From: Nanobdellota archaeon
GTDB lineage: Archaea; Nanobdellota; Nanobdellia; Woesearchaeales; GCA-2686295
Assembly: GCA_018817005.1 (NCBI GenBank)
Contig: JAHIUF010000018.1
Span: 4,964-68,963 of the forward strand
DNA length: 64,000 nt
Reading direction: 5' to 3'
Part shown: positions 1 to 64,000 of the stretch, in pieces
How positions within the stretch are numbered: position 1 is the first letter of the stretch
How the letters are laid out: the number at the start of each line of letters is the position of its first letter
Notes under the pieces: model-generated
Seen by the model: the letters and a program-made list of their open reading frames with translations, nothing else
The model's database searches: none
What the model was told of the DNA's origin: nothing
Made by a program: the position numbers and the translations under genes

Positions 1-507
1 TATTTTCATAATTTAGCTATTTCTGGAAATACATCAAGAGATATTCTTAAAAGAATCGAATCCGAAACCAGAGCGCGACTAAGAAATAAATCTAAAGAAG
101 AATGGACAATTTTCATATCTATAGGAACTAATGATTCAAGATTAGAAAATAAACAGCCAAATGTTCCAGAAGATGAGTATCAAAATAATGTTAAAAAAAT
201 ACTTAGAATAGCTAAAGAATTAGCAGGTACAGTAATAGTCATTAGCGGACACCCAGTTATTGAAACTACTTGCAATCCTTGGAAAAATAGGGATTGTTAT
301 TTTTTAAACGAGAGAATTAAAACGTTTGGAAGAATTATGAAAGATTGTGCAGACAAAGAAAACATTCTATATCTCGATATTTTTTCTAAATTAGAATCCC
401 GAAATAACTTAAATAAATTATATTCTGATGGATTGCATCCTAATAAAGAAGGCCATTTAGTTATTTTTAACGAAATTAAAAATTTCTTAGAACAAGAGTT
501 GAATTAA
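1..507 (+). CDS. SGNH/GDSL-family hydrolase (lipase/acylhydrolase), 5' truncated by window edge
   Basis: Frame-1 translation from position 1 (YFHNLAISGNTSRDIL...ISIGTNDSR...DGLHPNKEGH) carries the GDSL block III (GTNDS) and block V DxxH (DGLHPN) motifs; stop TAA at 505-507. Confidence 0.6.
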   Translation, partial: YFHNLAISGNTSRDILKRIESETRARLRNKSKEEWTIFISIGTNDSRLENKQPNVPEDEYQNNVKKILRIAKELAGTVIVISGHPVIETTCNPWKNRDCYFLNERIKTFGRIMKDCADKENILYLDIFSKLESRNNLNKLYSDGLHPNKEGHLVIFNEIKNFLEQELN

Positions 508-582
508 TTCGAACTTATTTATTACTTTAGGAACATGGATCTTTGATAATATGACAAGTAAACCTTAATCGAAAAATTCTTA

Positions 583-1263
583 ATGTTAATCTATTTATAC
601 AGGCATATGAAAGAAATAATTCAACAACTTGAAGAAGAAATTAAAGCGCTATTTCATAAAGACAGTAGCGGACATGACATTTACCATCTGAAAAGAACAT
701 TAAACAACGCTCTTACAATACAAAAAAAAGAAGGTGGAGACAAATTAGTTATTGCGGTTTCTGCATTTTTGCATGATATTCATAGAATCATTCAAAATGA
801 AACAGGTAGTTTTTGTTCTCCGAAAAACTCTCTTCCAAAAGTTAAAGACATACTTGATAAGACTACTCTAACTGAAGACCAAAAAGCAAAAGTTCTTCAT
901 TGTATTGAATTTCATGAAGAATACGATTTTTCTGAAAATGGAAAAACTGTAAATGATGCTGAAACTTTAGTTTTACAGGATGCAGATAATCTGGATGCTA
1001 TTGGTGCCATTGGAATTGGTAGAACTTTTTCCTATGGAGGTTCAAACAATGTCACGATGTGGATTCCAGAAAAACCTTTTGACAGAAACACGTACGAAGA
1101 ATCAGAAAAAGACCCTTCAACAATACACCATTTTTATAGCAAACTTTTGAAACTCAAAGAAAATATGAATACCAAAACTGCTAAAAATATGGCTAGAAAA
1201 AGACATAAATTTATGGAGTTATTTCTTCAAGAGTTTTTTGATGAATGGAATGGAAAAAAGTAA
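583..1263 (+). CDS. HD-domain metal-dependent phosphohydrolase (YedJ-like)
   Basis: FLHDIHR (HD motif) and LQDADNLDAIGAIGIGRTFSYGG, characteristic of HD-superfamily hydrolases; alternative start at Met 607 (MKEIIQ). Confidence 0.6.
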   Translation: MLIYLYRHMKEIIQQLEEEIKALFHKDSSGHDIYHLKRTLNNALTIQKKEGGDKLVIAVSAFLHDIHRIIQNETGSFCSPKNSLPKVKDILDKTTLTEDQKAKVLHCIEFHEEYDFSENGKTVNDAETLVLQDADNLDAIGAIGIGRTFSYGGSNNVTMWIPEKPFDRNTYEESEKDPSTIHHFYSKLLKLKENMNTKTAKNMARKRHKFMELFLQEFFDEWNGKK

Positions 1264-1560
1264 TCATCCTAACTTAAACGATTCTAAAACGCATTTCTTC
1301 TTGTATTGTCTTTTAGATAAATTTAGTAAAAAATAATCCATTTTTTAAAAGGTAATTTCTTCTTCTATTTTAAAATTACCCCATTTCTACTTTTTAGCCT
1401 CTCAAATTTATTGTATCTAATTCATGCTAAGTGACCCGAGTCACTCCTACAAATATTGGCGAGTTGAGAGAATAAGGCGAGAATAGCAAAGTCTTGGAAC
1501 GGTTTTTCTTGTAGTGAAGTGAAAAAAAAAAATTCGATGATTGTTACTCAAAATTATCAA

Positions 1561-4248
1561 CTACCAAACAAGGTATTTTAAAACAAATCTATTTTCTTTT
1601 CTAATAAAAATCTTTCTTAACTCATCTCCAAATAGTATTATTAAAGCAAAAGGCACAGATAATAATATTTCAAAAGCTGTTAATGGTTGAGTTCCAAAAA
1701 AAACATTACCTCCTGGAAGATAGACTACTATTGATAAAATTATTAATTCAATCATTATCCCAAGCAAAATAACTTTATTTTTACTAAATCCTGATTTAAA
1801 CACGGATTGTCTTCTTGTTCTACATATCCAAACATCTGCAATTTGACAAATTATTATGCTTGCAAAGAAAGCTGTAACTGCTTTTTGGTACAATGGATTA
1901 CTTAAAGCTAATTGCTGCCCCCATGTCCACCCACCATTAAATAGCACTACGAAATATGAGAAAAATCCTGCTATTGCTTGTAACATCCCGATTATTCCAT
2001 ACGACATAAAAAGAAGTTGTGGTGTAAGCAACCTTTCTTTTCTTGATCTTGGTTTATTTTTCATAACATCAATTTCTGGTTTTTCAATTCCTAGGCCAAT
2101 AGCAGGCAATATATCTGTACCTAAGTCAATAGCTAATATTAGTATTATACTGAGGGGTAAAGGAAGCCCTAATAAAACAAAGGCGATAAAAGGTAATATC
2201 TCTGGAATATTACTAGTTAAAATATATGCAATGAACTTTTTTATGTTTTCGAAAATAGTCCTTCCTTCTTCCACAGCATTAACGATGGTTGCAAAATTAT
2301 CATCCATCAACACCATGTCACTAGCTTCTCTAGCCACTTCTGTCCCGCTTAACCCCATAGCCACACCCATATCTGCATTTTTCAAAGCAGGAGCGTCATT
2401 AACACCATCACCCGTAACTGTAACTATTTCACCCATTGACTGTAAGGTTTTCACTATCTTGAGTTTTTGAATTGGATTTATTCTTGCAAAAATTATATTT
2501 TGTTTTTTTAGTTCTTCTTTAAGCTTTTTTTCACTCATTCTTTTTAATTCATCCCCGGTTATTATTGTTGCTTTTTCATGATCTACCAGACCAACTTTTC
2601 TTGCAATTGACTCTGCTGTAAGACTATAATCCCCAGTTATCATTATAACTTTTATGCCAGCAGTCTTACATTTTTTTATTGCATCAAAAACCTCTATTCT
2701 AGGGGGATCAAGCATTCCGACTAAGCCAAGAAAGATAAAGTTGTTTTCTTTCGCTTTTTCTGTTTTTGTCTCCTTATATGAGAATGCTAGAACTCTCTCA
2801 CCTCTTGAAGCAAGTTTCTCGTAATAATTAGATATTAATAGTTTATCCCTTTTTGATAAGCTCCTTATTTTATTTTCTACTAAGATTTTATTGCATTTAT
2901 TTATAATTATTTCAGGAGCCCCCTTCATATATGCAATCTTTTTACCAGCTGATTTATTTGTAGTGATCATCCTCTTCGTTTTACTATCGAAAGGAGATTC
3001 GTGGATTCTCTCCTCTTTCATAATTAGTTTTTCTATATCAATAAAATTCTGAGAGAAATTCATTAGTGAAGTCTCTGTAGGATCACCAGAATAGCTTTTA
3101 TCGTTAGTATTTAATTTTGAGTTATTACAAAGAACCATTGTTTTAATCAATAAATTTAACCCTTTAATATTATTTATACCTTTCTCAGAAGCGTTTGTTT
3201 CTTTAGAATTAACAAATAATGTATTAACTGTCATTTTATTCTGAGTTATTGTGCCTGTCTTGTCAGTGCATATCACTGTTGTAGAACCCAATGTTTCAAC
3301 AGATTCAAGATTTTTTATGAGTGCATTCTTCTTTGCCATTCTTTTTGAAGCAATACTTAAACATAAAGTGACTGTTGGCAATAAACCTTCTGGTACGTTT
3401 GCAACTATTATTCCTATTGCGAAGATAATACTTCTAATTAGTGTGTTTCCAATAAAAAAACTTGTGATGAAGAAAACTAAGCTGAGAATAATAGCAATAG
3501 TTGATATTACCTTAATGAAATGATTTAATTCTTTACGTAAAGGAGTTTCTGATCCTTCTGTTTCTTTTGTTAGTTTTACAATATCGCCGATTTGTGTATT
3601 TATACCTGTTCCGTAGACAAGAGCTTTTCCATTTCCTGACTGCACTAAAGTTCCGGAAAAAACCATATTTCTGGATTCTAAAATATTTTTGTGAGTGCAC
3701 TCTAATTTTCTTAGCTGAGGTTCTGATTCACCTGTTATAGATGAGTTATCAACTTTTAAGGAATTCTGTTCTATAAGTCTGGCATCAGCAGGAACTTTTT
3801 CTCCCTCATTAAGAAAGATTATATCTCCAGGCACTATTTCGTTTGCTTCAATTTCTTGTATTTTTCCATCTCTAATAACACTTGCTTTCTGCGGAAGCAT
3901 TTTCTTAAAAGACTCCATAATTTTTTCAGATTGGTATTCTTGAACAAATGTAAAGATTGCATTCAGCACAACAACGCCTGCTAGTGCTATTCCAATGTAA
4001 AGATTTCCCTCACCAGGCAAAATATATTCTGCAAAAAAAGCGATGAGAGATCCTGCTATCAACAATAAGGCAAAGAAATTTTTAAACTGTTTCAAAAATT
4101 TTAATACTGCAGGTATTTTCTTTTTTGTTTCAAGTATATTAAAACCATGTATTTTTAATCGTTCTTTTGCTTCTACGGAAGACAAGCCACTAAAGGAAGA
4201 TTTCACTTGCTGGTAAAGTTGTTCTAATGGAATTTTATGTTCATTCAT
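1561..4248 (-). CDS. P-type cation-transporting ATPase (P2-type, Ca2+/cation pump-like)
   Basis: 895 aa; phosphorylation motif ICTDKTGTITQN, hinge motif TGDGVNDAPALKNADMGVAMG, about 10 predicted TM segments. Confidence 0.85.
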   Translation of the reverse strand: MNEHKIPLEQLYQQVKSSFSGLSSVEAKERLKIHGFNILETKKKIPAVLKFLKQFKNFFALLLIAGSLIAFFAEYILPGEGNLYIGIALAGVVVLNAIFTFVQEYQSEKIMESFKKMLPQKASVIRDGKIQEIEANEIVPGDIIFLNEGEKVPADARLIEQNSLKVDNSSITGESEPQLRKLECTHKNILESRNMVFSGTLVQSGNGKALVYGTGINTQIGDIVKLTKETEGSETPLRKELNHFIKVISTIAIILSLVFFITSFFIGNTLIRSIIFAIGIIVANVPEGLLPTVTLCLSIASKRMAKKNALIKNLESVETLGSTTVICTDKTGTITQNKMTVNTLFVNSKETNASEKGINNIKGLNLLIKTMVLCNNSKLNTNDKSYSGDPTETSLMNFSQNFIDIEKLIMKEERIHESPFDSKTKRMITTNKSAGKKIAYMKGAPEIIINKCNKILVENKIRSLSKRDKLLISNYYEKLASRGERVLAFSYKETKTEKAKENNFIFLGLVGMLDPPRIEVFDAIKKCKTAGIKVIMITGDYSLTAESIARKVGLVDHEKATIITGDELKRMSEKKLKEELKKQNIIFARINPIQKLKIVKTLQSMGEIVTVTGDGVNDAPALKNADMGVAMGLSGTEVAREASDMVLMDDNFATIVNAVEEGRTIFENIKKFIAYILTSNIPEILPFIAFVLLGLPLPLSIILILAIDLGTDILPAIGLGIEKPEIDVMKNKPRSRKERLLTPQLLFMSYGIIGMLQAIAGFFSYFVVLFNGGWTWGQQLALSNPLYQKAVTAFFASIIICQIADVWICRTRRQSVFKSGFSKNKVILLGIMIELIILSIVVYLPGGNVFFGTQPLTAFEILLSVPFALIILFGDELRKIFIRKENRFVLKYLVW

Positions 4249-4283
4249 TATTTAGTTTTATATCATAACTATTATTAAAATTT

Positions 4284-5114
4284 ATGTTTTTCTACAAAGC
4301 CGATATGTTTATAAAACTCAATAATTCTTATATGATTATGACTGTTGAGAAACATACAAAAAAAATGTATAATCAATTTGGTAAAGAATACCAAAGAACA
4401 AGAAAAGAGAAACATAATAGTCGTTTGTACAATGAATTTCTTGAAGTTCCTTGCATGATTAAAGCTATCGGAAACATTAAAGGTAAAAAATTGTTGGATG
4501 TTGGTTGTGGTGCAGGAGTTCATATAAAAAAATATATTTCAAAAGGTGCTAAATGTTGGGGGGTGGATATTAGTCGAACTATGATAAATATGGCAAAAGA
4601 GAAATGTCCTAATGTTGATTTTAAGATTGGTTCTATGACTAAACTACCTTATGAAAATTCTTCATTTGATATTGTTACTGCAAGTCTTAGTATTGATTAT
4701 ATCAAAGATTTAATTCCTGTCTTCAAAGAGATATCGAGAGTTCTGAAGAAAGGAGGGTTGTTTTATTATTCAAATGAAAGCCCCGTTGCTTCTGCAAGGG
4801 AAAGGTATGAAGATAAAAACTTTAAAATTGTTGGAATTGGCAAATTTTTTGATAAAAAAACAGGAAAGCAAATTGCTCTTGGCAAAGGATGGGATGAAAG
4901 ACTTGTAGATTGGGAAATGGTTCCAGGAATGTTAATGAAAACTTACAATAAAACATTTAGAACTCAATTAAAAAATTTAAGAGAATCAGGATTTGAATTG
5001 ATTGATTTTATAGATTGTAAACCAACACCAACATTCAAAAAATATGACCCAACAGCTTATGAATTATTTTCAAAAGTTCCATTATTTAGTATTTATGTTT
5101 CTCAAAAGAAATAA
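4284..5114 (+). CDS. Class I SAM-dependent methyltransferase (type 11-like)
   Basis: Motif I LLDVGCGAGVHI; true start may be an internal Met (4332 or 4365) because the divergent P-type ATPase start is only 35 nt away. Confidence 0.65.
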   Translation: MFFYKADMFIKLNNSYMIMTVEKHTKKMYNQFGKEYQRTRKEKHNSRLYNEFLEVPCMIKAIGNIKGKKLLDVGCGAGVHIKKYISKGAKCWGVDISRTMINMAKEKCPNVDFKIGSMTKLPYENSSFDIVTASLSIDYIKDLIPVFKEISRVLKKGGLFYYSNESPVASARERYEDKNFKIVGIGKFFDKKTGKQIALGKGWDERLVDWEMVPGMLMKTYNKTFRTQLKNLRESGFELIDFIDCKPTPTFKKYDPTAYELFSKVPLFSIYVSQKK

Positions 5115-5160
5115 GCTCAAAACCTTTTGCTTCTTATTCTTCAAGGCACTTCGTACTTGA

Positions 5161-5227
5161 ACAGACAAATTCTCAACTTACTTCAAATTCACTCTGCTAC
5201 GCTACGCTCTCACTCCAATTTGTCTGT
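5161..5227. repeat. Intergenic element: 11-bp perfect inverted repeats (ACAGACAAATT/AATTTGTCTGT) flanking conserved core TTCAAATTCACTCTGC plus GCTAC tandem
   Basis: Read directly; core 16-mer (5182-5197) is identical to 15599-15614 and degenerate at 5886-5914. Confidence 0.35.
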
Positions 5228-5306
5228 AACTAACGACTCAACTAACAGAAATTAAGTTTAATGAAATTTAAGTTCTAAAAAAATAAAAACACTCTTTGGC
5301 AAAAAT

Positions 5307-5789
5307 TTACTTAAGTAATTCTGCAATGTGTTCTTCAGCATCAAGAATACTTCTTAATTCATGTTCTTCAAAAATTGCAATCCTTCTAAATCGTTCCATT
5401 TTTTCCTCTTCTTCATGCAATCCTGTAACAACCATACCAAAAGCCATGTTGCTAACTGTAGAAAGCCATTTTTCAGGTTGATTCTCAATAACATTTTCCA
5501 TAATCTTAGCATCAGCCTCAACATTTCTTAATAATTCGTCAAATTTCTGGAATAACTCAGTAACACTATTTACCCATCCTTCAATCTCAGCTATGTGTAA
5601 TTCATGTAGTCTATTTAGATATTCGCTTGTTTTATGGCTCTCAACCAATTTTCTTAAGCTATGAGTATATACCAAAATCTTAACAAGAATATTTCTTGCA
5701 TGAATCTTGCCTACTTCAGTATCTATAGAACGAGGAATATCTTTAAGTAAGATAATAAGATTATCAATTAATTTAAAAGTATGTTTCAC
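5307..5789 (-). CDS. hypothetical protein
   Basis: 160-aa ORF, helical/acidic, no recognizable motif. Confidence 0.4.
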   Translation of the reverse strand: MKHTFKLIDNLIILLKDIPRSIDTEVGKIHARNILVKILVYTHSLRKLVESHKTSEYLNRLHELHIAEIEGWVNSVTELFQKFDELLRNVEADAKIMENVIENQPEKWLSTVSNMAFGMVVTGLHEEEEKMERFRRIAIFEEHELRSILDAEEHIAELLK

Positions 5790-5860
5790 ACTACAAATAA
5801 TCAGAAAGAATATATAAAACTTATTGTTTTAGAAAAGACCATTTATTTCGTGTTTTGATT

Positions 5861-5925
5861 GTTCATTTTGTTCACTTAATGAACTAACTTCAAATTTTTC
5901 CTTCACTTTGCTACAAAACGTTGCA
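5861..5925. repeat. Degenerate copy of intergenic core motif (ACTTCAAATT...CACTTTGCTAC) with upstream 7-bp inverted repeat GTTCATT/AATGAAC
   Basis: Alignment by eye with copies at 5161-5227 and 15572-15640. Confidence 0.25.
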
Positions 5926-6026
5926 CTCTGGCCCGGTGCTAACGCACTCACTTAACACTGATTAAGTAAAATATTACTTACCACCCATAGAATAATTTAT
6001 AAATATTATTTATTTGAGAATATGTT

Positions 6027-6506
6027 ATGAATATATTTAATCATTTTCTCACATCATTTATTGTACTTTTCATATTATTTCATAACAATGTTTTAATCAA
6101 AGAATTGGTTTTATTTTCATTCGTATTTGGTGTTTTATTAGACCTTAATCAAGTAATTGGAAGATATTTAAAAAAATCAAAAAACCACACTAGAACATGG
6201 ATTGAAGAACCATTTGGTTTAATTATTATTGGAATTCCATTAGGTTTAATTTTTAGTATAATAAAAACTGAATATTTCTTTTTGGTTATTATTCCTTTTG
6301 CAATTCATATAATTCTAGATTATCTTGTCATACATGAGGTTTCACCATTCGTCCCATTTTCAAATAAAAATATTGAACTCGGTTTTTTTAAATCAGCACC
6401 ACCACCTTTATGGTATACTGGAGAAGAAAAGGGTATTTCAGAAAACTATTTTTTAATATTAAATATGATTATAACTATGATTATTTTATGGACTATTTTC
6501 TTTTAA
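6027..6506 (+). CDS. hypothetical integral membrane protein (possibly YdjM/DUF457-like membrane hydrolase)
   Basis: 159 aa, 4-5 hydrophobic segments, His-rich motif IHIILDYLVIHE. Confidence 0.4.
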   Translation: MNIFNHFLTSFIVLFILFHNNVLIKELVLFSFVFGVLLDLNQVIGRYLKKSKNHTRTWIEEPFGLIIIGIPLGLIFSIIKTEYFFLVIIPFAIHIILDYLVIHEVSPFVPFSNKNIELGFFKSAPPPLWYTGEEKGISENYFLILNMIITMIILWTIFF

Positions 6507-6593
6507 TTGACTGTTGTGTCTTACTGTCACCTTTGGAGATTTTTCTTGCAGCCCCTTCACATTATGGTGATTAAACTCAATAATTTTGAGAGG

Positions 6594-7238
6594 CTAAAAA
6601 TTGAAGCGGTTAGGATTTTTTTGTCTTAATGTTTCAACGACTTCGCAAGTTCTTTTTACAATAGAATCATAAACCTCATCTTTAAGTCCTAGATTTGGAA
6701 AATTATTCAAAGAAGTTATTTGTTCTAAAGATGGTTGTTGTAAAGAACTCATTTCAGGAATAATTTTTAACATCCAAGGAGTTTTATGAGGTGGATTAGT
6801 TTTCGCTATTTCAATAACACTATTATAATCGTGTGTTCCTCCTTGATAGCCTCTGTTTTCAAGAAGTGAACAAACCGCATCCACTGCTCCAACAAGCATA
6901 TCATCTTCAGAAGCACCGATGACTGGTTTTGTTCTATCATTCGGATTAGGGTCGTTCCATTTCTGATGATGATATTGTTGTCTGTGTAAATTCAACGCAG
7001 GCATTATGTGAATTTGAAAATCTGGCTTTGGATTTCTATACTGTAGAGCAAACCCCTTTATTATATTCCATGAATATTTGTTTCCAGGTCCAACTAAATC
7101 ATGAGGTCTTTGAGGATCATTCGTTCCAAGGTTTAATCTCCCTAAAAAATATTCGACGTGACACGCGTGTTGAAGAGTTGAAACTAGCCAAGTTTTTATT
7201 TCATCTTCAGTTGGAATTAATTCTGTTTTAAAAGTCAT
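6594..7238 (-). CDS. hypothetical protein (His-rich, possible metal-dependent enzyme)
   Basis: 214-aa ORF overlapping the upstream ORF by 4 nt (operon); motifs HVEYF, RPHDL, HHQKW. Confidence 0.45.
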   Translation of the reverse strand: MTFKTELIPTEDEIKTWLVSTLQHACHVEYFLGRLNLGTNDPQRPHDLVGPGNKYSWNIIKGFALQYRNPKPDFQIHIMPALNLHRQQYHHQKWNDPNPNDRTKPVIGASEDDMLVGAVDAVCSLLENRGYQGGTHDYNSVIEIAKTNPPHKTPWMLKIIPEMSSLQQPSLEQITSLNNFPNLGLKDEVYDSIVKRTCEVVETLRQKNPNRFNF

Positions 7239-7588
7239 TTTTCATCTTGGTTTTTATGATTGTAACCATTCAATAAACCACAAAAAAGCGTGTGAATATA
7301 TGATTTAGGAACAGCTGTGTTAATGCTGCCGTTTCCATCTTCACAAAAATTCACAATTTGACACTCAGTTATAGTTTTATAGTCTTTTTCAAGGTTAATA
7401 AGAAGAGTGTAAAGTGTTTGTTTTTCAGGTTTTCTAAATAGTTTTTTCCTAATAACATTTCTTTCCTCTAGAAAATATTCGTTATCAAATTTTTGTCTTA
7501 CTTCTTGCAATAACTTATTAAGATATTCATCATTTACAGTAGTGTATTGCTCAAGAGTGTCTTTATCGTAATAAGATGTTATCGGCAT
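7235..7588 (-). CDS. hypothetical protein
   Basis: 117-aa ORF, first gene of a two-gene minus-strand operon, divergent from the TrmB-like regulator. Confidence 0.4.
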   Translation of the reverse strand: MPITSYYDKDTLEQYTTVNDEYLNKLLQEVRQKFDNEYFLEERNVIRKKLFRKPEKQTLYTLLINLEKDYKTITECQIVNFCEDGNGSINTAVPKSYIHTLFCGLLNGYNHKNQDEK

Positions 7589-7622
7589 ATATTGGGAATT
7601 GAAGTTAAGTATTTATAGTTAA

Positions 7623-7655
7623 GTGGTGTTGTAATGACACCACAATATTTAAATA
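7623..7655 (+). promoter_or_regulatory. Palindromic putative operator GTGGTGT-N7-ACACCAC overlapping BRE/TATA (ATATTTAAATA) upstream of the TrmB-like gene
   Basis: Perfect 7-bp inverted repeat at 7623-7629/7637-7643, TATA-like box 7645-7655, ATG at 7678. Confidence 0.35.
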
Positions 7656-7677
7656 GCAATGTGACTCACAAAAAATC

Positions 7678-8415
7678 ATGAACTGCTTAGAAAATATTGG
7701 ATTATCAAAAGGAGAAATAAAAGTATATGAAGCAATATTAGACATTGGAACATCAACCATTAATAAAATTCAAGAAATAACTGTAATAGAAAGAAGAAAT
7801 ATCTATGACATTATAAACAAACTAATCCATAAAGGGCTCATATCATATACTGTTGAGAAGGGTAAAAAAACATATCGATGCACGCACCCAAATAAAATCT
7901 TATCTTATCTGGAAGAAAAGAAAAACAATATAGAAAAAGAAGAAGAAAATATAAGAAAAGAACTTCCAAAAATTATTGAAAAATTCAAACTATCAAAGCC
8001 AGCAATATCAGCACAAACATTTATAGGAAAAGAAGGAATAAAAGCAATTTTCGAAGAAATTCTAAACTACAAAAAAAGTTACTTTATAGGTGGTGGGTGG
8101 TATGTGATAAAAGAACTGCCTTATTTCTGGTCACACTATAATGAAAAAAGAATAGAAAAAAAAATAAAATGGTACAACCTCGTAAGATATGAATTAAGGA
8201 ATGAAAAACCCAAAAAAATAGATTTGATTGAAATAAAATATTTACCGAAAGAATTCTCAGGCAGCCCCCACGTAATATTTATTTTTGGAAACAAAATAGT
8301 CAATGTGATGTGGGGAAAAGAAATATTTGCATTCATGATAGAAAGCAAAGAAATTGCTGACAATTACAAGAAATATCATAATTATTTGTGGAAAAACATT
8401 GCAAAGGAAAAATAA
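7678..8415 (+). CDS. TrmB-family transcriptional regulator
   Basis: N-terminal wHTH LSKGEIKVYEAILDIGTSTINKIQEITVIERRNIYDIINKLIHKGLISY typical of TrmB N-domain; about 245 aa. Confidence 0.65.
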   Translation: MNCLENIGLSKGEIKVYEAILDIGTSTINKIQEITVIERRNIYDIINKLIHKGLISYTVEKGKKTYRCTHPNKILSYLEEKKNNIEKEEENIRKELPKIIEKFKLSKPAISAQTFIGKEGIKAIFEEILNYKKSYFIGGGWYVIKELPYFWSHYNEKRIEKKIKWYNLVRYELRNEKPKKIDLIEIKYLPKEFSGSPHVIFIFGNKIVNVMWGKEIFAFMIESKEIADNYKKYHNYLWKNIAKEK

Positions 8416-8504
8416 AAAAATCATCATTTCAACTTTCAAAGTCAAAATTCACAAAAACGTATAGAAAATAAAACGCATATTTTCTGCAAAAAAAATTAAT
8501 TATA

Positions 8505-10682
8505 TTATAGTTTCTTCATCTTCAAAAGCAAAGAATTACTCACAACACTAACAGAACTCATTGCCATGGCAACTCCTGCAATCATAGGATTTAATAGCCA
8601 GCCCATAAAAGGATATAATAAGCCTGCAGCCACAGGAATTCCTAGACTATTATAAAATAAAGCCCAAAACATGTTTTGTTTTATTTTGTTCATCGTGATT
8701 TTGCTTAATTTTATAGTTTTGACCACATCCATGATATCATTTTTCATCAAAATCACATCTCCTGTTTCCATAGCCACATCAGTTCCTGAACCCATAACTA
8801 TTCCCACATCTGCTTGAGCTAATGCTGGTGCATCATTAATCCCATCACCAACCATTGCAACAAATCCTTTCTTTTGCAGTTTCTTCACATAATTTACTTT
8901 GTCTTCAGGCAATACTTCTGCAAAATAGTAATCTATTCCTGCTTGTTTTGCCATGAATTTGGCTGTTCGCTCATTATCTCCTGTAATCATATACACGCAT
9001 ATCTTTAATTTCTTTAATTGTTTAATTGCCTCAAATGAACTATCTTTTATGGTGTCTGCAACAGCCATTAGACCTATTAGTTTTTTTGATTCCGCAAGCA
9101 ACATCACAGTTTTTCCTTGCTCTTCAAACTCAATTATTTCAGACTTATACATATTAAAACTAATGTTGTTATCATTCATTAATTTTTGATTCCCAAAAAA
9201 ATATTTTTTATTTTCAATGCTTGCAGTTATTCCATGTCCCGGAATTGATTTGAAATCTTTCACTTTTTTAAGAATAACTTTTTTTTCTTTTGCTTTTTTT
9301 ACTATTGCTTCAGCCAGAGGGTGTTCACTATTACTCTCAAGCGATCCTGCTAACGAAAGAATAGAATATTTGTTTTGTTTTTTCAAAGGAATTATGTCAG
9401 TTATCTCTGGTTTGCCTTTGGTTATAGTTCCAGTTTTGTCAAAAATAATATTTTTTATTTTGTGAGTGGACTCTAATGCTTCTCCTCCTTTTATTAATAT
9501 CCCGTTCTTTGCTCCTTTTCCAGTGCCAACCATTATAGCAGTTGGTGTTGCGAGACCAAGTGCACAAGGACATGCAATTACTAATACAGCAACACTCGCC
9601 ATTAATGCAAATTGAAACTCAGAGCCTATTATAAAAAACCAAGAAATAAATGTACTAAGTGCTATGATTAAAACAATTGGAACAAAGTATGCTGAAACAT
9701 AATCAGCGAATCTTTGTATTGGTGCTTTGTTTCCCTGAGCATTTTCAATGAGCTTTATTATTTGATAAAGTGTTGTGTTAGCACCTACTTTTGTGGCCTT
9801 GAAAATAAAACTTCCATGTTTGTTAATAGTAGCACCAATAACTAAATCACCTTTATTTTTTTCAACAGGAATACTTTCTCCTGTAATCAAACTTTCATCA
9901 ATAGATGAATAACCTTCAATAATAATTCCATCTACAGGAATTTTTTCTCCTGGTTTAACTATGATATTATCTCTGATTAAAACATCATCAACACCTATTT
10001 TTATTTCAATTCCATCTCTTATTACTGTTGCTAATTTAGGTTTTAATCCGATTAGTTTTTTTATTGCTTCACCAGTTTTTCCTTTTGCTTTTGATTCCAA
10101 TAATCTTCCAAATAAAACAATGGTAATTAAAACAGCACTCGCTTCAAAATATACATGCCCATAACCACTAAAAATAACATATACACTATGAAAATAAGCA
10201 GCCGAGGTTCCTAAAATAATAAGAGTGTCCATGTTAGCACTCTTACTTCTTAAAGAATTCAGTGCACTCTTATACATTGGCCATGCAATAACAAATTGCA
10301 CTGGTGTTGCAAGAACCCACATCAAAATATCTTGATATAATATTGGGTTTTTCATAAAAAACATTCCAAGAATGAAAACGGGGACTGCAAAAAAAAGACT
10401 GAAAAAGAATGATTTCTTAAGTTTCAAATATTCTTTTTTTTGCTTATTTTCATAAACACCAAACTCGTTTTCACTAGCAATTATTGCATTATATCCTTTG
10501 CCTATTATTGTGTTAATGAAAACTGTTTTGTTAGTTCTGCTTTCATCGTATTCAATAGTTACTTTATTAGTTGCTAAATTAACATTTGTACTTTTCACAC
10601 CGTCTAGTTTATTGAGAGATTTATTAATGAGAGTTGAGCAACTAGCACAATGCATTCCTGAAATTTGAATAATTGTTTTCAT
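8505..10682 (-). CDS. copA: Copper-translocating P1B-type ATPase
   Basis: N-terminal HMA domain GMHCASCS, membrane CPC motif (ACPCALG), [29 protein letters not shown]; start set at MKTIIQ so the ATG overlaps the mnmA stop (ATGA). Confidence 0.85.
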
Positions 10683-11731
10683 TTGATAATTCCTCCGCCA
10701 AGACAAACATTTTTTCTGTAAAACACGCAAAATTGTCCGGGTGTAACGCTATCTTGAAATGTGTTAAAAATAATTTTATATCCTGATTTTAAAGGAACAA
10801 GTTCGGCTTTACTCAATTTCTGAGCATACCTTGTTTTTGCTCTTACATCAAGTGTTTTTCTTGGATGCTTATTCGAAATAAAATTTATATTTCTCAAATA
10901 CACTTCTTTAGACCTAACATCAAGTCTGTTTTTAGTAACAATTAAATCATTTTTCTTTTTTTCCTTAACAAAATAAGTTTCTGATAAACCCAAACCTTTT
11001 CTTTGACCAATTGTAAAAAAATGAACCCCTTTATGTTCTCCAAGCAACTTTCCATTAACATCAAATATGTTTCCATTATTAATTCCTATTTCTTTTTCTA
11101 AAAATTTAGGCAAAGATTTATTTGAAATAAAACAAAAATTCTGGCTTTCTTTTTTCTTAAGAAAAATCTTAAAACCTTCTTTTTCGGCAATTTCAAAAAC
11201 TTCGCTTTTTAATAAATCATTCAAAGGAAAAATAATTTTTTTTAATTGGCTCTGTTTAAGAAAAGAAAGACCATAAGTTTGATCTTTATTCTTATCTTTT
11301 GGTCTTACAAGTTTAAATTCTCCACAGTCACTCTTTATTTTTTTAGCATAATGTCCGCTTGCAACATATTTTACACCTATTTTCTTTGCGTATTCTAGTA
11401 ATTTTGAAAATTTATGAAATCTATTACAAATAACACAAGGATTAGGAGTCCTTCCTTTTTTGAGCTCAGAAATGAAATACTCAATCACTTCTTTCTTAAA
11501 CTCCTTTCTAACATCATATACGTAATAAGGCACATTTAATTTTTTACAAACAGCCTTTGCCAAGTTCAAAGATTCTTTAGTACAACAAGCATTTTCACAT
11601 AATTGGTTAAACTTACTTCTCCAAACAGGAAGCTTTAAAGAAACACCCACAGGTTCGTAACCTTTTTTCTTTAATAAGATTAATGATACTGAAGAATCAA
11701 CTCCTCCTGACATACCCACAACGACTTTCAT
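10679..11731 (-). CDS. mnmA: tRNA-specific 2-thiouridylase MnmA
   Basis: PP-loop [15 protein letters not shown], 350 aa, conserved catalytic Cys region (NPCVICN). Confidence 0.85.
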
Positions 11732-11794
11732 TTATAATCTCCACATGATTTTTTGCTCGTTTTAAATTGAATTCTAATAATACTAATATTATAA

Positions 11795-13291
11795 TTAACT
11801 ACCACAACCACAACTTCCACCTCTTGTAGCCTCACAAACAGGAGATCCACAACTTCCACCACATGAGCCTTTTGGTTGTTGTGGAACTTGATTAATCTCT
11901 TTTTGTACTGCTTCTTGGTCAGAAAGATTAACATCATTTATTACAATGAATGTTCCAGGAATCATTCCCATCCAACAACTCCATCTCACAACACCTTCTT
12001 CATCAGGTGTAAACTCAACTATTTGTTCTCCTGATTTAATATTAAACTCCAAACCATATTTTGGTACTTGAATTGCATTATTACAACCAGTTATTTCTTT
12101 ACCATTAATTATCCATCTTACAGGAACTCCTTTCTTTAATACAAATGTGTCAGGATTCCAACCATTTCTGTTTACTTCCATTCTAATCTCTTGAAAACCA
12201 TCACTAACCGCAAGCACGCTTCCAACTGCCATTTCTTTAGTTCCAGTTGCAGTTACAAATCCGGAGATTGAAGAAAAATCATATCCAGTACCTGTTAGGA
12301 CAAGACTGTTGTTAATCATCACTAAACCAAGAATTATAACTATGACTCCTGATGCCTTTAATATTTTTTGCGTAACTTTTCCAGATACAAAACTTGCAAA
12401 ATATCCAAAACCAAGCATTACAGGTAATGTTCCAAGACCAAAAACTAAAAGTAGTTTTGCTCCTCCAATCATACTTCCTGTTCCTGCAGCCATAATATAT
12501 ATTGCCTGCAAAGGTCCACAAGCAATCATCAATCCATTTAACAAGCCGATTGTTAAAGGACTGGAGTATTTTGAGTTTTTACCAACGAAGTTTGTGATAA
12601 ATTTTGGTGTTCTTAATTGAATTTTTCTTAAGATTGGAAATATATTTAGCATTTTAAGTCCGTATAATACAAGAAACAATCCTGCTAGAAATCCAATCAC
12701 GCCTCTAATTGTTGGTGTGAATGCAATAAATGATCCGAGCAATCCAAATATTGCTCCTATAATGGTATATGAAGTAGTTTTTCCAATCCCATACATGAGA
12801 TGAGATTTATGAGATTTTGTTCCTTCCTGAGCGTGTTTTGCAGCATAACTAATAACAAACCCTCCACACATACTAATACAATGAAATCCTGTTAGTAATC
12901 CAACAACAAATAATAACCCAAAACTCATATTCTGACTTATGCTTGGCAACTGGATTCCATCAACAAAATTAAATAAAAAATATCCTACAATTATTAGTCC
13001 TATAATTGCAGAAATCCATCCAAAAGTTTTGTTGGTATTTTGTTTTTGTTCATTAAGAATAGAACAAGTGTAATTTTTTTCCTCAATTTTTGATAATATT
13101 TCATCAATATCTGTTTTTTTCTTATCAAAAACAACATAACCTGTTTCAGTTGACAGATCAAATGATACTTTGTTTACTCCGTTAACTTTAAGTGCTTGTT
13201 TCTTTATAATTGTTGCACAACCATCACAAGTTGTGCCTTTTGCGATAAAACCTTTTTTTTCAATCATTTTAATAAACCTCATAACCTTCAT
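11795..13291 (-). CDS. Heavy-metal-associated membrane protein: HMA domain, DsbD_2-like transmembrane core, cupredoxin-like domain, Cys-rich C-terminal tail
   Basis: N-terminal CDGCA metal-binding motif, TM region with CISMCGG, C-terminal beta-domain with CNNA...CWMGMIPG, tail GSCGGSCGSPVCEATRGGSCGCGS. Confidence 0.55.
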   Translation of the reverse strand: MKVMRFIKMIEKKGFIAKGTTCDGCATIIKKQALKVNGVNKVSFDLSTETGYVVFDKKKTDIDEILSKIEEKNYTCSILNEQKQNTNKTFGWISAIIGLIIVGYFLFNFVDGIQLPSISQNMSFGLLFVVGLLTGFHCISMCGGFVISYAAKHAQEGTKSHKSHLMYGIGKTTSYTIIGAIFGLLGSFIAFTPTIRGVIGFLAGLFLVLYGLKMLNIFPILRKIQLRTPKFITNFVGKNSKYSSPLTIGLLNGLMIACGPLQAIYIMAAGTGSMIGGAKLLLVFGLGTLPVMLGFGYFASFVSGKVTQKILKASGVIVIILGLVMINNSLVLTGTGYDFSSISGFVTATGTKEMAVGSVLAVSDGFQEIRMEVNRNGWNPDTFVLKKGVPVRWIINGKEITGCNNAIQVPKYGLEFNIKSGEQIVEFTPDEEGVVRWSCWMGMIPGTFIVINDVNLSDQEAVQKEINQVPQQPKGSCGGSCGSPVCEATRGGSCGCGS

Positions 13292-13475
13292 TTTTGATAA
13301 TTAATTTCAATTGATTCTCACTTGTCCTTTTCTCATCAAAAAAAATTATTACTGTGCCTTTATTGTGAGAAACTTCAATATTTTTCACTCCTTCTTGTTC
13401 TTCTAATGTATCAATAATTAGCATCTCACAACTTTTGCAGTGCATTCCTTTAACCTGAATCGTGATTTTTTTCAT
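13269..13475 (-). CDS. Copper chaperone (CopZ-like HMA domain protein)
   Basis: 68 aa, MKKITIQVKGMHCKSCE (GMxCxxC). Confidence 0.7.
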   Translation of the reverse strand: MKKITIQVKGMHCKSCEMLIIDTLEEQEGVKNIEVSHNKGTVIIFFDEKRTSENQLKLIIKNEGYEVY

Positions 13476-13589
13476 AATTCATCTCAAAGATACGTAATTA
13501 AAGCTTTATAAATACCCTTCCTCCGAAATAAAACTTCAAAAACAAGCTTAAACTAGAAAATTATTGTCCCAGAACGTTTAAAACGCTTT

Positions 13590-14144
13590 TTAGAACTTCT
13601 TTATTAAGTATATCTCTTTTGTCTTTCCGGCAGGTTTTCTACTTATTATGCTTTTTTCTTCAAGTCCTTTTAGAATTAATGATAATGCTGTTTTTGAAAT
13701 ATTAGTCCTAAATCTTAATGTTGATTGTTTTATACCTTCTTGATCCTTTGTTGCTCTTAGCACTTTTTGTTCTTCTTCATTAAAACCTGCCAGATAAGCC
13801 TTAAATTCATCTTTTTCTCTTTCCTGTTTCTTTGCAGACTCCAAAGCACTTGATACTTTAATTTGATGTTCTGTTATCATTTTCTGTGTTTTATCAAAAA
13901 ATGTTAAGTAAACACCAAATAAGAACAATGCACCTGAAACAGCCCAACCAAAAACATACAATGGTAGGTCTTTTTTATGAAGACATGTTCCATCTTCCAA
14001 ATAACAAGTTCCTTCTTTAGCCATGTAGTCTTGTATAAACGCTTCATTATTGTTTTTTACCATGAAAATAAAACTACTCAGAAGAACTGATACTATTAGT
14101 AATATGATTCCAATATGCTTTTGATCCATGTTGTGTTCTTTCAA
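13590..14144 (-). CDS. Membrane-anchored winged-helix transcriptional regulator (putative metal sensor)
   Basis: Two TM helices bracket an extracytoplasmic CYLEDGTC Cys pair; C-terminal MarR/ArsR-like wHTH (ISKTALSLILKGLEEKSIISRKPAGKTKEIYL). Confidence 0.4.
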   Translation of the reverse strand: MKEHNMDQKHIGIILLIVSVLLSSFIFMVKNNNEAFIQDYMAKEGTCYLEDGTCLHKKDLPLYVFGWAVSGALFLFGVYLTFFDKTQKMITEHQIKVSSALESAKKQEREKDEFKAYLAGFNEEEQKVLRATKDQEGIKQSTLRFRTNISKTALSLILKGLEEKSIISRKPAGKTKEIYLIKKF

Positions 14145-14381
14145 TCTGTAAGGTATTTAAATAATTTTATGTTTATTCGAAAATTTTTTCAACAAATAAA
14201 AAAAATCAGTTCATCAAAGTATTAACATTATATGAAGAATATAAGAACAATTATTTTCCAGAAAGAATAGCAACTAACAATAAATATTAACTCCACTTCT
14301 TAATTTAAAAAATAAAAATCATCATTGTTAAGTAGTTATTTTTAGAAAGATTTATGTGCTGTATTTGATTACCGCCTTAAA

Positions 14382-14687
14382 ATGAGTAAAAAAAATTATT
14401 TCAATCAAATATGTGATGCATTTAAAACAGGAAGAGAACTCATAAAAAGTAATTTTGATATAATGCAAAAAAAATACAATGTGGGTGAATTATACAAAGA
14501 AGAAGATGGTAGTATAGAAATAACTGAATTGAATAACATCGAACAAAAATTAAAAGAGATTCATAAAACAAACTCAAAAATCACTACCGTAGCATTAATT
14601 ACAGGAATTATGTCAAGACCAATATACACATCTCGCATCACTTACATGATGTCGCGTGCTAAAAATACCCCTAGTTCTACTCAATAA
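14382..14687 (+). CDS. hypothetical protein
   Basis: 101-aa ORF, no motif. Confidence 0.3.
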   Translation: MSKKNYFNQICDAFKTGRELIKSNFDIMQKKYNVGELYKEEDGSIEITELNNIEQKLKEIHKTNSKITTVALITGIMSRPIYTSRITYMMSRAKNTPSSTQ

Positions 14688-14830
14688 TCAATTCTAGATT
14701 TTGCTGGTATTATTTACAATATTTAGCAAGAAATCCTCTACGGCATTGTTCGGGTGTATGAAAAATTGTAAACATTTGATTTTTTCAAAATCGTTTCATA
14801 ATCTTTATAAATAATTAAACACAGTTCTTA

Positions 14831-15424
14831 TTAATATGAACTTGTGGGAATGATGGACCGTCTTGGACCAGAAACATTCGGAATCTGGTGTGTATTTCTA
14901 ACTTCTCGTTGGTCTAACATATCTAATAAGCGATTTGCTCTATTCCGATTATATCTTTGAGCCATTATTGGATAAAGATTGATAATTACATTTGTTATAC
15001 CCCAAACAATTGCGCTAGAATAATCTTTATCTGCTAAACTCATCATTGTCAAAGTTGTGTGAATTGGTGCAAGAACAAATGTGTGAATTCCTTCAAGAAG
15101 TTTCGTTGAATTAACGAATGATTGCAAATCTTCTTTTTTTCTTCCTTCAATCAGCGAATCCTTTGAAGAGAATTTAGTTCCATAGTTTGGACAATACTTT
15201 CCAAATAATTTAATTCCTAAAATTTCATATAATTTTCCGCTCTTCTCAAATAATTTTGGTTCAAAATATGACTCTTGTAAATCATTTAATCCCTCACCAA
15301 TTTTTTGCCAGAAGGATTTAGTTTCACCAGAATAAACCGAGTCTGTTTTTTCTTGATATAGTTCTTCTTCTAAATTGAATTGTGACTTAAAATTAGTTAT
15401 TGATAATGCAAGTTCTTGGGCCAT
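14831..15424 (-). CDS. hypothetical protein
   Basis: 197-aa ORF, C-terminal hydrophobic region. Confidence 0.4.
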   Translation of the reverse strand: MAQELALSITNFKSQFNLEEELYQEKTDSVYSGETKSFWQKIGEGLNDLQESYFEPKLFEKSGKLYEILGIKLFGKYCPNYGTKFSSKDSLIEGRKKEDLQSFVNSTKLLEGIHTFVLAPIHTTLTMMSLADKDYSSAIVWGITNVIINLYPIMAQRYNRNRANRLLDMLDQREVRNTHQIPNVSGPRRSIIPTSSY

Positions 15425-15571
15425 ATGATTTTAATGGTGTTTGCACTTTATAAATGTTTCGTTTTGTTGTTACTTAATAGTGATAATTAATTGAAATTTA
15501 AATGGCTTAGACGATACTTGAACATTACAAAGATTTAAAACCCACCACAATTTTAATTCCACATCTTGACT

Positions 15572-15640
15572 ACATACTGTGTTCACTAGACTAATAAGTT
15601 CAAATTCACTCTGCAAACATAAAGTTTTCAAAACAGTATT
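15572..15640. repeat. Intergenic element: core TTCAAATTCACTCTGC (15599-15614) flanked by 7-bp inverted repeats ATACTGT/ACAGTAT
   Basis: Identical 16-mer to 5182-5197; inverted repeats read directly. Confidence 0.35.
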
Positions 15641-15755
15641 AATTATAACTAAAAATAAATTTATCAGAAAAAAATATAATTTAAAAAAAACTAATTTATC
15701 AAAGCGTTTGCAACGCTAGTTAATACTTTTTTATTTTTAATTTAATAAGTTTTAA

Positions 15756-15947
15756 CTAAACTCTTTTTACATTAACTGCTTTTGGGCCTCTGTCTCCATT
15801 TTCTACATCAAATGTGACTTCGTCGTTTTCGTGTAAAGTTACTCCATCTCCTAACGAAGATTGATGTACAAAAACTTCTTTTCCATCTTCAGCAGCAATA
15901 AATCCAAATCCTTTCATTTCATTGAAAAATTTTACTGTTCCATTCAT
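15756..15947 (-). CDS. Cold-shock protein (CspA family)
   Basis: [17 protein letters not shown]...VNVKRV; GGAGGTG Shine-Dalgarno 7 nt upstream of this Met (the upstream Met sits inside the SD). Confidence 0.85.
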
Positions 15948-16122
15948 TTTTTTCACCTCCATATATTTTTTGGTTTAATATTAGTTCTCAGAATTCGCCT
16001 CGTAAATTTGTTAAATAAATATTTTAATTGACAAATAGTCAAAGTTCTGATTAGTATAGAAATGATGGTTCCTTTTTAAATGATTCTATTTAGTTCTGTT
16101 TATTACAACAATCTCAACAATC

Positions 16123-16494
16123 TCAGATGATTTTAGTATTCCAATATTCATTTAGAAAAGAGATTTTATTTCCTTTCATTTTTAGAATCATGATACCAAC
16201 CATTTTGTGTGTTTCTTTTTTGTGAATATTTTTACATTCCCACTCGGAAAACCCAGTTTTTTCATCTTTTGATAAATAACATTTTCCAAGTTTAAATTTT
16301 ATTTTTATAGTTTCTTTTTTAACCACTTCATCCCAAAATTTCTTAATTTCTCTGTGTCCGCGATAAGGTTTTTTCAAAGGGCTTTCTTGATAAACACCGT
16401 TTTTTGTAAAACATTCCATGATTAAATTAGAATCCTGATTTTCCCAAGCTTTTCCATATTTTTTCATCACTTCTTTTATCTGTTCAACATTCAT
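16123..16494 (-). CDS. NTF2-like/SnoaL-like domain protein
   Basis: 123 aa, pattern KAWENQDSNLIMECFTKNGVY typical of the NTF2-like fold. Confidence 0.45.
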   Translation of the reverse strand: MNVEQIKEVMKKYGKAWENQDSNLIMECFTKNGVYQESPLKKPYRGHREIKKFWDEVVKKETIKIKFKLGKCYLSKDEKTGFSEWECKNIHKKETHKMVGIMILKMKGNKISFLNEYWNTKII

Positions 16495-16603
16495 ACTTAG
16501 AACATAATAATTTATTGTTTATTAATGTTTACTCTTTGAAATAAACTCCCCTTATTAAGGATTCAGATAAAGATTTATATACAAATCTGCATTTCCTTTT
16601 ATT

Positions 16604-16948
16604 ATGGCTGAAGATGAATTGTTAATAAAAATAATCCAAAGCGAAAAAAAATCAAAAATACTTGGTATTTCGATTCCATTCACATCACATTTAATAAGTA
16701 ATGGCTTTTATTCATCAACAAAAAGAACTAGTCGTGGAGTTGAAGGAGCGATGAATCCTTTAGACTGTTTAGTAAGCCTTCTGGTAAATGCTGAACTTAA
16801 CAGAGATGATAAGAAACAACTCGGACCAATTCATGCTACTTTTAAACTTCTGGGGGATGATGAATATTATGCTTCTGAGATGGAAGAAATATTAAATATT
16901 TATGCTCGTTCTGAAAAAACAACAGTGAAATTTGAATATATAGAATAA
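16604..16948 (+). CDS. hypothetical protein
   Basis: 114-aa ORF. Confidence 0.3.
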   Translation: MAEDELLIKIIQSEKKSKILGISIPFTSHLISNGFYSSTKRTSRGVEGAMNPLDCLVSLLVNAELNRDDKKQLGPIHATFKLLGDDEYYASEMEEILNIYARSEKTTVKFEYIE

Positions 16949-16983
16949 TTGTAAATGATTTCTTATAACTAATTATATCAAGA

Positions 16984-17607
16984 TTATTCGATTATAATTA
17001 CATCCCCATCTCTCAGAGTCTTAAACTGGATGTTATTGTCTTTGCAATATTGAACTTCTTTGTCAATGTCAGCGGATTCTGGATGGTCTGATTTGTAGTG
17101 TGGGAGGATAATATAATTTAAATATCCAAGACCCTCCAAAATAGTTTCTTGAAGTTCTTTGTATGGTTTATCTGTAGAATCATCAACAATCTGTAAAGCC
17201 TTAAGGTTTGGTGCTAAAACACAAATTCCTGCGCTATATCCTGAGTATACAAAATCCTTTCTGTTTAAAAGTTCATTAAATATTAAATCAAATCCACTCA
17301 AATTCATAGCTTGTCTTAAAATAAAAGTGTTTCCACCACTGACAAAAATACCCCCTAATCCAGTTATTTCTTCCCTGAGAATATCAGTCTTACCAAAATA
17401 ATTTTTCAAATCAAGATATTCAACATTTAATCCAAGATTGCTTAAACTTTCAATATCAAATTTCTCCCAAGCAGTTCTTCTGTTAACATCCACCTTTGTA
17501 AAATCACATGCATTCGGAATATACCCGATTTTTTTATTTTCCGGCATTAATCTAGCTAATTCTTCAGATTTATTTCCAAGTCTGAAAGATGACAAATAAA
17601 ATTTCAT
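16984..17607 (-). CDS. Peptidase S51 family (dipeptidase E-like)
   Basis: FVSGGNTF and YSGYSAGICV active-site Ser motif. Confidence 0.6.
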   Translation of the reverse strand: MKFYLSSFRLGNKSEELARLMPENKKIGYIPNACDFTKVDVNRRTAWEKFDIESLSNLGLNVEYLDLKNYFGKTDILREEITGLGGIFVSGGNTFILRQAMNLSGFDLIFNELLNRKDFVYSGYSAGICVLAPNLKALQIVDDSTDKPYKELQETILEGLGYLNYIILPHYKSDHPESADIDKEVQYCKDNNIQFKTLRDGDVIIIE

Positions 17608-17757
17608 AATGATTTATAAGAATTAAATGTTTATTAATGTTTCTACAAGAATAATCTTCAGCTCCAAAATTTATATTATCAAATTGTTATAATGAAAATT
17701 GTGCTCAATATCGCATTGTAACCAAAAATTTATATAGATTTATTTACATATTTAAAA

Positions 17758-18143
17758 AATGCAAAGCAAATTACCAAAACCTTTTGATAAAGCGATGATT
17801 TATGAAAATTCTAAATTATATGTTTGTTTGGCAAATTATCCAATAGTTAAAGGTCATACAATTATTGTTTGGAAAGAATCAGTTACTGATTTGCATTTGC
17901 TTTCAAAAAAAAGATTATGAACATTTAATGGATAAAGTTGATGAAATTAGAAACGCTCTTCTTAAAACTTTGAAAATAAAAAAGGTTTATTTAATTTACA
18001 TGGATGAAACAAATCAAGTCCATTGGCATCTAGTTCCAAGATATAATGAGAGAGGGTTTGATGTTTTTCAACATAAACCTTCTAAATTAACAGATTTTTC
18101 TTTGACTCAAAAAATAAAGAGAAACTTGGTTCTTAAAATATAG
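17758..18143 (+). pseudogene. HIT-family (histidine triad) hydrolase gene split by a frameshift in an A8 homopolymer (17905-17912)
   Basis: Frame 1: MQSKLPKPFDKAMIYENSKLYVCLANYPIVKGHTIIVWKE...LSKKRL-stop (TGA 17918-17920); frame 0 continues KKDYEHLMDK...QVHWHLVPRYNE (histidine triad). Removing one A gives an intact HIT protein of about 128 aa. Confidence 0.6.
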
Positions 18144-18308
18144 CTGTGTTGTCTGAATCGCGCCACTACTCGTTTTGTTCTATTGCATGCCTTGCAAGTT
18201 TCACAAAATAACAAAAAATTAGTACATCATATGTGAACAGTGCATCTTAAAAGCTTGATTTAAAATTACTAGAATAAAGAATTACATCCAATAAAAAAAT
18301 TGAAATAA

Positions 18309-18902
18309 TTACCATTTATTGTCAAGAACTCTTGTCCAGACTTCATCAGTTGGTTTTATCCATTCAACATTTAATCTGTTAAACTCTATTCCAGACCATA
18401 TTGTTAATTGGGAAAGATTATAATTTTGTTTATATTCAAAAACAGGAACTCTTGATTCCCAATATTTTTTGAACGCATCATTCATAGATTGTTTAGTTGA
18501 TATTCCGAAACCCTTTGATTCTTTATACAATTCTCTTTCTACATGAGCTCTTTCAACAATATATGCTTTGTCTTTTGGCTTTAGTTGAAAACTCAATAGC
18601 AGAACTTCTTTTTCTCGACAAATATCATGCATTAATGAATTCCAAAGATATGAAAACTCAGAATTTTCCAACCAAGAGTTTGGTTCAGGTTCTAACAATC
18701 CTTCGATTACACCCTCATGAGATTCATCAGGCAAAAAATGCCCATAACCAAGACGAATAAATCTTTTTCTAGGAATTAACCCTGCAAATTTTTCAAAATC
18801 AAAAGAAATGTGCCCATCTATTCCTGTTGTTTGCATAGATTGATATGCCTTTGGATTAGAATAATGATAACCAACAATTTTATCATGAATTTTAGTGATC
18901 AT
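18309..18902 (-). CDS. hypothetical protein
   Basis: 197-aa ORF. Confidence 0.4.
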   Translation of the reverse strand: MITKIHDKIVGYHYSNPKAYQSMQTTGIDGHISFDFEKFAGLIPRKRFIRLGYGHFLPDESHEGVIEGLLEPEPNSWLENSEFSYLWNSLMHDICREKEVLLLSFQLKPKDKAYIVERAHVERELYKESKGFGISTKQSMNDAFKKYWESRVPVFEYKQNYNLSQLTIWSGIEFNRLNVEWIKPTDEVWTRVLDNKW

Positions 18903-18962
18903 GTTTCATAAATTTGTTTAATGTAAAAATATTTTGACAGTTTTAAAAAAAATAGTGAAAAA

Positions 18963-19556
18963 TTATTCTTTCCCAACAATAAAATCTGTTATTTCTTTTT
19001 TGTTTTCTGCCAATTTTTTAGAACCATCTATGATATAATAATCCATCGCTATTTTTGGCAGTATTTCTTTATATGATTCATGTAAAGCCGATAAAAAACT
19101 GTCATTCATGACTCTTCCTCTGTAGGTATGATTTACATTTTCTCTTCTAAGTGATTCTTCTGGTGTAACCAAGAAAACCAGTGCTATTTCTTCGAGAAAT
19201 TTGAATTCTTTAAAATATTTTATTTGTGCTTGAAATTGACTTTTGGTTATATAATCTTTTTTGTATAATGCTTGAGTGAATGCCATATGGTCATAAACGC
19301 CCCTGTCAATCAGCAAATAATCAAACTTTTGTTCTTTTGATTCTATCACACGATTCATGGTGTTATGAAATGACCAGGCATTATATAAGAATCGATTATT
19401 TTTATCGATTGGACAAATTCTTGCTCCCTCGTATATATTTCTTGTTAATACTTTTTTTTCGTGTTTTAGAAATGTTTCTATTAACTCTTTGTGCGTAGAC
19501 TTGCCTGCTCTTGGCATTCCCATGAATTCTACAACTTTCATATGAAGATGAATCAA
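18963..19556 (-). CDS. P-loop deoxynucleoside/nucleotide kinase-like protein
   Basis: Walker A GMPRAGKST, LIDRGVYDHMAF and LVTPEESLRR...YRGR resemble the dNK family layout. Confidence 0.5.
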   Translation of the reverse strand: MIHLHMKVVEFMGMPRAGKSTHKELIETFLKHEKKVLTRNIYEGARICPIDKNNRFLYNAWSFHNTMNRVIESKEQKFDYLLIDRGVYDHMAFTQALYKKDYITKSQFQAQIKYFKEFKFLEEIALVFLVTPEESLRRENVNHTYRGRVMNDSFLSALHESYKEILPKIAMDYYIIDGSKKLAENKKEITDFIVGKE

Positions 19557-19597
19557 TAATAATTTATAAAGATTACTATTTAAAAGTAATAACTGTG

Positions 19598-20152
19598 TTA
19601 AATTAAGGTTTCTTTTTTTATATCTTTATAAAAATCCCTTTTAGAATTCTTCATTGATTCAATTGCGTCTTCAGCAAAAGCAGGCATTTTTTTATCCCAA
19701 CCAAAAAAACCACCATTAGAAACATACATACTAAACCTTCCGAAATGAAGAGCTGAAACCTTATATATACCTAAAGAAATAATTGACTCATCAGGAGAGA
19801 TTTGAACAGGTATTAGTTCACCATTATTATACAACGCCTCTTCTTCCTTAGCAGAAAGCGCATCATCAAAACCAACCAAGTTTGAAAGAGATTCATCTCC
19901 ATCAAAATCCTTGGAATTTATATGTTTAAGAATTGTATTTAAATGAGAATTTTCCAACTTCCAAAATTGATTAACATTATAAGAAAGAATGCTTGTTTCG
20001 TACAAATCAGGGTTTTCAGCGGTTTTTTTTACTAGAGTACAAAGATGACTCGTTGCAAAAGCATAATCATCAAATCTTACAAACTTCATAAAGCTTGAAA
20101 AAAAACCTGAGTCTATTGCACCATGAGATTTTGTTATAAGTTCCAATGTCAT
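19598..20152 (-). CDS. hypothetical protein
   Basis: 184-aa ORF. Confidence 0.4.
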   Translation of the reverse strand: MTLELITKSHGAIDSGFFSSFMKFVRFDDYAFATSHLCTLVKKTAENPDLYETSILSYNVNQFWKLENSHLNTILKHINSKDFDGDESLSNLVGFDDALSAKEEEALYNNGELIPVQISPDESIISLGIYKVSALHFGRFSMYVSNGGFFGWDKKMPAFAEDAIESMKNSKRDFYKDIKKETLI

Positions 20153-20196
20153 AAAAAAAAGAAAAGAAGACAGATTTAAAAAGGTTTATAACAAAT

Positions 20197-20497
20197 CTAA
20201 ATTGCACCAAGAATTATGACAACAAGTATTCCTGCAATAAGAGAAAAAATTGTTAAGTGATTCTTACAGTTTCCACAAGAAGCAATAATAACTCCAACAA
20301 CACAAATAAAAATCAACGATTGAGCTATACTTTCAGGTACTAACTCCCAAAAAAGATATCACAAGCATAACACCACCTGCAAATGCAAGCATTGAATACA
20401 TAAATCTATTATTGGGTTTTTTCAAAACACCAATAAGCGAACCTAAAAATGGTCCTAAACCCTAAACCGCCAAAATTAAGATAATAGTGTTCTGCAT
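20197..20497 (-). pseudogene. Remnant of a ZIP-family (ZupT-like) metal transporter: N-terminal ~100 codons with in-frame amber stop and a T-run frameshift
   Basis: Minus-strand translation MQNTIILILAV*GLGPFLGSLIGVLKKPNNRFMYSMLAFAGGVMLVISF(frameshift)ELVPESIAQS... matches the ZupT N-terminus (..[47 protein letters not shown]); about 160 codons are missing. Confidence 0.45.
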
Positions 20498-20665
20498 ATT
20501 ATTTTTATAAAAAAATTAATCTATATAAATGTATTTTTATTTTAAAAAACGAGTTTCAAGCCCTTAAAATGAAAACGTTTATAAACAAATTCTTGTTTTG
20601 TTGAAAAAACATAACTGAAAATCAAAATCTGGTTTTCATTTATGCAATATTTCGGAGGAGAAAAT

Positions 20666-20830
20666 ATGCAAAGATCAAACGGCGGTGGACCAAGAAGAGA
20701 TTTTGGACCACGAGATATGCATAAGGCAACTTGTTCTGAGTGTGGCCAAGAATGTGAAGTTCCATTCAAACCAACTGAAGGCAAACCAGTCTTTTGCAAA
20801 GAATGCTTTAGAAAAAAAAGAAAATTTTAG
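20666..20830 (+). CDS. Small zinc-ribbon protein with RGG-like N-terminus
   Basis: CSECGQEC...VFCKECF (CxxC-x16-CxxC); GGAGGAG SD 5 nt upstream of ATG 20666; upstream in-frame ATG at 20642 is an alternative start. Confidence 0.5.
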   Translation: MQRSNGGGPRRDFGPRDMHKATCSECGQECEVPFKPTEGKPVFCKECFRKKRKF

Positions 20831-21126
20831 ATTTCTAAAAGACATCTAAGAAAAACTAATTTATTATTTTTTTATTAATTATTATTTTAAAATTTACACA
20901 TTGCTATAAAAATAAGTTATCATTCTTCATATTAATTAACACGACAATTAATCCAATCTATGAATTAATAAAACAAAAACCATATTGTTGCGTTCCTGCG
21001 TGTATTCAAATAATTCTTAAACGAAGAGGACTAACATACATTGAACAAGAGAACATAAGATGGGATTTAGGACTGACAATTTCAAGTTTAGAAAAAAATT
21101 ATTTTAAAAAAGTCCTTACAGGAAAA

Positions 21127-21504
21127 ATGCCAAAATCAGGTTGGGGAACTCAAATCAATAAAAAAGAACATGGCTTAACAAATTTTTTCTTAAAAAATGA
21201 TGTTGCTTTAAAAGAAGAATACCACTTGATAAATTATCTGAGCGATATCTCATCATTCATCAAGTTTCACTTGCAAGAAAATCATGACTTGTTAACCTGT
21301 TATAATTATGGCATGCTCCACGACAACTTTTTCCCATATGGTCATGCATCACTCATTGAAAGCATAGATGTGAACAATGAAAAAATTGTGCTTGCAGACC
21401 CGCATAAAAAAAGAATAATTGTTTCTGTAAGCACCCTAGAAAATGCTATTAAAGAACACAAGAAAAGTAATAACGAGTTAGGGAGATTTTGGGTTATTTA
21501 TTAA
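21127..21504 (+). CDS. Peptidase C39-like domain protein (C-terminal part; conserved N-terminal Cys region lies upstream with no canonical start)
   Basis: Open frame continues upstream to 20860, encoding KQKPYCCVPACIQIILKRRGL (C39-type Q/Cys motif) with no ATG/GTG/TTG; putative His motif YGHASLI downstream. Confidence 0.45.
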   Translation: MPKSGWGTQINKKEHGLTNFFLKNDVALKEEYHLINYLSDISSFIKFHLQENHDLLTCYNYGMLHDNFFPYGHASLIESIDVNNEKIVLADPHKKRIIVSVSTLENAIKEHKKSNNELGRFWVIY

Positions 21505-22262
21505 AGAAGTTTTATTGTTTCTTTCAATTTTGTTGGACCGTGGGAATAAACAGGAACTCCTTTGTTTATCACTTGTTTAATTATATCATCTAAAAACACT
21601 CTTTGTGAAGGAAGGGTCATTCCTGTTTCGTTTTCTTCTGGTTTGTAAAAATAATTTGATCCTTTGTATTCTTCACCAGAAGTTATCTCATTACTAAACT
21701 CTACACCGTATAAATGAATATTTTTTGCACCCATAATGAAAGCTACTTGTACAGCCATACATGCACTTGTTCCACCAACATTTATGCTAGTTTGATATTT
21801 TGATACAGGCTCATCACTTGTTACTTTTCTGATTAAATAATGATTTTTGGCAGGTTCAGGTATTTTAGAGAAATAATAATCTATAAATTCATTGCCAGGC
21901 AAAATACATCTTAAACCTTGACCTTTTTTGAAGTGCGTTATATTGGGATTTTTATCCATGTATGTTTCATAGACTCTAATCATATCTTCTCTTAGTTTTT
22001 TATTTGGATAAAATTTTTCAGAATAAATTGCTGTGTGGGGTCTCAGGATGCAATGTACATCAGAGTCTAAACCTTTAAACCAGGATCTGGTGTGTGTTGC
22101 TTCATCTCCTGAAATAAAGTAGTCATCTGACTGCAATAGTTTGCCAGCACCATTAACACCTATTGCTTTTGTTTCATTTCTTTTAAACAATAATGCTGAA
22201 GGTGCAGAACCAATAACTGCAAAGTCTTCTCCTTGATGTAAATCTCTGAATTTATCAAGCAT
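21501..22262 (-). CDS. DUF115/MptE-like protein (possible archaeal 6-hydroxymethylpterin diphosphokinase)
   Basis: AVIGSAPSA N-terminal glycine motif and VGGTSACMAVQVAFIMGAKNIHLYGVEF resemble MptE-like family signatures. Confidence 0.45.
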   Translation of the reverse strand: MLDKFRDLHQGEDFAVIGSAPSALLFKRNETKAIGVNGAGKLLQSDDYFISGDEATHTRSWFKGLDSDVHCILRPHTAIYSEKFYPNKKLREDMIRVYETYMDKNPNITHFKKGQGLRCILPGNEFIDYYFSKIPEPAKNHYLIRKVTSDEPVSKYQTSINVGGTSACMAVQVAFIMGAKNIHLYGVEFSNEITSGEEYKGSNYFYKPEENETGMTLPSQRVFLDDIIKQVINKGVPVYSHGPTKLKETIKLL

Positions 22263-22359
22263 TTTATTAGGTAAAATAAGAGTTAATTTATTAATTTTTT
22301 GTCTTTTTTACCATTAATGAGTAGTTTTAGAGAAATAGTTTGACTTTAAGCATGAACAA

Positions 22360-23142
22360 CTAATAACCATCATCTAAACCTATAAGAAGCGAACTCTCAC
22401 CAATTCTAACTTTTAAAGGGTTCAAATCAATAAAACCATCATCTCTTCCAGACATCGAAAAAAGAATTTTTTTCACGTTAGAAATATTTACTCCACCAGA
22501 AGCCTTAACGCCTTTTGAAAAATTTTTTCGCATAATATTTAAATCTTCAACAAGTGCACCATAAGAACTAAATCCGGTTGAAGTTTTTACAAAATCAACG
22601 TTCGCAGCCTCACAAAGTTCGCAAGCTTTTTTTATCTGTTCCTTTATAAGTTCTGAGTTTTCAAGAATAACCTTTACAAGCACATCAAATTTATGCGCTT
22701 CAAAAACAACCGCTTTTATCTCTTCACAAACAAACTCAAAATCCCCTTTTTTTAGTTTTTCATAATTAATAACCATATCAATTTCTTTTGCACCAGCAGC
22801 AATTGCAAGTTTTGTTTCAAAAATTTTAAAATCAGTAGAATAATGAGATCCATCAGGAAATCCAACAACCGATGCAACTAAAATTTTTTCTTTATCATGT
22901 TCTTTTAAAAAATTTAATGCAAAAGAAACATCTTCAGGTCTTACACAAATCGCGTGAGGAGAAAACTTTAAATTAATAGTTTCATTTAAAAAGTTTAGGA
23001 ATAATTCTTTTCTTAAGCTCACACAACTTTCATTTTCTCGAACTGTTTTTTTAAAAGACTCGGAGCGATAAAGAAAAGTGTGATCACAAATTGAAGCGAT
23101 GTTTTCTGAATTTAAATCATTAATTTTTAATAATTTAGTCAT
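22360..23142 (-). CDS. deoC: Deoxyribose-phosphate aldolase
   Basis: DFVKTSTGF (Schiff-base Lys region), VKASGGV, EIDMVIN, ICVRP. Confidence 0.7.
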   Translation of the reverse strand: MTKLLKINDLNSENIASICDHTFLYRSESFKKTVRENESCVSLRKELFLNFLNETINLKFSPHAICVRPEDVSFALNFLKEHDKEKILVASVVGFPDGSHYSTDFKIFETKLAIAAGAKEIDMVINYEKLKKGDFEFVCEEIKAVVFEAHKFDVLVKVILENSELIKEQIKKACELCEAANVDFVKTSTGFSSYGALVEDLNIMRKNFSKGVKASGGVNISNVKKILFSMSGRDDGFIDLNPLKVRIGESSLLIGLDDGY

Positions 23143-23221
23143 AAAAAAACAATATTAAAAACAAATTATTTAAATGTTTAGAAAATTAACTGATTAAAAA
23201 AAGAAAAGAGATAAAAAAGAA

Positions 23222-23593
23222 ATGAACACACATCAACAAACTGCAAAAGAAACAATTGAGAATCTGAAAAAAATTCAAGGAATCTCGAAAATAATTCTTT
23301 ATGGATCCGTTTTAAAAGAGCAAGAAAAAAAGGATTCAGATATTGATATTGCAATTGTTCTTGATGATATTATGAAAGGAACGCCATTGGACATGGAAGG
23401 CTTACCAACAAACACACATTATAAAATACAACAAATAAAAAAAAAGATAGAAAAACAAAATAAAAAAAAACTTCACATCGTCATGTATTGGGAATCAGAA
23501 TATGAAAAAGGAATATTACTCGAATCTGAAAATAAAAAACCAGGAAAATTATGTGAAGAAGGAAAAATAGTTTATGATGGTTATGATAATTAA
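23222..23593 (+). CDS. Minimal nucleotidyltransferase (MNT, Pol-beta superfamily)
   Basis: ILYGSVLKEQEKKDSDIDIAIVLDD (GS-x9-13-DxD motif). Confidence 0.65.
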   Translation: MNTHQQTAKETIENLKKIQGISKIILYGSVLKEQEKKDSDIDIAIVLDDIMKGTPLDMEGLPTNTHYKIQQIKKKIEKQNKKKLHIVMYWESEYEKGILLESENKKPGKLCEEGKIVYDGYDN

Positions 23594-23839
23594 TTATTGA
23601 TTCTTATTCTCTAAATCAGAAAAAACATCTCTTAAAGATACAAACACCCAAACAGCATTGAGTATTAGAAAAGGATAACTTTTGATAAGAACTGCATAAA
23701 CAACTAACAACAGTGCACCCACCAAGTTCCAAAAATCATATTTGAAATCAGTATCTTTCCACTTGTGAATTTGTACCATGACAAAACATAAAAGAATCAA
23801 AAACATACCAATAAAACCAATTATTTGAACAATCATCAA
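23594..23839 (-). CDS. small membrane protein (hypothetical)
   Basis: 81 aa, two hydrophobic helices. Confidence 0.35.
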   Translation of the reverse strand: MMIVQIIGFIGMFLILLCFVMVQIHKWKDTDFKYDFWNLVGALLLVVYAVLIKSYPFLILNAVWVFVSLRDVFSDLENKNQ

Positions 23840-23950
23840 ATAAATAAGACCATGATTATTAATAAAAGTTTCTAAAAAAAATTAAAAAATTTTCTTCTCG
23901 ACGCCAAAACAACAAATAACTTTATAAATGATTCTGTCTCAAACAATAAA

Positions 23951-26146
23951 ATGACTTTGGGTGAGAGTTCAACTTCTAAATTTCAAAGCAAAAAATTTGG
24001 AACTGCATCAGGAGTGATGGTTCCTTCAATACTCGCTATTTTAGGTGCAGTAATGTATTTGATAGTCCCAAAAGTTTTGGGTGGTGTTGGTCTAATCAAG
24101 ATGCTGGGCATAATTCTATTAGCCCATTCTATAACTATTGCAACAGCGTTTTCAATATCTGCAATTGCGACAAACATCAATGTTAAAGGGGGCGGACTTT
24201 ACTATTTAATCTCCAGAAGTTTAGGTAGAGCATTTGGAGGCAGCATGGGAATACAACTGTTTTTAGCTCAAACAATTGCTGCAGCATTTTATACAATTGC
24301 TTTTACTAAAGTATTCCATGAATTATTAACAACAGTAAACATTTTTATACCTGAAAGATACTTGGCAATGCTTTGTTTAGTGGTTTTTTTCTTAATTGTT
24401 TTTAGAGGTGCACAATTCGTAATAAAAATACAATACCTCATACTTATAACAATATTATTATCATTAGTTTCAATCTTTCTTACTCCAAACATAAATGCGA
24501 TTAATGCAAATCTTTTAGGAAACCACGGAATAAGCATACCTTTCTGGATTGCGTTCGCACTGTTTTTCCCTGCAGTCACAGGAATTGATGCAGGAGTTGG
24601 TATGAGTGGAGATTTGAAAACTCCTAGAAAAAGTCTTGTCAAAGGAACATTTTTTTCAATCATTCTAACAATGTGTATTTATGTTTGTCTTGTGATAAAG
24701 CTTTCTTATAGTATTCTTCCAATAGCATTAAGCTCTGACCCGCTAATAATAAAAAACTTTGCTCTAATACCAAGTCTTATCTATGCGGGAATAATGGTTG
24801 CAACAGTTTCATCAGCCCTTAGTTGTATGATGACTGCTCCAAGATCACTGAGAGCCATAACCGAAGATGAAGTTATCCCAAAAAAATGTGCTATTCTTTC
24901 CAAATCAATTGGAAAAAGTACGGAACCGCATTATTCTTTAATTGTTAGTTTCATAATCGGTGAGATAGTATTATTTTTTGGTGGTCTAGACATAGTCTCA
25001 ATAATTGTTAGTATGTTTTTCTTAAATGTTTATGGCTGGATTAACGGCGCAGCGTTTCTAGAAAACATCAGTAAAAATCCGAGTTACAGACCAACATTTA
25101 ATGCTCCGTGGATAATATCACTATATGGAATGGTGACTTGTTATTTTGTTATGTACTTATTCAATCCATATATTATGCTTGCGGGAATCGCGTTTCAACT
25201 GCTAGTGTTTTATGTGTTAACAAAAAACCGTACATCAATACAAATAGAAAGTGTTTGGGAAGGTGTCTGGTTTCAAATTTTCAGAACTGTTCTTAATAGA
25301 ATAGAAAGCACTTATAAAAGCAAAAAGAACTGGAGACCAACAATTGTTAGTTTTTCGCTCCAAGAACAAAACAGAAATTTAATGCTCTCACTTATTGACA
25401 GCATCAGTTCTAATAGAAGCATTATGAAAATATACATGCTGATAAAAGGAAATGTTTCTAAAAAAACATTAATGAAAACAGAGATAGAAGAAACAACAAA
25501 AGAGCACATCAAAGAAAATGATTTAGATATTTTTCCAAGAGTAATAATAACTCAAGATTGTAAGTCAACAGTTGAAACCATTATACAAAGCGAAACAATT
25601 GGTAACATGTCACTTAATACTGTCCTTTTAGACTATGATGAAAAAATTCCTTTGCAAGATATTGCTAATATTTCATTCAACCTGAGAAAGAATTTTTTAA
25701 TATTAAGAAACAGGGCAGGAATTTCAAATTTTCATAAAATCGATGTTTGGTGGAAAAGCCCACGAAACGGTAACCTTGCACTCTTGATTGCATATTTAGT
25801 AACCCACTCTAATAAATGGAAGGAAAATAATCCAATAATCAGAATATTTCATGTTGTAAGTAATAAAAAACATTATACTCTTGCGCGTGAGCGAATGAAT
25901 CGAATGATAGCACAATCAAGAATTGATAATATAGAGGTCCATGTCATAATAAGTAAAGAATATGAATTTGAAAAAGTCATTCATGAAAATTCAGCATATT
26001 CGGACTTGGTAATTATTGGTCTTTCAAAACACAAGAAAGAAAGTGTAAATAAAAAATCAATTGAAAGAATGAAAAATTTTACAAGTAATTTAAATGCAAG
26101 TCTAATTGTTAATGCGCATGACGAGATTGATTTTAAGGTCAATTAA
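23951..26146 (+). CDS. Cation:chloride cotransporter-like (SLC12/APC superfamily) permease with large C-terminal cytoplasmic domain
   Basis: GGLYYLISRSLGRAFGGSMGIQLFLAQ matches the CCC family signature (GAYYMISRSLGPEFGG); about 12 TM segments plus ~280-aa C-terminal domain. Confidence 0.65.
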   Translation: MTLGESSTSKFQSKKFGTASGVMVPSILAILGAVMYLIVPKVLGGVGLIKMLGIILLAHSITIATAFSISAIATNINVKGGGLYYLISRSLGRAFGGSMGIQLFLAQTIAAAFYTIAFTKVFHELLTTVNIFIPERYLAMLCLVVFFLIVFRGAQFVIKIQYLILITILLSLVSIFLTPNINAINANLLGNHGISIPFWIAFALFFPAVTGIDAGVGMSGDLKTPRKSLVKGTFFSIILTMCIYVCLVIKLSYSILPIALSSDPLIIKNFALIPSLIYAGIMVATVSSALSCMMTAPRSLRAITEDEVIPKKCAILSKSIGKSTEPHYSLIVSFIIGEIVLFFGGLDIVSIIVSMFFLNVYGWINGAAFLENISKNPSYRPTFNAPWIISLYGMVTCYFVMYLFNPYIMLAGIAFQLLVFYVLTKNRTSIQIESVWEGVWFQIFRTVLNRIESTYKSKKNWRPTIVSFSLQEQNRNLMLSLIDSISSNRSIMKIYMLIKGNVSKKTLMKTEIEETTKEHIKENDLDIFPRVIITQDCKSTVETIIQSETIGNMSLNTVLLDYDEKIPLQDIANISFNLRKNFLILRNRAGISNFHKIDVWWKSPRNGNLALLIAYLVTHSNKWKENNPIIRIFHVVSNKKHYTLARERMNRMIAQSRIDNIEVHVIISKEYEFEKVIHENSAYSDLVIIGLSKHKKESVNKKSIERMKNFTSNLNASLIVNAHDEIDFKVN

Positions 26147-26155
26147 AAAAAAAAA

Positions 26156-26539
26156 CTAATTTACCGCTTCCCAATTATTGAGTGTCGCTGTTTTTCTTTC
26201 ACGCAAGTTTCCTTGCTCTAATTCTACAACAAAGCATCCCTGGCATGTTGCAGTTGTAACACTAATTATTGTTGTAGCATTTTTATAACCTACAAAATTC
26301 ACTGCAATCTTTGCAGCTTTTCGTTGATTCAAATCAAGCTCCCATGTTCTTATACAAGCATTCACAGACTCATTCCAAGTATATCCTGCAGCTCCAAGAC
26401 ATCCAAATTCATTTCTTTCTCCACCTATTATTTTTTCTTCTAATAATTCTTTATCATTTTCTTTGATTGTATCATCTGTTTTTGAACATGAACTAAAAAT
26501 TAATAAAGATATTGCTAGAAGAACAATTATTTGTTTCAT
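26156..26539 (-). CDS. putative lipoprotein (hypothetical)
   Basis: Signal peptide with lipobox-like LIFSSC; start set at MKQIIVLL. Confidence 0.4.
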   Translation of the reverse strand: MKQIIVLLAISLLIFSSCSKTDDTIKENDKELLEEKIIGGERNEFGCLGAAGYTWNESVNACIRTWELDLNQRKAAKIAVNFVGYKNATTIISVTTATCQGCFVVELEQGNLRERKTATLNNWEAVN

Positions 26540-26680
26540 ATTACACCTCCAATTCGCTTCATATAATAAAATAGTTGATTTATTCATATTTAAATATTGT
26601 TTTCATTTCAATGGAGTTTAAAACAATAAAGCTTTTAGAGTACAATAAATGTTTTAAAGAGTTAAAAATTTTAAAAAAAT

Positions 26681-27010
26681 ATGTTTTCAAGAAAAAAAGT
26701 TTATGGAGAATACAAAAAAGATATTTGTCCTTTTTGTGAAAAGCAAGCAACAAGCATTAATCAACAGGGTGTTCCTGTATGTCAACAGCACAAAACAGAA
26801 GAGCTTCCTCTTATGAAGTGTGTTTGTGGAGAAACTCTTGATTTAAAAACAGGCAAATTCGGTGCATATTTTCACTGCATGAACTGTGGAAACATTAGCT
26901 TTCACAAAGCAATGGATATAAATCCAAAAATAAACTTTGAAAGAAAAAAAGAAGCAACCCAAAAAAAAGAAATAACTGTCACTTCTGACGAAGCAGATTT
27001 CATATTTTAG
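26681..27010 (+). CDS. Zinc-ribbon protein with topoisomerase-type C4 zinc fingers
   Basis: CPFCEK...VCQQH and CVCGETLDLKTGKFGAYFHCMNCGN match the zf-C4_Topoisom pattern. Confidence 0.5.
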   Translation: MFSRKKVYGEYKKDICPFCEKQATSINQQGVPVCQQHKTEELPLMKCVCGETLDLKTGKFGAYFHCMNCGNISFHKAMDINPKINFERKKEATQKKEITVTSDEADFIF

Positions 27011-28959
27011 GATTTTGAAACATCAATTCTTTCTTTTAATTTTTTAACTCTATCTCGAAGTGCAATTGCTCTTTCGAATTCAAGTTTGTTTGCGGCTTTT
27101 TGCATTTCGAACTCTAATTCTATAATCAAATTCGGAACATCTTTTTTTGGAATGTGTTTTGCATCTGTTAGTTCAATTTCTTTTTCTTTAATAGGCTTTA
27201 TTATTGTTTTTGGTGTAATCTTATTTTTCTTATTATATTTCAACTGCAAATTTCTTCTTCTATTGGTTTCTAAAACTGCTTTTTTTATTGAATCAGTAAT
27301 TTTATCAGCGTATAAAACAACCTTTGAATTTATGTTTCTTGCAGCTCTGCCGATGATTTGTATAAGGCTTCTTGCGTCACGCAAAAATCCTTCTTTATCT
27401 GCGTCAAGTACTCCTATAAATCCTACTTCAGGAATGTCTAACCCTTCTCTTAAAAGATTAATCCCGACTAAGACGTCAAATTTTCCAAGCCTTAATTGTC
27501 TTATAATTTCTGTTCTTTCAAGTGTATCAATTTCAGAATGAAGATATCGAGTTTTTATTCCTGCTTCTGCAAAATATTCTGTTAATTCTTCAGCAAGTTT
27601 TTTTGTAAGTGTTGTTACAAGAACCCGGTCACCTCTGCTGATTGTTAATCGGATCTCTTCTTTTAAATCATTAATTTGTCCTTTAATTGGTTTTATCAAA
27701 ACCACTGGATCAACAAGACCTGTAGGTCTGATTATTTGTTCTACGATCTGTGATGAATGTGTTTCTTCATAAGGCCCTGGAGTTGCCGAAACAAACAACA
27801 CATTATTTTTTTTCATGAATTTTTCAAACTCTGAAAAGTCTAATGGTCGGTTATCAAATGCACTTGGAAGTCTGAAACCATAATCTATTAAATTTTTTTT
27901 TCTCGAATAATCACCCTTATACATTCCTCTTACTTGTGGTAATGTTTGGTGACTTTCATCAATAACAATCATAAAATCTTCTGGAAAATAATCAAGCAAA
28001 CAAAAAGGCCTCTCACCTTTTTTTCTTCCTTCAAAATACCTAGAATAATTTTCTATGCCTTTACAAAAACCTGTTTCTTCAATCATTTCCAAATCATAAA
28101 GAGTTCTTTGTTTTAATCGATGAGCCTCTAAAGGTTCTAATTCCAAAAGTCGCTCTTTAAGATCATCTTTTATTAAGTCTATTGAAGAACTTATTGTTTC
28201 CGGCGATATAACAAATTGTCTTGCGGGATAAACATGAAAATATTTCATATCTTCTAAAACATTACCAGATGTTTTTTCAATTTCAAGAATTTTTTCTACA
28301 ATATCACCAAATAATTCTATTCTTATGATGTTATCAAAATATCCTGGTATAAAATCAATTGTATCACCTTTAACCCTGAATCTTCCGGGCATAAGTTCTA
28401 AATCGTTTCTTTCAAACTGTAAATCAACAAGTTTTCTTATCAAGTCATTTCTTGAAAACTTTTTTTTAGAAACTATTTCAAATCCCATTTGTACAAAATT
28501 TTTTGGATCGCCAACACTGTAAATACAAGAAACTGAAGCTACAACTATCACATCTTTTCTTGATATAAGTGAGGCTGTTGCCGCAAGCCTCATCTGTTCG
28601 ATTTTTGGATTTACCTGGGCATCTTTTTCTATGTACTGATCTTTTTGTGGTATATATGATTCTGGCTGGTAATAATCATAGTATGAGACAAAATATTCAA
28701 CTCTATTTTTGGGAAAGAAATCTTTAAATTCGTTATAGAGTTGAGCAGCTAAAGTCTTGTTGTGTGCTAAAACAAGAGTTGGTTTTTGTATTTGAGATAT
28801 GATGTTTGCAACTGTAAATGTTTTTCCAGAACCCGTAACTCCCAGAAGCGTTTGGTAATTTAGTTTGTTCTTTAATCCTTTCATGAGTTTTTTTATTGCT
28901 TCTGGCTGTGAGCCTTTAGGCTTAAAGCTTGATTTGAGTTTAAATTCATTTAATGCCAT
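27007..28959 (-). CDS. uvrB: Excinuclease ABC subunit B
   Basis: 650 aa, LLGVTGSGKTFTVANII Walker A, helicase motifs, C-terminal UVR domain. Confidence 0.9.
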   Translation of the reverse strand: MALNEFKLKSSFKPKGSQPEAIKKLMKGLKNKLNYQTLLGVTGSGKTFTVANIISQIQKPTLVLAHNKTLAAQLYNEFKDFFPKNRVEYFVSYYDYYQPESYIPQKDQYIEKDAQVNPKIEQMRLAATASLISRKDVIVVASVSCIYSVGDPKNFVQMGFEIVSKKKFSRNDLIRKLVDLQFERNDLELMPGRFRVKGDTIDFIPGYFDNIIRIELFGDIVEKILEIEKTSGNVLEDMKYFHVYPARQFVISPETISSSIDLIKDDLKERLLELEPLEAHRLKQRTLYDLEMIEETGFCKGIENYSRYFEGRKKGERPFCLLDYFPEDFMIVIDESHQTLPQVRGMYKGDYSRKKNLIDYGFRLPSAFDNRPLDFSEFEKFMKKNNVLFVSATPGPYEETHSSQIVEQIIRPTGLVDPVVLIKPIKGQINDLKEEIRLTISRGDRVLVTTLTKKLAEELTEYFAEAGIKTRYLHSEIDTLERTEIIRQLRLGKFDVLVGINLLREGLDIPEVGFIGVLDADKEGFLRDARSLIQIIGRAARNINSKVVLYADKITDSIKKAVLETNRRRNLQLKYNKKNKITPKTIIKPIKEKEIELTDAKHIPKKDVPNLIIELEFEMQKAANKLEFERAIALRDRVKKLKERIDVSKS

Positions 28960-29042
28960 TTTCTTTTGATAAAATTATAACAAACTTATAACAAAAACTT
29001 TTATTTTAATTTAAAAAGGTTACTGCCTCGTGTCTAGTGTGA

Positions 29043-30608
29043 TTATTTCTGCAAAGTTTCTTTTCTTCTTAAAAGCCGGTTATAACTTATTGCAAACCTA
29101 TGAGCTTCGTCTCTAATTTCTCGCAAAAATAAAAGACCTTTATTTTTCTTTTCGAGCTTTATTGAAAATTTAAGACCTGGAACAAATATTTCTTCTTCTT
29201 TTTTAGCAATTGAAATAATTGGGATTTTCAAATTCAAATTTTTTAATTCTTCAAGAGCAAAACTCAGTTGTCCTTTTCCTCCGTCAACAACTATTAAGTT
29301 TGGAAGTGGTTTCTTCTCATCCAATAGTCTTTTATATCTTCTCATTACAACTTCTGATATTGCTTTAAAATCATCAATACCTTCAACAGTTCTTATTTTG
29401 TATCTGCGATAATTTTCTTTGTTAGGTTTGCCGTTTTGAAATTGAATCATTGATGCAACAGTTGAAGTTCCTGATATATGTGAAACATCAAAGCACTCTA
29501 TTACGAATGGTGTTTCTTGCAAGCGAAGTTTTGTTTTTAAAACACTTAATTTTTCTACTTCACCAAAAAATAATGCTTCAATATTTTTTAGAACTAGTTC
29601 AAGAAGCTTTTTTTTATCGCCCTTTTTTGGAACAACAACTAAAACTTTTTCTTTTCGTTGAAATTCTAGAAAAGATTTAAGCGAATTACTAATGTTCTTT
29701 GGTAAGATTATTTCTTTTGGAACCTTATTTTCAGAATAATATTGAGAAATAAATTGTTCAAAAAAATCGTTTTGTTCTTCAAATTCAAATTCCTGTTTAT
29801 TTTCAAGAAGACCTTTGTAAACATTAAAAAGCAAGAGATAAACTTTTCCTTGTGCTCGTTTATAATTTATTATATCTTGATTGTATTTTTTTTGCAGTTC
29901 CATGGTTTGTTTTTCTTTAAGCCAGATTAGTGATTGTATTTGATTTCTTAATTCGATTGCTAATTCAAAATCTTGTTTCTTAGAATAAAGTTCCATATTC
30001 TTTTGAAGTATTTTTAAAAGATCGTTTATTTTCCCTTTAAGAACCATTTTTGTAGCAGATATTTTTTTAGCGTATTCCTTTTTTGAAATATTTTTTATAC
30101 ATGGTGCTTCACAAAGTTTTATATGATATCGTAAACAGGATTTTTTAGAGATTTTTTTGCAGGTTCGAAGCTTAAAAGTTTTTATGAGTGTATGCATAAG
30201 ATAATCTCTTGTTCCTGCAGATGTGAATGGTCCGAAAAATTCTCCTGTACCAATTTTTTTTCTTACAATAAGAATTCTTGAAAAATCTTCTTTCGTAATG
30301 TGAATGTAAGCATATCTTTTTGAGTCTTTAAGTTGAATATTATATTTTGGCTGATACTTTTTTATCAGATTATTTTCCAGAATGAGTGCTTCCACTTCAT
30401 TATTTGTTATAAAAAATTCTATGAATTCAATCTTTGAAACAAGAGATTTTGTTTTTGAATCTAAAGACTTTTTTTGAAAATAACTACTAACTCTTTTTTT
30501 TAGATTATTTGCTTTACCAACATAGATTACTTTTTCTTTTTTGTTTTTGAAAAGATAACAACCGGGTTTGATAGGAATTTTGTTTGGGACATCTTTAAGT
30601 TTTATCAT
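29043..30608 (-). CDS. uvrC: Excinuclease ABC subunit C
   Basis: N-terminal GIY-YIG (PGCYLFKNKKEKVIYVGKANNLKKRVSSYF), 521 aa; overlaps the uvrA stop by 4 nt. Confidence 0.85.
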   Translation of the reverse strand: MIKLKDVPNKIPIKPGCYLFKNKKEKVIYVGKANNLKKRVSSYFQKKSLDSKTKSLVSKIEFIEFFITNNEVEALILENNLIKKYQPKYNIQLKDSKRYAYIHITKEDFSRILIVRKKIGTGEFFGPFTSAGTRDYLMHTLIKTFKLRTCKKISKKSCLRYHIKLCEAPCIKNISKKEYAKKISATKMVLKGKINDLLKILQKNMELYSKKQDFELAIELRNQIQSLIWLKEKQTMELQKKYNQDIINYKRAQGKVYLLLFNVYKGLLENKQEFEFEEQNDFFEQFISQYYSENKVPKEIILPKNISNSLKSFLEFQRKEKVLVVVPKKGDKKKLLELVLKNIEALFFGEVEKLSVLKTKLRLQETPFVIECFDVSHISGTSTVASMIQFQNGKPNKENYRRYKIRTVEGIDDFKAISEVVMRRYKRLLDEKKPLPNLIVVDGGKGQLSFALEELKNLNLKIPIISIAKKEEEIFVPGLKFSIKLEKKNKGLLFLREIRDEAHRFAISYNRLLRRKETLQK

Positions 30609-33406
30609 TTTAATATATTTCTTAAAAAAACTGCGGTGTGACTATTCTTGTTTATTGACACCTCTTCAGGTGTTCCTTTTGCAACAATAAAACCTCCATC
30701 ATCACCGCCATCTGGACCTAAATCTATTATGTAATCCGCAGATTTTATAACATCAAGATTATGTTCAATTACAATCATTGTGTTCCCCTTTGAAACTAGT
30801 TCATCTAAAACCAAGATTAGTTTTTTTACATCATGAAAATGAAGACCTGTTGTTGGTTCATCTAATAAATAAACTGTTTTTCCAGTTCCTTTTTTTGAAA
30901 GTTCTCTTGTAAGTTTAATTCTTTGTGCCTCTCCACCAGAAAGGGTTGTAGAGCTTTGACCAAGTTTGATATATCCTAGACCTACTTTTTTTAATGTTTC
31001 AAGTTTTGATTTTAATAGCGGTCTATTCTGAAAAAGTTCGTAAGCTTCATCTACAGTCATATTCAAAATATCTGCTATTGATTTACCTTTAAATCTCACT
31101 TCTAAAGTTTCACGATTGTATCTTTTGCCCCCACAATCTTCACATTCAACATATACATTTGGAAGAAAATTCATTTCTATCTTTATGACTCCATCACCTT
31201 GACAAATTTCGCATCTTCCACCTTTTACATTAAAAGAGAATCTTCCCGGTTTATAACCCCTTATTTTTGATTCTTTTAATTCTGAAAATAGTTTTCTTAT
31301 TTCATCAAAGATTTTTGTGTATGTTGCAGGGTTGCTTCTTGGAGTTTTACCTATGGGACTTTGATCTATTACTACTACTTTATCAATTTCTGATCCTAAT
31401 ATGATTTTATCATGTTCACCAACTCTTTTTTTTGAGTCATAAAGCTTTTTCATAAGGCCTTTATAGAGAATTTCATAAATCAAAGTTGATTTGCCGCTTC
31501 CTGAAACACCTGTTATGAGCGTTAAAATTCCTATTGGAATACTAACATCAATGTTTTTTAAGTTGTTCTGTCTACAACCTTTGATTTCAATAAAACTCTG
31601 AGCCTTTCTTCTAATGTTCGGAATGGAAATTTTCATTTTTTTGGAAAGATATTTTCCTGTCAGGGATTTTTCGTTTTTTGCAATTTCTTCAGGTGTGCCT
31701 TTGGCAATAATCCTTCCCCCTAAAAGACCTGCACCAGGACCCATATCTACAACGTAATCTGCTTTTCTTATTGTGTCTTCATCGTGTTCTACAACAATAA
31801 GAGTATTTCCAATATCTCGTAAGCGATGAAGTGTATCTATTAGTTTTTGATTATCTTTTTGATGAAGACCAATTGATGGTTCGTCAAGAATGTATATTAC
31901 ACCCATTAGATTGGAACCTATCTGTGTTGCAAGTCTAATTCTTTGGGCTTCTCCGCCAGAAAGCGTTCCTGAGTTTCTTGAGAGTGTTAAGTATGAAAGT
32001 CCTACTTCTGATAAAAATTTAAGTCGAGAATTTATTTCTTTTAAGATGTGTTTTGCAATCTCTTGTTCTTTTTCAGATAATTTTAAATCTTTAAAAAAAT
32101 CTAAAGTATCTTTTATGGAAAGGTCGGTTATATCAATTATTGATTTATCGTTTATTTTTACTGCTAAAACTTTTTCTTTAAGCCTTTTTCCCTTACAAGC
32201 AGGACAGGTAGATACTCTCATAAATTTTTCAAGTTCTCTTCTTCTATAATCTGATTCAGTTTGATGAAAAAGTCTTTCAGATTGAGGTACGAGACCTTCC
32301 CAACTACTGGTATGAGTCCAGTTAGCTTCACCTTGCTTCATCTTCATATTAAATTTTATTCGATCCTCAGATCCATACATCAAAATATTGTATTGTTCTT
32401 TTGATAAGTCTTTGATTGCTGTAAAAACTCCAAACCCATAATGTTTAGCAACTGAACCGATATATTGTCCTCGCCAACCATCAATTGCGTTTCTGTAAAG
32501 CATTATTGCACCATCTGCAATTGACTTATTCTTATCTGGTATTATCAAGTCAGGGTCAAAATCCATTTTTATACCAAGACCATGACATTCTTCACAAGCA
32601 CCAAACGGACTATTAAAAGAAAACATTCTTGGTTGCAATTCTTCAAATGCTAAGCCACATTTTGGACAAGCCATTTTTGAAGAGTATAATTGTTCTTTAT
32701 TTGATTCGTCAAGAACAATCAATAATCCTTTTGATTTTAACAGAGCATTTTCACAAGCCTCTACGAGTCTTTGAGTGTCTGTTATGTTAAGTCTATCTAT
32801 AACTATTTCAATATCATGTTTTTTGTATCTTTCAAGAAGTATTTTTTCATCAGTTCTTACAATTTGTTTATTTACTCTTGCTCTTGCATATCCTTCTTTG
32901 TTTAAATCCATTAACAGTTTTTCATATGTTCCTTTTTTTTGTCTGATTATTGGTGAAAGAACTATTATGTTACCGGAGAGTTCTTCTGCAATTTTCTGTG
33001 CAATTCTTTCTGAAGATTGAGCTTCTATTTTTATTCCGTGTTCCGGACAGTAAGGAATACCTATTCTTGCGAAAAGAAGCCTCAGATAATCATATATTTC
33101 AGTTATTGTTCCAACAGTACTTCGAGGATTCTTACTCGTAGTTTTTTGTTCGATTGATATTGCTGGCGATAAGCCTTCAATACTATCAACATCTGGTTTG
33201 TTCATTAACCCCAAAAATTGTCTTGCATAAGCTGAAAGTGATTCAACATATCTTCTTTGCCCTTCAGCATATAATGTGTCAAAAGCAAGGGTTGATTTTC
33301 CACTGCCTGAAAGACCAGTTATTACTATAAACTTATCCCTTGGAAGTGTTACATTAATGTTTTTTAGGTTGTGCTCACGAGCACCTTTAATTATTATGTC
33401 TTTCAT
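30605..33406 (-). CDS. uvrA: Excinuclease ABC subunit A
   Basis: 933 aa, two ABC modules ([20 protein letters not shown]), zinc fingers, LSGGEAQRI signatures. Confidence 0.9.
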
Positions 33407-33443
33407 TTTGTTTATTTAAAAAAAAATTAGCCTTTATTTATAA

Positions 33444-34139
33444 TTATTTGTCTAAAGTTTTGGAGAATACCCTGTGAGCCTCTTCTTTTGTTATCTCTTT
33501 ATACTCACCAACTCTCAAACCATTTATTGATAATTCTCCAATCTTTGTTCTTTCAAGAGTTTTTATTCTATAACCAAGCTGTTTTAACATTCGCCTAACA
33601 ATGCGATTTTTTCCTTCATGAATTTCTATTTCTACCAAATTCTCTTTTATCTTGTGAGCTTTTGCTGGTGAAGTTATGCCGTCTTCGAGTTTTATTCCAG
33701 TCTCAATTTTTTTCAAGTCTTCTTCCAAAAATTTCTTGTCAACTTCTGCTCTATAGGTTTTGTTCACTTCATAACGTGGGTGCATCACTTTATTTGCAAA
33801 GTCTCCATCATTAGTCATTAAAAGAAGACCTGAAGTGTAATAATCAAGCCTCCCAACAGGAACGACCCGCTCTTTTATTTTAATATAGTCCATTACTGTT
33901 TTATAATGCGCATCCATTAAGGCAGTCACACATTTTACTGGCTTGTGAAATAAAAGATATAGAGTCTTTGGTTTTTTTAAGATTTCTCCTTCAACTTTTA
34001 TTTCATCCTTTTCCGAAGCCTTATCGCCGATAGATATTTTTTTACCATTAACAAAAACTTTTCCCTGATTTATTAATTCTTCAGCTTTTCTTCTGGAACA
34101 ATATCCAAAGTTAGCAATAATTTTTTGAACCCTCTCCAT
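33444..34139 (-). CDS. rRNA pseudouridine synthase, RsuA/RluB family (S4 domain plus catalytic domain)
   Basis: S4 domain at N-terminus; catalytic Asp motif GRLDYYTSGLLLMTNDG. Confidence 0.7.
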   Translation of the reverse strand: MERVQKIIANFGYCSRRKAEELINQGKVFVNGKKISIGDKASEKDEIKVEGEILKKPKTLYLLFHKPVKCVTALMDAHYKTVMDYIKIKERVVPVGRLDYYTSGLLLMTNDGDFANKVMHPRYEVNKTYRAEVDKKFLEEDLKKIETGIKLEDGITSPAKAHKIKENLVEIEIHEGKNRIVRRMLKQLGYRIKTLERTKIGELSINGLRVGEYKEITKEEAHRVFSKTLDK

Positions 34140-34197
34140 AAATAAAAATATTGACGCTTAGAATTTAAAGTTAACTAAAAAAAAAGAGAAAAAAAAA

Positions 34198-36624
34198 TTA
34201 TTTTTCTATAGTCAAATCTTTTCCGAATTCCACTGTTTCTATTTTATGCATTGCTTTTAAGTCTTTTTCAAGCGACTTCAAACTTTTCGGGATACAAACT
34301 TTCTTCAAAGAATCCCTTAAACTTAAGCCAGCATCTTTTTTACACTTCCAAATCGCGCCATTCACATCAGATATTTCTTCTGTTGAAAGTGTTGGTTCAA
34401 AATTAAATTCTACCTCTGGAAATAGTTCTGAATGAATATCTTTTTCTCTCAAATCAAAATAAATCTTGTATGTGATGAAAGGCGTTATTGGAGCTAACAA
34501 TTTCAAAATTATTTCAAGGCAATAATTAAGTGTGAAAAGAGCCGCGTTTTGCTCTTCTTTTGAAAAAGAATTATCTTCATTGTAAGCCCTTGACTTAACA
34601 AGCTCCAAGTAATGAGATGCAAAGGTTTCCCAAATAAAATGTTTTATTTTTATTGCAGGATTATGAAAATCATAGTTTCCATATCTGTCTTCAGAATGCT
34701 TAATTAGTTTTGAAACTTCAGATATTATCCATTTATCAACTTCCATTAATTCATATTTTCCAGAAACCTCAGGAAACATGCTTATGAATCTTGAAACATT
34801 CCACAGTTTTGTAAGGGTTTTTCCAGCACCTTCAATCCTTTCAAATGAGCAGCGAAAATCTGTGCTTTCAAGGTTTCCCTCGATAGCACTCCAAAGTCTA
34901 AATGGTTCTGCACCGAATTGTTTTAAAACTTTTTGTGGGTCTATAATATTACCTTTACTTTTGCTCATTTTATGGCCGTTTTCATCAACAATATGATGAT
35001 TTATCCAAACATCCTTGAAAATGAGTTTATCAGTTAAGAGATAATCCTTTAAAATTGTGTAATAAAGCCAAGTTCTTACTATTTCTTTACCTTGAGGTCT
35101 TAAAGAACATGGACTTGCTCTCTTAAAAAAATCTTCGTCCCGACTATATTTTAAAATGTAAAGTGGAGATATTGATGAATCAAACCAAGTATCAAAAACT
35201 CTTTTTTCACTAACCCATTTGCTTTTAGGATAATCCTTTAGCAGACCAATTTTATTTTTATCTTTGTCATAAATAACAGACTCGCTTGGAGGGGCTTCTT
35301 TCCAAGGCTGATAATATTTTCCTTTTGGTGGAAGAGCAAAATAATTATTTTCAACATCATACCAAAGAGGTATTTCTGTCGCGTAAAATCGACTTCTCGA
35401 TATTGGCCAGTCAATGTTTACAGAGTTAATCCAATTCAAAAGTATTTGAAGACTTTTTGGAGAATACATGTTGAGTTTATGAGCAAGCCCCAACATTTTT
35501 TCTTTGAACTCGACTTGCTTCACATACCATTCTTTCATATTTATGAATTCAATAGGGTCTTTGCTTCGTTCACAAATAGGTGTTCTATGAGTAACTCTTT
35601 TTTGACCCACTAAAAGACCTTTTTTGTCAATTTCAGCAACAATTTTTCTTTGAGCATCCTTTGTCGAAAGTCCTTTTAAAAAACCAGCATTTTTATTCAT
35701 TGTTCCATCTTTGTTAATGGCTATTGTTGGCTCCAATCCTTGTTCTCTGAAGAATCTAATATCAGTCACATCTCCAAAAGAACACATCATCATAATTCCC
35801 GTTCCTTTATCCATTTCAGCTGACGGATGAGCCATTATTGGAACTTCTTTTTCATAAATAGGAGTTATCGCTGTTCGTCCATCAAGATGCTTATATCGTT
35901 CATCTTGAGGATTGAAAATTATTGCTCCACAAGCACATATAAGTTCTGGTCTCGTCGTTGCAATAATTAAGTCATCGCCTATTTCTTTAACTTTAAATTT
36001 TATATCGTTAAAAAAAGCCGGAAAATCTTCATAATCAATTTCTGCATCGGCAATAGTTGTTTGACATCCAGGACACCAGTTATTTGCCCGGTCATCCTCA
36101 TATATCAAACCTTTATTCCACATATCAATAAATGTTTCTTGAGTGAGTGAGCGATAAGATGGTGAATCAGTATAATAAATGTCTCCTGGTTCGTCTCCCA
36201 ATATCCATGAATTAAAGCTTATTCCTGATTCAAAAAAAGATTTTGTGGATGCAAGAGAACTATCTTCGAGTATTTTTTCACAATACTCGGTGGCTTTTTT
36301 TCTTGGAAGAGAAGCAAGTCTAACACCAAACTTTTTTTCTGCAGCCATCTCAATTGGAAGCCCATTTCTATCAAGTCCTAGTGGAAACAAAACATTATAT
36401 CCTTTCATACGCTTAAATCTTGCAAAAAAATCCATTAACACATATGTTGTTGCATGACCAATATGGACTGGCGTATTAACATAAGGTGGCGGTGTATCTA
36501 TCGAATAAACTGGTTTTTTATTTTTCTTATCAAAAGCATACGCTTTATCTTTTTTCCATTTTGTATAAATTTCTTTTTCAAAATCTTTAGTCCAGTGTTT
36601 TCCTTTTAGTTTCGGTTCAATCAT
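34198..36624 (-). CDS. valS: Valyl-tRNA synthetase (archaeal type)
   Basis: HIGH (PPPYVNTPVHIGHA), KMSKS (KMSKSKGN), editing domain; start set at MIEPKL (the ORF extension MVCVSFF... is hydrophobic and implausible); TTTATAAA box about 30 nt upstream. Confidence 0.8.
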   Translation of the reverse strand: MIEPKLKGKHWTKDFEKEIYTKWKKDKAYAFDKKNKKPVYSIDTPPPYVNTPVHIGHATTYVLMDFFARFKRMKGYNVLFPLGLDRNGLPIEMAAEKKFGVRLASLPRKKATEYCEKILEDSSLASTKSFFESGISFNSWILGDEPGDIYYTDSPSYRSLTQETFIDMWNKGLIYEDDRANNWCPGCQTTIADAEIDYEDFPAFFNDIKFKVKEIGDDLIIATTRPELICACGAIIFNPQDERYKHLDGRTAITPIYEKEVPIMAHPSAEMDKGTGIMMMCSFGDVTDIRFFREQGLEPTIAINKDGTMNKNAGFLKGLSTKDAQRKIVAEIDKKGLLVGQKRVTHRTPICERSKDPIEFINMKEWYVKQVEFKEKMLGLAHKLNMYSPKSLQILLNWINSVNIDWPISRSRFYATEIPLWYDVENNYFALPPKGKYYQPWKEAPPSESVIYDKDKNKIGLLKDYPKSKWVSEKRVFDTWFDSSISPLYILKYSRDEDFFKRASPCSLRPQGKEIVRTWLYYTILKDYLLTDKLIFKDVWINHHIVDENGHKMSKSKGNIIDPQKVLKQFGAEPFRLWSAIEGNLESTDFRCSFERIEGAGKTLTKLWNVSRFISMFPEVSGKYELMEVDKWIISEVSKLIKHSEDRYGNYDFHNPAIKIKHFIWETFASHYLELVKSRAYNEDNSFSKEEQNAALFTLNYCLEIILKLLAPITPFITYKIYFDLREKDIHSELFPEVEFNFEPTLSTEEISDVNGAIWKCKKDAGLSLRDSLKKVCIPKSLKSLEKDLKAMHKIETVEFGKDLTIEK

Positions 36625-36774
36625 GATGCTTCTTAGTATAAGGAGGTCATTTATAAAATTTATCCAATAGAAAAATATAAAAAAGGAAACACATACCATC
36701 AGATTAAAGAGGTGGGGCTGGAAGTCTCATAAAAAAAGATTTCTAAAAATAATTTTTTTAAGGGGGGTTTAAAA

Positions 36775-37815
36775 TTGGCTAAAAAAACATTTATTATAGA
36801 CTATGATGATACGCTTACGTGGAACCAACATGATTATTCATATCCACAGATAGAAATGATTCTTTCTTGTTATAATAAATTTAGAAAAAAAATACCTAAA
36901 GATCATTCTTATCCTCAGATAAAACAAGCAAAATACTTGATTGATAATATTCAGCATAATGCACCTGATGTCCAAACAATAATTAATCTTCAAACAACAA
37001 ATGAATCGTTTGAGTTACATAATTTTTTGGAATTTGAATTTGCTAAATCATTTATTAAAACTTATGAAAATATTTGTGCAAAAGCACTTATTAAAACTGA
37101 CCTCAGTTATTTAAAAAAAATGTTTGAGTTGGGAGAGGAAGCTTGGAGAGTTTACGGTGAAAGAACAGACACTTACATACAAGAAACTTTTGCTAAAAAA
37201 ATAATTAATTTAGAGGTTAATATTGACAAAGAACATGTAAAAACAATGGGTTTTTGCATGGAGAGATTTCCAACTTCTTTTGTAAAAACATATGAGTCGT
37301 TGTGTAAAGAATTTGGTTTTGAAATAAAAGAAAAAGAGCAACAAAAATATTATGATATGGGTATGAAGGCATTTTCTTATAAACGATATAAAGAAAAAGG
37401 TTTTGTTAAAGGTGCAGAAGAAATCCTTGATTTTCTGAAAAAAGATGGTAACAAACTTATGTTGTACACAAAAGGAGACAAACGTGTACAGGAGAAAAAG
37501 CTTGAAGCAATAAAAATCTACAAAAATGGTGAAATTATCAGGTGGTTTGATGAAGTGCACATTGTTGATTTGAAAAGTAAAAAGCAGATTGAAGAACTAA
37601 TTGGTTCAGAAGATAAAAACAACGTGTACAAGATTGGAAACTCGATTAGAAGCGATGTAAAACCAGCTCTTGAAGCAGGAATTAAAGTGATTTATATTCC
37701 TTATGAAACTTGGGCTTATGAAAGAGAACATAATGGCCTTAGTGATGAAGAAAGAAAAAGAGTCATTGAAATTCCAAAAATTATCGATATAAAAAAGATA
37801 TATCAAGACTTATAA
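36775..37815 (+). CDS. HAD-superfamily hydrolase with large cap insertion
   Basis: Motif I IDYDDTLT (DxDxT), motif IV-like KIGNSIRSDV. Confidence 0.5.
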   Translation: MAKKTFIIDYDDTLTWNQHDYSYPQIEMILSCYNKFRKKIPKDHSYPQIKQAKYLIDNIQHNAPDVQTIINLQTTNESFELHNFLEFEFAKSFIKTYENICAKALIKTDLSYLKKMFELGEEAWRVYGERTDTYIQETFAKKIINLEVNIDKEHVKTMGFCMERFPTSFVKTYESLCKEFGFEIKEKEQQKYYDMGMKAFSYKRYKEKGFVKGAEEILDFLKKDGNKLMLYTKGDKRVQEKKLEAIKIYKNGEIIRWFDEVHIVDLKSKKQIEELIGSEDKNNVYKIGNSIRSDVKPALEAGIKVIYIPYETWAYEREHNGLSDEERKRVIEIPKIIDIKKIYQDL

Positions 37816-37866
37816 TCAAAATAAGAGGAAATATTTAAAAATAAACTTGATTCTCAATAGTTATAA

Positions 37867-38052
37867 GGACCTATAGCCTAGCCTGGCAACCTTTTGAGCA
37901 AGTCAAAAGCTTGACCAAAAATCGTCCGACATAAAGTCGAACAAGTTGGGCAAATAAGGCGACAGCCTTCTAAAGTCAAGGTTTCCTTGAACTTTTCAAG
38001 AGCTTTGACTGCTGATAGCTGTAGATCGGGGGTTCGAATCCCCCTAGGTCCA
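37867..38052 (+). tRNA. tRNA-Arg (anticodon TCT) with two introns (about 67 nt in the D-loop, about 44 nt at canonical 37/38)
   Basis: Acceptor GGACCTA/TAGGTCC, D-stem GCCT/AGGC (37957-37960), anticodon stem ACAGC/GCTGT, loop CTTCTAA, T-arm GGGGG-TTCGAAT-CCCCC, discriminator A; exons approx 37867-37889, 37957-37972, 38017-38052. Confidence 0.75.
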
Positions 38053-38121
38053 TATTTTCTTTTTTATAATAACAGCTCATCTAATCACAAATTATAATAA
38101 CTCCGTTATTCTCTTGTTATT

Positions 38122-38910
38122 GTGAAAAAACTCAGACTTCAACAATTCTTGAGCATGACAGGGGCTTTTTCCAGTAAAAGCGCTGTTTTGAAAGCAATTA
38201 AAGATGGTGATATAATAATTGATAATAAAATAATGAAAAATCCTAATTTTCAAATTGGAATTTCAAGATTTGTGTTATGGAATAAAACAAAGCTTTTTGC
38301 AATCCGAAAGAAAACTTATATTGTTTTGAATAAGCCAGCAGGATTTCTTTCTTCTAAACTCAGCAAGAATGATGAACTTCTGAGGAAAAAAAGTGTTTTT
38401 TCCTTGCTTAAAGGACTAGATGAACAAACAATTAACACTTTGTTTTGCGTTGGAAGACTGGATGAAGACACAACTGGTCTTTTAATAATAACAAATGATG
38501 GGGAATTATCACACAAAACAACGAATCCTTTGTTCTCTGTTCATAAAAAATATCTTGTAACACTTGAGCAGGATTTATCTTCTGAAGCAAAAAAGAGGCT
38601 AGAACAGGGAGTTATAATAATTTTAGAAGAGAATAACAAAAAAACTGCATACAAAACAAAACCTTGTACAATAAATTTCAAAGATCAAAGTCAAAAACAA
38701 CTCATAATCACGCTTGCTGAAGGTAAAAAGCGTGAAGTAAAAAGAATGATTGAGACTGTGAAAAATAAAGTTACTGCTTTAGAAAGGATATCTATTGGTT
38801 GCTTAGAACTTGATGAACTTGATATTCCAAAAGGACAATATAAGACTTTTGAAAAAGATTTCTTACTTAACAAAATAAACTGCGAAGAAAAATCATCTTG
38901 TAAGCATTGA
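38122..38910 (+). CDS. Pseudouridine synthase, RsuA family (second copy; GTG start)
   Basis: S4 domain, catalytic GRLDEDTTGLLIITNDG. Confidence 0.65.
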   Translation: MKKLRLQQFLSMTGAFSSKSAVLKAIKDGDIIIDNKIMKNPNFQIGISRFVLWNKTKLFAIRKKTYIVLNKPAGFLSSKLSKNDELLRKKSVFSLLKGLDEQTINTLFCVGRLDEDTTGLLIITNDGELSHKTTNPLFSVHKKYLVTLEQDLSSEAKKRLEQGVIIILEENNKKTAYKTKPCTINFKDQSQKQLIITLAEGKKREVKRMIETVKNKVTALERISIGCLELDELDIPKGQYKTFEKDFLLNKINCEEKSSCKH

Positions 38911-39151
38911 TATCTGCTTTGAGTATTTTAATATCCAAAAAATATCTGTTGCTTGCTTTACAGCTGTAAAATCTTTTTGTTTTTTTAAAACTTCAAAGAT
39001 GTTTTTGTATGTCGTTTTTATGTCTCGTTCTTCAGACCATAGAGATAGTGATTTTTCAGTAAATCTAAGAGGACATGGTTCACTTGTTCTTGCAGAAAAT
39101 ATTGAAAAATATATTATATGAACCAAGACCTATGCCTGAAATTGTAAAAGA

Positions 39152-39622
39152 TTATTTGGGAATGTAAAGTCCTTCTTTTGTTCTCCATTCATTTCTTATG
39201 TCTTGCCAGTGTTCTTTTGAATGGATTTTATAGAATAATTTTATTCCTGCACTTTTTATGCCTGTAGTGTTATAATATAAAACATCTCCTTTTGGATATT
39301 CACCTTTATTTATCGCTGCAAGAAAAATTTTTGTTTCTACATCATATTTTTCTTTCATATAATCAACAGTCCAAAAACCTTGTGAAGGTGTTTTTCTGGA
39401 CCAAAGTCCTCCCCAGTCTTTAGCATCTTTGACAACCCATTCATCTGGTAATTCATAGTATTCATTGAATGGGTATTTAAGGATGTAAGGATTATTTGCA
39501 AGTCCTAATGATTTCATATCTGTTGTTACAATCTTGAAACTCATGTTGTAAACTTTATCATCCAGCATTACTTCATAAATGGGCGGTAAAGGACATTTTC
39601 TTGGAAAATCGTGTCTTGGCAT
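39152..39622 (-). CDS. hypothetical protein
   Basis: 156-aa ORF, Trp/Tyr-rich. Confidence 0.4.
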   Translation of the reverse strand: MPRHDFPRKCPLPPIYEVMLDDKVYNMSFKIVTTDMKSLGLANNPYILKYPFNEYYELPDEWVVKDAKDWGGLWSRKTPSQGFWTVDYMKEKYDVETKIFLAAINKGEYPKGDVLYYNTTGIKSAGIKLFYKIHSKEHWQDIRNEWRTKEGLYIPK

Positions 39623-39702
39623 AATTTTAAGGAATTAAAAATTATTTATATACATATCCATAAGCTTTATATATGCTTGACGATTTTTTCAAAAAGAGTT
39701 TC

Positions 39703-39774
39703 GCAGGAGTGGCCAAACGGTAAGGTGAGCGCCTGCAGAGCGCTAGATTGGGGGTTCAAATCCCTCCTCCTGCT
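39703..39774 (+). tRNA. tRNA-Cys (anticodon GCA)
   Basis: Acceptor GCAGGAG/CTCCTGC, anticodon stem AGCGC/GCGCT with loop CTGCAGA, T-arm GGGGG-TTCAAAT-CCCTC, discriminator U73 (Cys identity element); short 3-bp D-stem. Confidence 0.8.
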
Positions 39775-39791
39775 TTGCAAAATTCTAAAAA

Positions 39792-40565
39792 ATGGCGAAA
39801 AAAATACTTATAAAAAAAGATAGGAGTGTGGATGTCAACGGTAGAAAAGTTCTTGTTTCAAAATTTGAAAAGCATTATGTTGATGATTCAAAAGATTTCA
39901 GCACAAAATACGGCATTATAAAAGAGTCTGATATTAAAAAAATTGCTGGAAGTGTTATCAAGACTAAAAACGAAGAGTTTATTATCTTAAATCCTGATTT
40001 CATAGATCACTATAAACAAATAAAACGCTTAGCTCAAATTATTACTCTTAAAGATATCGGCGCAATTATTGCAAATACCGGTCTTACAAAAGACTCGATA
40101 GTTCTTGAAGCTGGTAGCGGCTCTGGCGCTCTTGGCTGTTTCCTTGCAATGCTTTCTAAAAAAGTTATCAGCTATGACATTAAATCTGAACATTTAGAGG
40201 TTGCAAAAAAAAATGTTGAAATGCTTGGTATAAAAAATATTGAGATTAAGAAAGGAGACATTTATGATTTTGAAAAAATCAAAGAGAAAAACATAGATGT
40301 TTTTGTTTTAGATGTTCCAACACCTCACGATGGCATTAAAACTGCCAAAAAAGTTTTGAAGATTGGTGGTTTTTTGGTTTCTTACAGTCCAAACATAAAT
40401 CAAGTTCAAGAATTTGTCAAAAATTTAACCGAAGAATTTTTGTATGAAAAAACCATTGAAGTAATCGAACGTGAGTGGACGGTTAAAGAAAAAATTCTAA
40501 GACCTAAAATGAAAGATTTTGGTCACACAGCATTTTTGACTTTTGTTAGAAAAATTCAAAACTAA
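39792..40565 (+). CDS. trmI: tRNA (adenine57/58-N1)-methyltransferase TrmI
   Basis: SAM motif LEAGSGSGALG, C-terminal GHTAFLTFVRK typical of TrmI/Gcd14. Confidence 0.75.
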   Translation: MAKKILIKKDRSVDVNGRKVLVSKFEKHYVDDSKDFSTKYGIIKESDIKKIAGSVIKTKNEEFIILNPDFIDHYKQIKRLAQIITLKDIGAIIANTGLTKDSIVLEAGSGSGALGCFLAMLSKKVISYDIKSEHLEVAKKNVEMLGIKNIEIKKGDIYDFEKIKEKNIDVFVLDVPTPHDGIKTAKKVLKIGGFLVSYSPNINQVQEFVKNLTEEFLYEKTIEVIEREWTVKEKILRPKMKDFGHTAFLTFVRKIQN

Positions 40566-40577
40566 AAAAAATTCATT

Positions 40578-41276
40578 TCAAGGTTGTTGTTTCTTCTTAT
40601 TAACAAAAAGATAGATTGAAGTAATTATCAAAATTATTGTTATTTTGACTAGAATAAAAAACAACGACTTAGACACCAAGTCTATAAAAAACTGCTTTGA
40701 AAAAATAGTAATTATAAGGGCACCTGCAGGAAATAAATAGTTTCCCTGTGGAAAAAAAAGGTTGTGAAATTGAGTAAATGCTGAGTTGAAGTTCAAAGAT
40801 AAAACGAATAAAATTAACAACAAAATAAGACAGGTTATTGATGAGTAAAACATGTTTCTCATGAATTTTTGAAAAAATTGTTCATGATCAATATAACTAT
40901 AGATAATTATTGAAAAAATAAGCATAATTATGCTTATTGTATAAATAGCATTAAATAATCCATACAATCTTTTTACATCATACAAGTGGCTCTTTTCATC
41001 TCCTTCGAAAAATCTTAGTTCTGCTTTGTTCTGCAGAAAAAAAATCCAGTTCTTTGTTATCTCCAATGTATAATCTTTTCCTAAGGATTCGTAAACACCG
41101 TTTTTTTCGTGTTGTAAAATATAAAACTCGTAATCATTTACGATGCTCCTAAAAGATCCTATTAAAATTATTATTACAATAGATAACATCATTAAAAAAG
41201 AAAGAACTAATTTTAGATTTTTTACGCCAGCCATCTTGATTATTTCAATTTGTTCGAAAATTCTCCGAATTTTCAT
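40578..41276 (-). CDS. hypothetical polytopic membrane protein
   Basis: 232 aa, about 6 TM segments. Confidence 0.4.
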   Translation of the reverse strand: MKIRRIFEQIEIIKMAGVKNLKLVLSFLMMLSIVIIILIGSFRSIVNDYEFYILQHEKNGVYESLGKDYTLEITKNWIFFLQNKAELRFFEGDEKSHLYDVKRLYGLFNAIYTISIIMLIFSIIIYSYIDHEQFFQKFMRNMFYSSITCLILLLILFVLSLNFNSAFTQFHNLFFPQGNYLFPAGALIITIFSKQFFIDLVSKSLFFILVKITIILIITSIYLFVNKKKQQP

Positions 41277-41320
41277 TGTTAAAATTTATTAAAGGTTTAT
41301 TTCATAAGTGAAATAAGTTT

Positions 41321-42379
41321 TTGTTAAAAAAGGTGTTGGTTTTGAAAAAAGAAAAACAATCAACTATAAAGTTACTGCTAAAGCTACTGCTATTGTTAAC
41401 AATTTTAGTGGAAATAATGGTGTTTGTATCACAAGCAACTGCTCAAATCTTAATAACAGAGGTTTTGTACAACCCGATAAATACTGAATCCGGAGGTGAA
41501 GTAATTGAACTTTATAATCCCACAAATAAAACAATAAACATCTCTAATTGGAAAATTTCATCTGAATCATCTGATAAAGACGCAGTCATGGCTCCCAACA
41601 CATCCATAGCGCCAGAAGAGTACTTTTTGATAGCAGACACTGGTTTTAGCCTAAAAAAGGATAACTCTTCCTGGCCGGATGCAAATTATGAAGAAACAAT
41701 AACCCTCTCAAACACGAACGCCGGTATTGCACTAATAGATATTAATAATAAAACTATAGACGCTGTTGGCTGGGGTGAAACGTCAGAAATAAATACGGGA
41801 CTTTATGAAGGCACACCTGTAGAACATGTTCTTGAAGGATTAAGTCTACAAAGAAAATTCAACACGACTTTTCAAGATACAAACAATAACATCAATGATT
41901 TCATATCAAAAAAACCTTCATTAAAACAAGCAACTATTCTAGAAAAAACTATCATCATAAATACAACAATAAACAATACAACAACAAACAATGAAACAAT
42001 AAAAAATGAATCTCAAAAAACAAATTTTTCAAACACATTAATAATTAAGAAAACCCTATTCATAAACATCAACAACAAAAACACAACGATTACGAGTTTT
42101 GAAATAAAAAACAATTCAACACGAAACATAACACTTAAAATAAAAAGCACAAATTTCACAACAGAAAACAAGAGCTTTGATTTAAATTGGATAAATTACT
42201 CAATAAATAATTTTGAAACAGAACAAAAACTAACGAGAACATTTCAAGAAACAAAGATAATAAAATCCAACGAAAAGATTAACTTATCACTAAAAATCAA
42301 GTGGTGCAACCAAACAAACAGAGAATACAAAGGAAGAATAATCTTTGAATCTACATCCAGCAGTATCAACAGCATATAA
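41321..42379 (+). CDS. Secreted lamin-tail-domain (LTD) protein with Asn/Thr-rich sequon-dense C-terminal region
   Basis: Signal/TM at N-terminus; ILITEVLYNPINTESGGEVIELYNPTNKTINISNWKI matches the LTD signature; numerous N-x-S/T sequons. Confidence 0.55.
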   Translation: MLKKVLVLKKEKQSTIKLLLKLLLLLTILVEIMVFVSQATAQILITEVLYNPINTESGGEVIELYNPTNKTINISNWKISSESSDKDAVMAPNTSIAPEEYFLIADTGFSLKKDNSSWPDANYEETITLSNTNAGIALIDINNKTIDAVGWGETSEINTGLYEGTPVEHVLEGLSLQRKFNTTFQDTNNNINDFISKKPSLKQATILEKTIIINTTINNTTTNNETIKNESQKTNFSNTLIIKKTLFININNKNTTITSFEIKNNSTRNITLKIKSTNFTTENKSFDLNWINYSINNFETEQKLTRTFQETKIIKSNEKINLSLKIKWCNQTNREYKGRIIFESTSSSINSI

Positions 42380-42401
42380 CTTATACAAAAAAAAACTATA
42401 A

Positions 42402-44165
42402 CTAACTGTAATATAGATTTCCTTTCGACTTCTGCTCCCTGTCAAGCTGAGAATTAACCTTATTTGCCCTTGGACGATTATTCTCATCATCCCTTCTAAA
42501 AGTAAGCTCTAAATCTTTAAGAAATTTATTCATACCTTCACTCATATCAAAAGGTCCTTTTACAACACCATTCACAGCCGGTTCACCATCAAAAACAATT
42601 AATCTATCGGAAAGATAATCAATGAACAATAAATCATGATCAACAATCAAAGCAGATTTGCCCATTTGCTCCATAACATCTTTTATGACTTTCGAAACAA
42701 TAAGTCTTTGCTCAACGTCAAGATACGCAGAGGGTTCATCCATAAGAATTATGTCTGAATCCTCAGAAAGACATTTCGCAATCATCACTCTTTGAAGCTC
42801 CCCACCACTAAGTTCTGAAAGCTTTTTCGTTAAGAAACCTTTTAGATTCAAAGGATTAACTATCGTTGCTTGATACTTATCTAAGGCACACTTTAATACA
42901 ACCATAACCAACTCATCATTTGGCTCTAAGTATTGAGGTTTATACGCAACTTTCAACTTTTCAATCTTATCCTTTGTATCAACAACCCCTGCAAGAATTC
43001 TTACAAAACTAGTCTTTCCAATTCCATTCTCTCCAAGAATTCCAACAGTATCACTTCTATATAATTTTCCTGAGTTAACCTTTAAATTAAAAGAACCAAA
43101 ATCTTGTTCCAATTCATCCCAAGAAACCATTTCAAACTCAACTTTTTTTGAAATAGGTGGTTTTTTCAAAAACTTTATTTCATGATCCCTAAAACGAATG
43201 TTTTCCTCTTTCAAGTATCCTGATAAATAAACATTAATTCCTGCTTTTGTAGTTTTTATCATTGAAACAATTCCAAAAGCACCTTCTTTCCCATACATTA
43301 AATGAACAAAGTCAGTCATGTAATCAAGTATAATCAAATCGTGTTCTATAACCATAACTGCTGTTTCTTCATCAGCAAGTCCTCTGATAAATTTTGAAAC
43401 CTTTAGTCGCTGCTTCATATCAAGATAAGATGACGGTTCATCAAAAAAATATATGTTCGCTTTTTTTAGAACTGTTGCTGCAATTGCAACTCTTTGAAGT
43501 TCTCCACCAGAAATCTTCTTAATATCATGATCTAAGATTTTTTCAATTTCAAGTTCTTTCGTAATTTCTAAAATTCGATTTTTCTCATCAGTTTTTGACA
43601 ACAAATCCCTTACAGTGCCAGAAAACTCTTTTGGTATCATATCCACTTGTTGAGGCTTATAAGCAACTCTAACAACACCTTTTTTTCGTTTTTCAAAAAA
43701 CATTTGAGCTTCTGTTCCCTTAAAATAATCAATAAGTTCTTCATGCGTCGCAACATGAGCATTAGCTTCAACCCTTCCAAGATTAGGGTCAAGCACACCT
43801 GCAAGAATCTTTATAGCTGTTGATTTTCCAATACCATTACAACCAACAATGCCAACAACTTTTCCGAAAATAGGTGTTGGCAGGTTAAAAAGAGCAAATC
43901 CATTCTTTCCATAACGATGAATAGGCTCTTTATCAAGCTCTGCAGGCAAATTAATCATCTCAAGAGCATTAAAAGGACATTTATTTGCAGCAATTCGGTC
44001 ACCATCAGTAATAACTTCTTCATTTACCTCAACCTTGCCATCGTCAGATTTATGAATCGCATCCTTACCCATTCTATTCGAGGGACTAACCCGAATACAC
44101 AAGTAACCACCACAACCTATAGGATTACATTTCTCTTTTTTTACAATCATGATTCTTTTATTCAT
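42402..44165 (-). CDS. abcE1: ABCE1 (RNase L inhibitor-like ribosome recycling ATPase)
   Basis: N-terminal Fe-S Cys clusters (CNPIGCGGYLC...C; NKCPFNA), two ABC NBDs (GCNGIGKST, GENGIGKTS; LSGGELQRV twice), 587 aa. Confidence 0.85.
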   Translation of the reverse strand: MNKRIMIVKKEKCNPIGCGGYLCIRVSPSNRMGKDAIHKSDDGKVEVNEEVITDGDRIAANKCPFNALEMINLPAELDKEPIHRYGKNGFALFNLPTPIFGKVVGIVGCNGIGKSTAIKILAGVLDPNLGRVEANAHVATHEELIDYFKGTEAQMFFEKRKKGVVRVAYKPQQVDMIPKEFSGTVRDLLSKTDEKNRILEITKELEIEKILDHDIKKISGGELQRVAIAATVLKKANIYFFDEPSSYLDMKQRLKVSKFIRGLADEETAVMVIEHDLIILDYMTDFVHLMYGKEGAFGIVSMIKTTKAGINVYLSGYLKEENIRFRDHEIKFLKKPPISKKVEFEMVSWDELEQDFGSFNLKVNSGKLYRSDTVGILGENGIGKTSFVRILAGVVDTKDKIEKLKVAYKPQYLEPNDELVMVVLKCALDKYQATIVNPLNLKGFLTKKLSELSGGELQRVMIAKCLSEDSDIILMDEPSAYLDVEQRLIVSKVIKDVMEQMGKSALIVDHDLLFIDYLSDRLIVFDGEPAVNGVVKGPFDMSEGMNKFLKDLELTFRRDDENNRPRANKVNSQLDREQKSKGNLYYS

Positions 44166-44286
44166 AGACAGAAGTGAGAATAGATATTATTTAAATGTAA
44201 TGGATTAAAAAAAGTTTTTTGCAAAAAATAATTTTTAACTAAAAGAATCCACTAACTTTAAATATCTTTAACTCTTTTTTCCTGTT

Positions 44287-46587
44287 ATGAAGGGGTTTAT
44301 CGTTTATCCAACTTATAGAATTGTTGATGAGAAGGCTTATGTTCATTTATTCGGAAGGCTTGAGAATGGAGAATCTTTTTTGACCATTAATCATTTTAGG
44401 CCATATTTTTTCATAAGAAAAAAAGACTTGAAAAAAGCCTTAAAAATTGAAACTTTCGAGTACGAAACAACAACTCTTAAAACATTTTCAGAAGACCCGG
44501 TTGTAAAAGTGATTTTGGATATTCCAAGAAAAGTTCCTGAGTTTAGAAAAATTTTTTATGAACAGGATGTTGAAAGTTTTGAAGCAGATATTCGTTTTTC
44601 CTATCGATTCATGATGGATAAGAATCTTAAAGGAAGTATTGAAATAAAAGGTGATTATAAAAAAGGAGAATTTGTTTCAAGGATTTATGAAGAACCTGAG
44701 ATTCTGCCGAGCAATTGGATTCCAAAGCTTAAGGTTTTATCTATTGATATTGAAACTGATAGTCATGCGAGAGAATTATTTTGTATATCAATGCATACAG
44801 ATGATTTTTCAAAAGTAATAATTCGTTCTGAAAAGGATATAAAGAATGCTATAAGCGTAAAGTCTGAAAAAGAATTGCTCGAAGTATTCAAAGAAAAACT
44901 ATTATTGCTTGACCCGGATATTATAACTGGTTGGAATGTCATTGATTTTGACCTTATTAAACTTCAGGAAAAATTCTTGCAGTATGGAATGGATTTCAAA
45001 CTTGGAAGGATTAATTGGAATTGTAAAATTCGAAAACAAGAATCTTTTTTCAAGGATTCAACCGCTGATTTTCCGGGAAGAGTAATTCTTGATGGTATAA
45101 CACTCTTAAAAATTTCATTTGTGAAATTGCCCGACTTCAAACTTGACACTGCAGCAACAATTATCTTGGGTGAAAAAAAGCTTATAGGTGTTGAAAATAA
45201 AGGAAAAGAAATTGAAGACGCATTCAAGAAAAATCCACAAAAACTAGTTGAATATAATTTAAATGATTCTGTTCTTGTTACAAAAATCTTGGAAAAAACA
45301 GGTGTTTTAAATTTAACAATAAAAAGATCGCTTCTTACAGGCATACAACTTGATAAGGTAAAAGGCAGTATTTCAGCTTTTGACTCATTATATCTTCGTG
45401 ATCTTCAAAAAAAAGGATACGTTGCGCCTTCAGCAAAATTTGGTGAACGTGAAGAACGAATAAAAGGCGGATATGTTATGAGCTCAAAACCGGGAATATA
45501 TGATTATGTCATTGTTTGCGACTTCAAAAGTCTATATCCAAGCATCATAAAAACGTTTAACATTGATCCATTCACATATGTTGAAGATTGCAAAGGAAAA
45601 AACCTGATTAAAGCCCCAAATGGTGCTTGCTTTAGAAAAGAAAAAGGCCTTCTTTTTGAAATGATTGAAAGACTTTGGAAAGCAAGAGATGAATTAAAAA
45701 AGAAGGATGATCAAACAGGAAGTTATGCTATAAAAGTTTTGATGAATTCAATGTTTGGGGTTATGGCAAACCCTGTTTTTAGATTTTACAACAATAAAAT
45801 CGCGAATGCAATAACTCATTTTGGTCAGCATTTCATAAAATTCGCTACGAAAAAAGTAGAAGAATTAGGTTATGAAGTGATATACGGCGATACAGATTCA
45901 ATATTTGTTAATCTTGATGTTAAAAATTATGAAGAAGCAAAAAAAGTAGGAATTGACATTCAAAATAAAATAAACAATTTTTTTAATAATCATATAATAA
46001 AAGAATATGGTTGTGAAAATTTTTTAGAATTAGAATTTGAAAAGGTTTACAAGCGTTTTCTCATGCCGAAAGCCAGAGGCTCTGAGCAAGGTTCAAAAAA
46101 AAGATATGCAGGTCTTCTTATAAAAGATAATAAAGAGCAAATGGATTTTGTAGGTTTAGAATTTGTAAGACGAGATTGGACAAAGCTTGCAAAAACATTC
46201 CAACTTGAGCTTTTGAAAAAAATATTTCGTAAAGAAGAGGTTGCAAAGTACATACAAACATTTGTAAAAGACTTAAAAAAAGGAAAACATGATGATTTAC
46301 TCATTTATAGGAAAGCCATTAGAAAAAATCTTGATGAATATACAAAAACAACTCCTCCTCATGTCAAGGCTGCAAGAATGCTTCCAAAACTCACAAGCAG
46401 CATCATTGATTATATTATGACTATTAACGGGCCTGAACCCATTCAACTATTAAAAAGCAATATTGATTATGAACATTACATTGAAAAACAGATAAAGCCG
46501 TTGGCAGATACTGTTCTTTCGTTTTATGACACTAACTTTGATGACATAATTAACAATAGTTCTCAAAAAACCTTGTTTGGATATTAG
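44287..46587 (+). CDS. polB: DNA polymerase, family B
   Basis: Exo I LSIDIETD, Pol motif A DFKSLYPSII, motif C YGDTDS; 766 aa, no intein. Confidence 0.9.
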   Translation: MKGFIVYPTYRIVDEKAYVHLFGRLENGESFLTINHFRPYFFIRKKDLKKALKIETFEYETTTLKTFSEDPVVKVILDIPRKVPEFRKIFYEQDVESFEADIRFSYRFMMDKNLKGSIEIKGDYKKGEFVSRIYEEPEILPSNWIPKLKVLSIDIETDSHARELFCISMHTDDFSKVIIRSEKDIKNAISVKSEKELLEVFKEKLLLLDPDIITGWNVIDFDLIKLQEKFLQYGMDFKLGRINWNCKIRKQESFFKDSTADFPGRVILDGITLLKISFVKLPDFKLDTAATIILGEKKLIGVENKGKEIEDAFKKNPQKLVEYNLNDSVLVTKILEKTGVLNLTIKRSLLTGIQLDKVKGSISAFDSLYLRDLQKKGYVAPSAKFGEREERIKGGYVMSSKPGIYDYVIVCDFKSLYPSIIKTFNIDPFTYVEDCKGKNLIKAPNGACFRKEKGLLFEMIERLWKARDELKKKDDQTGSYAIKVLMNSMFGVMANPVFRFYNNKIANAITHFGQHFIKFATKKVEELGYEVIYGDTDSIFVNLDVKNYEEAKKVGIDIQNKINNFFNNHIIKEYGCENFLELEFEKVYKRFLMPKARGSEQGSKKRYAGLLIKDNKEQMDFVGLEFVRRDWTKLAKTFQLELLKKIFRKEEVAKYIQTFVKDLKKGKHDDLLIYRKAIRKNLDEYTKTTPPHVKAARMLPKLTSSIIDYIMTINGPEPIQLLKSNIDYEHYIEKQIKPLADTVLSFYDTNFDDIINNSSQKTLFGY

Positions 46588-46630
46588 ATTCTACAAATTA
46601 TTTAAATATGAACAAGTATTTTATAATTAT

Positions 46631-49012
46631 ATGAAGAAAAAAATTAACAAAAAAAAGTTAATTATTTTAGGAATCATCATACTGTTTATATTGCTAATTG
46701 TTTTTGGAACTAAGCTCTTTTTGTACTTGAATTTTCTTTTAGGAAATGATGCGTTAATTAAACTCACAACCGACAAGGAATACTTGTCTGTTAAGAGGAA
46801 TCAATCTTTCGAGTTAAATTTCAAAGCAAGCATTATGTCTAATCCCTTCTGCAAGGTGGATTGCAATTCCACATTTGAAGATTTAAGTGATAATCGAATG
46901 CTGGACGAAAATAGTTTTACATTAAAAACTAATAACCCATTTGAAAAACAATACGAATTACAAATAACAAAATTTGGAGAAGGACAAAAACTGCTGCGAT
47001 TTAATCTTGAATGTAGCAGTGGAAAAACAACTCTTTGCCACACGGATGAAAAAAAAATCAAAAGCAGTATTTTAGTGAATGTTGAATATTTATTAAGTGA
47101 AGAAGAAGAACTTCTGAAAGAAACACTATATGAAAAACTTGAACTGATAAAGGAATCTCTTTCAGAACAACAAATAAAAATCCTAACTTTGAATGAACTC
47201 AATCAGACAGAAAAAAAAATATTGGGTTTGAACTCTGAAAGAATAAGTCTGTTAACAAATAAATTGTCTGCAGATATCAAATTATTGATTAAAAGGAAAA
47301 TTCTTTGGGATGGAAAAAATTATTATCTGTTGAAAACAAAAATCGGTGAGATGTCTGTTGATAATAATTCTGACTTGATTAATGAAACCTATAAGCTTCT
47401 AAAGAAAAGAGTTCAAGAATATAACGAATTTCTAAACGAACTAAATACAACTCGTATAGATCTTGGCAAACTAAAAAACAGATTCATAATAGAAGAAACT
47501 CAAGCAGAACAAGTTGTTTTATTAATTGATTTTTTTAATAGTCAAATTTCTTTGTTTAACGAAAAAGATTTTGAAGAAAAAGCGAATATTGTTATGAATT
47601 TAAAAAACAGCACTAAAAAAATAGTTGCTAACATAACACGAGAAGAAAGAACTGAAGCAATTATAAAATCAATTGATATGGATATTCATTATTCGCTACT
47701 TTGTAATCTAACTGGCAAATGTTATGACAGACCATCAATTCAAAGTCGGGCGTATCAGGATGATTTTAATCTAGAATCTGTGTGTCTGGAAATAATCAGT
47801 ATAAATAAATTATATGATGACATTGGAAAAACAATAAATCCTGCGATTAACAAAACAGGATTTAATGAAACAATAAATAAAAAAATATTTGAGTCATTGA
47901 TATCAAAAAGCGCAAGATCATTCTTGGATGAACTTCCCGCAAACAATTTAAACAGCGAAATCATAAAAAAGTTTTTAGAACAAAAAAACACTGTTACAGA
48001 ATTGTTGGAACCAGAAAACAAAAATTGGACTACCAATGAACTCATAAAAAACAACCCTTCTGTCTGTGAAGAAAAAAAAATAGACGCAATATTAAGAATA
48101 GTACAACTAAAAAAAATAGTGATTGAAGACAAAGCAAAAGATTTGAATTTATCTTTCAAAGAGCCAAAAGCACAATGTTGTATTTTTGAGATTTGTAACG
48201 ATTGTTGTGCAACAAAAGAATGCACTGTCAAATCAACACCAATAATTTTCTTGCACGGTCATGCTTTCAATAAAGCTGTTGAAGCTGATTATAGCCTAGA
48301 ATCATTCAACCAATTACAAAATGCCTTAGAAGCACAGTCATATATTAATGCAGGCTCATTATCATTATACAATATAAACACCATTCCTGAAGGCTTATGG
48401 GGTGTTATGGGAAAACCAATAAGCATCAAAGCGAGCTATTATTTCGATGTTTATCAGAATGCAGAAGATTATTACTGGGTTCAAACAAAAAGTGAAAACA
48501 TAGATACTTACACAATAAAATTAAATGACATAATTAACATTGTAATTGAAAAAACAGGTTCTGAAAAAGCAGTTGTGATTGCCCATAGTATGGGTGGTCT
48601 TGTCGCAAGAAGATACTTGCAAATATTTGGAAGTGAAAAAGTAGAAAAACTAATACTGTTAGGGACACCAAATCATGGTATTAGCGGGTATGTTGCTGAT
48701 TATTGCTCAATTACTGGTGAAAAACTTGAATGCAGGGATATGAAAGAAGAAAGCCTTTTCATGAATAAACTTAATAGGGAACCATTGCCTCCAATTAAAA
48801 TATACAATATTATTGGTTTTGGTTGCGATATGCAAGGTGAAGATGGTGATGGTATAGTCCTAAAAAAAAGTGCTTTTCTTCAAGGTGCAGAAAATCATTT
48901 AATAAAAGGAGAATGCAAAGGTTTGGATTTATTTCATAAAGAATTAACTAATGTTCAAAAGCACCCTGATATTTACACAATAATACTCAACACATTGTAT
49001 GAAGAAACATAG
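46631..49012 (+). CDS. Membrane-anchored protein with C-terminal alpha/beta-hydrolase (lipase/PGAP1-like) domain
   Basis: N-terminal TM, long coiled/Asn-rich middle, Cys cluster CCIFEICNDCCATKEC, GxSxG VVIAHSMGGLVARRYL; start set at first ATG (MKKKINKKK); the ORF track uses a TTG at 46577 overlapping polB. Confidence 0.5.
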   Translation: MKKKINKKKLIILGIIILFILLIVFGTKLFLYLNFLLGNDALIKLTTDKEYLSVKRNQSFELNFKASIMSNPFCKVDCNSTFEDLSDNRMLDENSFTLKTNNPFEKQYELQITKFGEGQKLLRFNLECSSGKTTLCHTDEKKIKSSILVNVEYLLSEEEELLKETLYEKLELIKESLSEQQIKILTLNELNQTEKKILGLNSERISLLTNKLSADIKLLIKRKILWDGKNYYLLKTKIGEMSVDNNSDLINETYKLLKKRVQEYNEFLNELNTTRIDLGKLKNRFIIEETQAEQVVLLIDFFNSQISLFNEKDFEEKANIVMNLKNSTKKIVANITREERTEAIIKSIDMDIHYSLLCNLTGKCYDRPSIQSRAYQDDFNLESVCLEIISINKLYDDIGKTINPAINKTGFNETINKKIFESLISKSARSFLDELPANNLNSEIIKKFLEQKNTVTELLEPENKNWTTNELIKNNPSVCEEKKIDAILRIVQLKKIVIEDKAKDLNLSFKEPKAQCCIFEICNDCCATKECTVKSTPIIFLHGHAFNKAVEADYSLESFNQLQNALEAQSYINAGSLSLYNINTIPEGLWGVMGKPISIKASYYFDVYQNAEDYYWVQTKSENIDTYTIKLNDIINIVIEKTGSEKAVVIAHSMGGLVARRYLQIFGSEKVEKLILLGTPNHGISGYVADYCSITGEKLECRDMKEESLFMNKLNREPLPPIKIYNIIGFGCDMQGEDGDGIVLKKSAFLQGAENHLIKGECKGLDLFHKELTNVQKHPDIYTIILNTLYEET

Positions 49013-49044
49013 AAACAATTAATTGTGATGAATCGTTTATATTT

Positions 49045-49317
49045 TCAGGTTAACTGTACATACCCTACTTCTGGTTCGATTATAAGACTATCATGTTTTA
49101 GCGCGTCAATCGTGGATAAAACTTCACTTTCTGCAAGACCTTCAAGCCCTGCTTCAAGAATTACTGCTTCAACTTGAATCTTTGCACCTTTTCTCATTGA
49201 AAGATTGTTAAGAATATCTAAAATTTTTATTTTATTATCTACTTCTGATTCTCGAAGTATGCTGGATGCAGTCATCCTCTGTATTTCCATTAATCTATCA
49301 AAATCTATGTCATCCAT
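49045..49317 (-). CDS. Small winged-helix-like protein resembling the MCM C-terminal WH domain
   Basis: 90 aa; C-terminal ...LIIEPEVGYVQLT resembles the MCM WH ending (..YEPRPGYYRL); encoded divergently from the MCM AAA+ core. Confidence 0.3.
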   Translation of the reverse strand: MDDIDFDRLMEIQRMTASSILRESEVDNKIKILDILNNLSMRKGAKIQVEAVILEAGLEGLAESEVLSTIDALKHDSLIIEPEVGYVQLT

Positions 49318-49478
49318 TTCTGTGTTAGAAAAGCAAGTACTTTTCTATATCCCCCGCTATTAGTATAGGATTGTGTGTATAAAAAGCTTTCGCAAACAGT
49401 ATGGAAAAAAGTATATTAATCCTTGAATCTCGAAACATTTATATTGTAGTGTGTTTTAATGATTAAGAGGGGATAAAG

Positions 49479-50648
49479 ATGGGCTTTTTTAGATTATTAC
49501 TTCCACTATCAAAAAGAAATAAAAGAGACTTATCAGAGTTAGCTAGATATCTTGAAAAAGACGACTTAAAAAAAGTCAAGAGAATGCTTAAACAAAAGAA
49601 GATTGGCTTTGCATACCGATCACTCAACATTTCCCAAAAACTAATCTCTGACACGAGTTTTCCTTTCTTAAATGCAGCGATTGAAGATTCAGAGATTTCA
49701 AAAACCACAGACAACATCAATAGTGTTGTTGAGCAACAAGTACGAGCAAAAAAATATAAAGAATTCTCAGAAGTTGCTTATGAAAAAATAAAGGGTTTTA
49801 TCGCGCCAAACATCGTTGGAATGGATTTTGCAAAAGAAGCAGCCATGCTACAATTATTTGCAGTTGAAAAAGTACACCTTCTACTGTTAGGAGATCCTGG
49901 CACTGGAAAAACTGAGATATTAAGATCTGTTAATGAATTAGCACCAATATCTTCTTTTGGACTCGGATCAGGAATTAGCGGTGTGGGATTAACAGTTTCT
50001 GTGCAAGGAAAAGAGATTCATAAAGGTTTGCTTCCAATAGCAGACGATGGTGTTTGTTGTATTGATGAATTAAATCTTATGAAACAAAAAGATAGGGGCG
50101 CACTTCTTAATGCCATGGAAAAAGGTTTCATAACCTATAACAAAGGAAACAAAAGTCTAAGCCTTGATGCAAGAGTAAGTGTTCTTGCAACTGCAAACCC
50201 CACAGGGGATCGTTTTGTCGGAAAAATAATTGATACCTTCAAAAAACAAATACCTTTTGATTCAGCGCTTTTAACAAGATTTCACATCATTTTCTTCATA
50301 AGAAGACCTAATGAAAAAGAATTCGCAAATATAACTCAAAAAATTGTGAGTGGTAAAGAAATGAGAGTAGAGATAAACGACTCGTTGTTTATCAGAGATT
50401 ATATAGAATTTTCACATTTAATAACTGTGAAGTTTGATGAAAAACTAAAAACAACAATAGTTGATTTCGTTGCCAGACTTAAAAAAGATGAAGATAAATT
50501 CTTGGTTGAAATAAACCCAAGAACAATAATTGGAATAATGAGATTTGCAAAAGCAGCTGCAAGACTTGAGCTTCGAAACAAAGTTGAAGAAAAAGACTTG
50601 AAAAAAGTTTTTGATATTTTAGAGAAAAGCTTATATATTAAAAGATAA
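49479..50648 (+). CDS. MCM-family AAA+ ATPase lacking the N-terminal OB/zinc domain (mini-MCM)
   Basis: IAPNIVGMDFAKEAAMLQLF, Walker A GDPGTGKTE, Walker B CCIDELNLM, VLATANP, arginine-finger region TRFHIIFF; GAGGGG SD upstream; 389 aa versus about 650-700 for full MCM. Confidence 0.7.
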   Translation: MGFFRLLLPLSKRNKRDLSELARYLEKDDLKKVKRMLKQKKIGFAYRSLNISQKLISDTSFPFLNAAIEDSEISKTTDNINSVVEQQVRAKKYKEFSEVAYEKIKGFIAPNIVGMDFAKEAAMLQLFAVEKVHLLLLGDPGTGKTEILRSVNELAPISSFGLGSGISGVGLTVSVQGKEIHKGLLPIADDGVCCIDELNLMKQKDRGALLNAMEKGFITYNKGNKSLSLDARVSVLATANPTGDRFVGKIIDTFKKQIPFDSALLTRFHIIFFIRRPNEKEFANITQKIVSGKEMRVEINDSLFIRDYIEFSHLITVKFDEKLKTTIVDFVARLKKDEDKFLVEINPRTIIGIMRFAKAAARLELRNKVEEKDLKKVFDILEKSLYIKR

Positions 50649-50659
50649 ATTGTAAAAAA

Positions 50660-50962
50660 ATGATAATATTCTATGTTCCCTGCAAAGATAAAACAGAAGC
50701 AAAAAAAATAGCAATAGCTCTTCTTAAAAAAAAGCTTGTAGTCTGCGCAAATATTGTTCCGTCACAAACAATATATGCTTGGGAAGGAAAAATTGTTGAA
50801 GAAAAAGAAGAAATTTTGATTGTAAAAACAATTAACAGACAAGAAGAGGCCACTGAAAAAGAAATTAAAAAATTACATTCCTACGAAATTCCTGCAATAA
50901 TTAAAATGACTGCTAAAGTGAATGAAGAATATCTTGAATGGGCTGAATCAGTAATTGAATAA
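50660..50962 (+). CDS. cutA: Divalent-cation tolerance protein CutA
   Basis: 100 aa, MIIFYVPCKDKTEAKKIAIALLKKKLVVCANIVPSQTIYAWEGKI. Confidence 0.8.
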   Translation: MIIFYVPCKDKTEAKKIAIALLKKKLVVCANIVPSQTIYAWEGKIVEEKEEILIVKTINRQEEATEKEIKKLHSYEIPAIIKMTAKVNEEYLEWAESVIE

Positions 50963-51086
50963 AAAAATAAATTATAAAAAGCCATAATTTTTACACATAA
51001 CTATATTAATATATTTTTTTAGCACATTACAAAACAAAAGATTTTTATATCTCACACGCATAAATTCAACAAGGGGTGAAACTAGT

Positions 51087-51317
51087 TTGGTCTTGGGGTT
51101 AACTGTTAAAAAAGATACTAAAAAACATTTTGAAAAGCAGATTAAAGATTTGTCTAAACAAGAATTAAAGGAACTTGTTTTGATAAACACTTACAAACTA
51201 GCTTTGGTAAGAAGCCAACTTGAAGCAATTACGTCTATTTTGATAAAAAACAAGCTTGCTACATACGAGGAGATTTGGAAGAACACAGATGATAACTTTA
51301 AGAACACCACAGTTTAA
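51087..51317 (+). CDS. hypothetical small protein (TTG start)
   Basis: 76-aa ORF, AGGGGTGA 8 nt upstream. Confidence 0.25.
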   Translation: MVLGLTVKKDTKKHFEKQIKDLSKQELKELVLINTYKLALVRSQLEAITSILIKNKLATYEEIWKNTDDNFKNTTV

Positions 51318-51362
51318 AATGAACAAGTTTATAAGTTATCATCATTATTTCTTAAAAATTGA

Positions 51363-52388
<1,026 letters not shown>

Positions 52389-52404
52389 ATTATGAGTTAT
52401 TAAA

Positions 52405-53538
52405 ATGCGAACCTTAAACAACGTTGATGTTTCGAATAAGAGAGTTCTACTCCGTGTTGATTTTAATGTACCGTTGGATTCTGAGGGAAAAATTTCTGAT
52501 GATTCAAGAATTAGAAAAGCTTTGCCAACAATCAAGCATCTTTTACAAAGTTGTGAACAACTTATCATTATGAGCCATTTAGGAAGACCAAAGGGTAAGG
52601 TTGTTGAAGATTTAAAGATGGATAAGGTTGCAATAAGATTGATGAAACTTCTCGGTAAGAATGTTTCTAAAGTTAATGATTGTGTTGATATAATTCTTCC
52701 TGATGAAAAAATTATTTTGTTGGAAAACCTGCGTTTTCATAAAGAAGAAGAAAAAAATAATGAAGCGTTCGCAAAAAAACTTGCTTCTTACGCAGATTTT
52801 TTTGTTAATGATGCTTTTGGAACCGCGCACAGAGCTCATGCTTCAACCGTTGGTGTAACAAAGTTTCTTCATGGTTGTATTGGTTTTTTAATTGAGAAAG
52901 AATTAAAAAACTTAAATTTTGATTATGTTGAAAAACCATTCATAGTTATTATGGGTGGCAGTAAACTTTCAACCAAATTTCCTATTATTAATAATCTTCT
53001 TCCAAAGGTTGATAAACTTCTTTTGGGTGGTGCTATGATTTTTAATTTTTACAAAGCTTTGGGTTTTGAAATTGGTAAATCTCTTTGTGAAAATGAGCAA
53101 TTGGCAACAGCAAGACTTCTTTATAATAATGAAAAAATTGTTCTTCCACAAGATGTGGTTGTTGCAACCGATATAACTACTTCTTCAGAATCAAAGAATG
53201 TTAACTACCAAAAAATCCCTGCTGATTGGTTTGGTTTGGATATAGGTGTTAATTCTGTTAAACAATTCAAGAAAATATTATCATCTGCAAAAACAGTTTT
53301 TTGGAATGGTCCTCTTGGCTATTTTGAAATTGAAAAATTTGCTAAGTCAACAAATGAGATAATCACATTTCTTTCAGAATTAGATGCAAAAGTTGTTATT
53401 GGTGGTGGTGATAGCGCAGTCGCCATTGAAAAGCTAGGTTTAGAGAACAAGTTCAGCCACATTTCTACTGGTGGTGGAGCTTCACTTGCATATATTCAAG
53501 GAGAAGAACTTCCTGCCTTAAAGGCCTTGAAAAACTAG
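52405..53538 (+). CDS. pgk: Phosphoglycerate kinase
   Basis: N-terminal RVLLRVDFNVP, 377 aa, Gly-rich C-terminal nucleotide-binding motifs. Confidence 0.9.
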   Translation: MRTLNNVDVSNKRVLLRVDFNVPLDSEGKISDDSRIRKALPTIKHLLQSCEQLIIMSHLGRPKGKVVEDLKMDKVAIRLMKLLGKNVSKVNDCVDIILPDEKIILLENLRFHKEEEKNNEAFAKKLASYADFFVNDAFGTAHRAHASTVGVTKFLHGCIGFLIEKELKNLNFDYVEKPFIVIMGGSKLSTKFPIINNLLPKVDKLLLGGAMIFNFYKALGFEIGKSLCENEQLATARLLYNNEKIVLPQDVVVATDITTSSESKNVNYQKIPADWFGLDIGVNSVKQFKKILSSAKTVFWNGPLGYFEIEKFAKSTNEIITFLSELDAKVVIGGGDSAVAIEKLGLENKFSHISTGGGASLAYIQGEELPALKALKN

Positions 53539-53545
53539 AAATTTT

Positions 53546-53983
53546 TTATTTTTCTCTTCTTAAAAAATCTCCTCTGTCAAGAATTGGTTTTAAGATTATT
53601 TGTCTTCCTTGTCTTTGTATACTTCCGTATCCTAAGTTCTCATCTTTCTCGTTTTGAACTAAAACCATTCCTTGAGAAATGTTTGATTTGACAATATTTC
53701 CTTCGAGTATTGTTCTTTTGCATAGAAAAAGCCATTCTCCTTTTTTATTTATGTATGCTTTCTTTTCTGATTTTTTTGAAAGCAAGTCAATTAGTGCTAG
53801 ACTAGGTTTAAAATAATCTTTTTCTTCTCCTAAAAATAATCCTACTGAAAATATTTCTTTATTGGTGTCTTTTATTTTGTTTAGGATTTCTTCTTCTACT
53901 TGAAAATATTCTCGTTTTATTTTTACAACGTTGTCTATTGGTTTATCTGTAAACTGTTTTGTGAACTCGTCTAATTTATTCAT
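53546..53983 (-). CDS. PUA-domain protein, possible Nip7/UPF0113 homolog
   Basis: C-terminal VLVQNEKDENLGYGSI...DRGDFLRRE resembles the Nip7 PUA signature (DxGxYLR). Confidence 0.35.
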   Translation of the reverse strand: MNKLDEFTKQFTDKPIDNVVKIKREYFQVEEEILNKIKDTNKEIFSVGLFLGEEKDYFKPSLALIDLLSKKSEKKAYINKKGEWLFLCKRTILEGNIVKSNISQGMVLVQNEKDENLGYGSIQRQGRQIILKPILDRGDFLRREK

Positions 53984-55200
53984 GTTTTTAGAATGACATC
54001 AATTTTTTTGAGGGAATCTTTTATTTTTTGTTTTATGAATTTTGGATTGCTTCTTTCCATCTTATTTTCTATATCTTCTATTTCTCGTTCTTTTAGTTTT
54101 CTTTGTTCAATTATTGATTCTAAATGAGTTTTTTCTTCCATGAGATTAAGATTTGAAATATTTGCTTTTATTTGTTGTTCATAGTTTTTTTGTTGTTCTT
54201 CAAGTTCTGCTAATTCTTTATTTTTTCTTTCTAAGAATTCTTTGTTTATGGTGGTTATTTCTTCTTTTGTTTTTCCTATTTTTTTATCTTTTATTCCGAG
54301 GCTTTCAAGTTTTTCTTTAAGTTTTTCTAATATCGCTAATATTTTAAGGTTTTTATCTTCTTTTAGGGCTGCAGATGGATTTTGCAGGTATTCATCTATT
54401 AATTTTTCGTCAAGAGACGTTCGCTTGTATTTTTTTAATGGTCGTTCTATGAGTGCGAATTTTTGTAATAATTCTTTTTTGGTTTCTTTTATTTTTTCCT
54501 TTGATGCTTGGATTTTTCTACCAAGTCCTAAATATTCTTTGTATCTGGTGCTTTTTTCTATTTCTGCTATTTTATTTTGTAATTTCTTTTCTTTTTGAAT
54601 TATCTCTTGTAATTCTGTTTGTTTGTTTTCTTTTTCTTTTTCTAATATTTCTTTAACATTTTTTGCTTGAGTATAATCGTTTTTTAATTTTAGTATATCA
54701 TCTATTAGTTCTAAATTTTCTTGTTCAACTAATCGTCTTAGCTTTATTGATTCGCTTTCTATTTCTTTAATTTTTTTTGCAACAGTTGCAGCTTCTGTTT
54801 CTAGAAATTCTTTTAGCACAAAAAAGCTTTTTTGTGTTTCTTCACTTAATTTATCTATTTTTTTTGATAGTTCTATTGAAAAAGTTCTTATTTCAGTTCT
54901 TTTTTTGGGAAATTCTAGGTCGTCGAGAAAAAAATTTATTTTTTGGATATAGTTCTTTCTGTTACCACTTAAAATATGTTTTACTCTTTCAGGTATTTTT
55001 TCATTTAGAAGTGTTGCGCTTTCCAATTCATTTATCGCATCTCTTGCTTCTTTTATTTTATTCTCTGAAAACTGTTTGAAGCCTTCAATTCTTTTTGATA
55101 CATCTTTTTTTTCCAAAAATGAATCTATCCATGTTTCTAATTCTTTGAAAGTTATCTCTTGAGGTTCACTTTTCTTTTTAAAAAAATTAAATAGGCCCAT
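53980..55200 (-). CDS. Lys/Glu-rich coiled-coil protein (hypothetical)
   Basis: 406 aa, heptad-like K/E repeats; overlaps the downstream ORF by 4 nt. Confidence 0.45.
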   Translation of the reverse strand: MGLFNFFKKKSEPQEITFKELETWIDSFLEKKDVSKRIEGFKQFSENKIKEARDAINELESATLLNEKIPERVKHILSGNRKNYIQKINFFLDDLEFPKKRTEIRTFSIELSKKIDKLSEETQKSFFVLKEFLETEAATVAKKIKEIESESIKLRRLVEQENLELIDDILKLKNDYTQAKNVKEILEKEKENKQTELQEIIQKEKKLQNKIAEIEKSTRYKEYLGLGRKIQASKEKIKETKKELLQKFALIERPLKKYKRTSLDEKLIDEYLQNPSAALKEDKNLKILAILEKLKEKLESLGIKDKKIGKTKEEITTINKEFLERKNKELAELEEQQKNYEQQIKANISNLNLMEEKTHLESIIEQRKLKEREIEDIENKMERSNPKFIKQKIKDSLKKIDVILKT

Positions 55201-55281
55201 ACTTTTGTTGTAAAGTTTGTTTTTTTATAATGCTTTCTGTTTGACAAAGCTTTTTATACTTATTATGGTTATTCCTTTTTT

Positions 55282-55599
55282 ATGGCTAAAAGTAATTATC
55301 GAAGGAAACAGTCTGTACATGTAAAGATTGCTAAAGATCGTATAAATCATTTGTTTAGTCGGGCTGATATTATTTTTAATAGTGATGAGTCTCTTTCTGA
55401 TAGGTATGTTTTTATTGCTCGAAGAATTGCTATGAAGTTTAAGGTGAAGCTTGGTTCTGTTTTTAAGAGAAAGTTTTGTCATAATTGTTATAAATATTTT
55501 CGACCCGGTGTTAATTGTTCTGTTCGTTTGCATGACAAACGGCTTGTTTATAGATGTTTTAATTGCAAACACATCATGCGTTTTCCTTATAAAAAATAA
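55282..55599 (+). CDS. rnp4: RNase P protein component 4 (Rpp21/Rpr2)
   Basis: RINHLFSRADIIF...DRYVFIARRIAMKFKV...FCHNCYKYFRPGVNCSVRL...YRCFNCKHIMRFPY (Rpp21 zinc ribbon). Confidence 0.75.
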   Translation: MAKSNYRRKQSVHVKIAKDRINHLFSRADIIFNSDESLSDRYVFIARRIAMKFKVKLGSVFKRKFCHNCYKYFRPGVNCSVRLHDKRLVYRCFNCKHIMRFPYKK

Positions 55600-55802
55600 A
55601 TTTTCTGGTACATTTTAATACCCTTACAAAAAAATAAACTACTTCTCAGTAGCTAAAAAACGAAAGATTTAAATAACACTTATTACTATTTTTAAGTAAT
55701 AACTCACTAAGAGGTGAAAAAATGAACCTTGAACAAGAAGTTAAAAACACAAAGATATCGACGACAAAAGTGTACAGCGAATATTTACTTGGAGGAATAT
55801 GA

Positions 55803-56417
55803 ATGTCTTACAGCGATCAAATCATAAACACAGAAAAACGAGAAAAATACATGATTACAAGAATCGTGTGGCCTAATGTGAATACTCTCGAAACAAGAAT
55901 AGTTCTCAAAGAAAAATATCACCCTGGAAAATTGGCAAAAGAAATAGTTTCAAGAAATAAAATATACACTCTCTTACTTGACGGGGACGATGACCCTTAT
56001 AGTAATACATACTTAGCGCATTTAGAGGTCAAACAACCAACAATAGAAGAATTGGTTGAATTTCAACAAACAAAAGACCCTACAAAACTCTATGAAGGAA
56101 ACATACTTATTAGTAATCATAAAAACGAAACGACAATTAAATTCTGGTTATTTGAAACAGGAACAAATTTTACTGCGAAATCAATTGGTCAGTTTCGAAA
56201 ATTTTTCTCCCCATTATTAGACACATTAAAGAATTATGGGGTAAATGAACCAAACATGTATATGCAGTTTTCTGAAGAAGCAGGTATTATAACAGAACAA
56301 AAAAACGCCGGCACTTTATGCACCCCTGAAGAAGAAATTAAACTATTTACTGATTTTGAATTATACGAATTAGCTCAAGAAGCAAAGAATGAAAGTGACG
56401 AAAGGAGAAAAAATTAA
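55803..56417 (+). CDS. hypothetical protein
   Basis: 204-aa ORF with GGAGG SD, preceded by a coupled 27-codon uORF. Confidence 0.4.
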   Translation: MSYSDQIINTEKREKYMITRIVWPNVNTLETRIVLKEKYHPGKLAKEIVSRNKIYTLLLDGDDDPYSNTYLAHLEVKQPTIEELVEFQQTKDPTKLYEGNILISNHKNETTIKFWLFETGTNFTAKSIGQFRKFFSPLLDTLKNYGVNEPNMYMQFSEEAGIITEQKNAGTLCTPEEEIKLFTDFELYELAQEAKNESDERRKN

Positions 56418-56603
56418 TGATTAAAATGGAAGAACAACTATTTTTTGAGGAAGAAGAAGAACTCCAAAGAATAAGAAGCTCAGAAAATGAGAAAAAAGAT
56501 GTATCGAGCCTTAATAGGAAAAACGTTTCAAAATGGGAACTAGATGAAATCTTTTGCGGCGAATAGACAAAAGAAATTTAAATAACCCCTCTTTTGAAAA
56601 GCT

Positions 56604-57185
56604 ATGAAAAGGCTATCATCGGGAGCAGAAGCTATAATTTTCTTAGATAAAGATAAAATTATAAAAAAAAGAGTTGAAAAAAAATACCGTCATGAAAGAA
56701 TTGATTCTCAGCTTAGAAAAGCCAGAACTAGAAGGGAAGCGAAGGTTTTAGAAAAAATCCCTGTTTCATCACCAAAACTAATTGAAAGTGATGGGCAAGA
56801 AATAATCGTGATGAATTACCTAAAAGGACCAAAAGTTAGAGATGTTCTAGATAAAAAACCCTTGCTTGCTAAAGAAATCGGTGAAAAGCTTGCAAGAATA
56901 CATGACTCAGGCATTATCCATGGAGACTTAACAACCTCTAACATGATTTTAAAAGATAAAGACATTCATTTCATAGATTTTGGACTGTCCTTTTTTTCAG
57001 CAAAAGAAGAAGACAAAGCAGTAGATATCCATCTTTTTAAACAAGCCCTTGAAAGCAAACACTACAAGGTATTCGAAAAAGCATATGAATACTTTATACA
57101 AGGTTATAAAAAATCAAAAAAATTTAAACAAACCATGGAACGATTAAAAAATGTTGAAAAAAGAGGTCGCTACAAGAAAAAATGA
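56604..57185 (+). CDS. bud32: KEOPS complex kinase Bud32 (Kae1-associated RIO-type kinase)
   Basis: GAEAIIF...KKRVEKKYRHERIDSQLRKARTRREAKVL...IIHGDLTTSNMIL...IDFGLS...EDKAVDIHL. Confidence 0.8.
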   Translation: MKRLSSGAEAIIFLDKDKIIKKRVEKKYRHERIDSQLRKARTRREAKVLEKIPVSSPKLIESDGQEIIVMNYLKGPKVRDVLDKKPLLAKEIGEKLARIHDSGIIHGDLTTSNMILKDKDIHFIDFGLSFFSAKEEDKAVDIHLFKQALESKHYKVFEKAYEYFIQGYKKSKKFKQTMERLKNVEKRGRYKKK

Positions 57186-58885
57186 GTTTTGAAAAATTTT
57201 TAAAAATATTTTTTTTACTAACACTAATATTTACACCTTTACAAGTTTCAGCAGCCAATGGACACATAAAGCTTCTTAGCGTTAGTTCTAATTCAGAAAA
57301 AGAAACAGGCGGAACTGCTGACCTTTTTTTAGAAGTAAAATCCGGCAGTGGAAGAATTTTCATAGACTCATTTCCATTAACAAAATTAGACACACAAATT
57401 TCTACTCGTTTTTCAAATCAAGTGGCTTGTGAATTTTTGAATGAAGACTGCTCCAAATATGATTTTTTTTACACAATAAGAGCTAATTCAGCAATAGTTG
57501 GCGGACCAAGTGCAGGTTCAGCAATAACAATTCTAACAATTGCGGTTCTTGATGATTTAAAGCTAGATGAAAAAACAGTTATTACCGGAACTATAAACTC
57601 TGGAGAAGTAATAGGGGTTGTTGGTGGTATAAATGAAAAAATCATAACTGCTGCAAGACAAGGCTTTGAAAAAGTTCTTATACCAAAATGGCAGTTGAGC
57701 TTCAACGAGAGTCTAATAAAAAAAGAGTTAGGAAACAAAAGCATAACTGTTGTAAAGATTTCAAACATAAGAGATGCTCTGTTTCATTTCACAGGGAAAA
57801 ATTATGATTCCAGAACAGGCAGTATAATACTATCTGAAAAGTATCTAAATAGGATGAAATCTGTCTCTGAAAAATTGTGTGAAAGAACAGTATTAATGCA
57901 ACAAAACATACCTGCAGATTTCAATAAATATGATGCTTTTTATAAAAATGCAACTTCTTTTTATAAAAGAGCATTAGAGTCAGAGAAAGTTATGGATTAT
58001 TATTCTAAAGCGAGTCTCTGCTTTTCAGCCAATATTAAACTTCAAAACGTATTGCTTTCAAATAAAACTGTTGAAGAAAAAAAACACCTTGCCAATCAAA
58101 ATATTGACTTTATTCGAGAATTAAATTTTGAAATTGAAAAAAAAGAGTTGTTAACACTTTCAGATCTTGAAACTTTTATGATTGTTAAAGAAAGACTTGT
58201 TGAAGCAGAGGATTTTTTGAGAAATAGTAATTTGAATAATCTGTCTGCTTATACTCTTGGATATTCTATTGAACGTGCATATAGTGCATATTTTTGGTCA
58301 GATTTTTTTGGTTTAAAGGGTGAAATTTTATCTCTTGATGATGAACATTTAAAAAATGGTTGTCTTAAAAAAATATCTGAAGCAGAAGAAAGAATAAATT
58401 ATATTGATTTGTACCTTCCGGGGATTTCTTCTTCTGCTCAAAAAGAATTAAATTATGCTTATAATGATTATTATAATGAAGATTTTGAGCTTTGTATATT
58501 CAAAGCAAGTAAGGCTAAGGCTGAAGCAAATATTATGATGACTGCGATGGGAATTACTCTTGAACAGTTAGATTCTATGATTGAAGAAAAACTTTCTGCC
58601 ATTGAACAAATTATTCTTAAAGAGTTTGATAAAGATTTTTTCCCAATAATTGGTTATAGTTACTATGAATATTCTAAGACCTTAAAAGAAGAAGATCCTG
58701 GATTAAGCCTTATGTTTTCTGAATATGCATTAGAGCTTAGCAATCTTGATGTATACTTTCCCTCTGAGAAAAAAAACATTTTTGGTTCAAATTTTTTTTG
58801 GCTTTTTTGCTATGAGATATTGATTGGTTTTCTTTTAACAATTATAATCATTCTTATTAGTCTTCTTTTCAAGAAACAAAAGTAA
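57182..58885 (+). CDS. Membrane/secreted S16 (Lon proteolytic domain) serine peptidase
   Basis: Signal peptide; VGGPSAGSAITILTIAVLDD...TGTINSGEVIGVVGGINEKIITAARQG matches the Lon S16 domain; C-terminal TM anchor. Confidence 0.65.
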   Translation: MSFEKFLKIFFLLTLIFTPLQVSAANGHIKLLSVSSNSEKETGGTADLFLEVKSGSGRIFIDSFPLTKLDTQISTRFSNQVACEFLNEDCSKYDFFYTIRANSAIVGGPSAGSAITILTIAVLDDLKLDEKTVITGTINSGEVIGVVGGINEKIITAARQGFEKVLIPKWQLSFNESLIKKELGNKSITVVKISNIRDALFHFTGKNYDSRTGSIILSEKYLNRMKSVSEKLCERTVLMQQNIPADFNKYDAFYKNATSFYKRALESEKVMDYYSKASLCFSANIKLQNVLLSNKTVEEKKHLANQNIDFIRELNFEIEKKELLTLSDLETFMIVKERLVEAEDFLRNSNLNNLSAYTLGYSIERAYSAYFWSDFFGLKGEILSLDDEHLKNGCLKKISEAEERINYIDLYLPGISSSAQKELNYAYNDYYNEDFELCIFKASKAKAEANIMMTAMGITLEQLDSMIEEKLSAIEQIILKEFDKDFFPIIGYSYYEYSKTLKEEDPGLSLMFSEYALELSNLDVYFPSEKKNIFGSNFFWLFCYEILIGFLLTIIIILISLLFKKQK

Positions 58886-58938
58886 AAAACCTGTGATTAG
58901 AAAATTAAAATTTGAATTAAAAATTTAAGGTAAACCCT

Positions 58939-58968
58939 GGAAGATTCCAAGAAGTGTCGGAATCTTCC
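58939..58968. terminator. Perfect 10-bp hairpin (GGAAGATTCC-N10-GGAATCTTCC) between convergent genes
   Basis: Inverted repeat read directly; T-rich run follows on the minus strand. Confidence 0.2.
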
Positions 58969-59112
58969 CGGGAAAAAGAGGTGAGTTAGAGTTTGTGATA
59001 ATAAGATTGATTCACCGCTTTTTTCTATTTTAGAATGGTGAAAATAAACTCATATATAAAGCTTTCGTTTTATTTTTCATTCTATAATAGTAACAAAAGC
59101 AGTTGTTGCTTT

Positions 59113-60066
59113 TTAACCCCTAAAAACAAACTCGAATTCCTCAAGAAACCACCCTGCAACAACAGAATTGTGAATCACTAAGATATTCTCATCATTTCTA
59201 AAAAAACCATTATTTGAAGGGTTTGTCGAACCAGTTATAACTGTGTGATTATCAATAATGAAAACCTTGTGATGCATATTAAAAGGATTTGAATCAAAAA
59301 TGATATTTGAATTTGTTAGTGAAATTTTTTGATATTCAGAAAACTGGCTTTGCTGAGTTTTTTCAAACACACCCTTAATATCCAAATCATTTTTTTCAAG
59401 CAACAAATCACCAATTTTATCCGAGGTAAAAGAAAAGGTCATAAAATAAACTGATGAATTAGCAGAATCAATAATGTTCAAAAATACATCTTCACACGAA
59501 TCATCAGGACAAAAATAGTTCTCCAAAAGAAAATCATTAAAAAGTATTTTTGTGTGTTTGGTTTTTTTTGAAAAGTCACCTTTTTTTAATTCAAAAAATT
59601 CGGAAAGATAATTTTGTGCAAGAACTTTTGATTCTACAATTACTAAATTGTTGTTATTCTTATAAGCACCACGAAAAGTCGGATTAAGAGAACCTAATAT
59701 AACAATAGACTCATCCAGAATACAAAATTTGTTATGCATAAGAGATTGACTAGAAATAGATTGTCCAAACCCATTAAAGTTTTCTTCAAATATTAACACA
59801 TCCGCATTTTTTTCTTTTAAAACAGAAATTATTCTTTCCAAACCCAAATCATAAAAAGCACACTTAATATCTGAAGCAGAATAAAAAAAATCCAGAAGAA
59901 CCTGCTCGCAATCATCACGTGGACAAAAAAAAACTTTTAAAAAACCATTATCAGAAGGAAGTTGTATAAAACTTTTTGTTCGAATAAAAAATAAACAAAG
60001 ACCTAAAATAATTATTAAAAATAAACATGCAGAAATAATTAAAGATGACGAAACATGTTTTTTCAT
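59113..60066 (-). CDS. Phospholipase D-family protein (two HKD motifs), N-terminal TM anchor
   Basis: HNKFCILDESIVILGSLNPT and HHKVFIIDNHTVITGSTNPS (HxKx4D). Confidence 0.7.
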   Translation of the reverse strand: MKKHVSSSLIISACLFLIIILGLCLFFIRTKSFIQLPSDNGFLKVFFCPRDDCEQVLLDFFYSASDIKCAFYDLGLERIISVLKEKNADVLIFEENFNGFGQSISSQSLMHNKFCILDESIVILGSLNPTFRGAYKNNNNLVIVESKVLAQNYLSEFFELKKGDFSKKTKHTKILFNDFLLENYFCPDDSCEDVFLNIIDSANSSVYFMTFSFTSDKIGDLLLEKNDLDIKGVFEKTQQSQFSEYQKISLTNSNIIFDSNPFNMHHKVFIIDNHTVITGSTNPSNNGFFRNDENILVIHNSVVAGWFLEEFEFVFRG

Positions 60067-60122
60067 AAAGAAACTTTTGACAACGAAGATTAATAAAACC
60101 TAATGAAAAAAATTCGGAAAAA

Positions 60123-61091
60123 TCACGATTCTAATAGGTTTTCTTCCCATATCTGATTCTTTCCTGCAAGTTTTGCCTTGTAAAGAGCATCATCAGCTGC
60201 TTTCACAATCTGATTTATAGATATATTAAAATCACCCTTAGAAGGCGGATTATATGTTGCAACACCACCACTTACAGTAACTGATTTAATAAAATCTTTT
60301 TTAGGGCTGTAAGGTGCAGAACTAATTCTTTCTCGCAATCTATCAGCAAGGTTGTAAGCTGCATCAAAAGTTGTTTCAGGCAGTAAAAGAACCATTTCTT
60401 CTCCGCCAAATCTTACAGCAAGATCTGTTAAACGAGTGCTTTCCATCAAATTTCTCGCAATCTTTTTCAGAACGTAATCCCCTTCCAAATGACCAAAAGT
60501 GTCATTGTATTTTTTAAAATTATCAACATCAAAAAAAACTAAAGATAAAGGTTTTCTTGACCTAACCAACCTCTTTATTTCTAAAAGACTATGCGACTGA
60601 AATGCACCCATATTATAAAGACCGGTTTTAGGGTCTCTTTCAGAAAGAACTGCATTTTCCTGATTTCTTAACTCCTTTTGAACCTTTAACATCAACATAG
60701 AAAGATTAAGAGGCTTTGAAAGGTAATCACAAGCGCCAATTTTCATTGCTTCAACAGCAGTTTCGAGGTTTGGATTACCAGTCATAACAATTGACATGGT
60801 ATCTTTGCTTTCCTCTTTTATTTTTTTAAGCAATTCTAAACCACTCATGCCTGAAAGATTAATATCAATTAATGCAAGGTCATGATAAACAGACTTTATG
60901 TGTTCTAATCCCTCTTCTCCAGAATAAGCCTCTGAAACACTAAAATAAGGTATTTGACAAAGAGCATACTTGATTAAAGAAGTTATTTTTTTATCATCGT
61001 CAACAATTAAGATATTTTTATCTTTAGGAGTTCCTGATGCAGGGTTTTGTGAGTCAAGCAAATTAGTTAACTCATCGGTTGTGTTGAACAT
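60123..61091 (-). CDS. Response regulator with receiver domain fused to GGDEF diguanylate cyclase domain
   Basis: REC (ILIVDDD...DLALIDINLSGMSGLEL), GGDEF domain (FFDVDNFKKYND, RFGGEEMVLLLPET). Confidence 0.75.
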   Translation of the reverse strand: MFNTTDELTNLLDSQNPASGTPKDKNILIVDDDKKITSLIKYALCQIPYFSVSEAYSGEEGLEHIKSVYHDLALIDINLSGMSGLELLKKIKEESKDTMSIVMTGNPNLETAVEAMKIGACDYLSKPLNLSMLMLKVQKELRNQENAVLSERDPKTGLYNMGAFQSHSLLEIKRLVRSRKPLSLVFFDVDNFKKYNDTFGHLEGDYVLKKIARNLMESTRLTDLAVRFGGEEMVLLLPETTFDAAYNLADRLRERISSAPYSPKKDFIKSVTVSGGVATYNPPSKGDFNISINQIVKAADDALYKAKLAGKNQIWEENLLES

Positions 61092-61202
61092 TTTAAATAA
61101 GAAAATCAGAACATATTTTTAAAACTTTAGTTAAATAACCACTGAAAAGTAGTTTTTTAAAAAATAGAAATAATTAAAAGAACAAAGAGATTCAAAAAAA
61201 AT

Positions 61203-62141
61203 ATGAAACATAATTTAAACGTTACAATAATACTTATCGCGATTTTTATAATAACACAAATAGTAGGGCTTACACTTATAAACTTAGACATAAAAAGTGT
61301 TCAAAACGTAAACGGAACAATAACTATAAACCATCAAGAAACAGCAATAGGTCCAAGGCCGCAAACAGAAGGTGCAGGGTCGTTCATATACTTATCTGGA
61401 GCAGTATTTATAGGAACAATACTAGTATTGATTCTTATAAGATATAAGAAAAGAAATCTCTGGAAAACCTGGTTTTTCCTGGCAGTTGTACTATCAATAA
61501 CAATTGCCCTTGGAACCTTTCTTTCAAAAACACTCGCACTAATCCTTGCAATAATCTTTGCAATTATGAAACTCTACAAACCAAACATATTAACCCATAA
61601 CTTAAGTGAAGTACTCATATACTCGGGGATTGCAGTTTTAATAGTTCCAATACTAGATATTTTTTGGGTAACAATGCTCTTGATAATAATATCTTTCTAC
61701 GACATGTTCGCAGTGTGGAAAAGCAAACACATGATAAAAATGGCTGAATTTCAAACAAAAAGCAATGTCTTTGCAGGAATTATGATACCATACGAACAAA
61801 AAGAACAACACGTAACAATAAAAACACCCATAAAAGCTGCGCCTATGATTGAAAAAAGTCAAACCACCAAAAAGAACAAAGAAATAAGACTAAAAAATGC
61901 AATACTCGGAGGTGGAGACGTTGCTTTTCCACTAATATTTTCAGGAGTTGCAATGGAAAACTTCATACTGAAAGGCTTAAGTCCAATAATCGCTTTTCAA
62001 CAAAGCTTAGTGATAGTTTTATTCACAACAATTGCTGTTTTTGGATTGTTCACATTTGCTAAGAAAAACAAATTTTACCCAGCAATGCCATTTATAACAA
62101 TAGGCTGTTTAGTAGGGTATGCTATAACTCTATTAATATAA
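61203..62141 (+). CDS. Presenilin/signal-peptide-peptidase homolog (A22-family intramembrane aspartyl protease)
   Basis: About 9 TM segments; YD (IISFYDMFAV), GxGD-like (ILGGGDVAFP), PAL-like (YPAMPFI) motifs in the correct order. Confidence 0.5.
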   Translation: MKHNLNVTIILIAIFIITQIVGLTLINLDIKSVQNVNGTITINHQETAIGPRPQTEGAGSFIYLSGAVFIGTILVLILIRYKKRNLWKTWFFLAVVLSITIALGTFLSKTLALILAIIFAIMKLYKPNILTHNLSEVLIYSGIAVLIVPILDIFWVTMLLIIISFYDMFAVWKSKHMIKMAEFQTKSNVFAGIMIPYEQKEQHVTIKTPIKAAPMIEKSQTTKKNKEIRLKNAILGGGDVAFPLIFSGVAMENFILKGLSPIIAFQQSLVIVLFTTIAVFGLFTFAKKNKFYPAMPFITIGCLVGYAITLLI

Positions 62142-62187
62142 CTAGCACATAATTATTGAAAATCACTTTGATTTATTCAAACACAAT

Positions 62188-62997
62188 TTAAAAATTGTTG
62201 AGTTTTTTTTGCTTTAAAGAAGATGCATATGAAACTGGATTAACAATCAAACCATCTTTTGCAGCGATAACCTGACATTTTGTTTTTTTCTGAATTTCTC
62301 TAGCCTCATAAATCGTGTCTGCATCAAGCATTTTTAAACCGAAATGAGTGAGAATTGCAAGTTTTGGATTTATTTTATTCAAAAACTTAACAACATCTTC
62401 AGAATTCATATGTCCTTCTTGAGAAAGCCCAATAGGATGTTTACAATTAATAATAATGACATCCACGTCCTTATGGCCATCGACGAGTTCTTTACAATAC
62501 TCTGTATCGCCAGTGTATGAAACAACAAAATTCTCACTATAAAACTTAAAACCAAGAGATGACTCTGTGTGTTTTGCAAAGACAGGCATTATATTCACTT
62601 CATTTATACCTATTCTCATACCTGGTTTTACCGCAATAAAACGTTCAAGCATTGCTTTGCTATGTTTTTTTAAGCCAGGATAATCATTTTCAGAACCATG
62701 AAGTGTTTCTTCATCACAGACCAACACTCCGTGTTTGTCCATACCAGAATAAGTCATGGCAGAAATTATTGCATTCAAATCATTAACATGATTTATGTGA
62801 TTGTGTGAAACAAAAATCGCAGTGTTTTCTCGAAGGTTAATGCCATAATCTTTGGCCTTTATAATTGCACCTGGACCTGGATCAAGATGGAACTGGTTAT
62901 CATTAAATTTTAAAATTATTCCACCAGAAGACCTTATCTGTTTACCAACGACTTGAGAGTCACCTCCCGTACCCAAGAATAAAATAGCGTTTTTCAT
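62188..62997 (-). CDS. MBL-fold metallo-hydrolase
   Basis: HxHxDH-type motif VSHNHINHVND; start set at MKNAILFLGTGG with GGGGGTG upstream. Confidence 0.6.
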   Translation of the reverse strand: MKNAILFLGTGGDSQVVGKQIRSSGGIILKFNDNQFHLDPGPGAIIKAKDYGINLRENTAIFVSHNHINHVNDLNAIISAMTYSGMDKHGVLVCDEETLHGSENDYPGLKKHSKAMLERFIAVKPGMRIGINEVNIMPVFAKHTESSLGFKFYSENFVVSYTGDTEYCKELVDGHKDVDVIIINCKHPIGLSQEGHMNSEDVVKFLNKINPKLAILTHFGLKMLDADTIYEAREIQKKTKCQVIAAKDGLIVNPVSYASSLKQKKLNNF

Positions 62998-63125
62998 GCG
63001 CACCCCCAAAACAAATATATTTCAGAGAAGTTAATAAAAGTTTCGTTTTAAACCATTAAAAACCGAGACTTAAAGAGATATACAAGAGATAGATTTAAAA
63101 AGCAAAAAACTTTCTTCCAGATTGC

Positions 63126-63390
63126 TAGACTGGGTGGCTCGTCCTCACCTGTAACTGCAAACGGATGTACGGCAGGGTTGAAGCCTGAGGGGCGGCGTAA
63201 TTTTAGTTATAGGTCTTGGTTGGACCGTCGACGTCTTGTCCTTTAGGATCAGGATTTTTATGAACTGAGTCAGATCAGGAATGAAGCAGCTCTAAGTATT
63301 AATCGTGGTGTCTAAGGGGTTGCAGGATTGAGGAAAAATCAAGGTAGCCTTTGATTGGAGTTTTCGTCCACCTTCAGGCGTGCACTTTTA
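63126..63390 (+). ncRNA. Signal recognition particle RNA (7S/SRP RNA) candidate
   Basis: GC-rich island in AT-rich genome; helix-8-like GAGUCAGAUCA-GGAA-UGAAGCAGCUC (compare E. coli 4.5S GUCAGGUCCGGAAGGAAGCAGCC); 5'/3' regions complementary; TATA-like GATTTAAAAA about 30 nt upstream, T-run after. Confidence 0.55.
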
Positions 63391-63412
63391 TAAATTTTAA
63401 AGATTATTAAAA

Positions 63413-63757
63413 ATGGATTTAAAAACAGCGATTCTATCAAGAATTTTAAGCATTGTCTTCATCGCAATTATGATAATAGTATTTTATCTTATTGCAGAAA
63501 AAATGGCTAAAAAAAGAGCGAAGAATGTAAAAAGCCTTTATGTATGTCCTAAATGTGGAAGTATAAATCTTCGATATATAGATGATATTCTTCCAGGAAC
63601 AAGATTCATAAGTACAACACCCTCCAACAACGAATTCGAATGTATTGATTGTGGTTATCAAGGAATAGCACCAAAAGTTGACAGAGAACAAATTAATTCT
63701 TTTAGAGAAGAAATTAAGAAAAACAAGAATAATAATTCTCTCAAACGAAAAAATTAG
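63413..63757 (+). CDS. hypothetical membrane-anchored zinc-ribbon protein
   Basis: N-terminal TM, CPKCG...CIDCG. Confidence 0.35.
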   Translation: MDLKTAILSRILSIVFIAIMIIVFYLIAEKMAKKRAKNVKSLYVCPKCGSINLRYIDDILPGTRFISTTPSNNEFECIDCGYQGIAPKVDREQINSFREEIKKNKNNNSLKRKN

Positions 63758-63999
63758 TTTACAATAATTGCTGGTTTTCCAGGAATTGCCTGGTTTGCTT
63801 TTTCCTCTTTAGAAGCATCTGCTGTTTCTATTAAAACTTCACACTTATAATCAACAGCTAATTTTTTTTTGTATTCTTCTAATTGTTTAAATTCTGTTTT
63901 TTGATCAAGAACAACGTATGGGAGTTTAGTTGGATCTTTTATAATTGCAGGAATCATTTTTGTTATTTCCTGGCCATAACGCTTCAAATCTGTTTTCAT
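63754..63999 (-). CDS. hypothetical protein (start at window edge; may extend beyond)
   Basis: 81-aa ORF ending 63754. Confidence 0.3.
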   Translation of the reverse strand: MKTDLKRYGQEITKMIPAIIKDPTKLPYVVLDQKTEFKQLEEYKKKLAVDYKCEVLIETADASKEEKANQAIPGKPAIIVN

Positions 64000-64000
64000 A

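What the first reader, a model, noticed from the sequence alone, without database searches (positions are those of the whole stretch)
5161..5227. Family of palindrome-flanked intergenic elements sharing the core TTCAAATTCACTCTGC (copy 1)
An identical 16-mer occurs in two intergenic regions (5182-5197 and 15599-15614), with a degenerate third copy at 5886-5914 (ACTTCAAATT...CACTTTGCTAC). Each copy is bracketed by its own inverted repeats: 11-bp perfect here, 7-bp at the others. A single random 16-mer match is expected in 64 kb. All copies being intergenic, GC-richer than the surroundings and IR-flanked argues for a small structured-RNA family or MITE-like element.
Basis: seen in the sequence. 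Interest (0 to 1): 0.5.

Follow-up and report, generated by a model that had tools for sequence, protein, structure and literature searches.

The report
Clustered intergenic repeats bordering gene modules
The flagged sequence is one real copy of a small, species-specific family of roughly 100-base non-coding DNA repeats that sit between neighbouring gene modules in one corner of a tiny (DPANN) archaeon's genome, but it is not a folded RNA, and the "identical 16-mer" that drew attention is no better than chance.

Summary
The window comes from a 30%-GC Woesearchaeota/"Nanoarchaeota" MAG. Its statistics do not hold. The window has 41 repeated 16-mers against about 19 in shuffles, 9 perfect 11-bp inverted repeats against 4.5, and 907 7-bp ones.

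A real family does exist, with different members. Leave-one-out profile searches over the 77-kb source contig recover copy 1 (5172-5264), copy 3 (5868-5974), an inverted copy at 1407-1526, and three to four more copies just left of the window (E 2e-5 to 0.013, one at 1.5). Controls recovered 0 of 56. The 15599 copy is never recovered.

All copies lie in the leftmost 11 kb of the contig, one per intergenic gap between 1-5-gene accessory modules. They sit next to a possibly related 91-nt tandem array (weak profile hits only).

There is no consensus secondary structure, no Rfam hit, no canonical attC fold, no consistent terminal inverted repeats and no recombinase on the contig. Relatives at 58-69% protein identity lack the family.

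Best reading: DNA-level junction or recombination-type repeats of a cassette-like array. The function is unproven. Interest is moderate to low.

The parts
5172..5264 (+). Family copy c1, the finding itself. The C-rich strand is the + strand. It lies between the convergent methyltransferase gene (4284-5114, +) and a 160-aa hypothetical ORF (5307-5789, -).
   Evidence: With c1 left out, the profile of the other six copies recovers it as the top non-training hit in the 77-kb contig (E = 2.3e-5). Controls recovered 0 of 56 at E < 1.
5161..5227 (.). An 11-bp perfect inverted repeat (arms 5161-5171 and 5217-5227) enclosing 45 nt. It is specific to this copy and is not at a conserved position in the family.
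   Evidence: pair I7. Nine such inverted repeats occur in the window against 4.5 in shuffles. The + strand fold has z = -2.67, owing only to this stem; the - strand fold is not significant.
5182..5197 (+). The 16-mer TTCAAATTCACTCTGC. It lies within blocks 1-2 of c1.
   Evidence: the exact duplicate at 15599 is consistent with chance.
5868..5974 (+). Family copy c3, in the divergent gap between the 160-aa ORF (-) and a YdjM-like gene (6027-6506, +). Together with c1 it flanks the 160-aa ORF as a direct repeat.
   Evidence: Leave-one-out E = 1.8e-5. Local alignment of c1 against c3 covers about 90 columns; 2 of 500 shuffles score as well.
1407..1526 (-). Family copy c6, the only inverted copy (its C-rich strand is the - strand). 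It lies in the convergent gap between an HD-domain gene (583-1263, +) and a P-type ATPase gene (1561-4248, -).
   Evidence: Leave-one-out E = 0.0018; alignment A3.
1391..1421 (.). Left arm of a 31-nt inverted repeat (87% complementary). It overlaps the outer end of c6.
   Evidence: pair I2 (L001 6704-6734 against 11883-11913). It includes the exact 16-mer TTTTTAGCCTCTCAAA.
6570..6600 (.). Right arm of the same 31-nt inverted repeat. It may be a partial family copy, seen by eye only; the family profiles did not pick it up. The two arms enclose a 5.1-kb segment holding c6, the ATPase, the methyltransferase, c1, the 160-aa ORF, c3 and YdjM.
15577..15658 (+). It lies between the cold-shock gene terminator and a CrtO-like gene. 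It is not a demonstrable family member; at best it is a decayed partial copy.
   Evidence: Not recovered by the 7-copy profile even at E < 1000. E = 0.89 with the profile of the c1 and c3 5' halves.
5307..5789 (-). A 160-aa hypothetical ORF bracketed by c1 and c3, forming a single-gene module. Its homologues occur in other Woesearchaeota without synteny and without the repeats.

Best explanation
**What it is (shown).** The locus is one copy of a lineage-specific family of about 95-120-bp non-coding DNA repeats. At least six copies are firm and one is weak. A neighbouring 91-nt tandem array gives only weak profile hits and may be related.

The copies share four short sequence blocks in fixed order. 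On the C-rich strand these read roughly GAACTT..CAAATT, then CAYTYTGC, then ACGTTRCRCTCTC, then CA-YTAACA-NNR-ATTAAGT. Spacing between blocks varies and overall identity is only 37-62%.

**Where the copies sit (shown).** There is one copy in each of seven successive intergenic gaps. Six of seven have the same orientation. They separate modules of one to five unrelated accessory-type genes, most of them one or two:
- a HEPN/nucleotidyltransferase pair
- an aminoglycoside-nucleotidyltransferase-like gene
- a GDSL lipase plus an HD-domain gene
- a P-type ATPase plus a methyltransferase
- small hypothetical genes

**How it most likely works (inferred).** The repeats act at the DNA level. They are junction or recombination-type sites, or scars of such sites, in a cassette-like array. 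Modules would have been inserted, inverted or exchanged at these sites. The last block is a short imperfect dyad around TAACA and would be the candidate recombinase-binding core.

They are not a folded RNA. The 11-bp palindrome of copy 1 and the 16-mer shared with 15599 are incidental.
For: **The family is real**
- Leave-one-out nhmmer over 77.4 kb, both strands, ranks each left-out copy first among non-training hits: c1 2.3e-5, c3 1.8e-5, c7 6.1e-5, c5 7.6e-4, c6 1.8e-3, c4 0.013, c8 1.5.
- The same procedure on random G+C-rich intergenic segments recovered 0 of 56 at E < 1; the best was 21.

**Placement**
- All seven copies fall in the first 11.3 kb of the contig, which holds 26% of its intergenic bases (p about 8e-5).
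- Every copy is intergenic, and six of seven share one orientation.
- Gap types are mixed: convergent for c1 and c6, divergent for c3 and c7, tandem for c4, c5 and c8 (gene calls). This argues against a promoter, terminator or UTR role.
- The flanking genes are not paralogues, so the repeats did not spread by gene duplication.

**Module content is accessory-type**: HEPN (PF05168) next to NTP_transf_2, and Aminoglyc_resit (PF10706) at 24.3 bits against a cut-off of 21.

**Conservation is in blocks, not uniform** (alignments A3 and A4).
- TAACA is kept in six of seven copies.
- The heptamers ending in AAC (ATCTAAC, ATTTAAC, ACTTAAC, ACATAAC, AACTAAC) resemble the RYYYAAC-A start of nine experimentally used archaeal attC sites (PMC9668308, Data S9, read; alignment A5).

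**Signs of local rearrangement**
- A 31-nt inverted repeat (87%) brackets a 5.1-kb segment whose left end is the single inverted copy.
- A 91-nt tandem array that may be related sits at the contig end (profile hits at E 0.3-5).

**Against an RNA role**: zero consensus base pairs on either strand and no Rfam match.
Against: - No integrase, Xer-type recombinase or transposase is adjacent. The only rve-domain gene is about 76 kb away, at the other end of the contig.
- A covariance model built from nine archaeal attC sites finds nothing significant in the window or L001. That model is crude, with only 6 base pairs.
- No partner box (GTTRRRY) lies 50-140 nt from the TAACA block, and no long hairpin forms.
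- The short dyad around TAACA is present only in c3, c4 and the tandem unit, is imperfect in c1 and c5, and is absent from c6-c8 (read from the sequence).
- Gene orientation within the array is mixed, and some modules are 2-3.6 kb.
- G+C at third codon positions in the module genes matches the core genes (0.196 against 0.228). There is therefore no compositional sign of recent import.
- Homologues of the 160-aa ORF in other Woesearchaeota carry no such repeat.
- No strain showed presence/absence of a module at a repeat. All other assemblies are 99.9-100% identical where they overlap.
- Only 77 kb of the genome could be examined. Clustering could therefore be overstated.
Confidence: 0.38

Rival explanations
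1. Decayed non-autonomous transposable element (MITE-, REP- or BOX-like modular repeat). The copies were spread by a transposase encoded elsewhere and are now eroding. On this reading the block structure reflects modular composition rather than present function.
For: - Size of about 100 bp, strictly intergenic, multi-copy and strongly diverged (37-62% identity).
- Some copies have short terminal inverted repeats: c5 has TGAACTT / AAGTTCA (7 of 7), c1 has AACTTACTT / AATTAAGTT (8 of 9), and c3 has arms at 5871-5880 / 5961-5970 (read from the sequence).
- Subsets of copies share different segments. One example is the 19-mer shared by c7, c4 and c1 (family D6).
- An rve-family transposase gene exists on the contig.
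Against: - The terminal inverted repeats are absent from c4, c6, c7 and c8. Where present, they are not at homologous alignment positions (alignment A3).
- No target-site duplication was seen.
- There are seven copies in 11 kb, one per gap, and none in the 66 kb of adjacent core genome, which has about 36 intergenic gaps.
- The family shows no similarity to the DNA around the rve gene (no nhmmer hit).
- Conservation is concentrated in blocks rather than decaying evenly.
Confidence: 0.25
2. A family of small RNA genes or cis-acting RNA elements. Each copy would be transcribed and would act through a shared fold or shared single-stranded motifs.
For: - The copies are richer in G+C than the AT-rich background and have strong strand asymmetry, C-rich/G-poor on one strand.
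- Copy 1 has an 11-bp closing stem.
- The tandem-array unit has a 9-bp closing stem followed by TTTT, and folds with z about -2.3.
- The short hairpin at the TAACA block shows compensatory differences between c3 (ACTTAA/TTAAGT) and the tandem unit (GTATAA/TTATAC); this is read from the sequence.
Against: - RNAalifold gives zero consensus pairs on both strands.
- Single-sequence folds are not better than shuffles for copy 3 or the 15599 site, or for copy 1 on the minus strand.
- There is no Rfam match even at permissive thresholds.
- The closing stems sit at non-homologous positions in different copies. Stems of that length are expected by chance.
- No promoter-like box or T-run is placed consistently on either strand (read from the sequence).
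Confidence: 0.12
3. A canonical integron cassette array without its integrase (a CALIN). The repeats would be true attC sites recombined by an IntI integrase encoded beyond the contig end.
For: - Integron arrays and CALINs have been reported in Woesearchaeales MAGs (PMC9668308).
- Here the sites lie 0.6-3.7 kb apart, mostly co-oriented, and separate small accessory genes, including a toxin-antitoxin-like pair and an aminoglycoside nucleotidyltransferase-like gene.
- The TAACA block matches the R'' box RYYYAAC-A.
- The contig ends at the array, so an intI gene could lie just beyond it.
Against: - No R' box (GTTRRRY) or L''/L' pairing was found, and no hairpin of 55-140 nt forms.
- The covariance model from nine archaeal attC sites gives no hit at any repeat. 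The best is E = 6.6 near c4, and the top hits lie in coding DNA.
- Cassette genes point both ways.
- The conserved ~80 nt lies upstream of the R''-like box, not downstream where the rest of an attC would be.
Confidence: 0.07
4. Binding-site clusters for a DNA-binding protein (a regulator or chromatin protein) that co-regulates or insulates the neighbouring accessory genes.
For: - Short conserved blocks with variable spacing.
- Repeated TCACT / AGTGA pentamers within the copies (read from the sequence).
- TrmB- and MarR-family regulators are encoded nearby.
Against: - Two copies lie in convergent gaps where there is nothing to regulate.
- The flanking genes share no functional theme.
- None of this explains the tandem array or the inverted copy with its 31-nt inverted repeat.
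Confidence: 0.1
5. There is no element. The similarities are chance matches between low-complexity AT-rich intergenic sequences.
For: - The 16-mer duplicate, the 7-bp inverted repeats and the 11-bp inverted repeat are all within chance expectation.
- BLAST all-against-all of the intergenic regions at E < 1e-3 does not link the copies.
- Pairwise identity is only about 50%.
Against: - Leave-one-out profile E-values reach 2e-5, with every left-out copy ranking first.
- The matched control recovered 0 of 56.
- The copies are clustered (p about 8e-5) and mostly co-oriented.
Confidence: 0.04

Closest known systems
Integron attC sites in clusters without an integrase (CALINs), including those reported in Archaea (Ghaly et al. 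2022, PMC9668308)
   Same: - An array of related ~60-140-bp sites, mostly in one orientation, each separating one or a few small accessory genes.
- Sites within one genome resemble each other more than sites in other genomes.
- One conserved block matches the RYYYAAC-A start of attC. Its heptamers ACATAAC and ATCTAAC are identical to those of tested archaeal attC sites, and the neighbouring tandem-array unit carries GTATAAC.
   Different: - No GTTRRRY partner box, no L boxes and no long imperfect hairpin.
- The conserved sequence lies on the wrong side of the RYYYAAC-like box.
- The genes point both ways.
- No IntI was found.
- A covariance model built from archaeal attC sites does not detect the repeats.
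MITEs and modular intergenic repeats of bacteria and archaea (REP/BIME, pneumococcal BOX, Sulfolobus SM-type MITEs). This comparison rests on my own knowledge of these families.
   Same: Short, non-coding and strictly intergenic. Multi-copy and species-specific. Built of sequence blocks, with some copies carrying short terminal inverted repeats.
   Different: - No consistent terminal inverted repeats, target-site duplication or stable fold.
- Copies are packed one per gap in an 11-kb stretch rather than dispersed.
- No cognate transposase was identified.
Xer/dif-type core sites flanking movable modules, such as the pdif modules of Acinetobacter plasmids and archaeal XerA/dif. This comparison also rests on my own knowledge.
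   Same: - In c3, c4 and the tandem unit, the last block is an imperfect dyad with a 4-6-nt centre (ACTTAA-TCAGTG-TTAAGT; CGTATAA-N5-TTATACG). This recalls two inverted recombinase-binding arms.
- The repeats flank gene modules, and one pair is inverted.
   Different: - The dyad is not conserved in c6-c8.
- About 80 nt of further conserved sequence lies on one side.
- No Xer-type recombinase is on the contig.
- The resemblance was noticed after the fact and was not tested statistically.
Rfam small RNA families and archaeal C/D-box sRNAs
   Same: Islands in intergenic DNA of an AT-rich archaeon that are richer in G+C than their surroundings.
   Different: No Rfam match. I saw no C, D, C' or D' boxes in the sequence. 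There is no conserved structure or covariation.

Membership tests
Integron attC / CALIN | An R'' box (RYYYAAC) at one end of the site | tested here: inconclusive
   At one alignment column, c8, c4 and c3 have perfect matches (ATCTAAC, ATTTAAC, ACTTAAC). c1, c5, c7 and c6 are one mismatch off (alignment A3; compared with A5). The motif carries little information and was matched after the fact.
Integron attC / CALIN | An R' box (GTTRRRY) 50-140 nt downstream that pairs with R'', together with L''/L' pairing, giving an imperfect hairpin on the single strand | tested here: not met
   RNAalifold finds no consensus pairs, and single-sequence folds are not significant. The covariance model from nine archaeal attC sites gives no hit at the repeats. 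Only a 4-6-nt-spaced mini-dyad follows the R''-like box.
Integron attC / CALIN | At least two sites within about 4 kb, co-oriented, separated by gene cassettes | tested here: met
   Seven sites lie 0.6-3.7 kb apart and six share one orientation. However, the cassette genes are in mixed orientation.
Integron attC / CALIN | An IntI tyrosine recombinase with an attI site (needed for a complete integron) | tested here: inconclusive
   No Phage_integrase-type domain was found in any gene of the 77-kb contig. The contig ends at the array, so a gene just beyond it cannot be excluded.
MITE | Terminal inverted repeats conserved among the copies | tested here: not met
   Short terminal inverted repeats occur only in c5, c1 and c3, at non-homologous positions. 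None occur in c4, c6, c7 or c8. Inverted repeats of this length are abundant by chance.
MITE | Target-site duplication flanking each copy | tested here: not met
   Reading the flanks showed no consistent flanking direct repeat. Within c1, the first and last blocks resemble each other (CTCAACT at 5171 and 5236), but this lies inside the element.
MITE | Dispersed genome-wide copies and a parent IS with matching ends | not testable with these tools
   Only 77 kb of the genome is reachable. The genome contigs and metagenome contigs pattern scans returned only chance hits. The rve gene on the contig shows no similarity to the family.
Structured non-coding RNA family | A conserved secondary structure supported by covariation | tested here: not met
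   There are zero predicted consensus pairs on either strand of the seven-copy alignment.
Structured non-coding RNA family | Membership of a described RNA family | tested here: not met
   There was no Rfam 15 match at gathering score for the window, or at permissive E-value thresholds for the loci: E up to 10 within the window and E up to 1 for L001 1-5400.
Structured non-coding RNA family | Transcription as a discrete small RNA | not testable with these tools
   No expression data are available. No consistently placed promoter-like box or T-run was seen on reading the sequences.
Xer/dif-type recombination core site | Two inverted ~11-bp arms around a 6-8-bp centre, conserved in all copies, with a cognate Xer recombinase | tested here: inconclusive
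   The dyad is clear in c3, c4 and the tandem unit, imperfect in c1 and c5, and absent in c6-c8 (sequences). No recombinase is on the contig.

The most novel reading that the evidence does not exclude
The repeats are working recombination sites of a previously undescribed, non-integron cassette system in DPANN archaea. The site would have two parts: a short TAACA-centred dyad as the core, and about 80 nt of accessory blocks. It would be used by an unidentified recombinase to insert, invert and shuffle one- or two-gene accessory modules. The neighbouring 91-nt tandem array would be a run of empty sites.
Probability: 0.12. Interest if true: 0.7.

Novelty: new member of a known kind. Interest (0 to 1): 0.3.

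Why it matters
DPANN archaea have very small genomes, and little is known about how they gain and rearrange accessory genes. Integron-like arrays have only recently been reported in them.

A repeat family marking the border of almost every small gene module in one region would be a concrete handle on that process. Strain comparisons and recombination assays could test it.

If the repeats are only decaying selfish DNA, the finding is a routine annotation item. The practical lesson is that the exact 16-mer and the palindromes that drew attention carry no weight in a 30%-GC genome. The real signal came only from profile searches with controls.

Tried and rejected
**Searches of public collections**
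- Two-block degenerate pattern on viral contigs and metagenome contigs: 1 and 9 hits, all in unrelated or coding DNA. The source organism itself is not in the metagenome collection.
- Tandem-array unit scanned against viral contigs, and L001 1-1700 against plasmids by BLAST: nothing.

**Relatives**
- Homologues of the 160-aa ORF (58-69% identity) and of the 286-aa neighbour (62%) were fetched with their flanks. There is no synteny and no family hit.
- A profile built from a separate two-copy element in L006 does not hit this contig.

**Alternative readings of the sequence**
- Coding: an open frame runs through several copies to a shared TAA. It was rejected because the identical 12-mer TACGCTCTCACT is read in different frames in c1 and c4.
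- CRISPR, type III toxin-antitoxin array, DGR, C/D-box sRNA, split-tRNA, replication-origin ORB, IS200/IS605-type ends. All were considered from the sequence and dropped because their defining parts are missing. These were judged from my own knowledge and not formally tested.
- Gene duplication as the source of the repeats: rejected, because the flanking genes show no paralogy.
- Compositional sign of recent horizontal transfer: none.

**Strain comparison**
- All other assemblies are 99.9-100% identical over the overlap.
- Some contig breaks fall inside c5, inside the tandem array and inside another repeat-bearing gap. With short-read assemblies this is not interpretable.

**Other**
- BLAST all-against-all of the intergenic regions mostly finds shared promoter-like AT-rich boxes, not the family.

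Full report
**Source and setting.** The window is archaeal. It carries an archaeal SRP RNA at 63118-63389 and averages about 30% G+C. Proteins from the window are named in NCBI as coming from "Nanoarchaeota archaeon" or Woesearchaeota MAGs. The window lies on a 77.6-kb ENA contig, ERZ27247128 k141_354598. Locus L001 covers the 5.3 kb of that contig to the left of the window, so window position = L001 position - 5313.

**Checking the observation.**
- the 16-mer at 5182 and 15599
- the gapped copy at 5889-5911
- the 11-bp perfect inverted repeat at 5161-5171 / 5217-5227
- short inverted repeats around the other two sites

The statistical argument fails in a 30%-GC sequence.
- The window has 41 repeated 16-mers, against about 19 in dinucleotide shuffles.
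- Restricted to 16-mers with at least 6 G/C, 2 are observed against 0.6 expected, and 42% of shuffles have at least one.
- Perfect inverted repeats of at least 11 bp with loops up to 100 nt occur 9 times against 4.5 expected. Seven-bp inverted repeats occur 907 times.

Neither the exact 16-mer nor "each copy has its own palindrome" therefore exceeds chance.

**The real signal.**
- Copy 1 and copy 3 align collinearly over about 90 nt. Only 2 of 500 shuffles score as well.
- They flank a single 160-aa hypothetical ORF (5307-5789, minus strand) as a direct repeat.
- Profile searches then found weak hits in other intergenic gaps. These were L001 5052-5096 (E = 0.3), L001 1558-1623 (E = 0.38) and window 1411-1505 on the minus strand (E = 5.6).
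- Reading all gaps by eye added two more candidates, at L001 about 4400-4500 and about 3750-3850.

I tested membership without circularity. For each candidate I built a profile from the other six and searched the whole 77.4-kb contig on both strands. Every left-out copy was the top non-training hit:

| Copy | Position | E-value |
|---|---|---|
| c1 | window 5172-5264 | 2.3e-5 |
| c3 | window 5868-5974 | 1.8e-5 |
| c7 | L001 4402-4499 | 6.1e-5 |
| c5 | L001 1520-1626 | 7.6e-4 |
| c6 | window 1407-1526, minus | 1.8e-3 |
| c4 | L001 5010-5105 | 0.013 |
| c8 | L001 3750-3847 | 1.5 |

The same procedure on random sets of the most G+C-rich 100-nt pieces of other intergenic gaps recovered 0 of 56 at E < 1; the best was 21. 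The family is real.

A profile of the 5' halves of c1 and c3 finds it only at E = 0.89. It is chance or a badly decayed fragment.

**Anatomy.**
- Copies are 95-120 nt long, C-rich and G-poor on one strand, and only 37-62% identical in pairs.
- Conservation is concentrated in four ordered blocks with variable spacing (alignments A3 and A4).
- The last block, CA-YTAACA-NNR-ATTAAGT, keeps TAACA in six of seven copies.
- In c3, c4 and the tandem unit this block forms a short dyad: ACTTAA-CACTGA-TTAAGT and GTATAA-CACC-TTTATAC. The dyad is imperfect in c1 and c5 and absent in c6-c8.
- Some copies extend further. A 31-nt inverted repeat (87%) links window 1391-1421, at the outer end of c6, with 6570-6600. 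A 27-nt inverted repeat links L001 507-533 with L001 6686-6712.
- The contig's left end (L001 1-543) is a tandem array of a roughly 62-nt unit plus a roughly 30-nt AT-rich palindromic spacer. Its period is 91 nt. The unit gives weak hits to the family profile (E 0.3-5) and shares TACGCTC..AC.TCG and TATAACA with c4.

**Context.** All seven copies lie in the first 11.3 kb of the contig, which holds 26% of its intergenic bases (p about 8e-5). There is one copy in each of seven successive gaps, and six of seven share one orientation. The order along the contig is:

1. tandem array
2. 286-aa conserved hypothetical gene
3. c5
4. HEPN plus nucleotidyltransferase pair, then a 144-aa gene
5. c8
6. 151-aa gene
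7. c7
8. aminoglycoside-2''-adenylyltransferase-like gene
9. c4
10. GDSL lipase plus HD-domain gene
11. c6 (inverted)
12. P-type ATPase plus methyltransferase
13. c1
14. 160-aa ORF
15. c3
16. YdjM-like gene

The gaps are convergent, divergent and tandem in turn. A shared promoter, terminator or UTR role therefore does not fit. The flanking genes are not paralogues. The remaining 66 kb is housekeeping DNA (UvrABC, aminoacyl-tRNA synthetases, PolB, MCM, ribosomal proteins) and holds no copy.

**Testing the RNA reading.**
- RNAalifold predicts no consensus pair on either strand.
- Single-sequence folds do not beat shuffles, except on the plus strand of copy 1, where the copy-specific 11-bp stem gives z = -2.67.
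- Rfam gives nothing at gathering score for the window, or at permissive thresholds for the loci.
- An open reading frame seemed to run through several copies. The same 12 nucleotides are read in different frames in c1 and c4, so the conservation is at the nucleotide level.

**Testing the integron reading.** Integron arrays, mostly without an integrase, have been described in Archaea, including Woesearchaeales (PMC9668308). The nine archaeal attC sites used in that paper's assays all begin RYYYAAC-AA and end GTT....
- For: the family's last block matches that start, and the heptamers ACATAAC and ATCTAAC are identical to those of tested sites (the tandem-array unit carries GTATAAC). The spacing of the array and the gene content also look cassette-like.
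- Against: the rest of an attC is missing. There is no partner box, no L-box pairing and no 55-140-nt hairpin.
- Against: the conserved ~80 nt lies on the wrong side of the box, and the genes point both ways.
- Against: a covariance model built from the nine attC sites finds nothing at the repeats. That model is crude, with only 6 base pairs.
- No recombinase domain is detectable on the contig.

I therefore do not file the repeats as attC sites.

**Testing the MITE reading.** Short terminal inverted repeats exist in c5 (7 of 7), c1 (8 of 9) and c3. They are not at homologous positions and are missing from the other copies. No target-site duplication is visible. The tight one-per-gap clustering is unlike dispersed transposition. 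The only transposase-like gene (rve) is at the far end of the contig and is unrelated in sequence.

**Looking elsewhere.**
- Pattern scans of genomes, metagenomes and viral contigs returned only chance matches.
- Woesearchaeota contigs carrying homologues of two neighbouring genes (58-69% identity) lack the family.
- Other assemblies of the same organism are 99.9-100% identical, so they give neither covariation nor structural variants.
- Third-position G+C in the module genes is like that of the core genes.

**Conclusion.** Copy 1 is a genuine member of a lineage-specific, clustered, non-coding DNA repeat family that marks the borders of small accessory-gene modules next to a possibly related tandem array. 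The most likely mechanism is inferred, not shown: DNA-level recombination at these junction repeats, in the manner of a cassette array, with the TAACA-centred block as the candidate protein-binding core. I put this at about 0.4.

A decayed MITE-like element is the main rival, at about 0.25. A small-RNA family, a regulatory binding-site cluster and a canonical integron are less likely. The 16-mer shared with 15599 and the palindromes are not evidence for anything.

Noticed in passing
L001 1-543 (contig end, about 5.3 kb left of the window start): A tandem array with a 91-nt period. TRF.2 copies at 89% identity, and a fourth unit is interrupted by about 130 nt. Each repeat is a roughly 62-nt unit closed by a 9-bp inverted repeat (GCACAAcTG / CAATTGTGC) and followed by TTTT, plus a roughly 30-nt AT-rich palindromic spacer. 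It is weakly related to the repeat family, has no Rfam match, and sits at the break of the assembly.
   Followed up: partly
window 37867-38052 (+): A 186-nt intron-containing tRNA gene, from 5' GGACCTATAGCCTAGCCTGG to 3' GGGGGTTCGAATCCCCCTAGGTCCA. Default ARAGORN and the Rfam gathering search both missed it. The identity is uncertain, and it may have two introns.
   Followed up: partly
L006 1688-1723 and 5679-5714 (another Woesearchaeota contig): A separate two-copy intergenic element, with about 140 nt alignable at 65%. Its 36-nt core is 89% identical between copies and forms a 5-bp stem (CAGCC/GGCTG against TAGCC/GGCTA, a compensatory change) around the conserved loop AAGTGCAACGC. One copy lies just downstream of the homologue of the 160-aa ORF. 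It is not detectably related to the family studied here.
   Followed up: partly
L001 3048-3214 (left of the window): A roughly 74-nt direct repeat (74% identity) inside the gap between the nucleotidyltransferase gene and the 144-aa gene. A contig from another sample (L002) begins inside it.
   Followed up: no
L001 497-536 and 1468-1535 (left of the window): Inverted segments (CAGAAAACGGCC ... GGGGGTAATTTCC, and the reverse complement) bracket the 286-aa conserved hypothetical gene. A third GGGGTAATTT segment lies at window 1373-1399. The gene is single-copy in other Woesearchaeota and has no recognisable domain.
   Followed up: partly
window 15756-15962 (-) and 15700-15720: A cold-shock-domain protein gene (PF00313, 79 bits), which from my own knowledge is uncommon in Archaea. 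It is followed by a GCGTT-TGC-AACGC hairpin and a T-run.
   Followed up: no
window about 42000-44000: The cumulative GC skew reaches its minimum here, close to the family-B DNA polymerase gene (44287-46587) and an MCM gene (49479-50648). This may be near a replication origin.
   Followed up: no
window 20153-20541: A 389-nt gap with strong C-over-G skew. It reads like a degraded or frameshifted small membrane-protein gene on the minus strand. A contig of another assembly (GCA_018814205.1) ends near 20879.
   Followed up: no
window 58930-58975: A G+C-rich hairpin (CCTGGAAGATTCC ... GGAATCTTCCCGGG) in a convergent gap between a Lon-like gene and a PLD-like gene.
   Followed up: no

What the first reader, a model, noticed from the sequence alone, without database searches (positions are those of the whole stretch)
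7623..7655. Perfect palindrome GTGGTGT-N7-ACACCAC overlapping the BRE/TATA of the TrmB-like gene, in a divergent promoter region
TrmB-family regulators bind palindromes of similar geometry overlapping BRE/TATA. The site sits 35-55 nt upstream of the regulator ATG and about 35 nt from the start of the divergent two-gene operon of unknown His-rich proteins (6594-7588). This suggests autoregulation and control of the divergent operon.
Basis: partly seen in the sequence, partly recalled or inferred. Interest (0 to 1): 0.5.

Follow-up and report, generated by a model that had tools for sequence, protein, structure and literature searches.

The report
Conserved operator of a DPANN TrmB-like regulator
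The palindrome is real and is almost certainly the DNA site where the neighbouring TrmB-like regulator binds to control itself and the gene pair transcribed in the opposite direction, because the same site sits at the same place in front of this regulator in nearly every related archaeal genome examined.

Summary
GTGGTGT-N7-ACACCAC (7623-7643) is present exactly as described. It lies at the exact centre of the 89-nt gap between the TrmB-like gene (ATG 7678) and a divergent two-gene operon (ATG 7588), 45 nt from each start. A TATA box flanks it on each side: 7648-7655 on the + strand and 7610-7617 on the - strand.

Chance alone is a weak argument: 12% of random 89-mers hold some 7+7 inverted repeat, and 0.3% hold one this G+C-rich. 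Conservation decides it. In 79 orthologous loci from DPANN archaea, 77 carry TGTGGTAT-N5-7-ATACCAYA within 80 nt of the orthologue's start. Only one other site was found in 579 kb. A matrix built without the window scores the window site 28.4 bits; the next best in 64 kb scores 12.1.

The operator span (18 or 19 nt) tracks a 4-residue indel in the protein's dimerisation helix perfectly, and a recognition-helix change tracks a half-site change. The upstream gene is always divergent, though its identity varies.

Corrections: the site abuts the BRE and does not cover the TATA box; the motif differs from all known TrmB motifs; the divergent proteins are not His-rich, and one has an HD-type hydrolase fold. 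Repression is favoured but only inferred. This is a new member of a known kind.

The parts
7623..7643 (.). Operator: perfect inverted repeat GTGGTGT-N7-ACACCAC, centred at 7633. Family consensus is TGTGGTAT-N5..7-ATACCA(C/T)A.
   Evidence: Searches confirm the sequence. It scores 28.4 bits with a matrix built from other species' promoters and is unique in the window. It is conserved in 77/79 orthologous loci. It co-varies with the protein.
7648..7655 (+). TATA box (TTTAAATA) of the TrmB-like gene. Its centre lies at -26/-27 from the A of ATG 7678, which implies a leaderless mRNA.
   Evidence: Across the family the gap from TATA to ATG is 21-22 nt in 55/69 loci, whatever the operator-TATA offset. 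The canonical positions come from PMC4158304. The transcription start is inferred, not measured.
7644..7647 (+). BRE region of the TrmB-like promoter (AA at 7644-7645, which is -34/-33), directly abutting the right arm of the operator.
   Evidence: BRE positions come from PMC4158304. The family consensus is CCA-TAAt.-TTTAAATA. Inferred.
7610..7617 (-). TATA box of the divergent operon (reads TATAAATA on the - strand). It lies 21 nt before ATG 7588, which implies a leaderless mRNA.
   Evidence: A TATA box lies at a fixed offset of 6 nt from the TGG core in 57/69 loci. It reads as TTTAWATA on the - strand in the family consensus.
7618..7622 (-). BRE region of the divergent promoter, between the left arm of the operator and TATA(-).
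   Evidence: the family consensus reads CCA-CAAAt.-TTTATATA on the - strand. Inferred.
7678..8415 (+). [quoted passage not shown]
   Evidence: Pfam TrmB PF01978 scores 49.7 bits against a cutoff of 25.6. The AF2 model has pLDDT 90. Foldseek matches are TrmBL2 5bqt at E 1e-13 and TrmB 3qph at E 1e-8. There are 303 homologues at 50-63% identity across DPANN lineages.
7235..7588 (-). First gene of the divergent operon: 117 aa, no recognisable family.
   Evidence: Searches found no Pfam or NCBIfam family and no homologue in any fetched locus.
6594..7238 (-). Second gene of the divergent operon (4-nt overlap with the first): 214 aa, a conserved DPANN/CPR hypothetical protein with a probable HD-superfamily phosphohydrolase fold.

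Best explanation
The palindrome is the cognate operator of the adjacent TrmB-like regulator. A dimer of the protein binds the two half-sites (GTGGTRT) through its winged helix-turn-helix domains. The site sits at the exact centre of a compact, mirror-symmetric divergent promoter with this layout: ATG(-) - 21 nt - TATA(-) - 5 nt - operator (21 nt) - 4 nt - TATA(+) - 22 nt - ATG(+). Both genes are probably transcribed as leaderless mRNAs. The operator abuts or overlaps both BREs, so one bound dimer is placed to control TFB/TBP access at both promoters at once. The result is autoregulation of the regulator plus co-regulation of the divergent two-gene operon (a 117-aa unknown protein and a 214-aa HD-like hydrolase). 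The most likely sign is repression, relieved by an unknown ligand of the C-terminal domain. Shown here: the conservation, position, specificity and protein co-variation of the site. Inferred: physical binding, the transcription starts, the sign of regulation and the existence of a ligand.
For: The site is present at the same place (centre 41-45 nt, or about 52 nt, before the ATG) in 77/79 orthologous loci from different DPANN species. Only 1 other site of at least 14 bits occurs in 579 kb, and none occurs in the 64-kb window. In a metagenome scan, all 12 matches with promoter-like context are next to a TrmB-like start; the other 55 are coding-region chance matches in unrelated contigs. The operator span of 18 versus 19 nt coincides perfectly with a 4-residue deletion in the coiled-coil helix (28/28 and 52/52), with at least 3 independent switches on an NJ tree. 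The E38-to-D/N change at the start of the recognition helix goes with the half-site change TGGTATT to TGGTAAT/TGGTGAT. The recognition-helix residues E38, R39, R40, Y43, D44, N47 and K48 are invariant, like the TGGT core. Y43/D44 align with the DNA-contacting Y50/D51 of P. furiosus TrmB. The arms vary independently at the A/G position (27 complementary against 25.6 expected), so sequence is conserved rather than base-pairing. The upstream gene is divergent in 68/68 evaluable loci against 12% of other gene pairs. More distant TrmB paralogues carry their own, different palindromes in the same TATA-palindrome-TATA layout. Four observations favour repression. First, both TATA boxes are near-consensus. 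Second, in 12 loci the operator is only 2 nt from TATA(+) and so occupies the BRE. Third, in 4 loci it lies between the TATA box and the ATG. Fourth, P. furiosus TrmB represses from a site at the BRE/TATA (PMC4158304).
Against: There is no binding, expression or TSS data for any member of this family. The TrmB-family rule of thumb says sites upstream of the BRE/TATA activate (PMC4158304), and in most loci the site is formally upstream of both TATA boxes. In a subgroup it lies 13 nt from TATA(+), clear of that BRE. The matrix was trained on the same loci in which the 77/79 were counted; the window itself was left out, and the absence of sites elsewhere is not circular. The linker/spacing correlation rests on about 3 phylogenetic events. 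Only about 8.7 kb per genome was scanned, so a handful of distal targets per genome cannot be excluded.
Confidence: 0.72

Rival explanations
1. The protein and site are the same, but the bound dimer activates one or both promoters. It would recruit TFB/TBP from a position just upstream of the BRE, as TrmBL1/Tgr do at gluconeogenic promoters and as Ptr2 and TFB-RF1 do.
For: The site is upstream of both TATA boxes, and the TrmB-family review states that upstream sites go with activation. Spacing to TATA(-) is rigid (offset 6 in 57/69 loci), as expected for a stereospecific contact with the initiation factors. In the IDRRN subgroup the site is 13 nt from TATA(+) and leaves that BRE free.
Against: Both core promoters are near-consensus (8/8 or 7/8 TATA matches in most loci), whereas activated archaeal promoters usually have weak elements. 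In 12 loci the site replaces the BRE, and in 4 loci it lies between the TATA box and the start; both are positions that block initiation. Positive autoregulation alone would be unstable without another input.
Confidence: 0.2
2. The palindrome is bound by some other factor, or is a general promoter or structural element (cruciform, RNA hairpin, recombination site), and merely travels with the regulator gene.
For: No binding data exist. The divergent partner gene changes from genome to genome, which could hint at a recombination hotspot.
Against: The site is found at no other promoter in 64 kb plus 579 kb. Its spacing and half-site sequence change together with the adjacent protein's linker and recognition helix. 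The arms do not co-vary to keep pairing. It lies between the two TATA boxes and so is probably not transcribed. Paralogues have their own palindromes.
Confidence: 0.05
3. It is a chance palindrome in AT-rich intergenic DNA.
For: 12% of random 89-mers of this composition hold some perfect 7+7 inverted repeat. 193 such repeats occur in the window.
Against: Only 0.3% of random 89-mers hold one this G+C-rich. The site is conserved in 77/79 orthologous promoters spanning several DPANN phyla. It scores 28.4 bits with a matrix that excludes the window.
Confidence: 0.01

Closest known systems
Pyrococcus furiosus / Thermococcus litoralis TrmB at the trehalose/maltose (malE) promoter
   Same: It shares the TrmB-type wHTH plus coiled-coil dimer. 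It binds a palindromic operator at the BRE/TATA of a promoter next to the regulator's own gene cluster and represses by blocking initiation (PMC4158304). The DNA-contact Tyr-Asp pair is conserved (Y43/D44 here).
   Different: The operator is TACT-N3-AGTA rather than GTGGTRT-N7-AYACCAC. TrmB is 338 aa with a sugar-binding C-terminal subdomain that is absent here (245 aa; the PDB sequence match covers only aa 5-103). The NCBIfam TrmB equivalog scores 27.8 bits against a cutoff of 600. The ligand here is unknown.
TrmBL2 (Thermococcales chromatin protein / global repressor)
   Same: It is the best structural match over the full length (Foldseek E 1e-13, about 262 aligned columns). It has the same three-part architecture without the sugar-binding subdomain and is of similar length (about 260 aa).
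   Different: Sequence identity is only about 16%. The NCBIfam TrmBL2 model scores 23.3 bits against a cutoff of 530. TrmBL2 coats coding and intergenic DNA with low specificity (table), whereas this family has one highly specific site at its own promoter.
TrmBL1 / Tgr and the Thermococcales glycolytic motif (TGM)
   Same: It is a TrmB-family dimer recognising an inverted repeat near the BRE/TATA. Autoregulation has been proposed, and the position of the site decides the sign of regulation. The half-site GTGATA faintly resembles GTGGTAT.
   Different: The TGM is TATCAC-N5-GTGATA, with half-sites in the opposite relative orientation and centres 11 bp apart instead of 14. The TGM regulon has more than 30 genes, whereas no second site was found here. 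The NCBIfam TrmBL1 model scores 22.3 bits against a cutoff of 650.
Archaeal and bacterial divergently transcribed local regulators with a shared operator (e.g. Lrs14 and LrpA autoregulation; BarR of Sulfolobus)
   Same: The regulator gene is transcribed divergently from its target, and a single intergenic operator serves both promoters, with autoregulation (for the literature pointers).
   Different: Those belong to other protein families (Lrs14, Lrp). Here the intergenic region is exactly mirror-symmetric (45 nt to each ATG), with two leaderless promoters. The target gene is not conserved, while the promoter module is.

Membership tests
TrmB family of archaeal transcription regulators (Pfam PF01978) | N-terminal TrmB-type winged helix-turn-helix domain | tested here: met
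   PF01978 scores 49.7 bits (cutoff 25.6) over aa 4-71. The profile matches TrmB 3qph residues 10-104 at E 1.7e-5.
TrmB family of archaeal transcription regulators (Pfam PF01978) | Amphipathic coiled-coil helix after the wHTH that mediates dimerisation | tested here: met
   The AF2 model shows a continuous helix at 72-106, aligned to the TrmB helix. This is a prediction only. Indels of 4 residues in this helix track the operator spacing.
TrmB family of archaeal transcription regulators (Pfam PF01978) | DNA-contacting Tyr-Asp pair in the recognition helix (TrmB Y50/D51) | tested here: met
   Y43 and D44 are invariant in 40 sequences and align with TrmB Y50/D51. Their role is taken from PMC4158304.
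TrmB family of archaeal transcription regulators (Pfam PF01978) | Sugar-binding C-terminal effector domain (TrmB, TrmBL1, Tgr) | tested here: not met
   There is no sequence match beyond aa 103-122 to TrmB, TrmBL1 or TrmBL2 models. The 245-aa length and the fold correspond to TrmBL2, which lacks the sugar-binding subdomain.
TrmB family of archaeal transcription regulators (Pfam PF01978) | Binds a palindromic operator at or near the BRE/TATA or TSS of its targets | not testable with these tools
TrmBL1/Tgr-TGM regulon | Operator TATCAC-N5-GTGATA and equivalog-level protein similarity | tested here: not met
   The operator consensus here is TGTGGTAT-N5..7-ATACCAYA. The NCBIfam TrmBL1 model scores 22.3 bits against a cutoff of 650.
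TrmBL2 chromatin proteins | Equivalog-level similarity and low-specificity coating of DNA | tested here: not met
   NCBIfam TrmBL2 scores 23.3 bits against a cutoff of 530; only the fold is shared. A single, highly specific conserved site argues for a specific regulator, but DNA coating itself cannot be tested here.
Canonical archaeal BRE/TATA promoter, leaderless transcript | TATA box centred at -26/-27 and BRE adenines at -33/-34 relative to the start | tested here: met
   If the TSS is the A of ATG 7678, the centre of TTTAAATA 7648-7655 falls at -26/-27 and AA 7644-7645 falls at -34/-33 (positions). The TATA-ATG gap is 21-22 nt in 55/69 loci. The TSS itself has not been measured.

The most novel reading that the evidence does not exclude
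The regulator gene together with its mirror-symmetric, single-operator bidirectional promoter may be a conserved, portable control module of DPANN archaea. It would have been re-wired again and again to different divergent cargo genes: a PF13557-like secreted protein in 23 loci, ABC-uptake components, radical-SAM enzymes, and here an HD-like hydrolase operon. In that reading, one widely conserved sensor protein (50-63% identical across phyla), responding to one still unknown and possibly host-derived signal, switches lineage-specific functions. Alternatively, the protein doubles as a TrmBL2-like nucleoid protein whose dosage is set by this high-affinity site.
Probability: 0.25. Interest if true: 0.65.

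Novelty: new member of a known kind. Interest (0 to 1): 0.48.

Why it matters
Almost nothing is known about gene regulation in DPANN archaea, which are mostly uncultured symbionts with tiny genomes. This finding gives a concrete, sequence-defined regulator-operator pair that is conserved across Woese-, Pace-, Nano-, Aenigm- and Micrarchaeota-labelled genomes. It comes with a defined promoter architecture: two back-to-back leaderless promoters sharing one operator. It also contains a natural experiment, in which a 4-residue linker indel goes with a 1-bp change in operator spacing. All of this is directly testable with recombinant protein and synthetic DNA, without culturing the organisms. It also offers a way to annotate promoters and the genes under this switch in DPANN metagenomes.

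Tried and rejected
1. A generic "best inverted repeat" finder on the upstream regions was too noisy in AT-rich DNA. It was replaced by anchoring on TGG-N12/13-CCA.
2. A regulon search found nothing credible. The matrix scan of the window gave only 12.1-bit and 9.8-bit hits inside coding DNA (10300-10321 in copA; 6126-6147), at chance level. In 579 kb of loci there was one extra hit, next to a regulator start.
3. The metagenome exact-pattern scan gave 55 matches not next to a TrmB-like gene. They lack the TATA flanks, lie inside ORFs of unrelated contigs that are often GC-rich or bacterial/phage-like, and include duplicates. The four with family-like spacers (L092, L096, L114, L122) were checked and all overlap coding regions. 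They were rejected as chance.
4. The window holds no second TrmB paralogue and no homologue of the commonest divergent partner family, PF13557-like.
5. The 117-aa protein has no family and no homologue in any locus.
7. The genomic context of 214-aa homologues varies. One sits downstream of a distant TrmB paralogue that has its own palindrome, so there is no conserved regulator-target pair.
8. Literature searches for TrmB plus DPANN, and for DPANN promoter motifs, found no description of this family or motif.
9. The RNA-hairpin or cruciform reading was rejected because the arms do not co-vary and the site lies between the two TATA boxes.

Full report
**Observation**

The sequence read shows GTGGTGT (7623-7629), a 7-nt spacer tgtaatg, and ACACCAC (7637-7643). 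This is followed by aatATTTAAATA, with TTTAAATA at 7648-7655. The ATG of a 245-aa ORF lies at 7678 (7678-8415, +). On the other side, a 117-aa ORF starts at 7588 (7235-7588, -). It overlaps a 214-aa ORF (6594-7238, -) by 4 nt. The pattern with up to 2 mismatches occurs once in the window, against 0.04 expected.

The window has about 30% G+C. It is archaeal, because it carries an archaeal SRP RNA at 63118-63389. The closest database proteins are labelled Nanoarchaeota, Woesearchaeota or Pacearchaeota.

By itself the palindrome is only moderately unusual:
- 193 perfect 7+7 inverted repeats with spacers of 0-15 occur in the window, but only four loci have at least 4 G/C per arm.
- A random 89-mer of window composition holds some such repeat in 12% of trials, and one this G+C-rich in 0.3%.

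**The regulator**

- The ORF has a Pfam TrmB domain at aa 4-71 (49.7 bits, cutoff 25.6).
- A profile of 40 homologues matches P. furiosus TrmB (3qph) only over the winged helix-turn-helix (wHTH) and the following helix.
- An AlphaFold model (pLDDT 90) shows the wHTH, a 35-residue helix (72-106) and an alpha/beta C-terminal domain.
- The best Foldseek matches over the full length are TrmBL2 (5bqt/5bpd, E 1e-13) and then TrmB (E 1e-8).
- NCBIfam equivalog models for TrmB, TrmBL1 and TrmBL2 score 22-28 bits against cutoffs of 530-650.

The protein is therefore a TrmB-family member with TrmBL2-like architecture. It is not an orthologue of any characterised member. Homologues are 50-63% identical across several DPANN lineages. 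The recognition helix is invariant at E38, R39, R40, Y43, D44, N47 and K48. Y43/D44 align with the DNA-contacting Y50/D51 of TrmB.

**Conservation of the site**

A scan of one genome per GTDB species returned 79 loci with orthologues at 44-59% identity. The 110 nt upstream of nearly all of them show the same element. Anchored alignment gives these consensus sequences:
- 19-nt class (n=49): TATaTAAA.aTTTG-TGGTATTgTtACAAtACCA-TAAt.TTtAAAtA
- 18-nt class (n=24): TATTTAAA.aTaTG-TGGTATA.TAcTAtACCA-tAAAAT.TAtAaAta

A matrix built from these sites with the window left out scores the window site 28.4 bits. The next best hit in the 64 kb scores 12.1 bits and lies inside copA.

In the 579 kb of the 79 loci, 77 have a site of at least 14 bits within 80 nt of the orthologue's start. 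The two exceptions are a contig cut through the site and one divergent variant. Only one further hit exists anywhere, and it is next to a regulator start.

An exact-pattern scan of the metagenome collection gave 67 stretches. Twelve are next to a TrmB-like start, and all twelve have the TATA-palindrome-TATA layout. The other 55 lack the TATA flanks and lie inside ORFs of unrelated, often GC-rich, contigs. They are consistent with chance for an 18-base pattern.

**Promoter geometry**

In the window the palindrome centre (7633) is 45 nt from both start codons.

For the + promoter:
- TTTAAATA 7648-7655 lies 22 nt before ATG 7678.
- If transcription starts at the ATG, the TATA centre falls at -26/-27 and the adenines 7644-7645 fall at -34/-33. 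These are the canonical archaeal positions (PMC4158304).

For the - promoter:
- 7610-7617 reads TATAAATA on the - strand and lies 21 nt before ATG 7588.

Across the family:
- The TATA(+)-to-ATG gap is 21-22 nt in 55/69 loci, whether the operator is 2, 4, 5 or 13 nt from the TATA box.
- No conserved Shine-Dalgarno sequence is visible. Together with the fixed gap, this is the signature of a leaderless mRNA.
- TATA(-) sits at a fixed 6 nt from the TGG core in 57/69 loci. It reads as TTTAWATA on the - strand.
- About a third of divergent genes lie 21-25 nt beyond TATA(-); the rest have leaders.
- The upstream neighbour is divergent in 68/68 evaluable loci, against 12% of other adjacent pairs. The gap is 85-100 nt in 35/68, against 9/66 of other divergent pairs.

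The operator thus lies between two back-to-back core promoters and abuts both BREs.

**Evidence that the adjacent protein is the binder**

- The TGG..CCA span is 18 nt in all 28 loci whose protein lacks 4 residues in the coiled-coil helix. It is 19 nt in all 52 with the full helix.
- On an NJ tree this spacing class changed at least 3 times.
- Replacement of E38 by D or N at the start of the recognition helix goes with TGGTATT changing to TGGTAAT or TGGTGAT.
- The arms vary independently at the A/G position (27 complementary against 25.6 expected). Half-site sequence is therefore under selection, not pairing.
- More distant TrmB paralogues in the same loci carry their own, different palindromes in the same layout.

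**Targets**

The divergent gene is not conserved:
- A secreted protein of about 250 aa matching PF13557 is in the divergent unit in 23 loci.
- Others are ABC substrate-binding proteins or permeases, or B12/radical-SAM enzymes.
- Many are singletons.

In the window the unit consists of two genes:
- The 117-aa protein has no relatives in any family library or locus.
- The 214-aa protein belongs to a conserved DPANN/CPR family without a Pfam domain.
  - Its invariant residues are H24, H46-D47, H85, H90-H91 and D120.
  - It gives a confident model (pLDDT 95).
  - It is probably a divergent HD-type phosphohydrolase.

Neither protein is His-rich, at 1.7% and 4.2% His.

**Mechanism and its uncertainty**

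That the site is the regulator's own operator, serving both promoters, is well supported. The sign of regulation is inferred.

In favour of repression:
- Both TATA boxes are near-consensus.
- In 12 loci the operator is 2 nt from TATA(+) and occupies the BRE.
- In 4 loci it lies between the TATA box and the ATG.
- TrmB represses from a BRE/TATA site.

In favour of activation:
- The family rule is that sites upstream of the BRE/TATA activate.
- Spacing to TATA(-) is rigid.

No ligand can be named.

**Comparison and novelty**

The motif differs from TACT-N3-AGTA, TATCAC-N5-GTGATA and TACT-N7-8-GAGTA. Literature searches found no description of this family or motif in DPANN.

The principle is well known: a divergently transcribed, autoregulated local regulator with a palindromic operator at the core promoter. 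This is therefore a new member of a known kind. Three points are of note: it is conserved across DPANN, its promoter is exactly symmetric and leaderless on both sides, and it shows a linker-length/operator-spacing correlation.

Noticed in passing
[not shown]
   Followed up: partly
L003, L007, L009, L012, L015, L022, L028, L030, L035, L041, L043, L044, L061, L062, L065 (gene directly divergent from the regulator; 23 loci in all): The commonest divergent partner of the regulator is a protein of about 250 aa with a signal peptide, a conserved G-x-RGPTNWQ motif and a Pfam PF13557 (Phenol_MetA_deg, a bacterial outer-membrane-type family) match. That is odd for archaea, which lack an outer membrane.
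   Followed up: partly
L036 2254-6090; also L070, L078, L059, L011: Several DPANN loci carry two or three TrmB-family paralogues close together. Each has its own divergent partner gene and its own distinct palindrome, which suggests a family of insulated regulator/operator modules.
   Followed up: partly
L074, L076, L077, L078 (upstream of the regulator): In this subgroup the same operator lies between a palindromic TATA box (TATTTAAATA) and the regulator's ATG, with its centre 10-13 nt before the ATG. There is no second TATA box, and the divergent gene has a leader with a GGAGGT Shine-Dalgarno sequence. One TATA box may serve both directions here.
   Followed up: no
window 8505-10730 (-) and 10679-11731 (-): A CopA-type P1B ATPase (HMA, E1-E2 ATPase and hydrolase domains) lies convergent to the TrmB-like gene. 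Its listed TTG start overlaps the end of a 350-aa ORF upstream on the same strand by about 50 nt. No operator-like site lies in front of it, so it does not appear to belong to this regulator.
   Followed up: partly
window 38708-38735; also 13215-13236 and 28570-28592: These are the other G+C-containing perfect inverted repeats in the window: TCACGCTT-N12-AAGCGTGA, GCACAAC-N8-GTTGTGC and TGAGGCT-N9-AGCCTCA. They were not examined.
   Followed up: no
window 63118-63389 (+) and 39703-39774 (+): An archaeal SRP RNA (119.5 bits) and a tRNA-Cys(GCA) were found. They confirm that the window is archaeal.
   Followed up: yes
L043, P0048, and several loci titled 'uncultured Methanosarcinales': Some contigs carrying this DPANN-type regulator and operator are labelled Aminicenantes, Proteobacteria or Methanosarcinales in their records. 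This is probably mis-binning or mislabelling of DPANN contigs.
   Followed up: no

What the first reader, a model, noticed from the sequence alone, without database searches (positions are those of the whole stretch)
11795..13291. Unusual domain fusion: HMA, DsbD_2-like TM core, cupredoxin-like domain and poly-Cys tail
The combination of a cytoplasmic metal-binding HMA domain, a thiol-disulfide-transporter-like membrane core with an intramembrane CxxxC, an extracytoplasmic cupredoxin-like beta domain (C...CWMGM) and a GSCGGSCG...GSCGCGS tail suggests a copper-handling or reductase shuttle. I cannot assign it to a characterised family.
Basis: partly seen in the sequence, partly recalled or inferred. 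Interest (0 to 1): 0.5.

Follow-up and report, generated by a model that had tools for sequence, protein, structure and literature searches.

The report
Three-part copper-handling membrane protein
This gene in a tiny (DPANN) archaeon's copper-export operon encodes an uncharacterised but very widespread membrane protein that puts one copper-binding domain inside the cell, a second (of a type so far studied only in Streptococcus) outside, and a cysteine-lined membrane core between them, so it probably passes copper or reducing power across the membrane.

Summary
Window 11795..13291 (-) is a real gene; the likely start is M9 at 13267, giving 490 aa. It encodes HMA, an adaptor helix (TM0), a 6-TM DsbD_2 core, a beta domain and a Cys-rich tail.

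Positive-inside statistics give 7 TM, N-in and C-out: HMA is cytoplasmic, the CupA-like domain and tail are outside.

The gene lies in regulator-copZ-target-mnmA-copA. That target-CopA synteny holds in 39 of 53 archaeal loci.

The family is large: at least 561 species genomes and 926 clusters at E<=1e-30. It covers DPANN archaea, methanotrophs, Bacillota and Actinomycetota. In the distant forms examined (Actinomycetota, Deinococcota, Chloroflexota) HMA is a separate gene immediately downstream.

No characterised member was found. The database name "sulfite exporter TauE/SafE" is unsupported.

Best reading: a Cu(I) thiolate relay across the membrane working with CopA (confidence 0.45). Main rival: a DsbD-like reductant conduit serving the outside CupA-type Cys pair (0.3). 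I rate it a new variant of known kinds, of moderate interest.

The parts
11795..13267 (-). Gene for the HMA-TM0-DsbD_2-CupA-like-Cys-tail protein (490 aa from Met9; the longest ORF reaches 13291)
   Evidence: ORF. Start: 490-aa database model, GAGGT upstream, 1 nt after the copZ stop. More than 2400 homologs.
13070..13246 (-). Cytoplasmic HMA domain (residues 16-74 of the 498-aa ORF) with metal-binding TCDGC (Cys22, Cys25)
12962..13027 (-). TM0 (residues 89-110): adaptor helix joining the cytoplasmic HMA to the outward-facing N-terminus of the 6-TM core
   Evidence: Hydropathy and positive-inside counts. Absent in the split actinobacterial and Deinococcus forms, which have no fused HMA.
12323..12913 (-). 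6-TM DsbD_2 membrane core (residues 127-323)
   Evidence: Pfam PF13386 E 1e-46, 159.9 bits. Relatives also reach PF02683 DsbD_TM.
12866..12883 (-). Intramembrane His137-Cys138-x3-Cys142 on core TM1
   Evidence: Cys138 98%, His137 93%, Cys142 93% conserved. Only Cys138 is kept in the distant split forms.
12512..12520 (-). Intramembrane Cys258-Gly-Pro on core TM4, at a break in the helix
   Evidence: 100% conserved. In the model, TM4 is interrupted exactly here. The Cys aligns with the PCIGP cysteine of a CcdA in a weak hhalign match.
11942..12226 (-). Extracytoplasmic CupA-type cupredoxin-like domain (residues 356-450). Predicted ligands are Cys403, Cys439, Met441 and Met443, equivalent to CupA Cys74, Cys111, Met113 and Met115.
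11798..11869 (-). Disordered Cys/Gly-rich C-terminal tail (residues 475-498; Cys477, 481, 486, 494, 496)
   Evidence: Sequence. pLDDT below 50. Every one of 121 close homologs has 2-5 Cys and a ...GCGCGG end. Replaced by LysM or nothing in aerobic bacteria.
13269..13475 (-). copZ: stand-alone HMA metallochaperone directly upstream
   Evidence: Pfam HMA E 4e-13; NCBIfam CopZ-type hits.
13590..14144 (-). Putative operon regulator: two TM helices flanking a Cys-containing outer loop, then a winged-helix (MarR/DUF7343-like) domain
   Evidence: Pfam. A homolog (cluster c1) lies upstream of the target in 36 of 53 archaeal loci.
10679..11731 (-). mnmA (tRNA 2-thiouridylase) inserted between the target and copA
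   Evidence: Pfam tRNA_Me_trans E 9e-69. Its stop overlaps the copA Met17 start as ATGA (coordinates).
8505..10682 (-). copA: Cu(I)-type P1B ATPase with an N-terminal HMA domain, CPC, YN and MSS motifs
   Evidence: Pfam E1-E2_ATPase, Hydrolase and HMA. Motifs are visible in the translation.

Best explanation
The protein is a copper(I)-handling component of a cop operon. I propose it works as a thiolate 'bucket brigade' across the membrane.

Proposed path:
1. Cu(I) is held on the cytoplasmic HMA domain, loaded directly or from CopZ.
2. It passes to the intramembrane cysteines of the DsbD_2 core: Cys138 and Cys142 on TM1, and Cys258 at the break in TM4.
3. It then moves to the extracytoplasmic CupA-type binuclear site. 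This has a high-affinity bis-thiolate site (Cys403/Cys439) and a lower-affinity site (Cys403/Met441/Met443).
4. In anaerobic lineages it ends on the Cys-rich tail or an external sink.

I favour outward flux, making this an ATP-independent partner of the CopA pump.

Shown here:
- The domain identities.
- Conservation of every proposed ligand.
- The predicted topology, with the two metal domains on opposite sides.
- Operon linkage to CopZ, CopA and a regulator.
- An HMA partner that is fused in some lineages and encoded by the adjacent gene in others.

Inferred:
- That the substrate is Cu(I).
- That the core moves metal rather than electrons.
- The direction of flux.
For: 1. Metal sites on both sides.
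- HMA with CxxC.
- A CupA homolog with all four Cu(I) ligands. The residue equivalence follows from the alignment and the CupA numbering given in PMC5646241 and PMC7558416.

2. Topology.
- K+R counts in successive loops are 17/0/3/0/6/0/3/1 for this protein.
- The family means over 126 proteins are 5.4/0.5/2.9/0.1/6.3/0.05/3.0/1.6.
- This gives 7 TM, N-in and C-out.
- Alphaproteobacterial members carry a C-terminal LysM domain.
- Forms without a fused HMA and starting directly at core TM1 also lack TM0. That fits TM0 being a topological adaptor.

3. Rosetta-stone evidence for an HMA hand-off.
- In Deinococcus, Tsukamurella, Mycolicibacterium and Chlorohelix, a 6-TM core + C...CxMxM protein is followed immediately by a stand-alone HMA gene. 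In Streptomyces the gene immediately downstream is a 90-aa 'cation transporter', with an HMA-domain gene two genes further on.
- These sit in metal-resistance islands with P1B-ATPase, MerR-type regulator, MerA, MerB or MCO genes.
- Canonical CcdA and TlpA are encoded separately in the Tsukamurella and Streptomyces islands, and TlpA in the Mycolicibacterium one.

4. Synteny.
- CopA lies within three genes downstream on the same strand in 39 of 53 archaeal loci.
- The regulator lies upstream in 36 of 53.

5. Intramembrane His + three Cys is more than a disulfide relay needs, and would suit a trigonal Cu(I) site (inference from the sequence).

6. From established knowledge:
- HMA domains are otherwise fused to metal transporters or metal enzymes.
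- MerP-MerT-NmerA is a precedent for a Cys-to-Cys metal relay.
- The LysE superfamily, which includes DsbD, is rich in heavy-metal exporters (PMC4608589).
Against: - No member has been tested, and nothing here shows metal binding or transport.
- The only residues universal across the whole family are two TM cysteines (one in TM1, one in TM4) plus a Cys pair in the outside domain. That is exactly the DsbD beta-to-gamma layout for electron transfer.
- No conserved acidic residue in the TM helices suggests proton coupling. An outward flux would therefore need an external sink.
- A second Cu(I) exporter beside CopA looks redundant.
- Some relatives sit next to merA or merB, where import would be expected.
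- The TM region of the model is only moderately confident (pLDDT 60-80).
Confidence: 0.45

Rival explanations
1. DsbD/CcdA-like reductant conduit. The membrane core carries reducing equivalents, not metal, from the cytoplasm to its own extracytoplasmic CupA-type domain. This would keep Cys403/Cys439 and the tail reduced so they can capture Cu(I) released by CopA. Alternatively it would recycle them after they reduce Cu(II) to Cu(I), making the protein a transmembrane cupric reductase or copper trap analogous to ScsB-ScsC.
For: - The core is a DsbD_2 family member, and relatives also match DsbD_TM/CcdA.
- The universal residues are one Cys in TM1 and one in TM4, the latter at a helix break and aligned with the CcdA PCIGP cysteine.
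- The core has the same orientation as DsbD, followed by an outside domain carrying a Cys pair.
- CupA's Cys74/Cys111 reduce Cu(II) in vitro, and the source that re-reduces them is stated to be unknown (PMC5646241).
- Thioredoxin-like or DsbA-like exported proteins sit next to the gene in about 10 archaeal loci.
- DsbD-family genes are among the most induced under copper limitation in an ammonia-oxidising archaeon (PMC7785015).
Against: - A reductant conduit gives no role to the HMA partner, which is fused or encoded by the adjacent gene across phyla.
- Separate canonical CcdA and TlpA genes exist in the Tsukamurella and Streptomyces islands.
- The extra His137 and Cys142 in TM1 are not needed for disulfide exchange.
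- Most DPANN hosts live in anoxic settings, where Cu(II) reduction is unnecessary.
- The profile comparison with a true CcdA is weak (E 0.08).
Confidence: 0.3
2. Same thiolate relay but running inward, like MerP-MerT-NmerA or CopC/CopD. The outside CupA-type domain captures Cu(I), or Hg(II) in some lineages, and passes it through the membrane cysteines to the cytoplasmic HMA/CopZ. The purpose would be controlled delivery, either to CopA, to MerA, or to cuproenzyme supply in methanotrophs.
For: - Relatives lie next to merA (Tsukamurella) and merB (Deinococcus).
- The family is conspicuous in copper-hungry methanotrophs.
- There is no conserved acidic TM residue for proton antiport.
- From established knowledge, importers do occur in resistance operons (Mer, CopCD).
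Against: - In DPANN archaea the gene is co-oriented with the exporter CopA and with CopZ, so uptake followed by export would be a futile cycle.
- A Cys-rich tail outside looks more like a sink than a donor.
- NCBIfam MerTP scores only 36.6 bits against a cut-off of 180, and only over the HMA part.
Confidence: 0.15
3. The database annotation is right: it is a TauE/SafE-type sulfite or organosulfonate exporter that happens to carry extra domains.
For: NCBI and JGI names for this protein and its relatives. A true TauE gene and sulfide-related genes lie near the Methylocystis homologs.
Against: - Pfam TauE is not matched even at E 0.1, and no NCBIfam TauE model matches.
- The core is DsbD_2.
- Both flanking domains are metal-binding, and the operon is a cop operon.
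Confidence: 0.02

Closest known systems
CupA, the membrane-anchored Cu(I) chaperone of Streptococcus pneumoniae (PDB 4F2E/2MRY), and the cupredoxin-type N-terminal domain of pneumococcal CopA (4F2F)
   Same: [quoted passage not shown]
- Like cupA, the gene lies beside copA in a copper-regulated operon.
   Different: - CupA is a 123-residue protein with one N-terminal anchor helix, and is described as working on the cytoplasmic side. It hands Cu(I) to a cupredoxin-type CopA domain.
- Here the domain follows seven TM helices and is predicted to be outside the cell.
- Here CopA has an ordinary HMA domain, and a separate CopZ is present.
- Reviews describe CupA as confined to a few streptococci (PMC7558416, PMC5646241). 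This family spans archaea and several bacterial phyla.
DsbD / CcdA / ScsB transmembrane thiol-disulfide (electron) transporters
   Same: - A 6-TM 3+3 core of the same Pfam clan.
- One conserved Cys in TM1 and one in TM4.
- The same membrane orientation.
- A C-terminal extracytoplasmic domain with a Cys pair, as in DsbD gamma.
- ScsB/ScsC link this kind of system to copper tolerance.
   Different: - The best match is DsbD_2 (PF13386), not DsbD_TM.
- TM1 carries His-Cys-x3-Cys rather than PCxxP.
- The outside domain is a copper site, not a thioredoxin fold.
- A cytoplasmic HMA domain is attached or encoded alongside, which no DsbD has.
- Electron transfer is untested.
Mer mercury relay (periplasmic MerP HMA, MerT membrane Cys pair, NmerA HMA) and MerTP fusions
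   Same: The logic of soft-metal hand-off between Cys pairs on both sides of the membrane through intramembrane cysteines. The HMA domain is fused to the membrane protein.
   Different: - No homology between the core and MerT: NCBIfam MerTP matches only over HMA, far below its cut-off.
- Here HMA is inside and a CupA-type domain is outside.
- The context is mainly copA/copZ rather than merA.
LysE-superfamily heavy-metal carriers (CadD, RcnA/NicO, MntP)
   Same: Distantly related 6-TM cores that export metal ions (PMC4608589).
   Different: Those use His, Asp or Glu ligands and proton coupling. This core has only Cys/His and no conserved acidic TM residue.

Membership tests
CupA-type cupredoxin-like Cu(I) domain (Pfam Cupredoxin_1, PF13473) | Significant sequence similarity to CupA | tested here: met
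   phmmer versus PDB: residues 356-450 against 2mry/4f2e, E 1e-14; against 4f2f, E 4e-6.
CupA-type cupredoxin-like Cu(I) domain (Pfam Cupredoxin_1, PF13473) | Eight-stranded cupredoxin-like beta fold | tested here: met
   [not shown]
CupA-type cupredoxin-like Cu(I) domain (Pfam Cupredoxin_1, PF13473) | [quoted passage not shown] | tested here: met
   Cys403, Cys439, Met441 and Met443 align with CupA Cys74, Cys111, Met113 and Met115. They are 97-99% conserved in 126 representatives and kept in distant actinobacterial and Deinococcus forms.
CupA-type cupredoxin-like Cu(I) domain (Pfam Cupredoxin_1, PF13473) | Pfam gathering score for PF13473 | tested here: not met
   18.5 bits against a cut-off of 27 for the window protein. 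A Bacillota relative reaches 38.7 bits.
CupA-type cupredoxin-like Cu(I) domain (Pfam Cupredoxin_1, PF13473) | CupA protein organisation: single N-terminal anchor, cytoplasm-side action, partner CopA with a cupredoxin-type MBD | tested here: not met
   The domain is C-terminal to 7 TM helices and predicted outside. CopA in the window has an HMA domain.
CupA-type cupredoxin-like Cu(I) domain (Pfam Cupredoxin_1, PF13473) | Binds two Cu(I) per domain | not testable with these tools
   Needs purified protein.
DsbD_2 (PF13386) within the DsbD/CcdA clan | Pfam model above the gathering score | tested here: met
   159.9 bits against 24.9, covering model positions 2-198 of 199.
DsbD_2 (PF13386) within the DsbD/CcdA clan | Six-TM core with one conserved Cys in TM1 and one in TM4 | tested here: met
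   Hydropathy. Cys138 98% and Cys258 100% conserved, and also kept in split forms.
DsbD_2 (PF13386) within the DsbD/CcdA clan | Direct similarity to bona fide CcdA/DsbD_TM (PF02683) | tested here: inconclusive
   The window protein does not hit PF02683 at E<=0.1. Many close homologs and two bacterial relatives do, at 28.5 and 30.7 bits against 27.1. hhalign against a Tsukamurella CcdA gives E 0.079, with only the TM4 Cys aligned.
DsbD_2 (PF13386) within the DsbD/CcdA clan | Transmembrane thiol-disulfide electron transfer | not testable with these tools
   Needs thiol-trapping and redox assays.
HMA (PF00403) metallochaperone-type domain | Ferredoxin-like fold with a CxxC metal site, Pfam above cut-off | tested here: met
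   [not shown]
TauE/SafE sulfite exporter (the name carried in NCBI and JGI) | Match to TauE/SafE family models | tested here: not met
   No TauE hit in Pfam at E<=0.1, and none in NCBIfam.
MerT / MerTP mercuric transport proteins | Match to the MerT membrane part above the curated cut-off | tested here: not met
   NCBIfam MerTP_fusion scores 36.6 bits against a cut-off of 180, and the match covers only the HMA part.

The most novel reading that the evidence does not exclude
This would be the first example of a self-contained copper conduit that needs no ATP. A cytoplasmic HMA site, an intramembrane Cys/His site in a DsbD-type fold and an extracytoplasmic CupA-type binuclear site would be strung along one polypeptide. 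It would work either as a Cu(I) bucket brigade or as a transmembrane cupric reductase in which the DsbD-like core is the long-sought reductant source for the CupA cysteine pair. It would be the standard partner of CopA in hundreds of DPANN archaeal species and would also be used by methanotrophs.
Probability: 0.4. Interest if true: 0.7.

Novelty: new variant of a known kind. Interest (0 to 1): 0.55.

Why it matters
- CupA is treated in the literature as a streptococcal peculiarity acting on the cytoplasmic side. Here the same copper site is predicted outside the cell and welded to a DsbD-type membrane core. It is conserved across archaea and at least six bacterial phyla (about 930 clusters at 50% identity at E<=1e-30).
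- If the core moves Cu(I), this is a new class of copper transporter built on an electron-carrier fold.
- If the core moves electrons, it supplies the missing reductant for CupA-type cupric reduction. It would also show how cells keep copper-binding thiols reduced outside the cytoplasm.
- Either way it would correct a widespread misannotation ('sulfite exporter TauE/SafE').
- Cultured, genetically tractable hosts exist for testing: Methylotuvimicrobium buryatense 5G, Methylocystis, Streptomyces and Acetoanaerobium.
- It also bears on how genome-reduced DPANN archaea and copper-dependent methanotrophs manage copper.

Tried and rejected
- **Fold search, AFDB50:** the library was not available, so no annotated full-length structural neighbours were obtained.
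- **Profile comparison with a genuine CcdA:** too weak to settle homology of the Cys positions (E 0.079).
- **Model geometry:** coordinates are not exposed, so I could not check whether Cys138, Cys142 and Cys258 cluster.
- **Literature:** searches for DsbD_2, PF13386/PF13473, TauE + copper, methanotroph + DsbD and Woesearchaeota + copper found no characterised member of this architecture. One paper (PMC4720546) was not held.
- **Rejected, TauE/SafE sulfite exporter:** no model match.
- **Rejected, MerT/MerTP:** only the HMA part matches.
- **Rejected, blue-copper electron carrier:** the ligand set is the Cys/Met Cu(I) set of CupA, not His2-Cys-Met.
- **Rejected, gene-fusion artefact or frameshift:** hundreds of full-length homologs share the architecture.
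- **LysM tail as proof of an outside C-terminus:** confirmed by Pfam. I treat it as supportive only, because from my own knowledge some LysM proteins (E. coli Kbp/YgaU) are cytoplasmic.
Full report
**1. The observation**

The minus strand carries an ORF at exactly 11795..13291 (498 aa). Pfam finds three domains:

| Domain | Residues | E-value | Bits | Cut-off |
|---|---|---|---|---|
| HMA | 16-74 | 6e-10 | 39.8 | 24.8 |
| DsbD_2 (PF13386) | 127-323 | 1e-46 | 159.9 | 24.9 |
| Cupredoxin_1 | 364-450 | 0.002 | 18.5 | 27 (not reached) |

- NCBIfam matches only the HMA part, with CopZ/MerP-type models far below their cut-offs. Neither library reports TauE, MerT or CcdA.
- The true start is probably Met9 at 13267. 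It lies 1 nt after the copZ stop and has GAGGT 8 nt upstream. It also matches the 490-aa database model, which is 100% identical.

**2. The beta domain is CupA-like**

- A sequence search of all PDB chains gives the S. pneumoniae Cu(I) chaperone CupA (2mry/4f2e) as best hit: E 1e-14 over residues 356-450. The cupredoxin-type N-terminal domain of pneumococcal CopA (4f2f) follows at E 4e-6.
- Counting along that alignment, Cys403, Cys439, Met441 and Met443 fall on CupA Cys74, Cys111, Met113 and Met115. These form the bis-thiolate S1 site and the Cys/Met2 S2 site of the binuclear Cu(I) centre (PMC7558416, PMC5646241).
- An AlphaFold2 model built on 93 homologs has mean pLDDT 70. The HMA and beta domains reach about 85, the TM region 60-80, and the linker and tail fall below 50.

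**3. Topology**

- Hydropathy gives seven helices: TM0 (89-110) plus six in the DsbD_2 core.
- K+R counts in successive loops are 17/0/3/0/6/0/3/1 for this protein. The means over 126 diverse relatives are 5.4/0.5/2.9/0.1/6.3/0.05/3.0/1.6.
- This is a clean positive-inside pattern for N-in, C-out. HMA is cytoplasmic, and the CupA-like domain and tail are outside.
- Two independent observations agree. Alphaproteobacterial members end in a LysM domain (31.1 and 27.8 bits against a cut-off of 20.9). Distant members with no fused HMA that begin directly at core TM1 have no TM0, so TM0 looks like a topological adaptor.
- The core then has the same orientation as DsbD/CcdA, by my own knowledge of those families.

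**4. Conservation**

Figures come from 126 representatives at 31-69% identity, in 498-aa numbering.

| Residue | Location | Conserved |
|---|---|---|
| Cys258 | core TM4 | 100% |
| Cys138 | core TM1 | 98% |
| Cys403, Cys439 | CupA-like domain | 99% each |
| Met441, Met443 | CupA-like domain | 98%, 97% |
| His137, Cys142 | core TM1 | 93% each |
| Cys22, Cys25 | HMA CxxC | 87% each |

- The tail cysteines are present in about half of these representatives.
- Among 121 close relatives, every tail has 2-5 Cys and typically ends ...GCGCGG.
- In the model, TM4 is broken exactly at Ala-Cys258-Gly-Pro.

**5. Family size and spread**

- The word-indexed search found more than 2400 relatives. The top 120 are 54-100% identical and almost all come from DPANN archaea. 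They are named 'sulfite exporter TauE/SafE family protein', 'heavy metal transporter' or left unnamed.
- The exhaustive search of 50%-identity representatives found 8397 clusters at E<=1e-3 and 926 at E<=1e-30. Of the best 150, 101 carry HMA CxxC + HCxxxCG + CxMxM. Most of the rest are fragments or HMA-less forms, and 31 have two or three CxMxM domains.
- A scan of species-representative genomes found at least 561 genomes with a relative. Of the best 80 loci, 53 are archaeal: Woese-, Nano-, Micr-, Iain-, Undin- and Altiarchaeota, Nanohaloarchaea and Methanoperedens.
- The other 27 are bacterial, mostly aerobic methanotrophs (Methylocystis, Methylobacter, Methylotuvimicrobium buryatense 5G, Methylomonas, Methylococcaceae). 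There is also a deltaproteobacterium, a CPR bacterium and a Bacillota member.
- Bacterial variants may lack HMA but keep TM0. They replace the Cys tail with LysM or an unrelated tail.

**6. Context**

- In the window the order on the minus strand is: a 2-TM + winged-helix protein (13590-14144), copZ (13269-13475), the target, mnmA (10679-11731), then copA (8505-10682).
- copA has HMA, CPC, YN and MSS motifs. mnmA and copA overlap as ATGA.
- Across the 53 archaeal loci, CopA lies within three genes downstream on the same strand in 39. The regulator-like protein lies upstream in 36, and a separate CopZ within two genes in 13.
- Occasional extra neighbours are an FtrD-like Cys-rich lipoprotein (PF10080), exported thioredoxin- or DsbA-like proteins, and a small Met/Gly-rich membrane protein.
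- In Methylococcaceae a CopA is adjacent or divergent. In Methylocystis the gene follows an FNR-type regulator, an SQR-like flavoprotein and cydAB.

**7. Distant cultured relatives**

- tblastn against plasmids found a full three-domain homolog in Acetoanaerobium (35% identity). It also found shorter forms in Deinococcus, Tsukamurella, Streptomyces, Mycolicibacterium and Chlorohelix.
- The Deinococcus and Tsukamurella forms, which I translated, are a 6-TM core with one Cys in TM1 (SCxAVQGG) and one in TM4 (IPCG), plus a C...C[SG]MGM domain.
- In four of the five short-form records a stand-alone HMA gene lies immediately downstream. In Streptomyces a 90-aa 'cation transporter' gene follows instead, with an HMA-domain gene two genes further on.
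- These sit within islands holding P1B-ATPases, MerR-type regulators and MerA, MerB, MCO or YHS genes. Separate CcdA and TlpA genes occur in the Tsukamurella and Streptomyces islands, and a TlpA gene in the Mycolicibacterium one.

**8. Mechanism**

The persistent HMA partner, fused in some lineages and encoded alongside in others, argues that a metallochaperone docks on the cytoplasmic face. I therefore favour a soft-metal thiolate relay as the best explanation.

- The path would run HMA, then intramembrane Cys, then the CupA-type site, then the tail or an outside sink.
- The direction is probably outward, alongside CopA. Confidence is 0.45.

The strongest rival (0.3) is that the core works like DsbD/CcdA and feeds electrons to the outside Cys pair.

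- The family-wide invariants (one Cys in TM1, one in TM4, a Cys pair outside) mirror DsbD.
- CupA's cysteines reduce Cu(II), and their re-reduction source is stated to be unknown (PMC5646241).
- DsbD-family genes respond to copper status in another archaeon (PMC7785015).

An inward, Mer-like relay (0.15) is suggested by merA/merB neighbours and the methanotroph distribution. The annotated sulfite-exporter function is rejected. None of these readings can be settled without experiments.

**9. Comparison and novelty**

- The parts are known: HMA, a DsbD-clan core and the CupA domain. The protein is already deposited in public databases.
- I found no paper describing or testing this architecture.
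- Reviews state that CupA occurs only in a few streptococci and acts with a cupredoxin-type CopA domain (PMC7558416, PMC5646241). A survey of PF13473 proteins in Rhizobiales found none with the four-residue motif (PMC5552934).
- This family keeps the motif, places the domain outside the cell, and couples it to a Cys-lined membrane core. I therefore class it as a new variant of known kinds, not categorically new.

**10. Verdict**

Interest is 0.55. The finding is a large, mis-annotated and experimentally accessible family, with two concrete and mutually exclusive mechanisms to test.

Noticed in passing
window 13590-14144 (-): The first gene of the cluster encodes two TM helices flanking a short outer loop with two Cys and a His (EGTCYLEDGTCLH), followed by a cytoplasmic winged-helix domain (MarR/DUF7343-like). 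Homologs lie upstream of the target in 36 of 53 archaeal loci. It may be a membrane-bound one-component regulator that senses copper or redox state outside the cell. It is unlike the TRASH-domain CopR/CopT regulators known in archaea.
   Followed up: partly
window 10679-11731 (-), and loci L010, L012, L028, L077 among others: mnmA (tRNA 2-thiouridylase) is embedded between the target and copA, its stop overlapping the copA start as ATGA. A different PP-loop tRNA-thiolation-type gene (cluster c3) lies in the locus fetched around the target gene (up to 6 kb either side) in 7 of the 80 loci. The reason for this link between tRNA thiolation genes and copper export is unexplained.
   Followed up: partly
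loci L004, L006, L007, L011, L013, L025, L027, L037, L038, L052 (cluster c2): A roughly 160-aa lipoprotein-like protein with a Cys-rich FtrD-like domain (PF10080, E 5e-25) sits within three genes of the target (mostly between it and copA) in 12 of the 80 loci (11 archaeal, 1 bacterial); the c2 cluster has members in 13 loci. It is not present in this window. In Ftr iron-uptake systems this domain accompanies a cupredoxin, so it could be a redox partner.
   Followed up: no
L036, L040, L042, L044, L046, L053 (Methylocystis and related Alphaproteobacteria): Here the homolog follows an FNR-type regulator, an SQR-like flavoprotein and cytochrome bd oxidase genes (cydAB). It lies near an MBL-fold (persulfide-dioxygenase-like) gene and a true TauE-like gene. 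The protein ends in a LysM domain instead of a Cys tail. This points to a link with sulfide or low-oxygen stress rather than a classic cop operon.
   Followed up: partly
P0048, P0053, P0066, P0104; L080 (Bacillota); About one fifth of the representatives (31 of 150) carry two or three tandem CxMxM domains, and some carry two HMA domains. The extracytoplasmic copper-binding capacity is therefore modular.
   Followed up: no
L003, L041, L043, L067, L073 (cluster c11): A roughly 75-aa protein with a signal-like start, a Gly/Met-rich stretch (GFGGMGGMMSG) and one TM helix lies between the target and copA in five archaeal loci. It may be another small copper-binding accessory.
   Followed up: no
L083, L084, L085 (Tsukamurella, Streptomyces, Mycolicibacterium plasmids): The actinobacterial metal-resistance islands that hold the split form (core + CupA-like protein with a separate HMA gene nearby) also encode TlpA with or without canonical CcdA, glutaredoxin and peroxiredoxin. 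Extracytoplasmic thiol-redox and soft-metal resistance genes therefore travel together.
   Followed up: no
window 1561-4248 (-) and 7678-8415 (+): A second P-type ATPase of the P2 type (Cation_ATPase_N and Cation_ATPase_C domains) and a TrmB-family regulator lie just beyond copA. Both look ordinary, and there is no evident link to the cop cluster.
   Followed up: no

What the first reader, a model, noticed from the sequence alone, without database searches (positions are those of the whole stretch)
37867..38052. tRNA-Arg(TCT) interrupted by two introns, one at a non-canonical D-loop position
All four stems reconstruct perfectly only if two segments are spliced out: about 67 nt (37890-37956) inside the D-loop and about 44 nt (37973-38016) at the canonical 37/38 site, giving a 76-nt mature tRNA with anticodon loop CTTCTAA. 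Multi-intron tRNAs with non-canonical positions are an archaeal hallmark. Both introns carry similar AGTCAA...TTGAC hairpin motifs, hinting at a common origin.
Basis: seen in the sequence. Interest (0 to 1): 0.7.

Follow-up and report, generated by a model that had tools for sequence, protein, structure and literature searches.

The report
Two-intron archaeal tRNA-Arg(UCU) gene
This is a genuine arginine tRNA gene of a small DPANN archaeon, split by two short protein-spliced introns (one in the D-loop, one next to the anticodon); this gene layout is well known in archaea and is shared by many relatives.

Summary
The finding is real and mostly read correctly. Window 37867-38052 (+) encodes tRNA-Arg(UCU) split by two bulge-helix-bulge (BHB) introns. 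It has an upstream TATA box and a downstream T-tract. ARAGORN and Rfam miss it unspliced.

Two corrections:
- The mature tRNA is 75 nt, not 76.
- The D-loop intron is 37887-37953 (between G19 and A20), not 37890-37956. Only there does an hBHBh' motif form. The spliced product then matches intron-less tRNA-Arg genes of related genomes (...CCUGG|AUAAGGCG...).

The canonical intron (37973-38016, site 37/38) has correct BHB geometry, but only 2 of 4 central-helix pairs form.

Among 121 tRNA-Arg genes sharing the 5' exon (DPANN, Asgard and others), 32 carry an intron at the same D-loop site. Their BHB shows compensatory covariation. Several have the same two-intron layout or three introns. Two metagenome contigs carry a homologous D-loop intron without the canonical one.

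Multi-intron archaeal tRNAs, D-loop introns and frequent tRNA gene disruption in DPANN are all published. This is a new member of a known kind.

The proposed common origin of the two introns is weak on direct comparison (p about 0.035). A significant match between the D-loop intron and another genome's canonical intron hints at relatedness across sites. Splicing itself is inferred, not shown.

The parts
37835..37842 (+). TATA-box-like promoter element (TTTAAAAA), about 32 nt upstream of the tRNA 5' end
   Evidence: Read directly from the sequence. Homologous genes in L125, L126 and L127 carry TTTAAAA, TTTAAATA and TTTATAAA at the same distance. Promoter function is inferred.
37867..37886 (+). 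Exon 1: acceptor 5' strand, positions 8-9, D-stem 5' strand and D-loop up to G19 (GGACCUAUAGCCUAGCCUGG)
   Evidence: ARAGORN on the spliced product. The identical 20-mer begins intron-less tRNA-Arg genes such as L029.
37887..37953 (+). Intron 1, 67 nt, non-canonical, in the D-loop between G19 and A20. BHB elements: central helix H 37881-84/37948-51 (4/4 paired); 5' bulge 37885-87 (GG^C); 3' bulge 37952-54 (AA^A); h 37879-80/37955-56; h' 37888-90/37945-47. Internal hairpins at 37891-97/37903-09 and 37924-42.
   Evidence: BHB scans. The same site and motif occur in 32 relatives. Covariation supports the motif. Homologous introns are present in L125 and L126, and RNAalifold recovers H and both hairpins.
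37954..37972 (+). Exon 2: A20-U20a-A21, D-stem 3' strand, G26, anticodon-stem 5' strand, and anticodon loop through A37 (AUAAGGCGACAGCCUUCUA; anticodon UCU)
   Evidence: Contiguous with exon 1 and exon 3 in intron-less relatives.
37973..38016 (+). Intron 2, 44 nt, at the canonical 37/38 site. BHB elements: h 37962-66/38018-22 (5 bp, the anticodon stem); H 37967-70/38011-14 (C-G, U.U, U.C, C-G, so 2/4 paired); bulges 37971-73 (UA^A) and 38015-17 (AU^A); h' 37974-84/38000-10 (11 bp including G.U).
   Evidence: Top-scoring BHB candidate in the locus. Geometry shown. ARAGORN intron mode places a 44-nt intron here once intron 1 is removed.
38017..38052 (+). Exon 3: A38, anticodon-stem 3' strand, variable loop, T-arm (GGGGG UUCGAAU CCCCC), acceptor 3' strand and discriminator A. 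No CCA is encoded.
38055..38068 (+). T-rich tract (TTTTCTTTTTTATA), a likely transcription stop
   Evidence: Read from the sequence. T-rich tracts also follow the homologues L125 and L126. Terminator function is inferred.

Best explanation
The locus is a functional gene for tRNA-Arg(UCU) in a DPANN, Woesearchaeota-like archaeon.

Proposed pathway:
- A 186-nt precursor, plus leader and trailer, is transcribed from a TATA-box promoter.
- The archaeal tRNA-splicing endonuclease (EndA) recognises two bulge-helix-bulge motifs and cuts in each 3-nt bulge. One intron lies between G19 and A20 of the D-loop (67 nt, 37887-37953). The other lies at the canonical 37/38 site (44 nt, 37973-38016).
- An RtcB-type ligase joins the three exons into a 75-nt tRNA. 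CCA is added afterwards.

To present the D-loop BHB, the second GCCU of exon 1 (positions 15-17a) pairs with GGGC at the 3' end of the intron, and the D-stem pairs in a shifted register.

Shown here: the exon-intron anatomy, BHB geometry at both sites, conservation and covariation of the D-loop BHB, and identity of the spliced product to intron-less orthologues.

Inferred: transcription, cleavage by EndA, ligation, and that this is the cell's working AGA decoder.
For: - The spliced product is a perfect 75-nt tRNA-Arg(tct) cloverleaf.
- An hBHBh' forms at G19|A20, with H 4/4 paired, h 2 bp and h' 3 bp. A BHB also forms at 37/38, with h 5 bp and h' 11 bp.
- Intron-less relatives read CCTGG-ATAAGGCGACAGCCTTCTAAGCTGTAGATCG. 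L029 matches the spliced product at 73 of 75 positions.
- 32 of 121 related tRNA-Arg genes have an insertion at the same D-loop site, all with the BHB. Mean BHB score is 12.7, against 7.6 +/- 1.6 with shuffled introns.
- Covariation over 27 genes: 86.7% of pair cells form standard pairs. All four h' pairs show compensatory changes, and H shows C-G to U-A changes. The covariation score is 0.376, against 0.164 +/- 0.018 in shuffles (0 of 500 reach it). Slid-register controls reach at most 0.123.
- L125 and L126 carry homologous D-loop introns. RNAalifold independently recovers the central helix.
- The same two-intron layout occurs in L055, L073, L076, L030, L118 and L124.
- TATA-like and T-tract flanks are conserved in homologues.
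- AGA makes up 66% of Arg codons in 15 window ORFs, so a working tRNA-Arg(UCU) is needed.
- Published precedent: D-loop plus canonical double-intron tRNAs that are spliced in vivo, and elevated tRNA gene disruption in DPANN (PMC5829648, PMC4090602, PMC8450103).
Against: - There are no expression or splicing data.
- The central helix of the canonical-site BHB has only 2 of 4 pairs (U.U and U.C mismatches).
- Enforcing both BHBs costs about 15 kcal/mol relative to the MFE (-58.0 against -72.8). Each BHB alone costs about 7 kcal/mol. The free RNA is therefore predicted to prefer other pairings, such as hairpin CAACCUUUUGA/UCAAAAGCUUG and helix GCCUAGC/GUUGGGC.
- No EndA or RtcB was found among 20 size-appropriate ORFs of the window, so the machinery is not demonstrated for this genome.
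- It is unknown whether another, uninterrupted tRNA-Arg(UCU) gene exists elsewhere in the genome.
Confidence: 0.9

Rival explanations
1. The gene is as described, but the D-loop intron has the reader's borders (37890-37956, between 20a/21 and 22), giving the D-loop AGCCUGGCAA.
For: This splice also gives a perfect 75-nt cloverleaf that ARAGORN calls tRNA-Arg(tct).
Against: - No BHB forms at these borders: H is 1/4 paired.
- Nearly every intron-less relative reads GG-A(U/C)A-RGGC after G19; a few have a shorter or longer D-loop, and none reads GGCAA.
- In all 32 D-loop-interrupted relatives the best BHB puts the 3' cut immediately before AUARGG.
- From my own knowledge, not tested here: A20 is a major ArgRS identity element.
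Confidence: 0.04
2. The locus is a decaying tRNA pseudogene, or a tRNA gene disrupted by insertions that are not removed. The working tRNA-Arg(UCU) is encoded elsewhere.
For: - Standard detectors do not call the locus.
- The BHB conformers are not the predicted MFE.
- The central helix of the canonical BHB is weak.
- The rest of the genome is unseen.
Against: - All 21 stem pairs of the spliced cloverleaf are intact, and the exons match intact orthologues at 73 of 75 positions.
- The insertions sit exactly at sites flanked by BHB geometry, and one of these BHBs covaries across genomes.
- Promoter-like and terminator-like flanks are retained and conserved.
- A quarter of orthologous genes in other genomes have the same interruption, which is not expected for random decay.
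Confidence: 0.04
3. One or both introns also serve another purpose: they encode a stable small RNA (for example a C/D-box guide released on splicing), or they are recently mobile elements related to each other.
For: - Some relatives' canonical tRNA-Arg introns contain C-box-like and D-box-like motifs (L054, L015, L011).
- The 5' half of intron 1 matches the canonical intron of L084 at 25 of 30 positions, including an exact 14-mer. The maximum score is 31, against 20.6 +/- 2.3 in shuffles, with 0 of 300 shuffles reaching it.
- Intron 1 keeps two hairpins in L125 and L126, with covariation in the second.
Against: - Neither intron here has a C box. The only CTGA sits at the 3' end of intron 2.
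- Similarity between intron 1 and intron 2 is marginal, p about 0.035.
- The 14-mer does not recur elsewhere in the window.
- Hairpin palindromes inflate alignment significance.
- The conserved hairpins may simply scaffold the BHB.
Confidence: 0.15

Closest known systems
Multiple-intron archaeal tRNA genes with BHB introns at non-canonical positions (Thermoproteales, Thaumarchaeota and others; Sugahara 2007/2008, reviewed in PMC4090602 and PMC4033280; handled by tRNAscan-SE 2.0, PMC8450103)
   Same: - Short protein-spliced introns are bounded by BHB or relaxed BHB motifs.
- There is more than one intron per gene, here one canonical plus one non-canonical.
- Published non-canonical positions include 20/21 and 59/60.
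   Different: - The host is a low-GC DPANN archaeon, not a crenarchaeon or thaumarchaeon.
- The tRNAscan-SE intron models were trained on Crenarchaeota, Euryarchaeota and Thaumarchaeota introns only (PMC8450103).
Methanopyrus kandleri pre-tRNA-Glu(UUC), with a D-loop intron at 20b/21 plus a canonical intron (PMC5829648); also Aeropyrum pernix pre-tRNA-Thr with a D-loop intron (PMC3241643)
   Same: - The architecture is the same: a D-loop intron combined with a canonical intron in one gene.
- The mature tRNA was seen by RNA-seq in M. kandleri.
- In that case too, the D-loop intron disrupts D-arm folding in the precursor.
   Different: - The isoacceptor differs (Arg, not Glu or Thr) and the exact site differs (19/20, not 20b/21).
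- The D-loop motif here is a full hBHBh', whereas M. kandleri has a relaxed HBh'.
- Here the weaker motif is the canonical one.
DPANN tRNA gene disruption linked to EndA variants with broad specificity (ARMAN epsilon2 EndA, PMC3239211; L3-loop alpha4 EndAs in Woesearchaeota and Pacearchaeota, PMC5829648)
   Same: - The organism group is the same.
- The expectation is the same: non-canonical and relaxed BHB introns are tolerated.
   Different: The EndA type of this organism is unknown, because EndA is not in the window.
[quoted passage not shown]
   Same: Similar intron sequence occurs at different positions: our D-loop intron against the canonical intron of L084.
   Different: There is only one significant cross-site match, in a different genome. 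No set of near-identical introns within one genome has been shown.

Membership tests
tRNA (Arg, anticodon UCU) | Cloverleaf with a 7-bp acceptor stem, 4-bp D stem, 5-bp anticodon stem, 5-bp T stem, 7-nt anticodon loop with U33, G18G19 and a UUCRANY T-loop | tested here: met
   ARAGORN calls the spliced 75-mer tRNA-Arg(tct) with all stems perfect. The loop is CUUCUAA and the T-loop is UUCGAAU.
tRNA (Arg, anticodon UCU) | Orthology to recognised tRNA-Arg genes | tested here: met
   The 5' exon pattern retrieved only tRNA-Arg genes. The spliced product matches the intron-less L029 at 73 of 75 positions.
Archaeal BHB (EndA-spliced) tRNA intron, canonical 37/38 | Two 3-nt bulges separated by a 4-bp helix and flanked by helices h and h', with cleavage after the second bulge nucleotide giving 37|38 junctions | tested here: inconclusive
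   The geometry, both 3-nt bulges, h (5 bp) and h' (11 bp) are correct. The central helix has only 2 of 4 pairs, a relaxed form. It costs about 7.7 kcal/mol relative to the MFE.
Archaeal BHB (EndA-spliced) tRNA intron, non-canonical D-loop | An hBHBh' motif at the exon-intron junctions | tested here: met
   H is 4/4 paired, the bulges are GG^C and AA^A, h is 2 bp and h' is 3 bp at 37886|37887 and 37953|37954.
Archaeal BHB (EndA-spliced) tRNA intron, non-canonical D-loop | The motif is conserved and covaries in homologues | tested here: met
   All 32 relatives with an intron at this site have the motif. Covariation score is 0.376 against 0.164 +/- 0.018, with 0 of 500 shuffles reaching it, and the slid registers all score much lower, at most 0.123.
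Archaeal BHB (EndA-spliced) tRNA intron | A splicing endonuclease (EndA) and RtcB ligase are present in the genome | tested here: inconclusive
   Neither was found among the 30 window ORFs scanned with Pfam; the other ~28 of 58 ORFs were not scanned. The rest of the genome is not available.
Archaeal BHB (EndA-spliced) tRNA intron | The intron is actually excised and the exons ligated in vivo | not testable with these tools
   This needs tRNA sequencing, RT-PCR or an in-vitro EndA assay.
Intron-encoded C/D-box sRNA (as in euryarchaeal pre-tRNA-Trp) | C box (RUGAUGA) and D box (CUGA) near the intron ends | tested here: not met
   Neither intron has a C box. There is a single CTGA at the 3' end of intron 2.
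Self-splicing group I/II intron in a tRNA | A ribozyme core of a few hundred nucleotides | tested here: not met
   The introns are 67 and 44 nt long. Rfam gives no match, even at permissive thresholds.

The most novel reading that the evidence does not exclude
The G19|A20 intron of tRNA-Arg may be an old, widely inherited or repeatedly re-targeted intron family. It spans DPANN, Asgard and other archaea and was present in 32 of 121 sampled genes. BHB introns in DPANN may also move between sites: our D-loop intron shares a 25/30 segment, including an exact 14-mer, with the canonical intron of another genome's tRNA-Arg. If so, the intron-transposition dynamics described only for Thermoproteales would extend to DPANN. 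This gene would then be a snapshot of that process, with a conserved D-loop intron plus a lineage-specific canonical intron that is absent from its closest homologues L125 and L126.
Probability: 0.3. Interest if true: 0.45.

Novelty: new member of a known kind. Interest (0 to 1): 0.25.

Why it matters
- Annotation. Standard tRNA finders miss this gene. The genome would then appear to lack the decoder for AGA, which makes up 66% of Arg codons in the window. Recognising the two BHB introns restores a complete tRNA set.
- Survey. The comparison shows that the same D-loop site, plus 37/38 and 59/60, are intron hot spots in tRNA-Arg across many uncultured archaea. That is useful for training intron models for DPANN and Asgard genomes, which current tools were not trained on.
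- Concept. Nothing new is added to what is known about archaeal tRNA splicing.

Tried and rejected
- Synteny route: contigs encoding homologues of the downstream pseudouridine synthase (L001-L005) have no tRNA in the corresponding gap.
- An exact 3'-exon search of species-representative genomes gave 0 hits.
- A gapped pattern for near-identical two-intron genes in metagenomes gave 0 hits, not even the source contig.
- C/D-box sRNA in the introns: no C box.
- Nested intron within intron 1 (a 35-nt insert between hairpin 1 and GGGCAA): no BHB in any register.
- A repeated intron-derived element elsewhere in the window: the 14-mer GTCAAAAGCTTGAC occurs only once.
- Other hidden tRNAs in the window: a T-arm motif scan and a permissive Rfam scan found only tRNA-Cys. 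Genes with T-loop introns could still escape these scans.
- EndA or RtcB in the window: not found among 20 candidate ORFs.
- Common origin of the two introns from direct similarity: marginal, p about 0.035.

Full report
**1. What is at the coordinates**

The window is archaeal. It carries an Archaea_SRP RNA at 63118-63389 (119.5 bits) and has 30.5% G+C. The protein next to the locus is closest to Woesearchaeota and other DPANN proteins, and its nearest foreign relative is only 59% identical.

ARAGORN and Rfam find just one tRNA in the window, tRNA-Cys at 39703-39774. Neither calls anything at 37867-38052, even at permissive thresholds.

ARAGORN folds it as a perfect tRNA-Arg(tct). The 186-nt precursor is much more structured than shuffled versions (-72.8 kcal/mol, z = -6.3).

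**2. Exon-intron borders**

I scanned every pair of candidate cut sites for archaeal BHB geometry. On the 5' strand this is h, H (4 bp), a 3-nt bulge, then h'. On the 3' strand it is h', H, a 3-nt bulge, then h. The cut falls after the second bulge nucleotide.

The best candidate in the whole locus is the canonical intron:
- Exon 2 ends at A37 (37972) and the intron is 37973-38016 (44 nt).
- h is the 5-bp anticodon stem and h' is 11 bp. The bulges are UA^A and AU^A.
- The central helix has only its two outer C-G pairs (CUUC/GCUG).

Three nucleotides upstream there is a proper hBHBh':
- Exon 1 ends at G19 (37886) and the intron is 37887-37953 (still 67 nt).
- H is GCCU/GGGC (4/4 paired). The bulges are GG^C and AA^A.
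- h is A14-U and U13-A. h' is AAC/GUU.

The product is again a perfect 75-nt tRNA-Arg(tct), but its D-loop reads AGCCUGG-AUA.

**3. Relatives decide the border and show that the layout is common**

A 5'-exon pattern ending at G19 (GGACCNNTAGCCTAGYCTGG) hit more than 119 contigs of species-representative genomes. The hits are mostly Woesearchaeota and Nanoarchaeota, plus Iainarchaeota, Asgard archaea and others, and every hit is a tRNA-Arg gene.

Intron-less genes continue ...CCTGG ATAAGGCGACAGCCTTCTAAGCTGTAGATCG.... L029 matches my spliced product at 73 of 75 positions.

A spliced alignment of 121 genes gave these insertion counts:
- 32 insertions exactly after G19.
- About 34 insertions at 37-39.
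- 30 insertions at template position 61, which is T-loop site 59/60.

Several genes share our two-intron layout: L055 (79 + 45 nt), L073, L076, L030, L118 and L124. Others have three introns, for example L011, L014, L015, L020, L039, L084 and L115.

All 32 genes interrupted at the D-loop site form the same BHB. Their mean score is 12.7, against 7.6 +/- 1.6 when the introns are shuffled.

I tested covariation on a fixed-register alignment of 27 of these genes (A1):
- 86.7% of pair cells are standard pairs.
- All four h' pairs show compensatory double changes. The H pair C16-G becomes U16-A in four genes.
- The covariation score is 0.376, against 0.164 +/- 0.018 in shuffles (0 of 500 reach it). 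Slid registers score at most 0.123.

**4. Close homologues of the D-loop intron**

The first metagenome scan, aimed at near-identical genes, found nothing. The second found three contigs.

L125 (62-nt intron) and L126 (68-nt intron) carry an intron clearly homologous to ours. Its layout is CAACCUUUUG...CAAAAGCUUG, then ACCAAAA, then a second hairpin with different but complementary arms, then GUUGGG. RNAalifold on the three sequences recovers the D-stem, the BHB central helix and both hairpins.

Neither contig has a canonical intron. L126 has a 59/60 intron instead. Intron 1 is therefore shared within the lineage, while intron 2 looks lineage-specific.

All four genes have a TTTAWAWA box about 32 nt upstream, and a T-rich tract follows the window gene and L125 and L126.

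**5. Are the two introns related to each other?**

Directly, only weakly. The local score is 16, against 11.3 +/- 2.0 in shuffles, p about 0.035.

The 5' half of intron 1 does align at 25 of 30 positions with the canonical intron of L084, a groundwater Woesearchaeota MAG. The alignment includes the exact 14-mer GTCAAAAGCTTGAC. That 14-mer occurs nowhere else in the 127 fetched loci or in the window. The maximum score over introns at sites other than the D-loop is 31, against 20.6 +/- 2.3 in shuffles, with 0 of 300 shuffles reaching it.

Both segments are hairpins, which inflates this significance. I treat the match as suggestive of introns related across sites. Such relatedness has been described for Thermoproteales (Fujishima 2010, as summarised in PMC4090602).

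**6. Mechanism**

By analogy with the established pathway, EndA cuts in the four bulges and RtcB ligates the exons. This step is inferred, not shown. Four caveats apply:
- Forcing both BHBs costs about 15 kcal/mol relative to the MFE, roughly 7 kcal/mol each. Recognition therefore probably depends on a broad-specificity enzyme, as reported for DPANN EndAs with insert loops (PMC5829648, PMC3239211).
- Neither EndA nor RtcB is among the 30 window ORFs scanned.
- The introns have no C/D boxes, and there is no nested BHB in intron 1.
- AGA is 66% of Arg codons in 15 window ORFs, so the cell needs this tRNA species. I cannot exclude a second gene copy elsewhere in the genome.

**7. Comparison with what is known, and verdict**

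The following are all published:
- Non-canonical BHB introns, including positions 20/21 and 59/60 (PMC4090602).
- Up to three introns per archaeal tRNA gene (PMC8450103).
- D-loop plus canonical double-intron genes whose product is seen in vivo, such as M. kandleri tRNA-Glu (PMC5829648).
- Increased tRNA gene disruption in DPANN, including Woesearchaeota (PMC5829648).

This locus is a new member of that kind. Interest is modest. The value lies in annotation and in the side observation that G19|A20 is a recurrent, covarying intron site in tRNA-Arg across many uncultured archaea.

Noticed in passing
L006-L124 (tRNA-Arg genes from species-representative genomes): tRNA-Arg genes of DPANN, Asgard and other MAGs have three intron hot spots. 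Of 121 genes, 32 are interrupted at G19|A20, about 34 at 37/38 and 30 at T-loop 59/60. The T-loop introns usually end ...GAAAG^UCC. A few further introns lie in the anticodon stem (template positions 27-31).
   Followed up: partly
L084 1881-1894 (-) and window 37902-37915: The exact 14-mer GTCAAAAGCTTGAC, within a 25/30 alignment, is shared between our D-loop intron and the canonical intron of a three-intron tRNA-Arg in a groundwater Woesearchaeota MAG. It occurs nowhere else in the 127 loci or in the window. This may be a trace of intron relatedness across sites.
   Followed up: partly
L054, L015 and L011 (canonical-site introns of tRNA-Arg(CCT), 63-78 nt): These longer canonical introns contain C-box-like (GATGATGA, TGTGATGAG, TTGATGAC) and D-box-like (CTGA) motifs. 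They may be intron-encoded C/D-box guide RNAs in tRNA-Arg. Our introns have nothing comparable.
   Followed up: no
window 39703-39774 and L127 611-682: tRNA-Cys(GCA) lies 1.65 kb downstream of the tRNA-Arg gene in the window. In L127 it lies only about 60 nt downstream of a D-loop-interrupted tRNA-Arg. This may be a remnant of an Arg-Cys tRNA gene pair.
   Followed up: no
window 10679-11731, 33444-36699 and 38122-40565: The neighbourhood is rich in tRNA and rRNA maturation genes. There are two S4-domain pseudouridine synthase paralogues (33444-34139 on the minus strand, 38122-38910 on the plus strand), a class I aminoacyl-tRNA synthetase (34198-36699), a GCD14/TrmI-like m1A58 methyltransferase (39792-40565) and an MnmA-like tRNA 2-thiouridylase (10679-11731).
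   Followed up: no
window 29043-33406: Bacterial-type nucleotide-excision-repair genes are present in this DPANN archaeon: UvrC (29043-30608) and UvrA (30605-33406). The adjacent 650-aa ORF at 27007-28959 was not examined.
   Followed up: no
window 63118-63389: Archaeal SRP RNA (Rfam RF01857, 119.5 bits), which fixes the domain of the organism.
   Followed up: yes
window 38084-38110 and L001 3965-3990: The motif AAATTATAATAACTC upstream of the pseudouridine-synthase gene is conserved between the window and a contig whose orthologue is only 48% identical. It is probably that gene's promoter.
   Followed up: no
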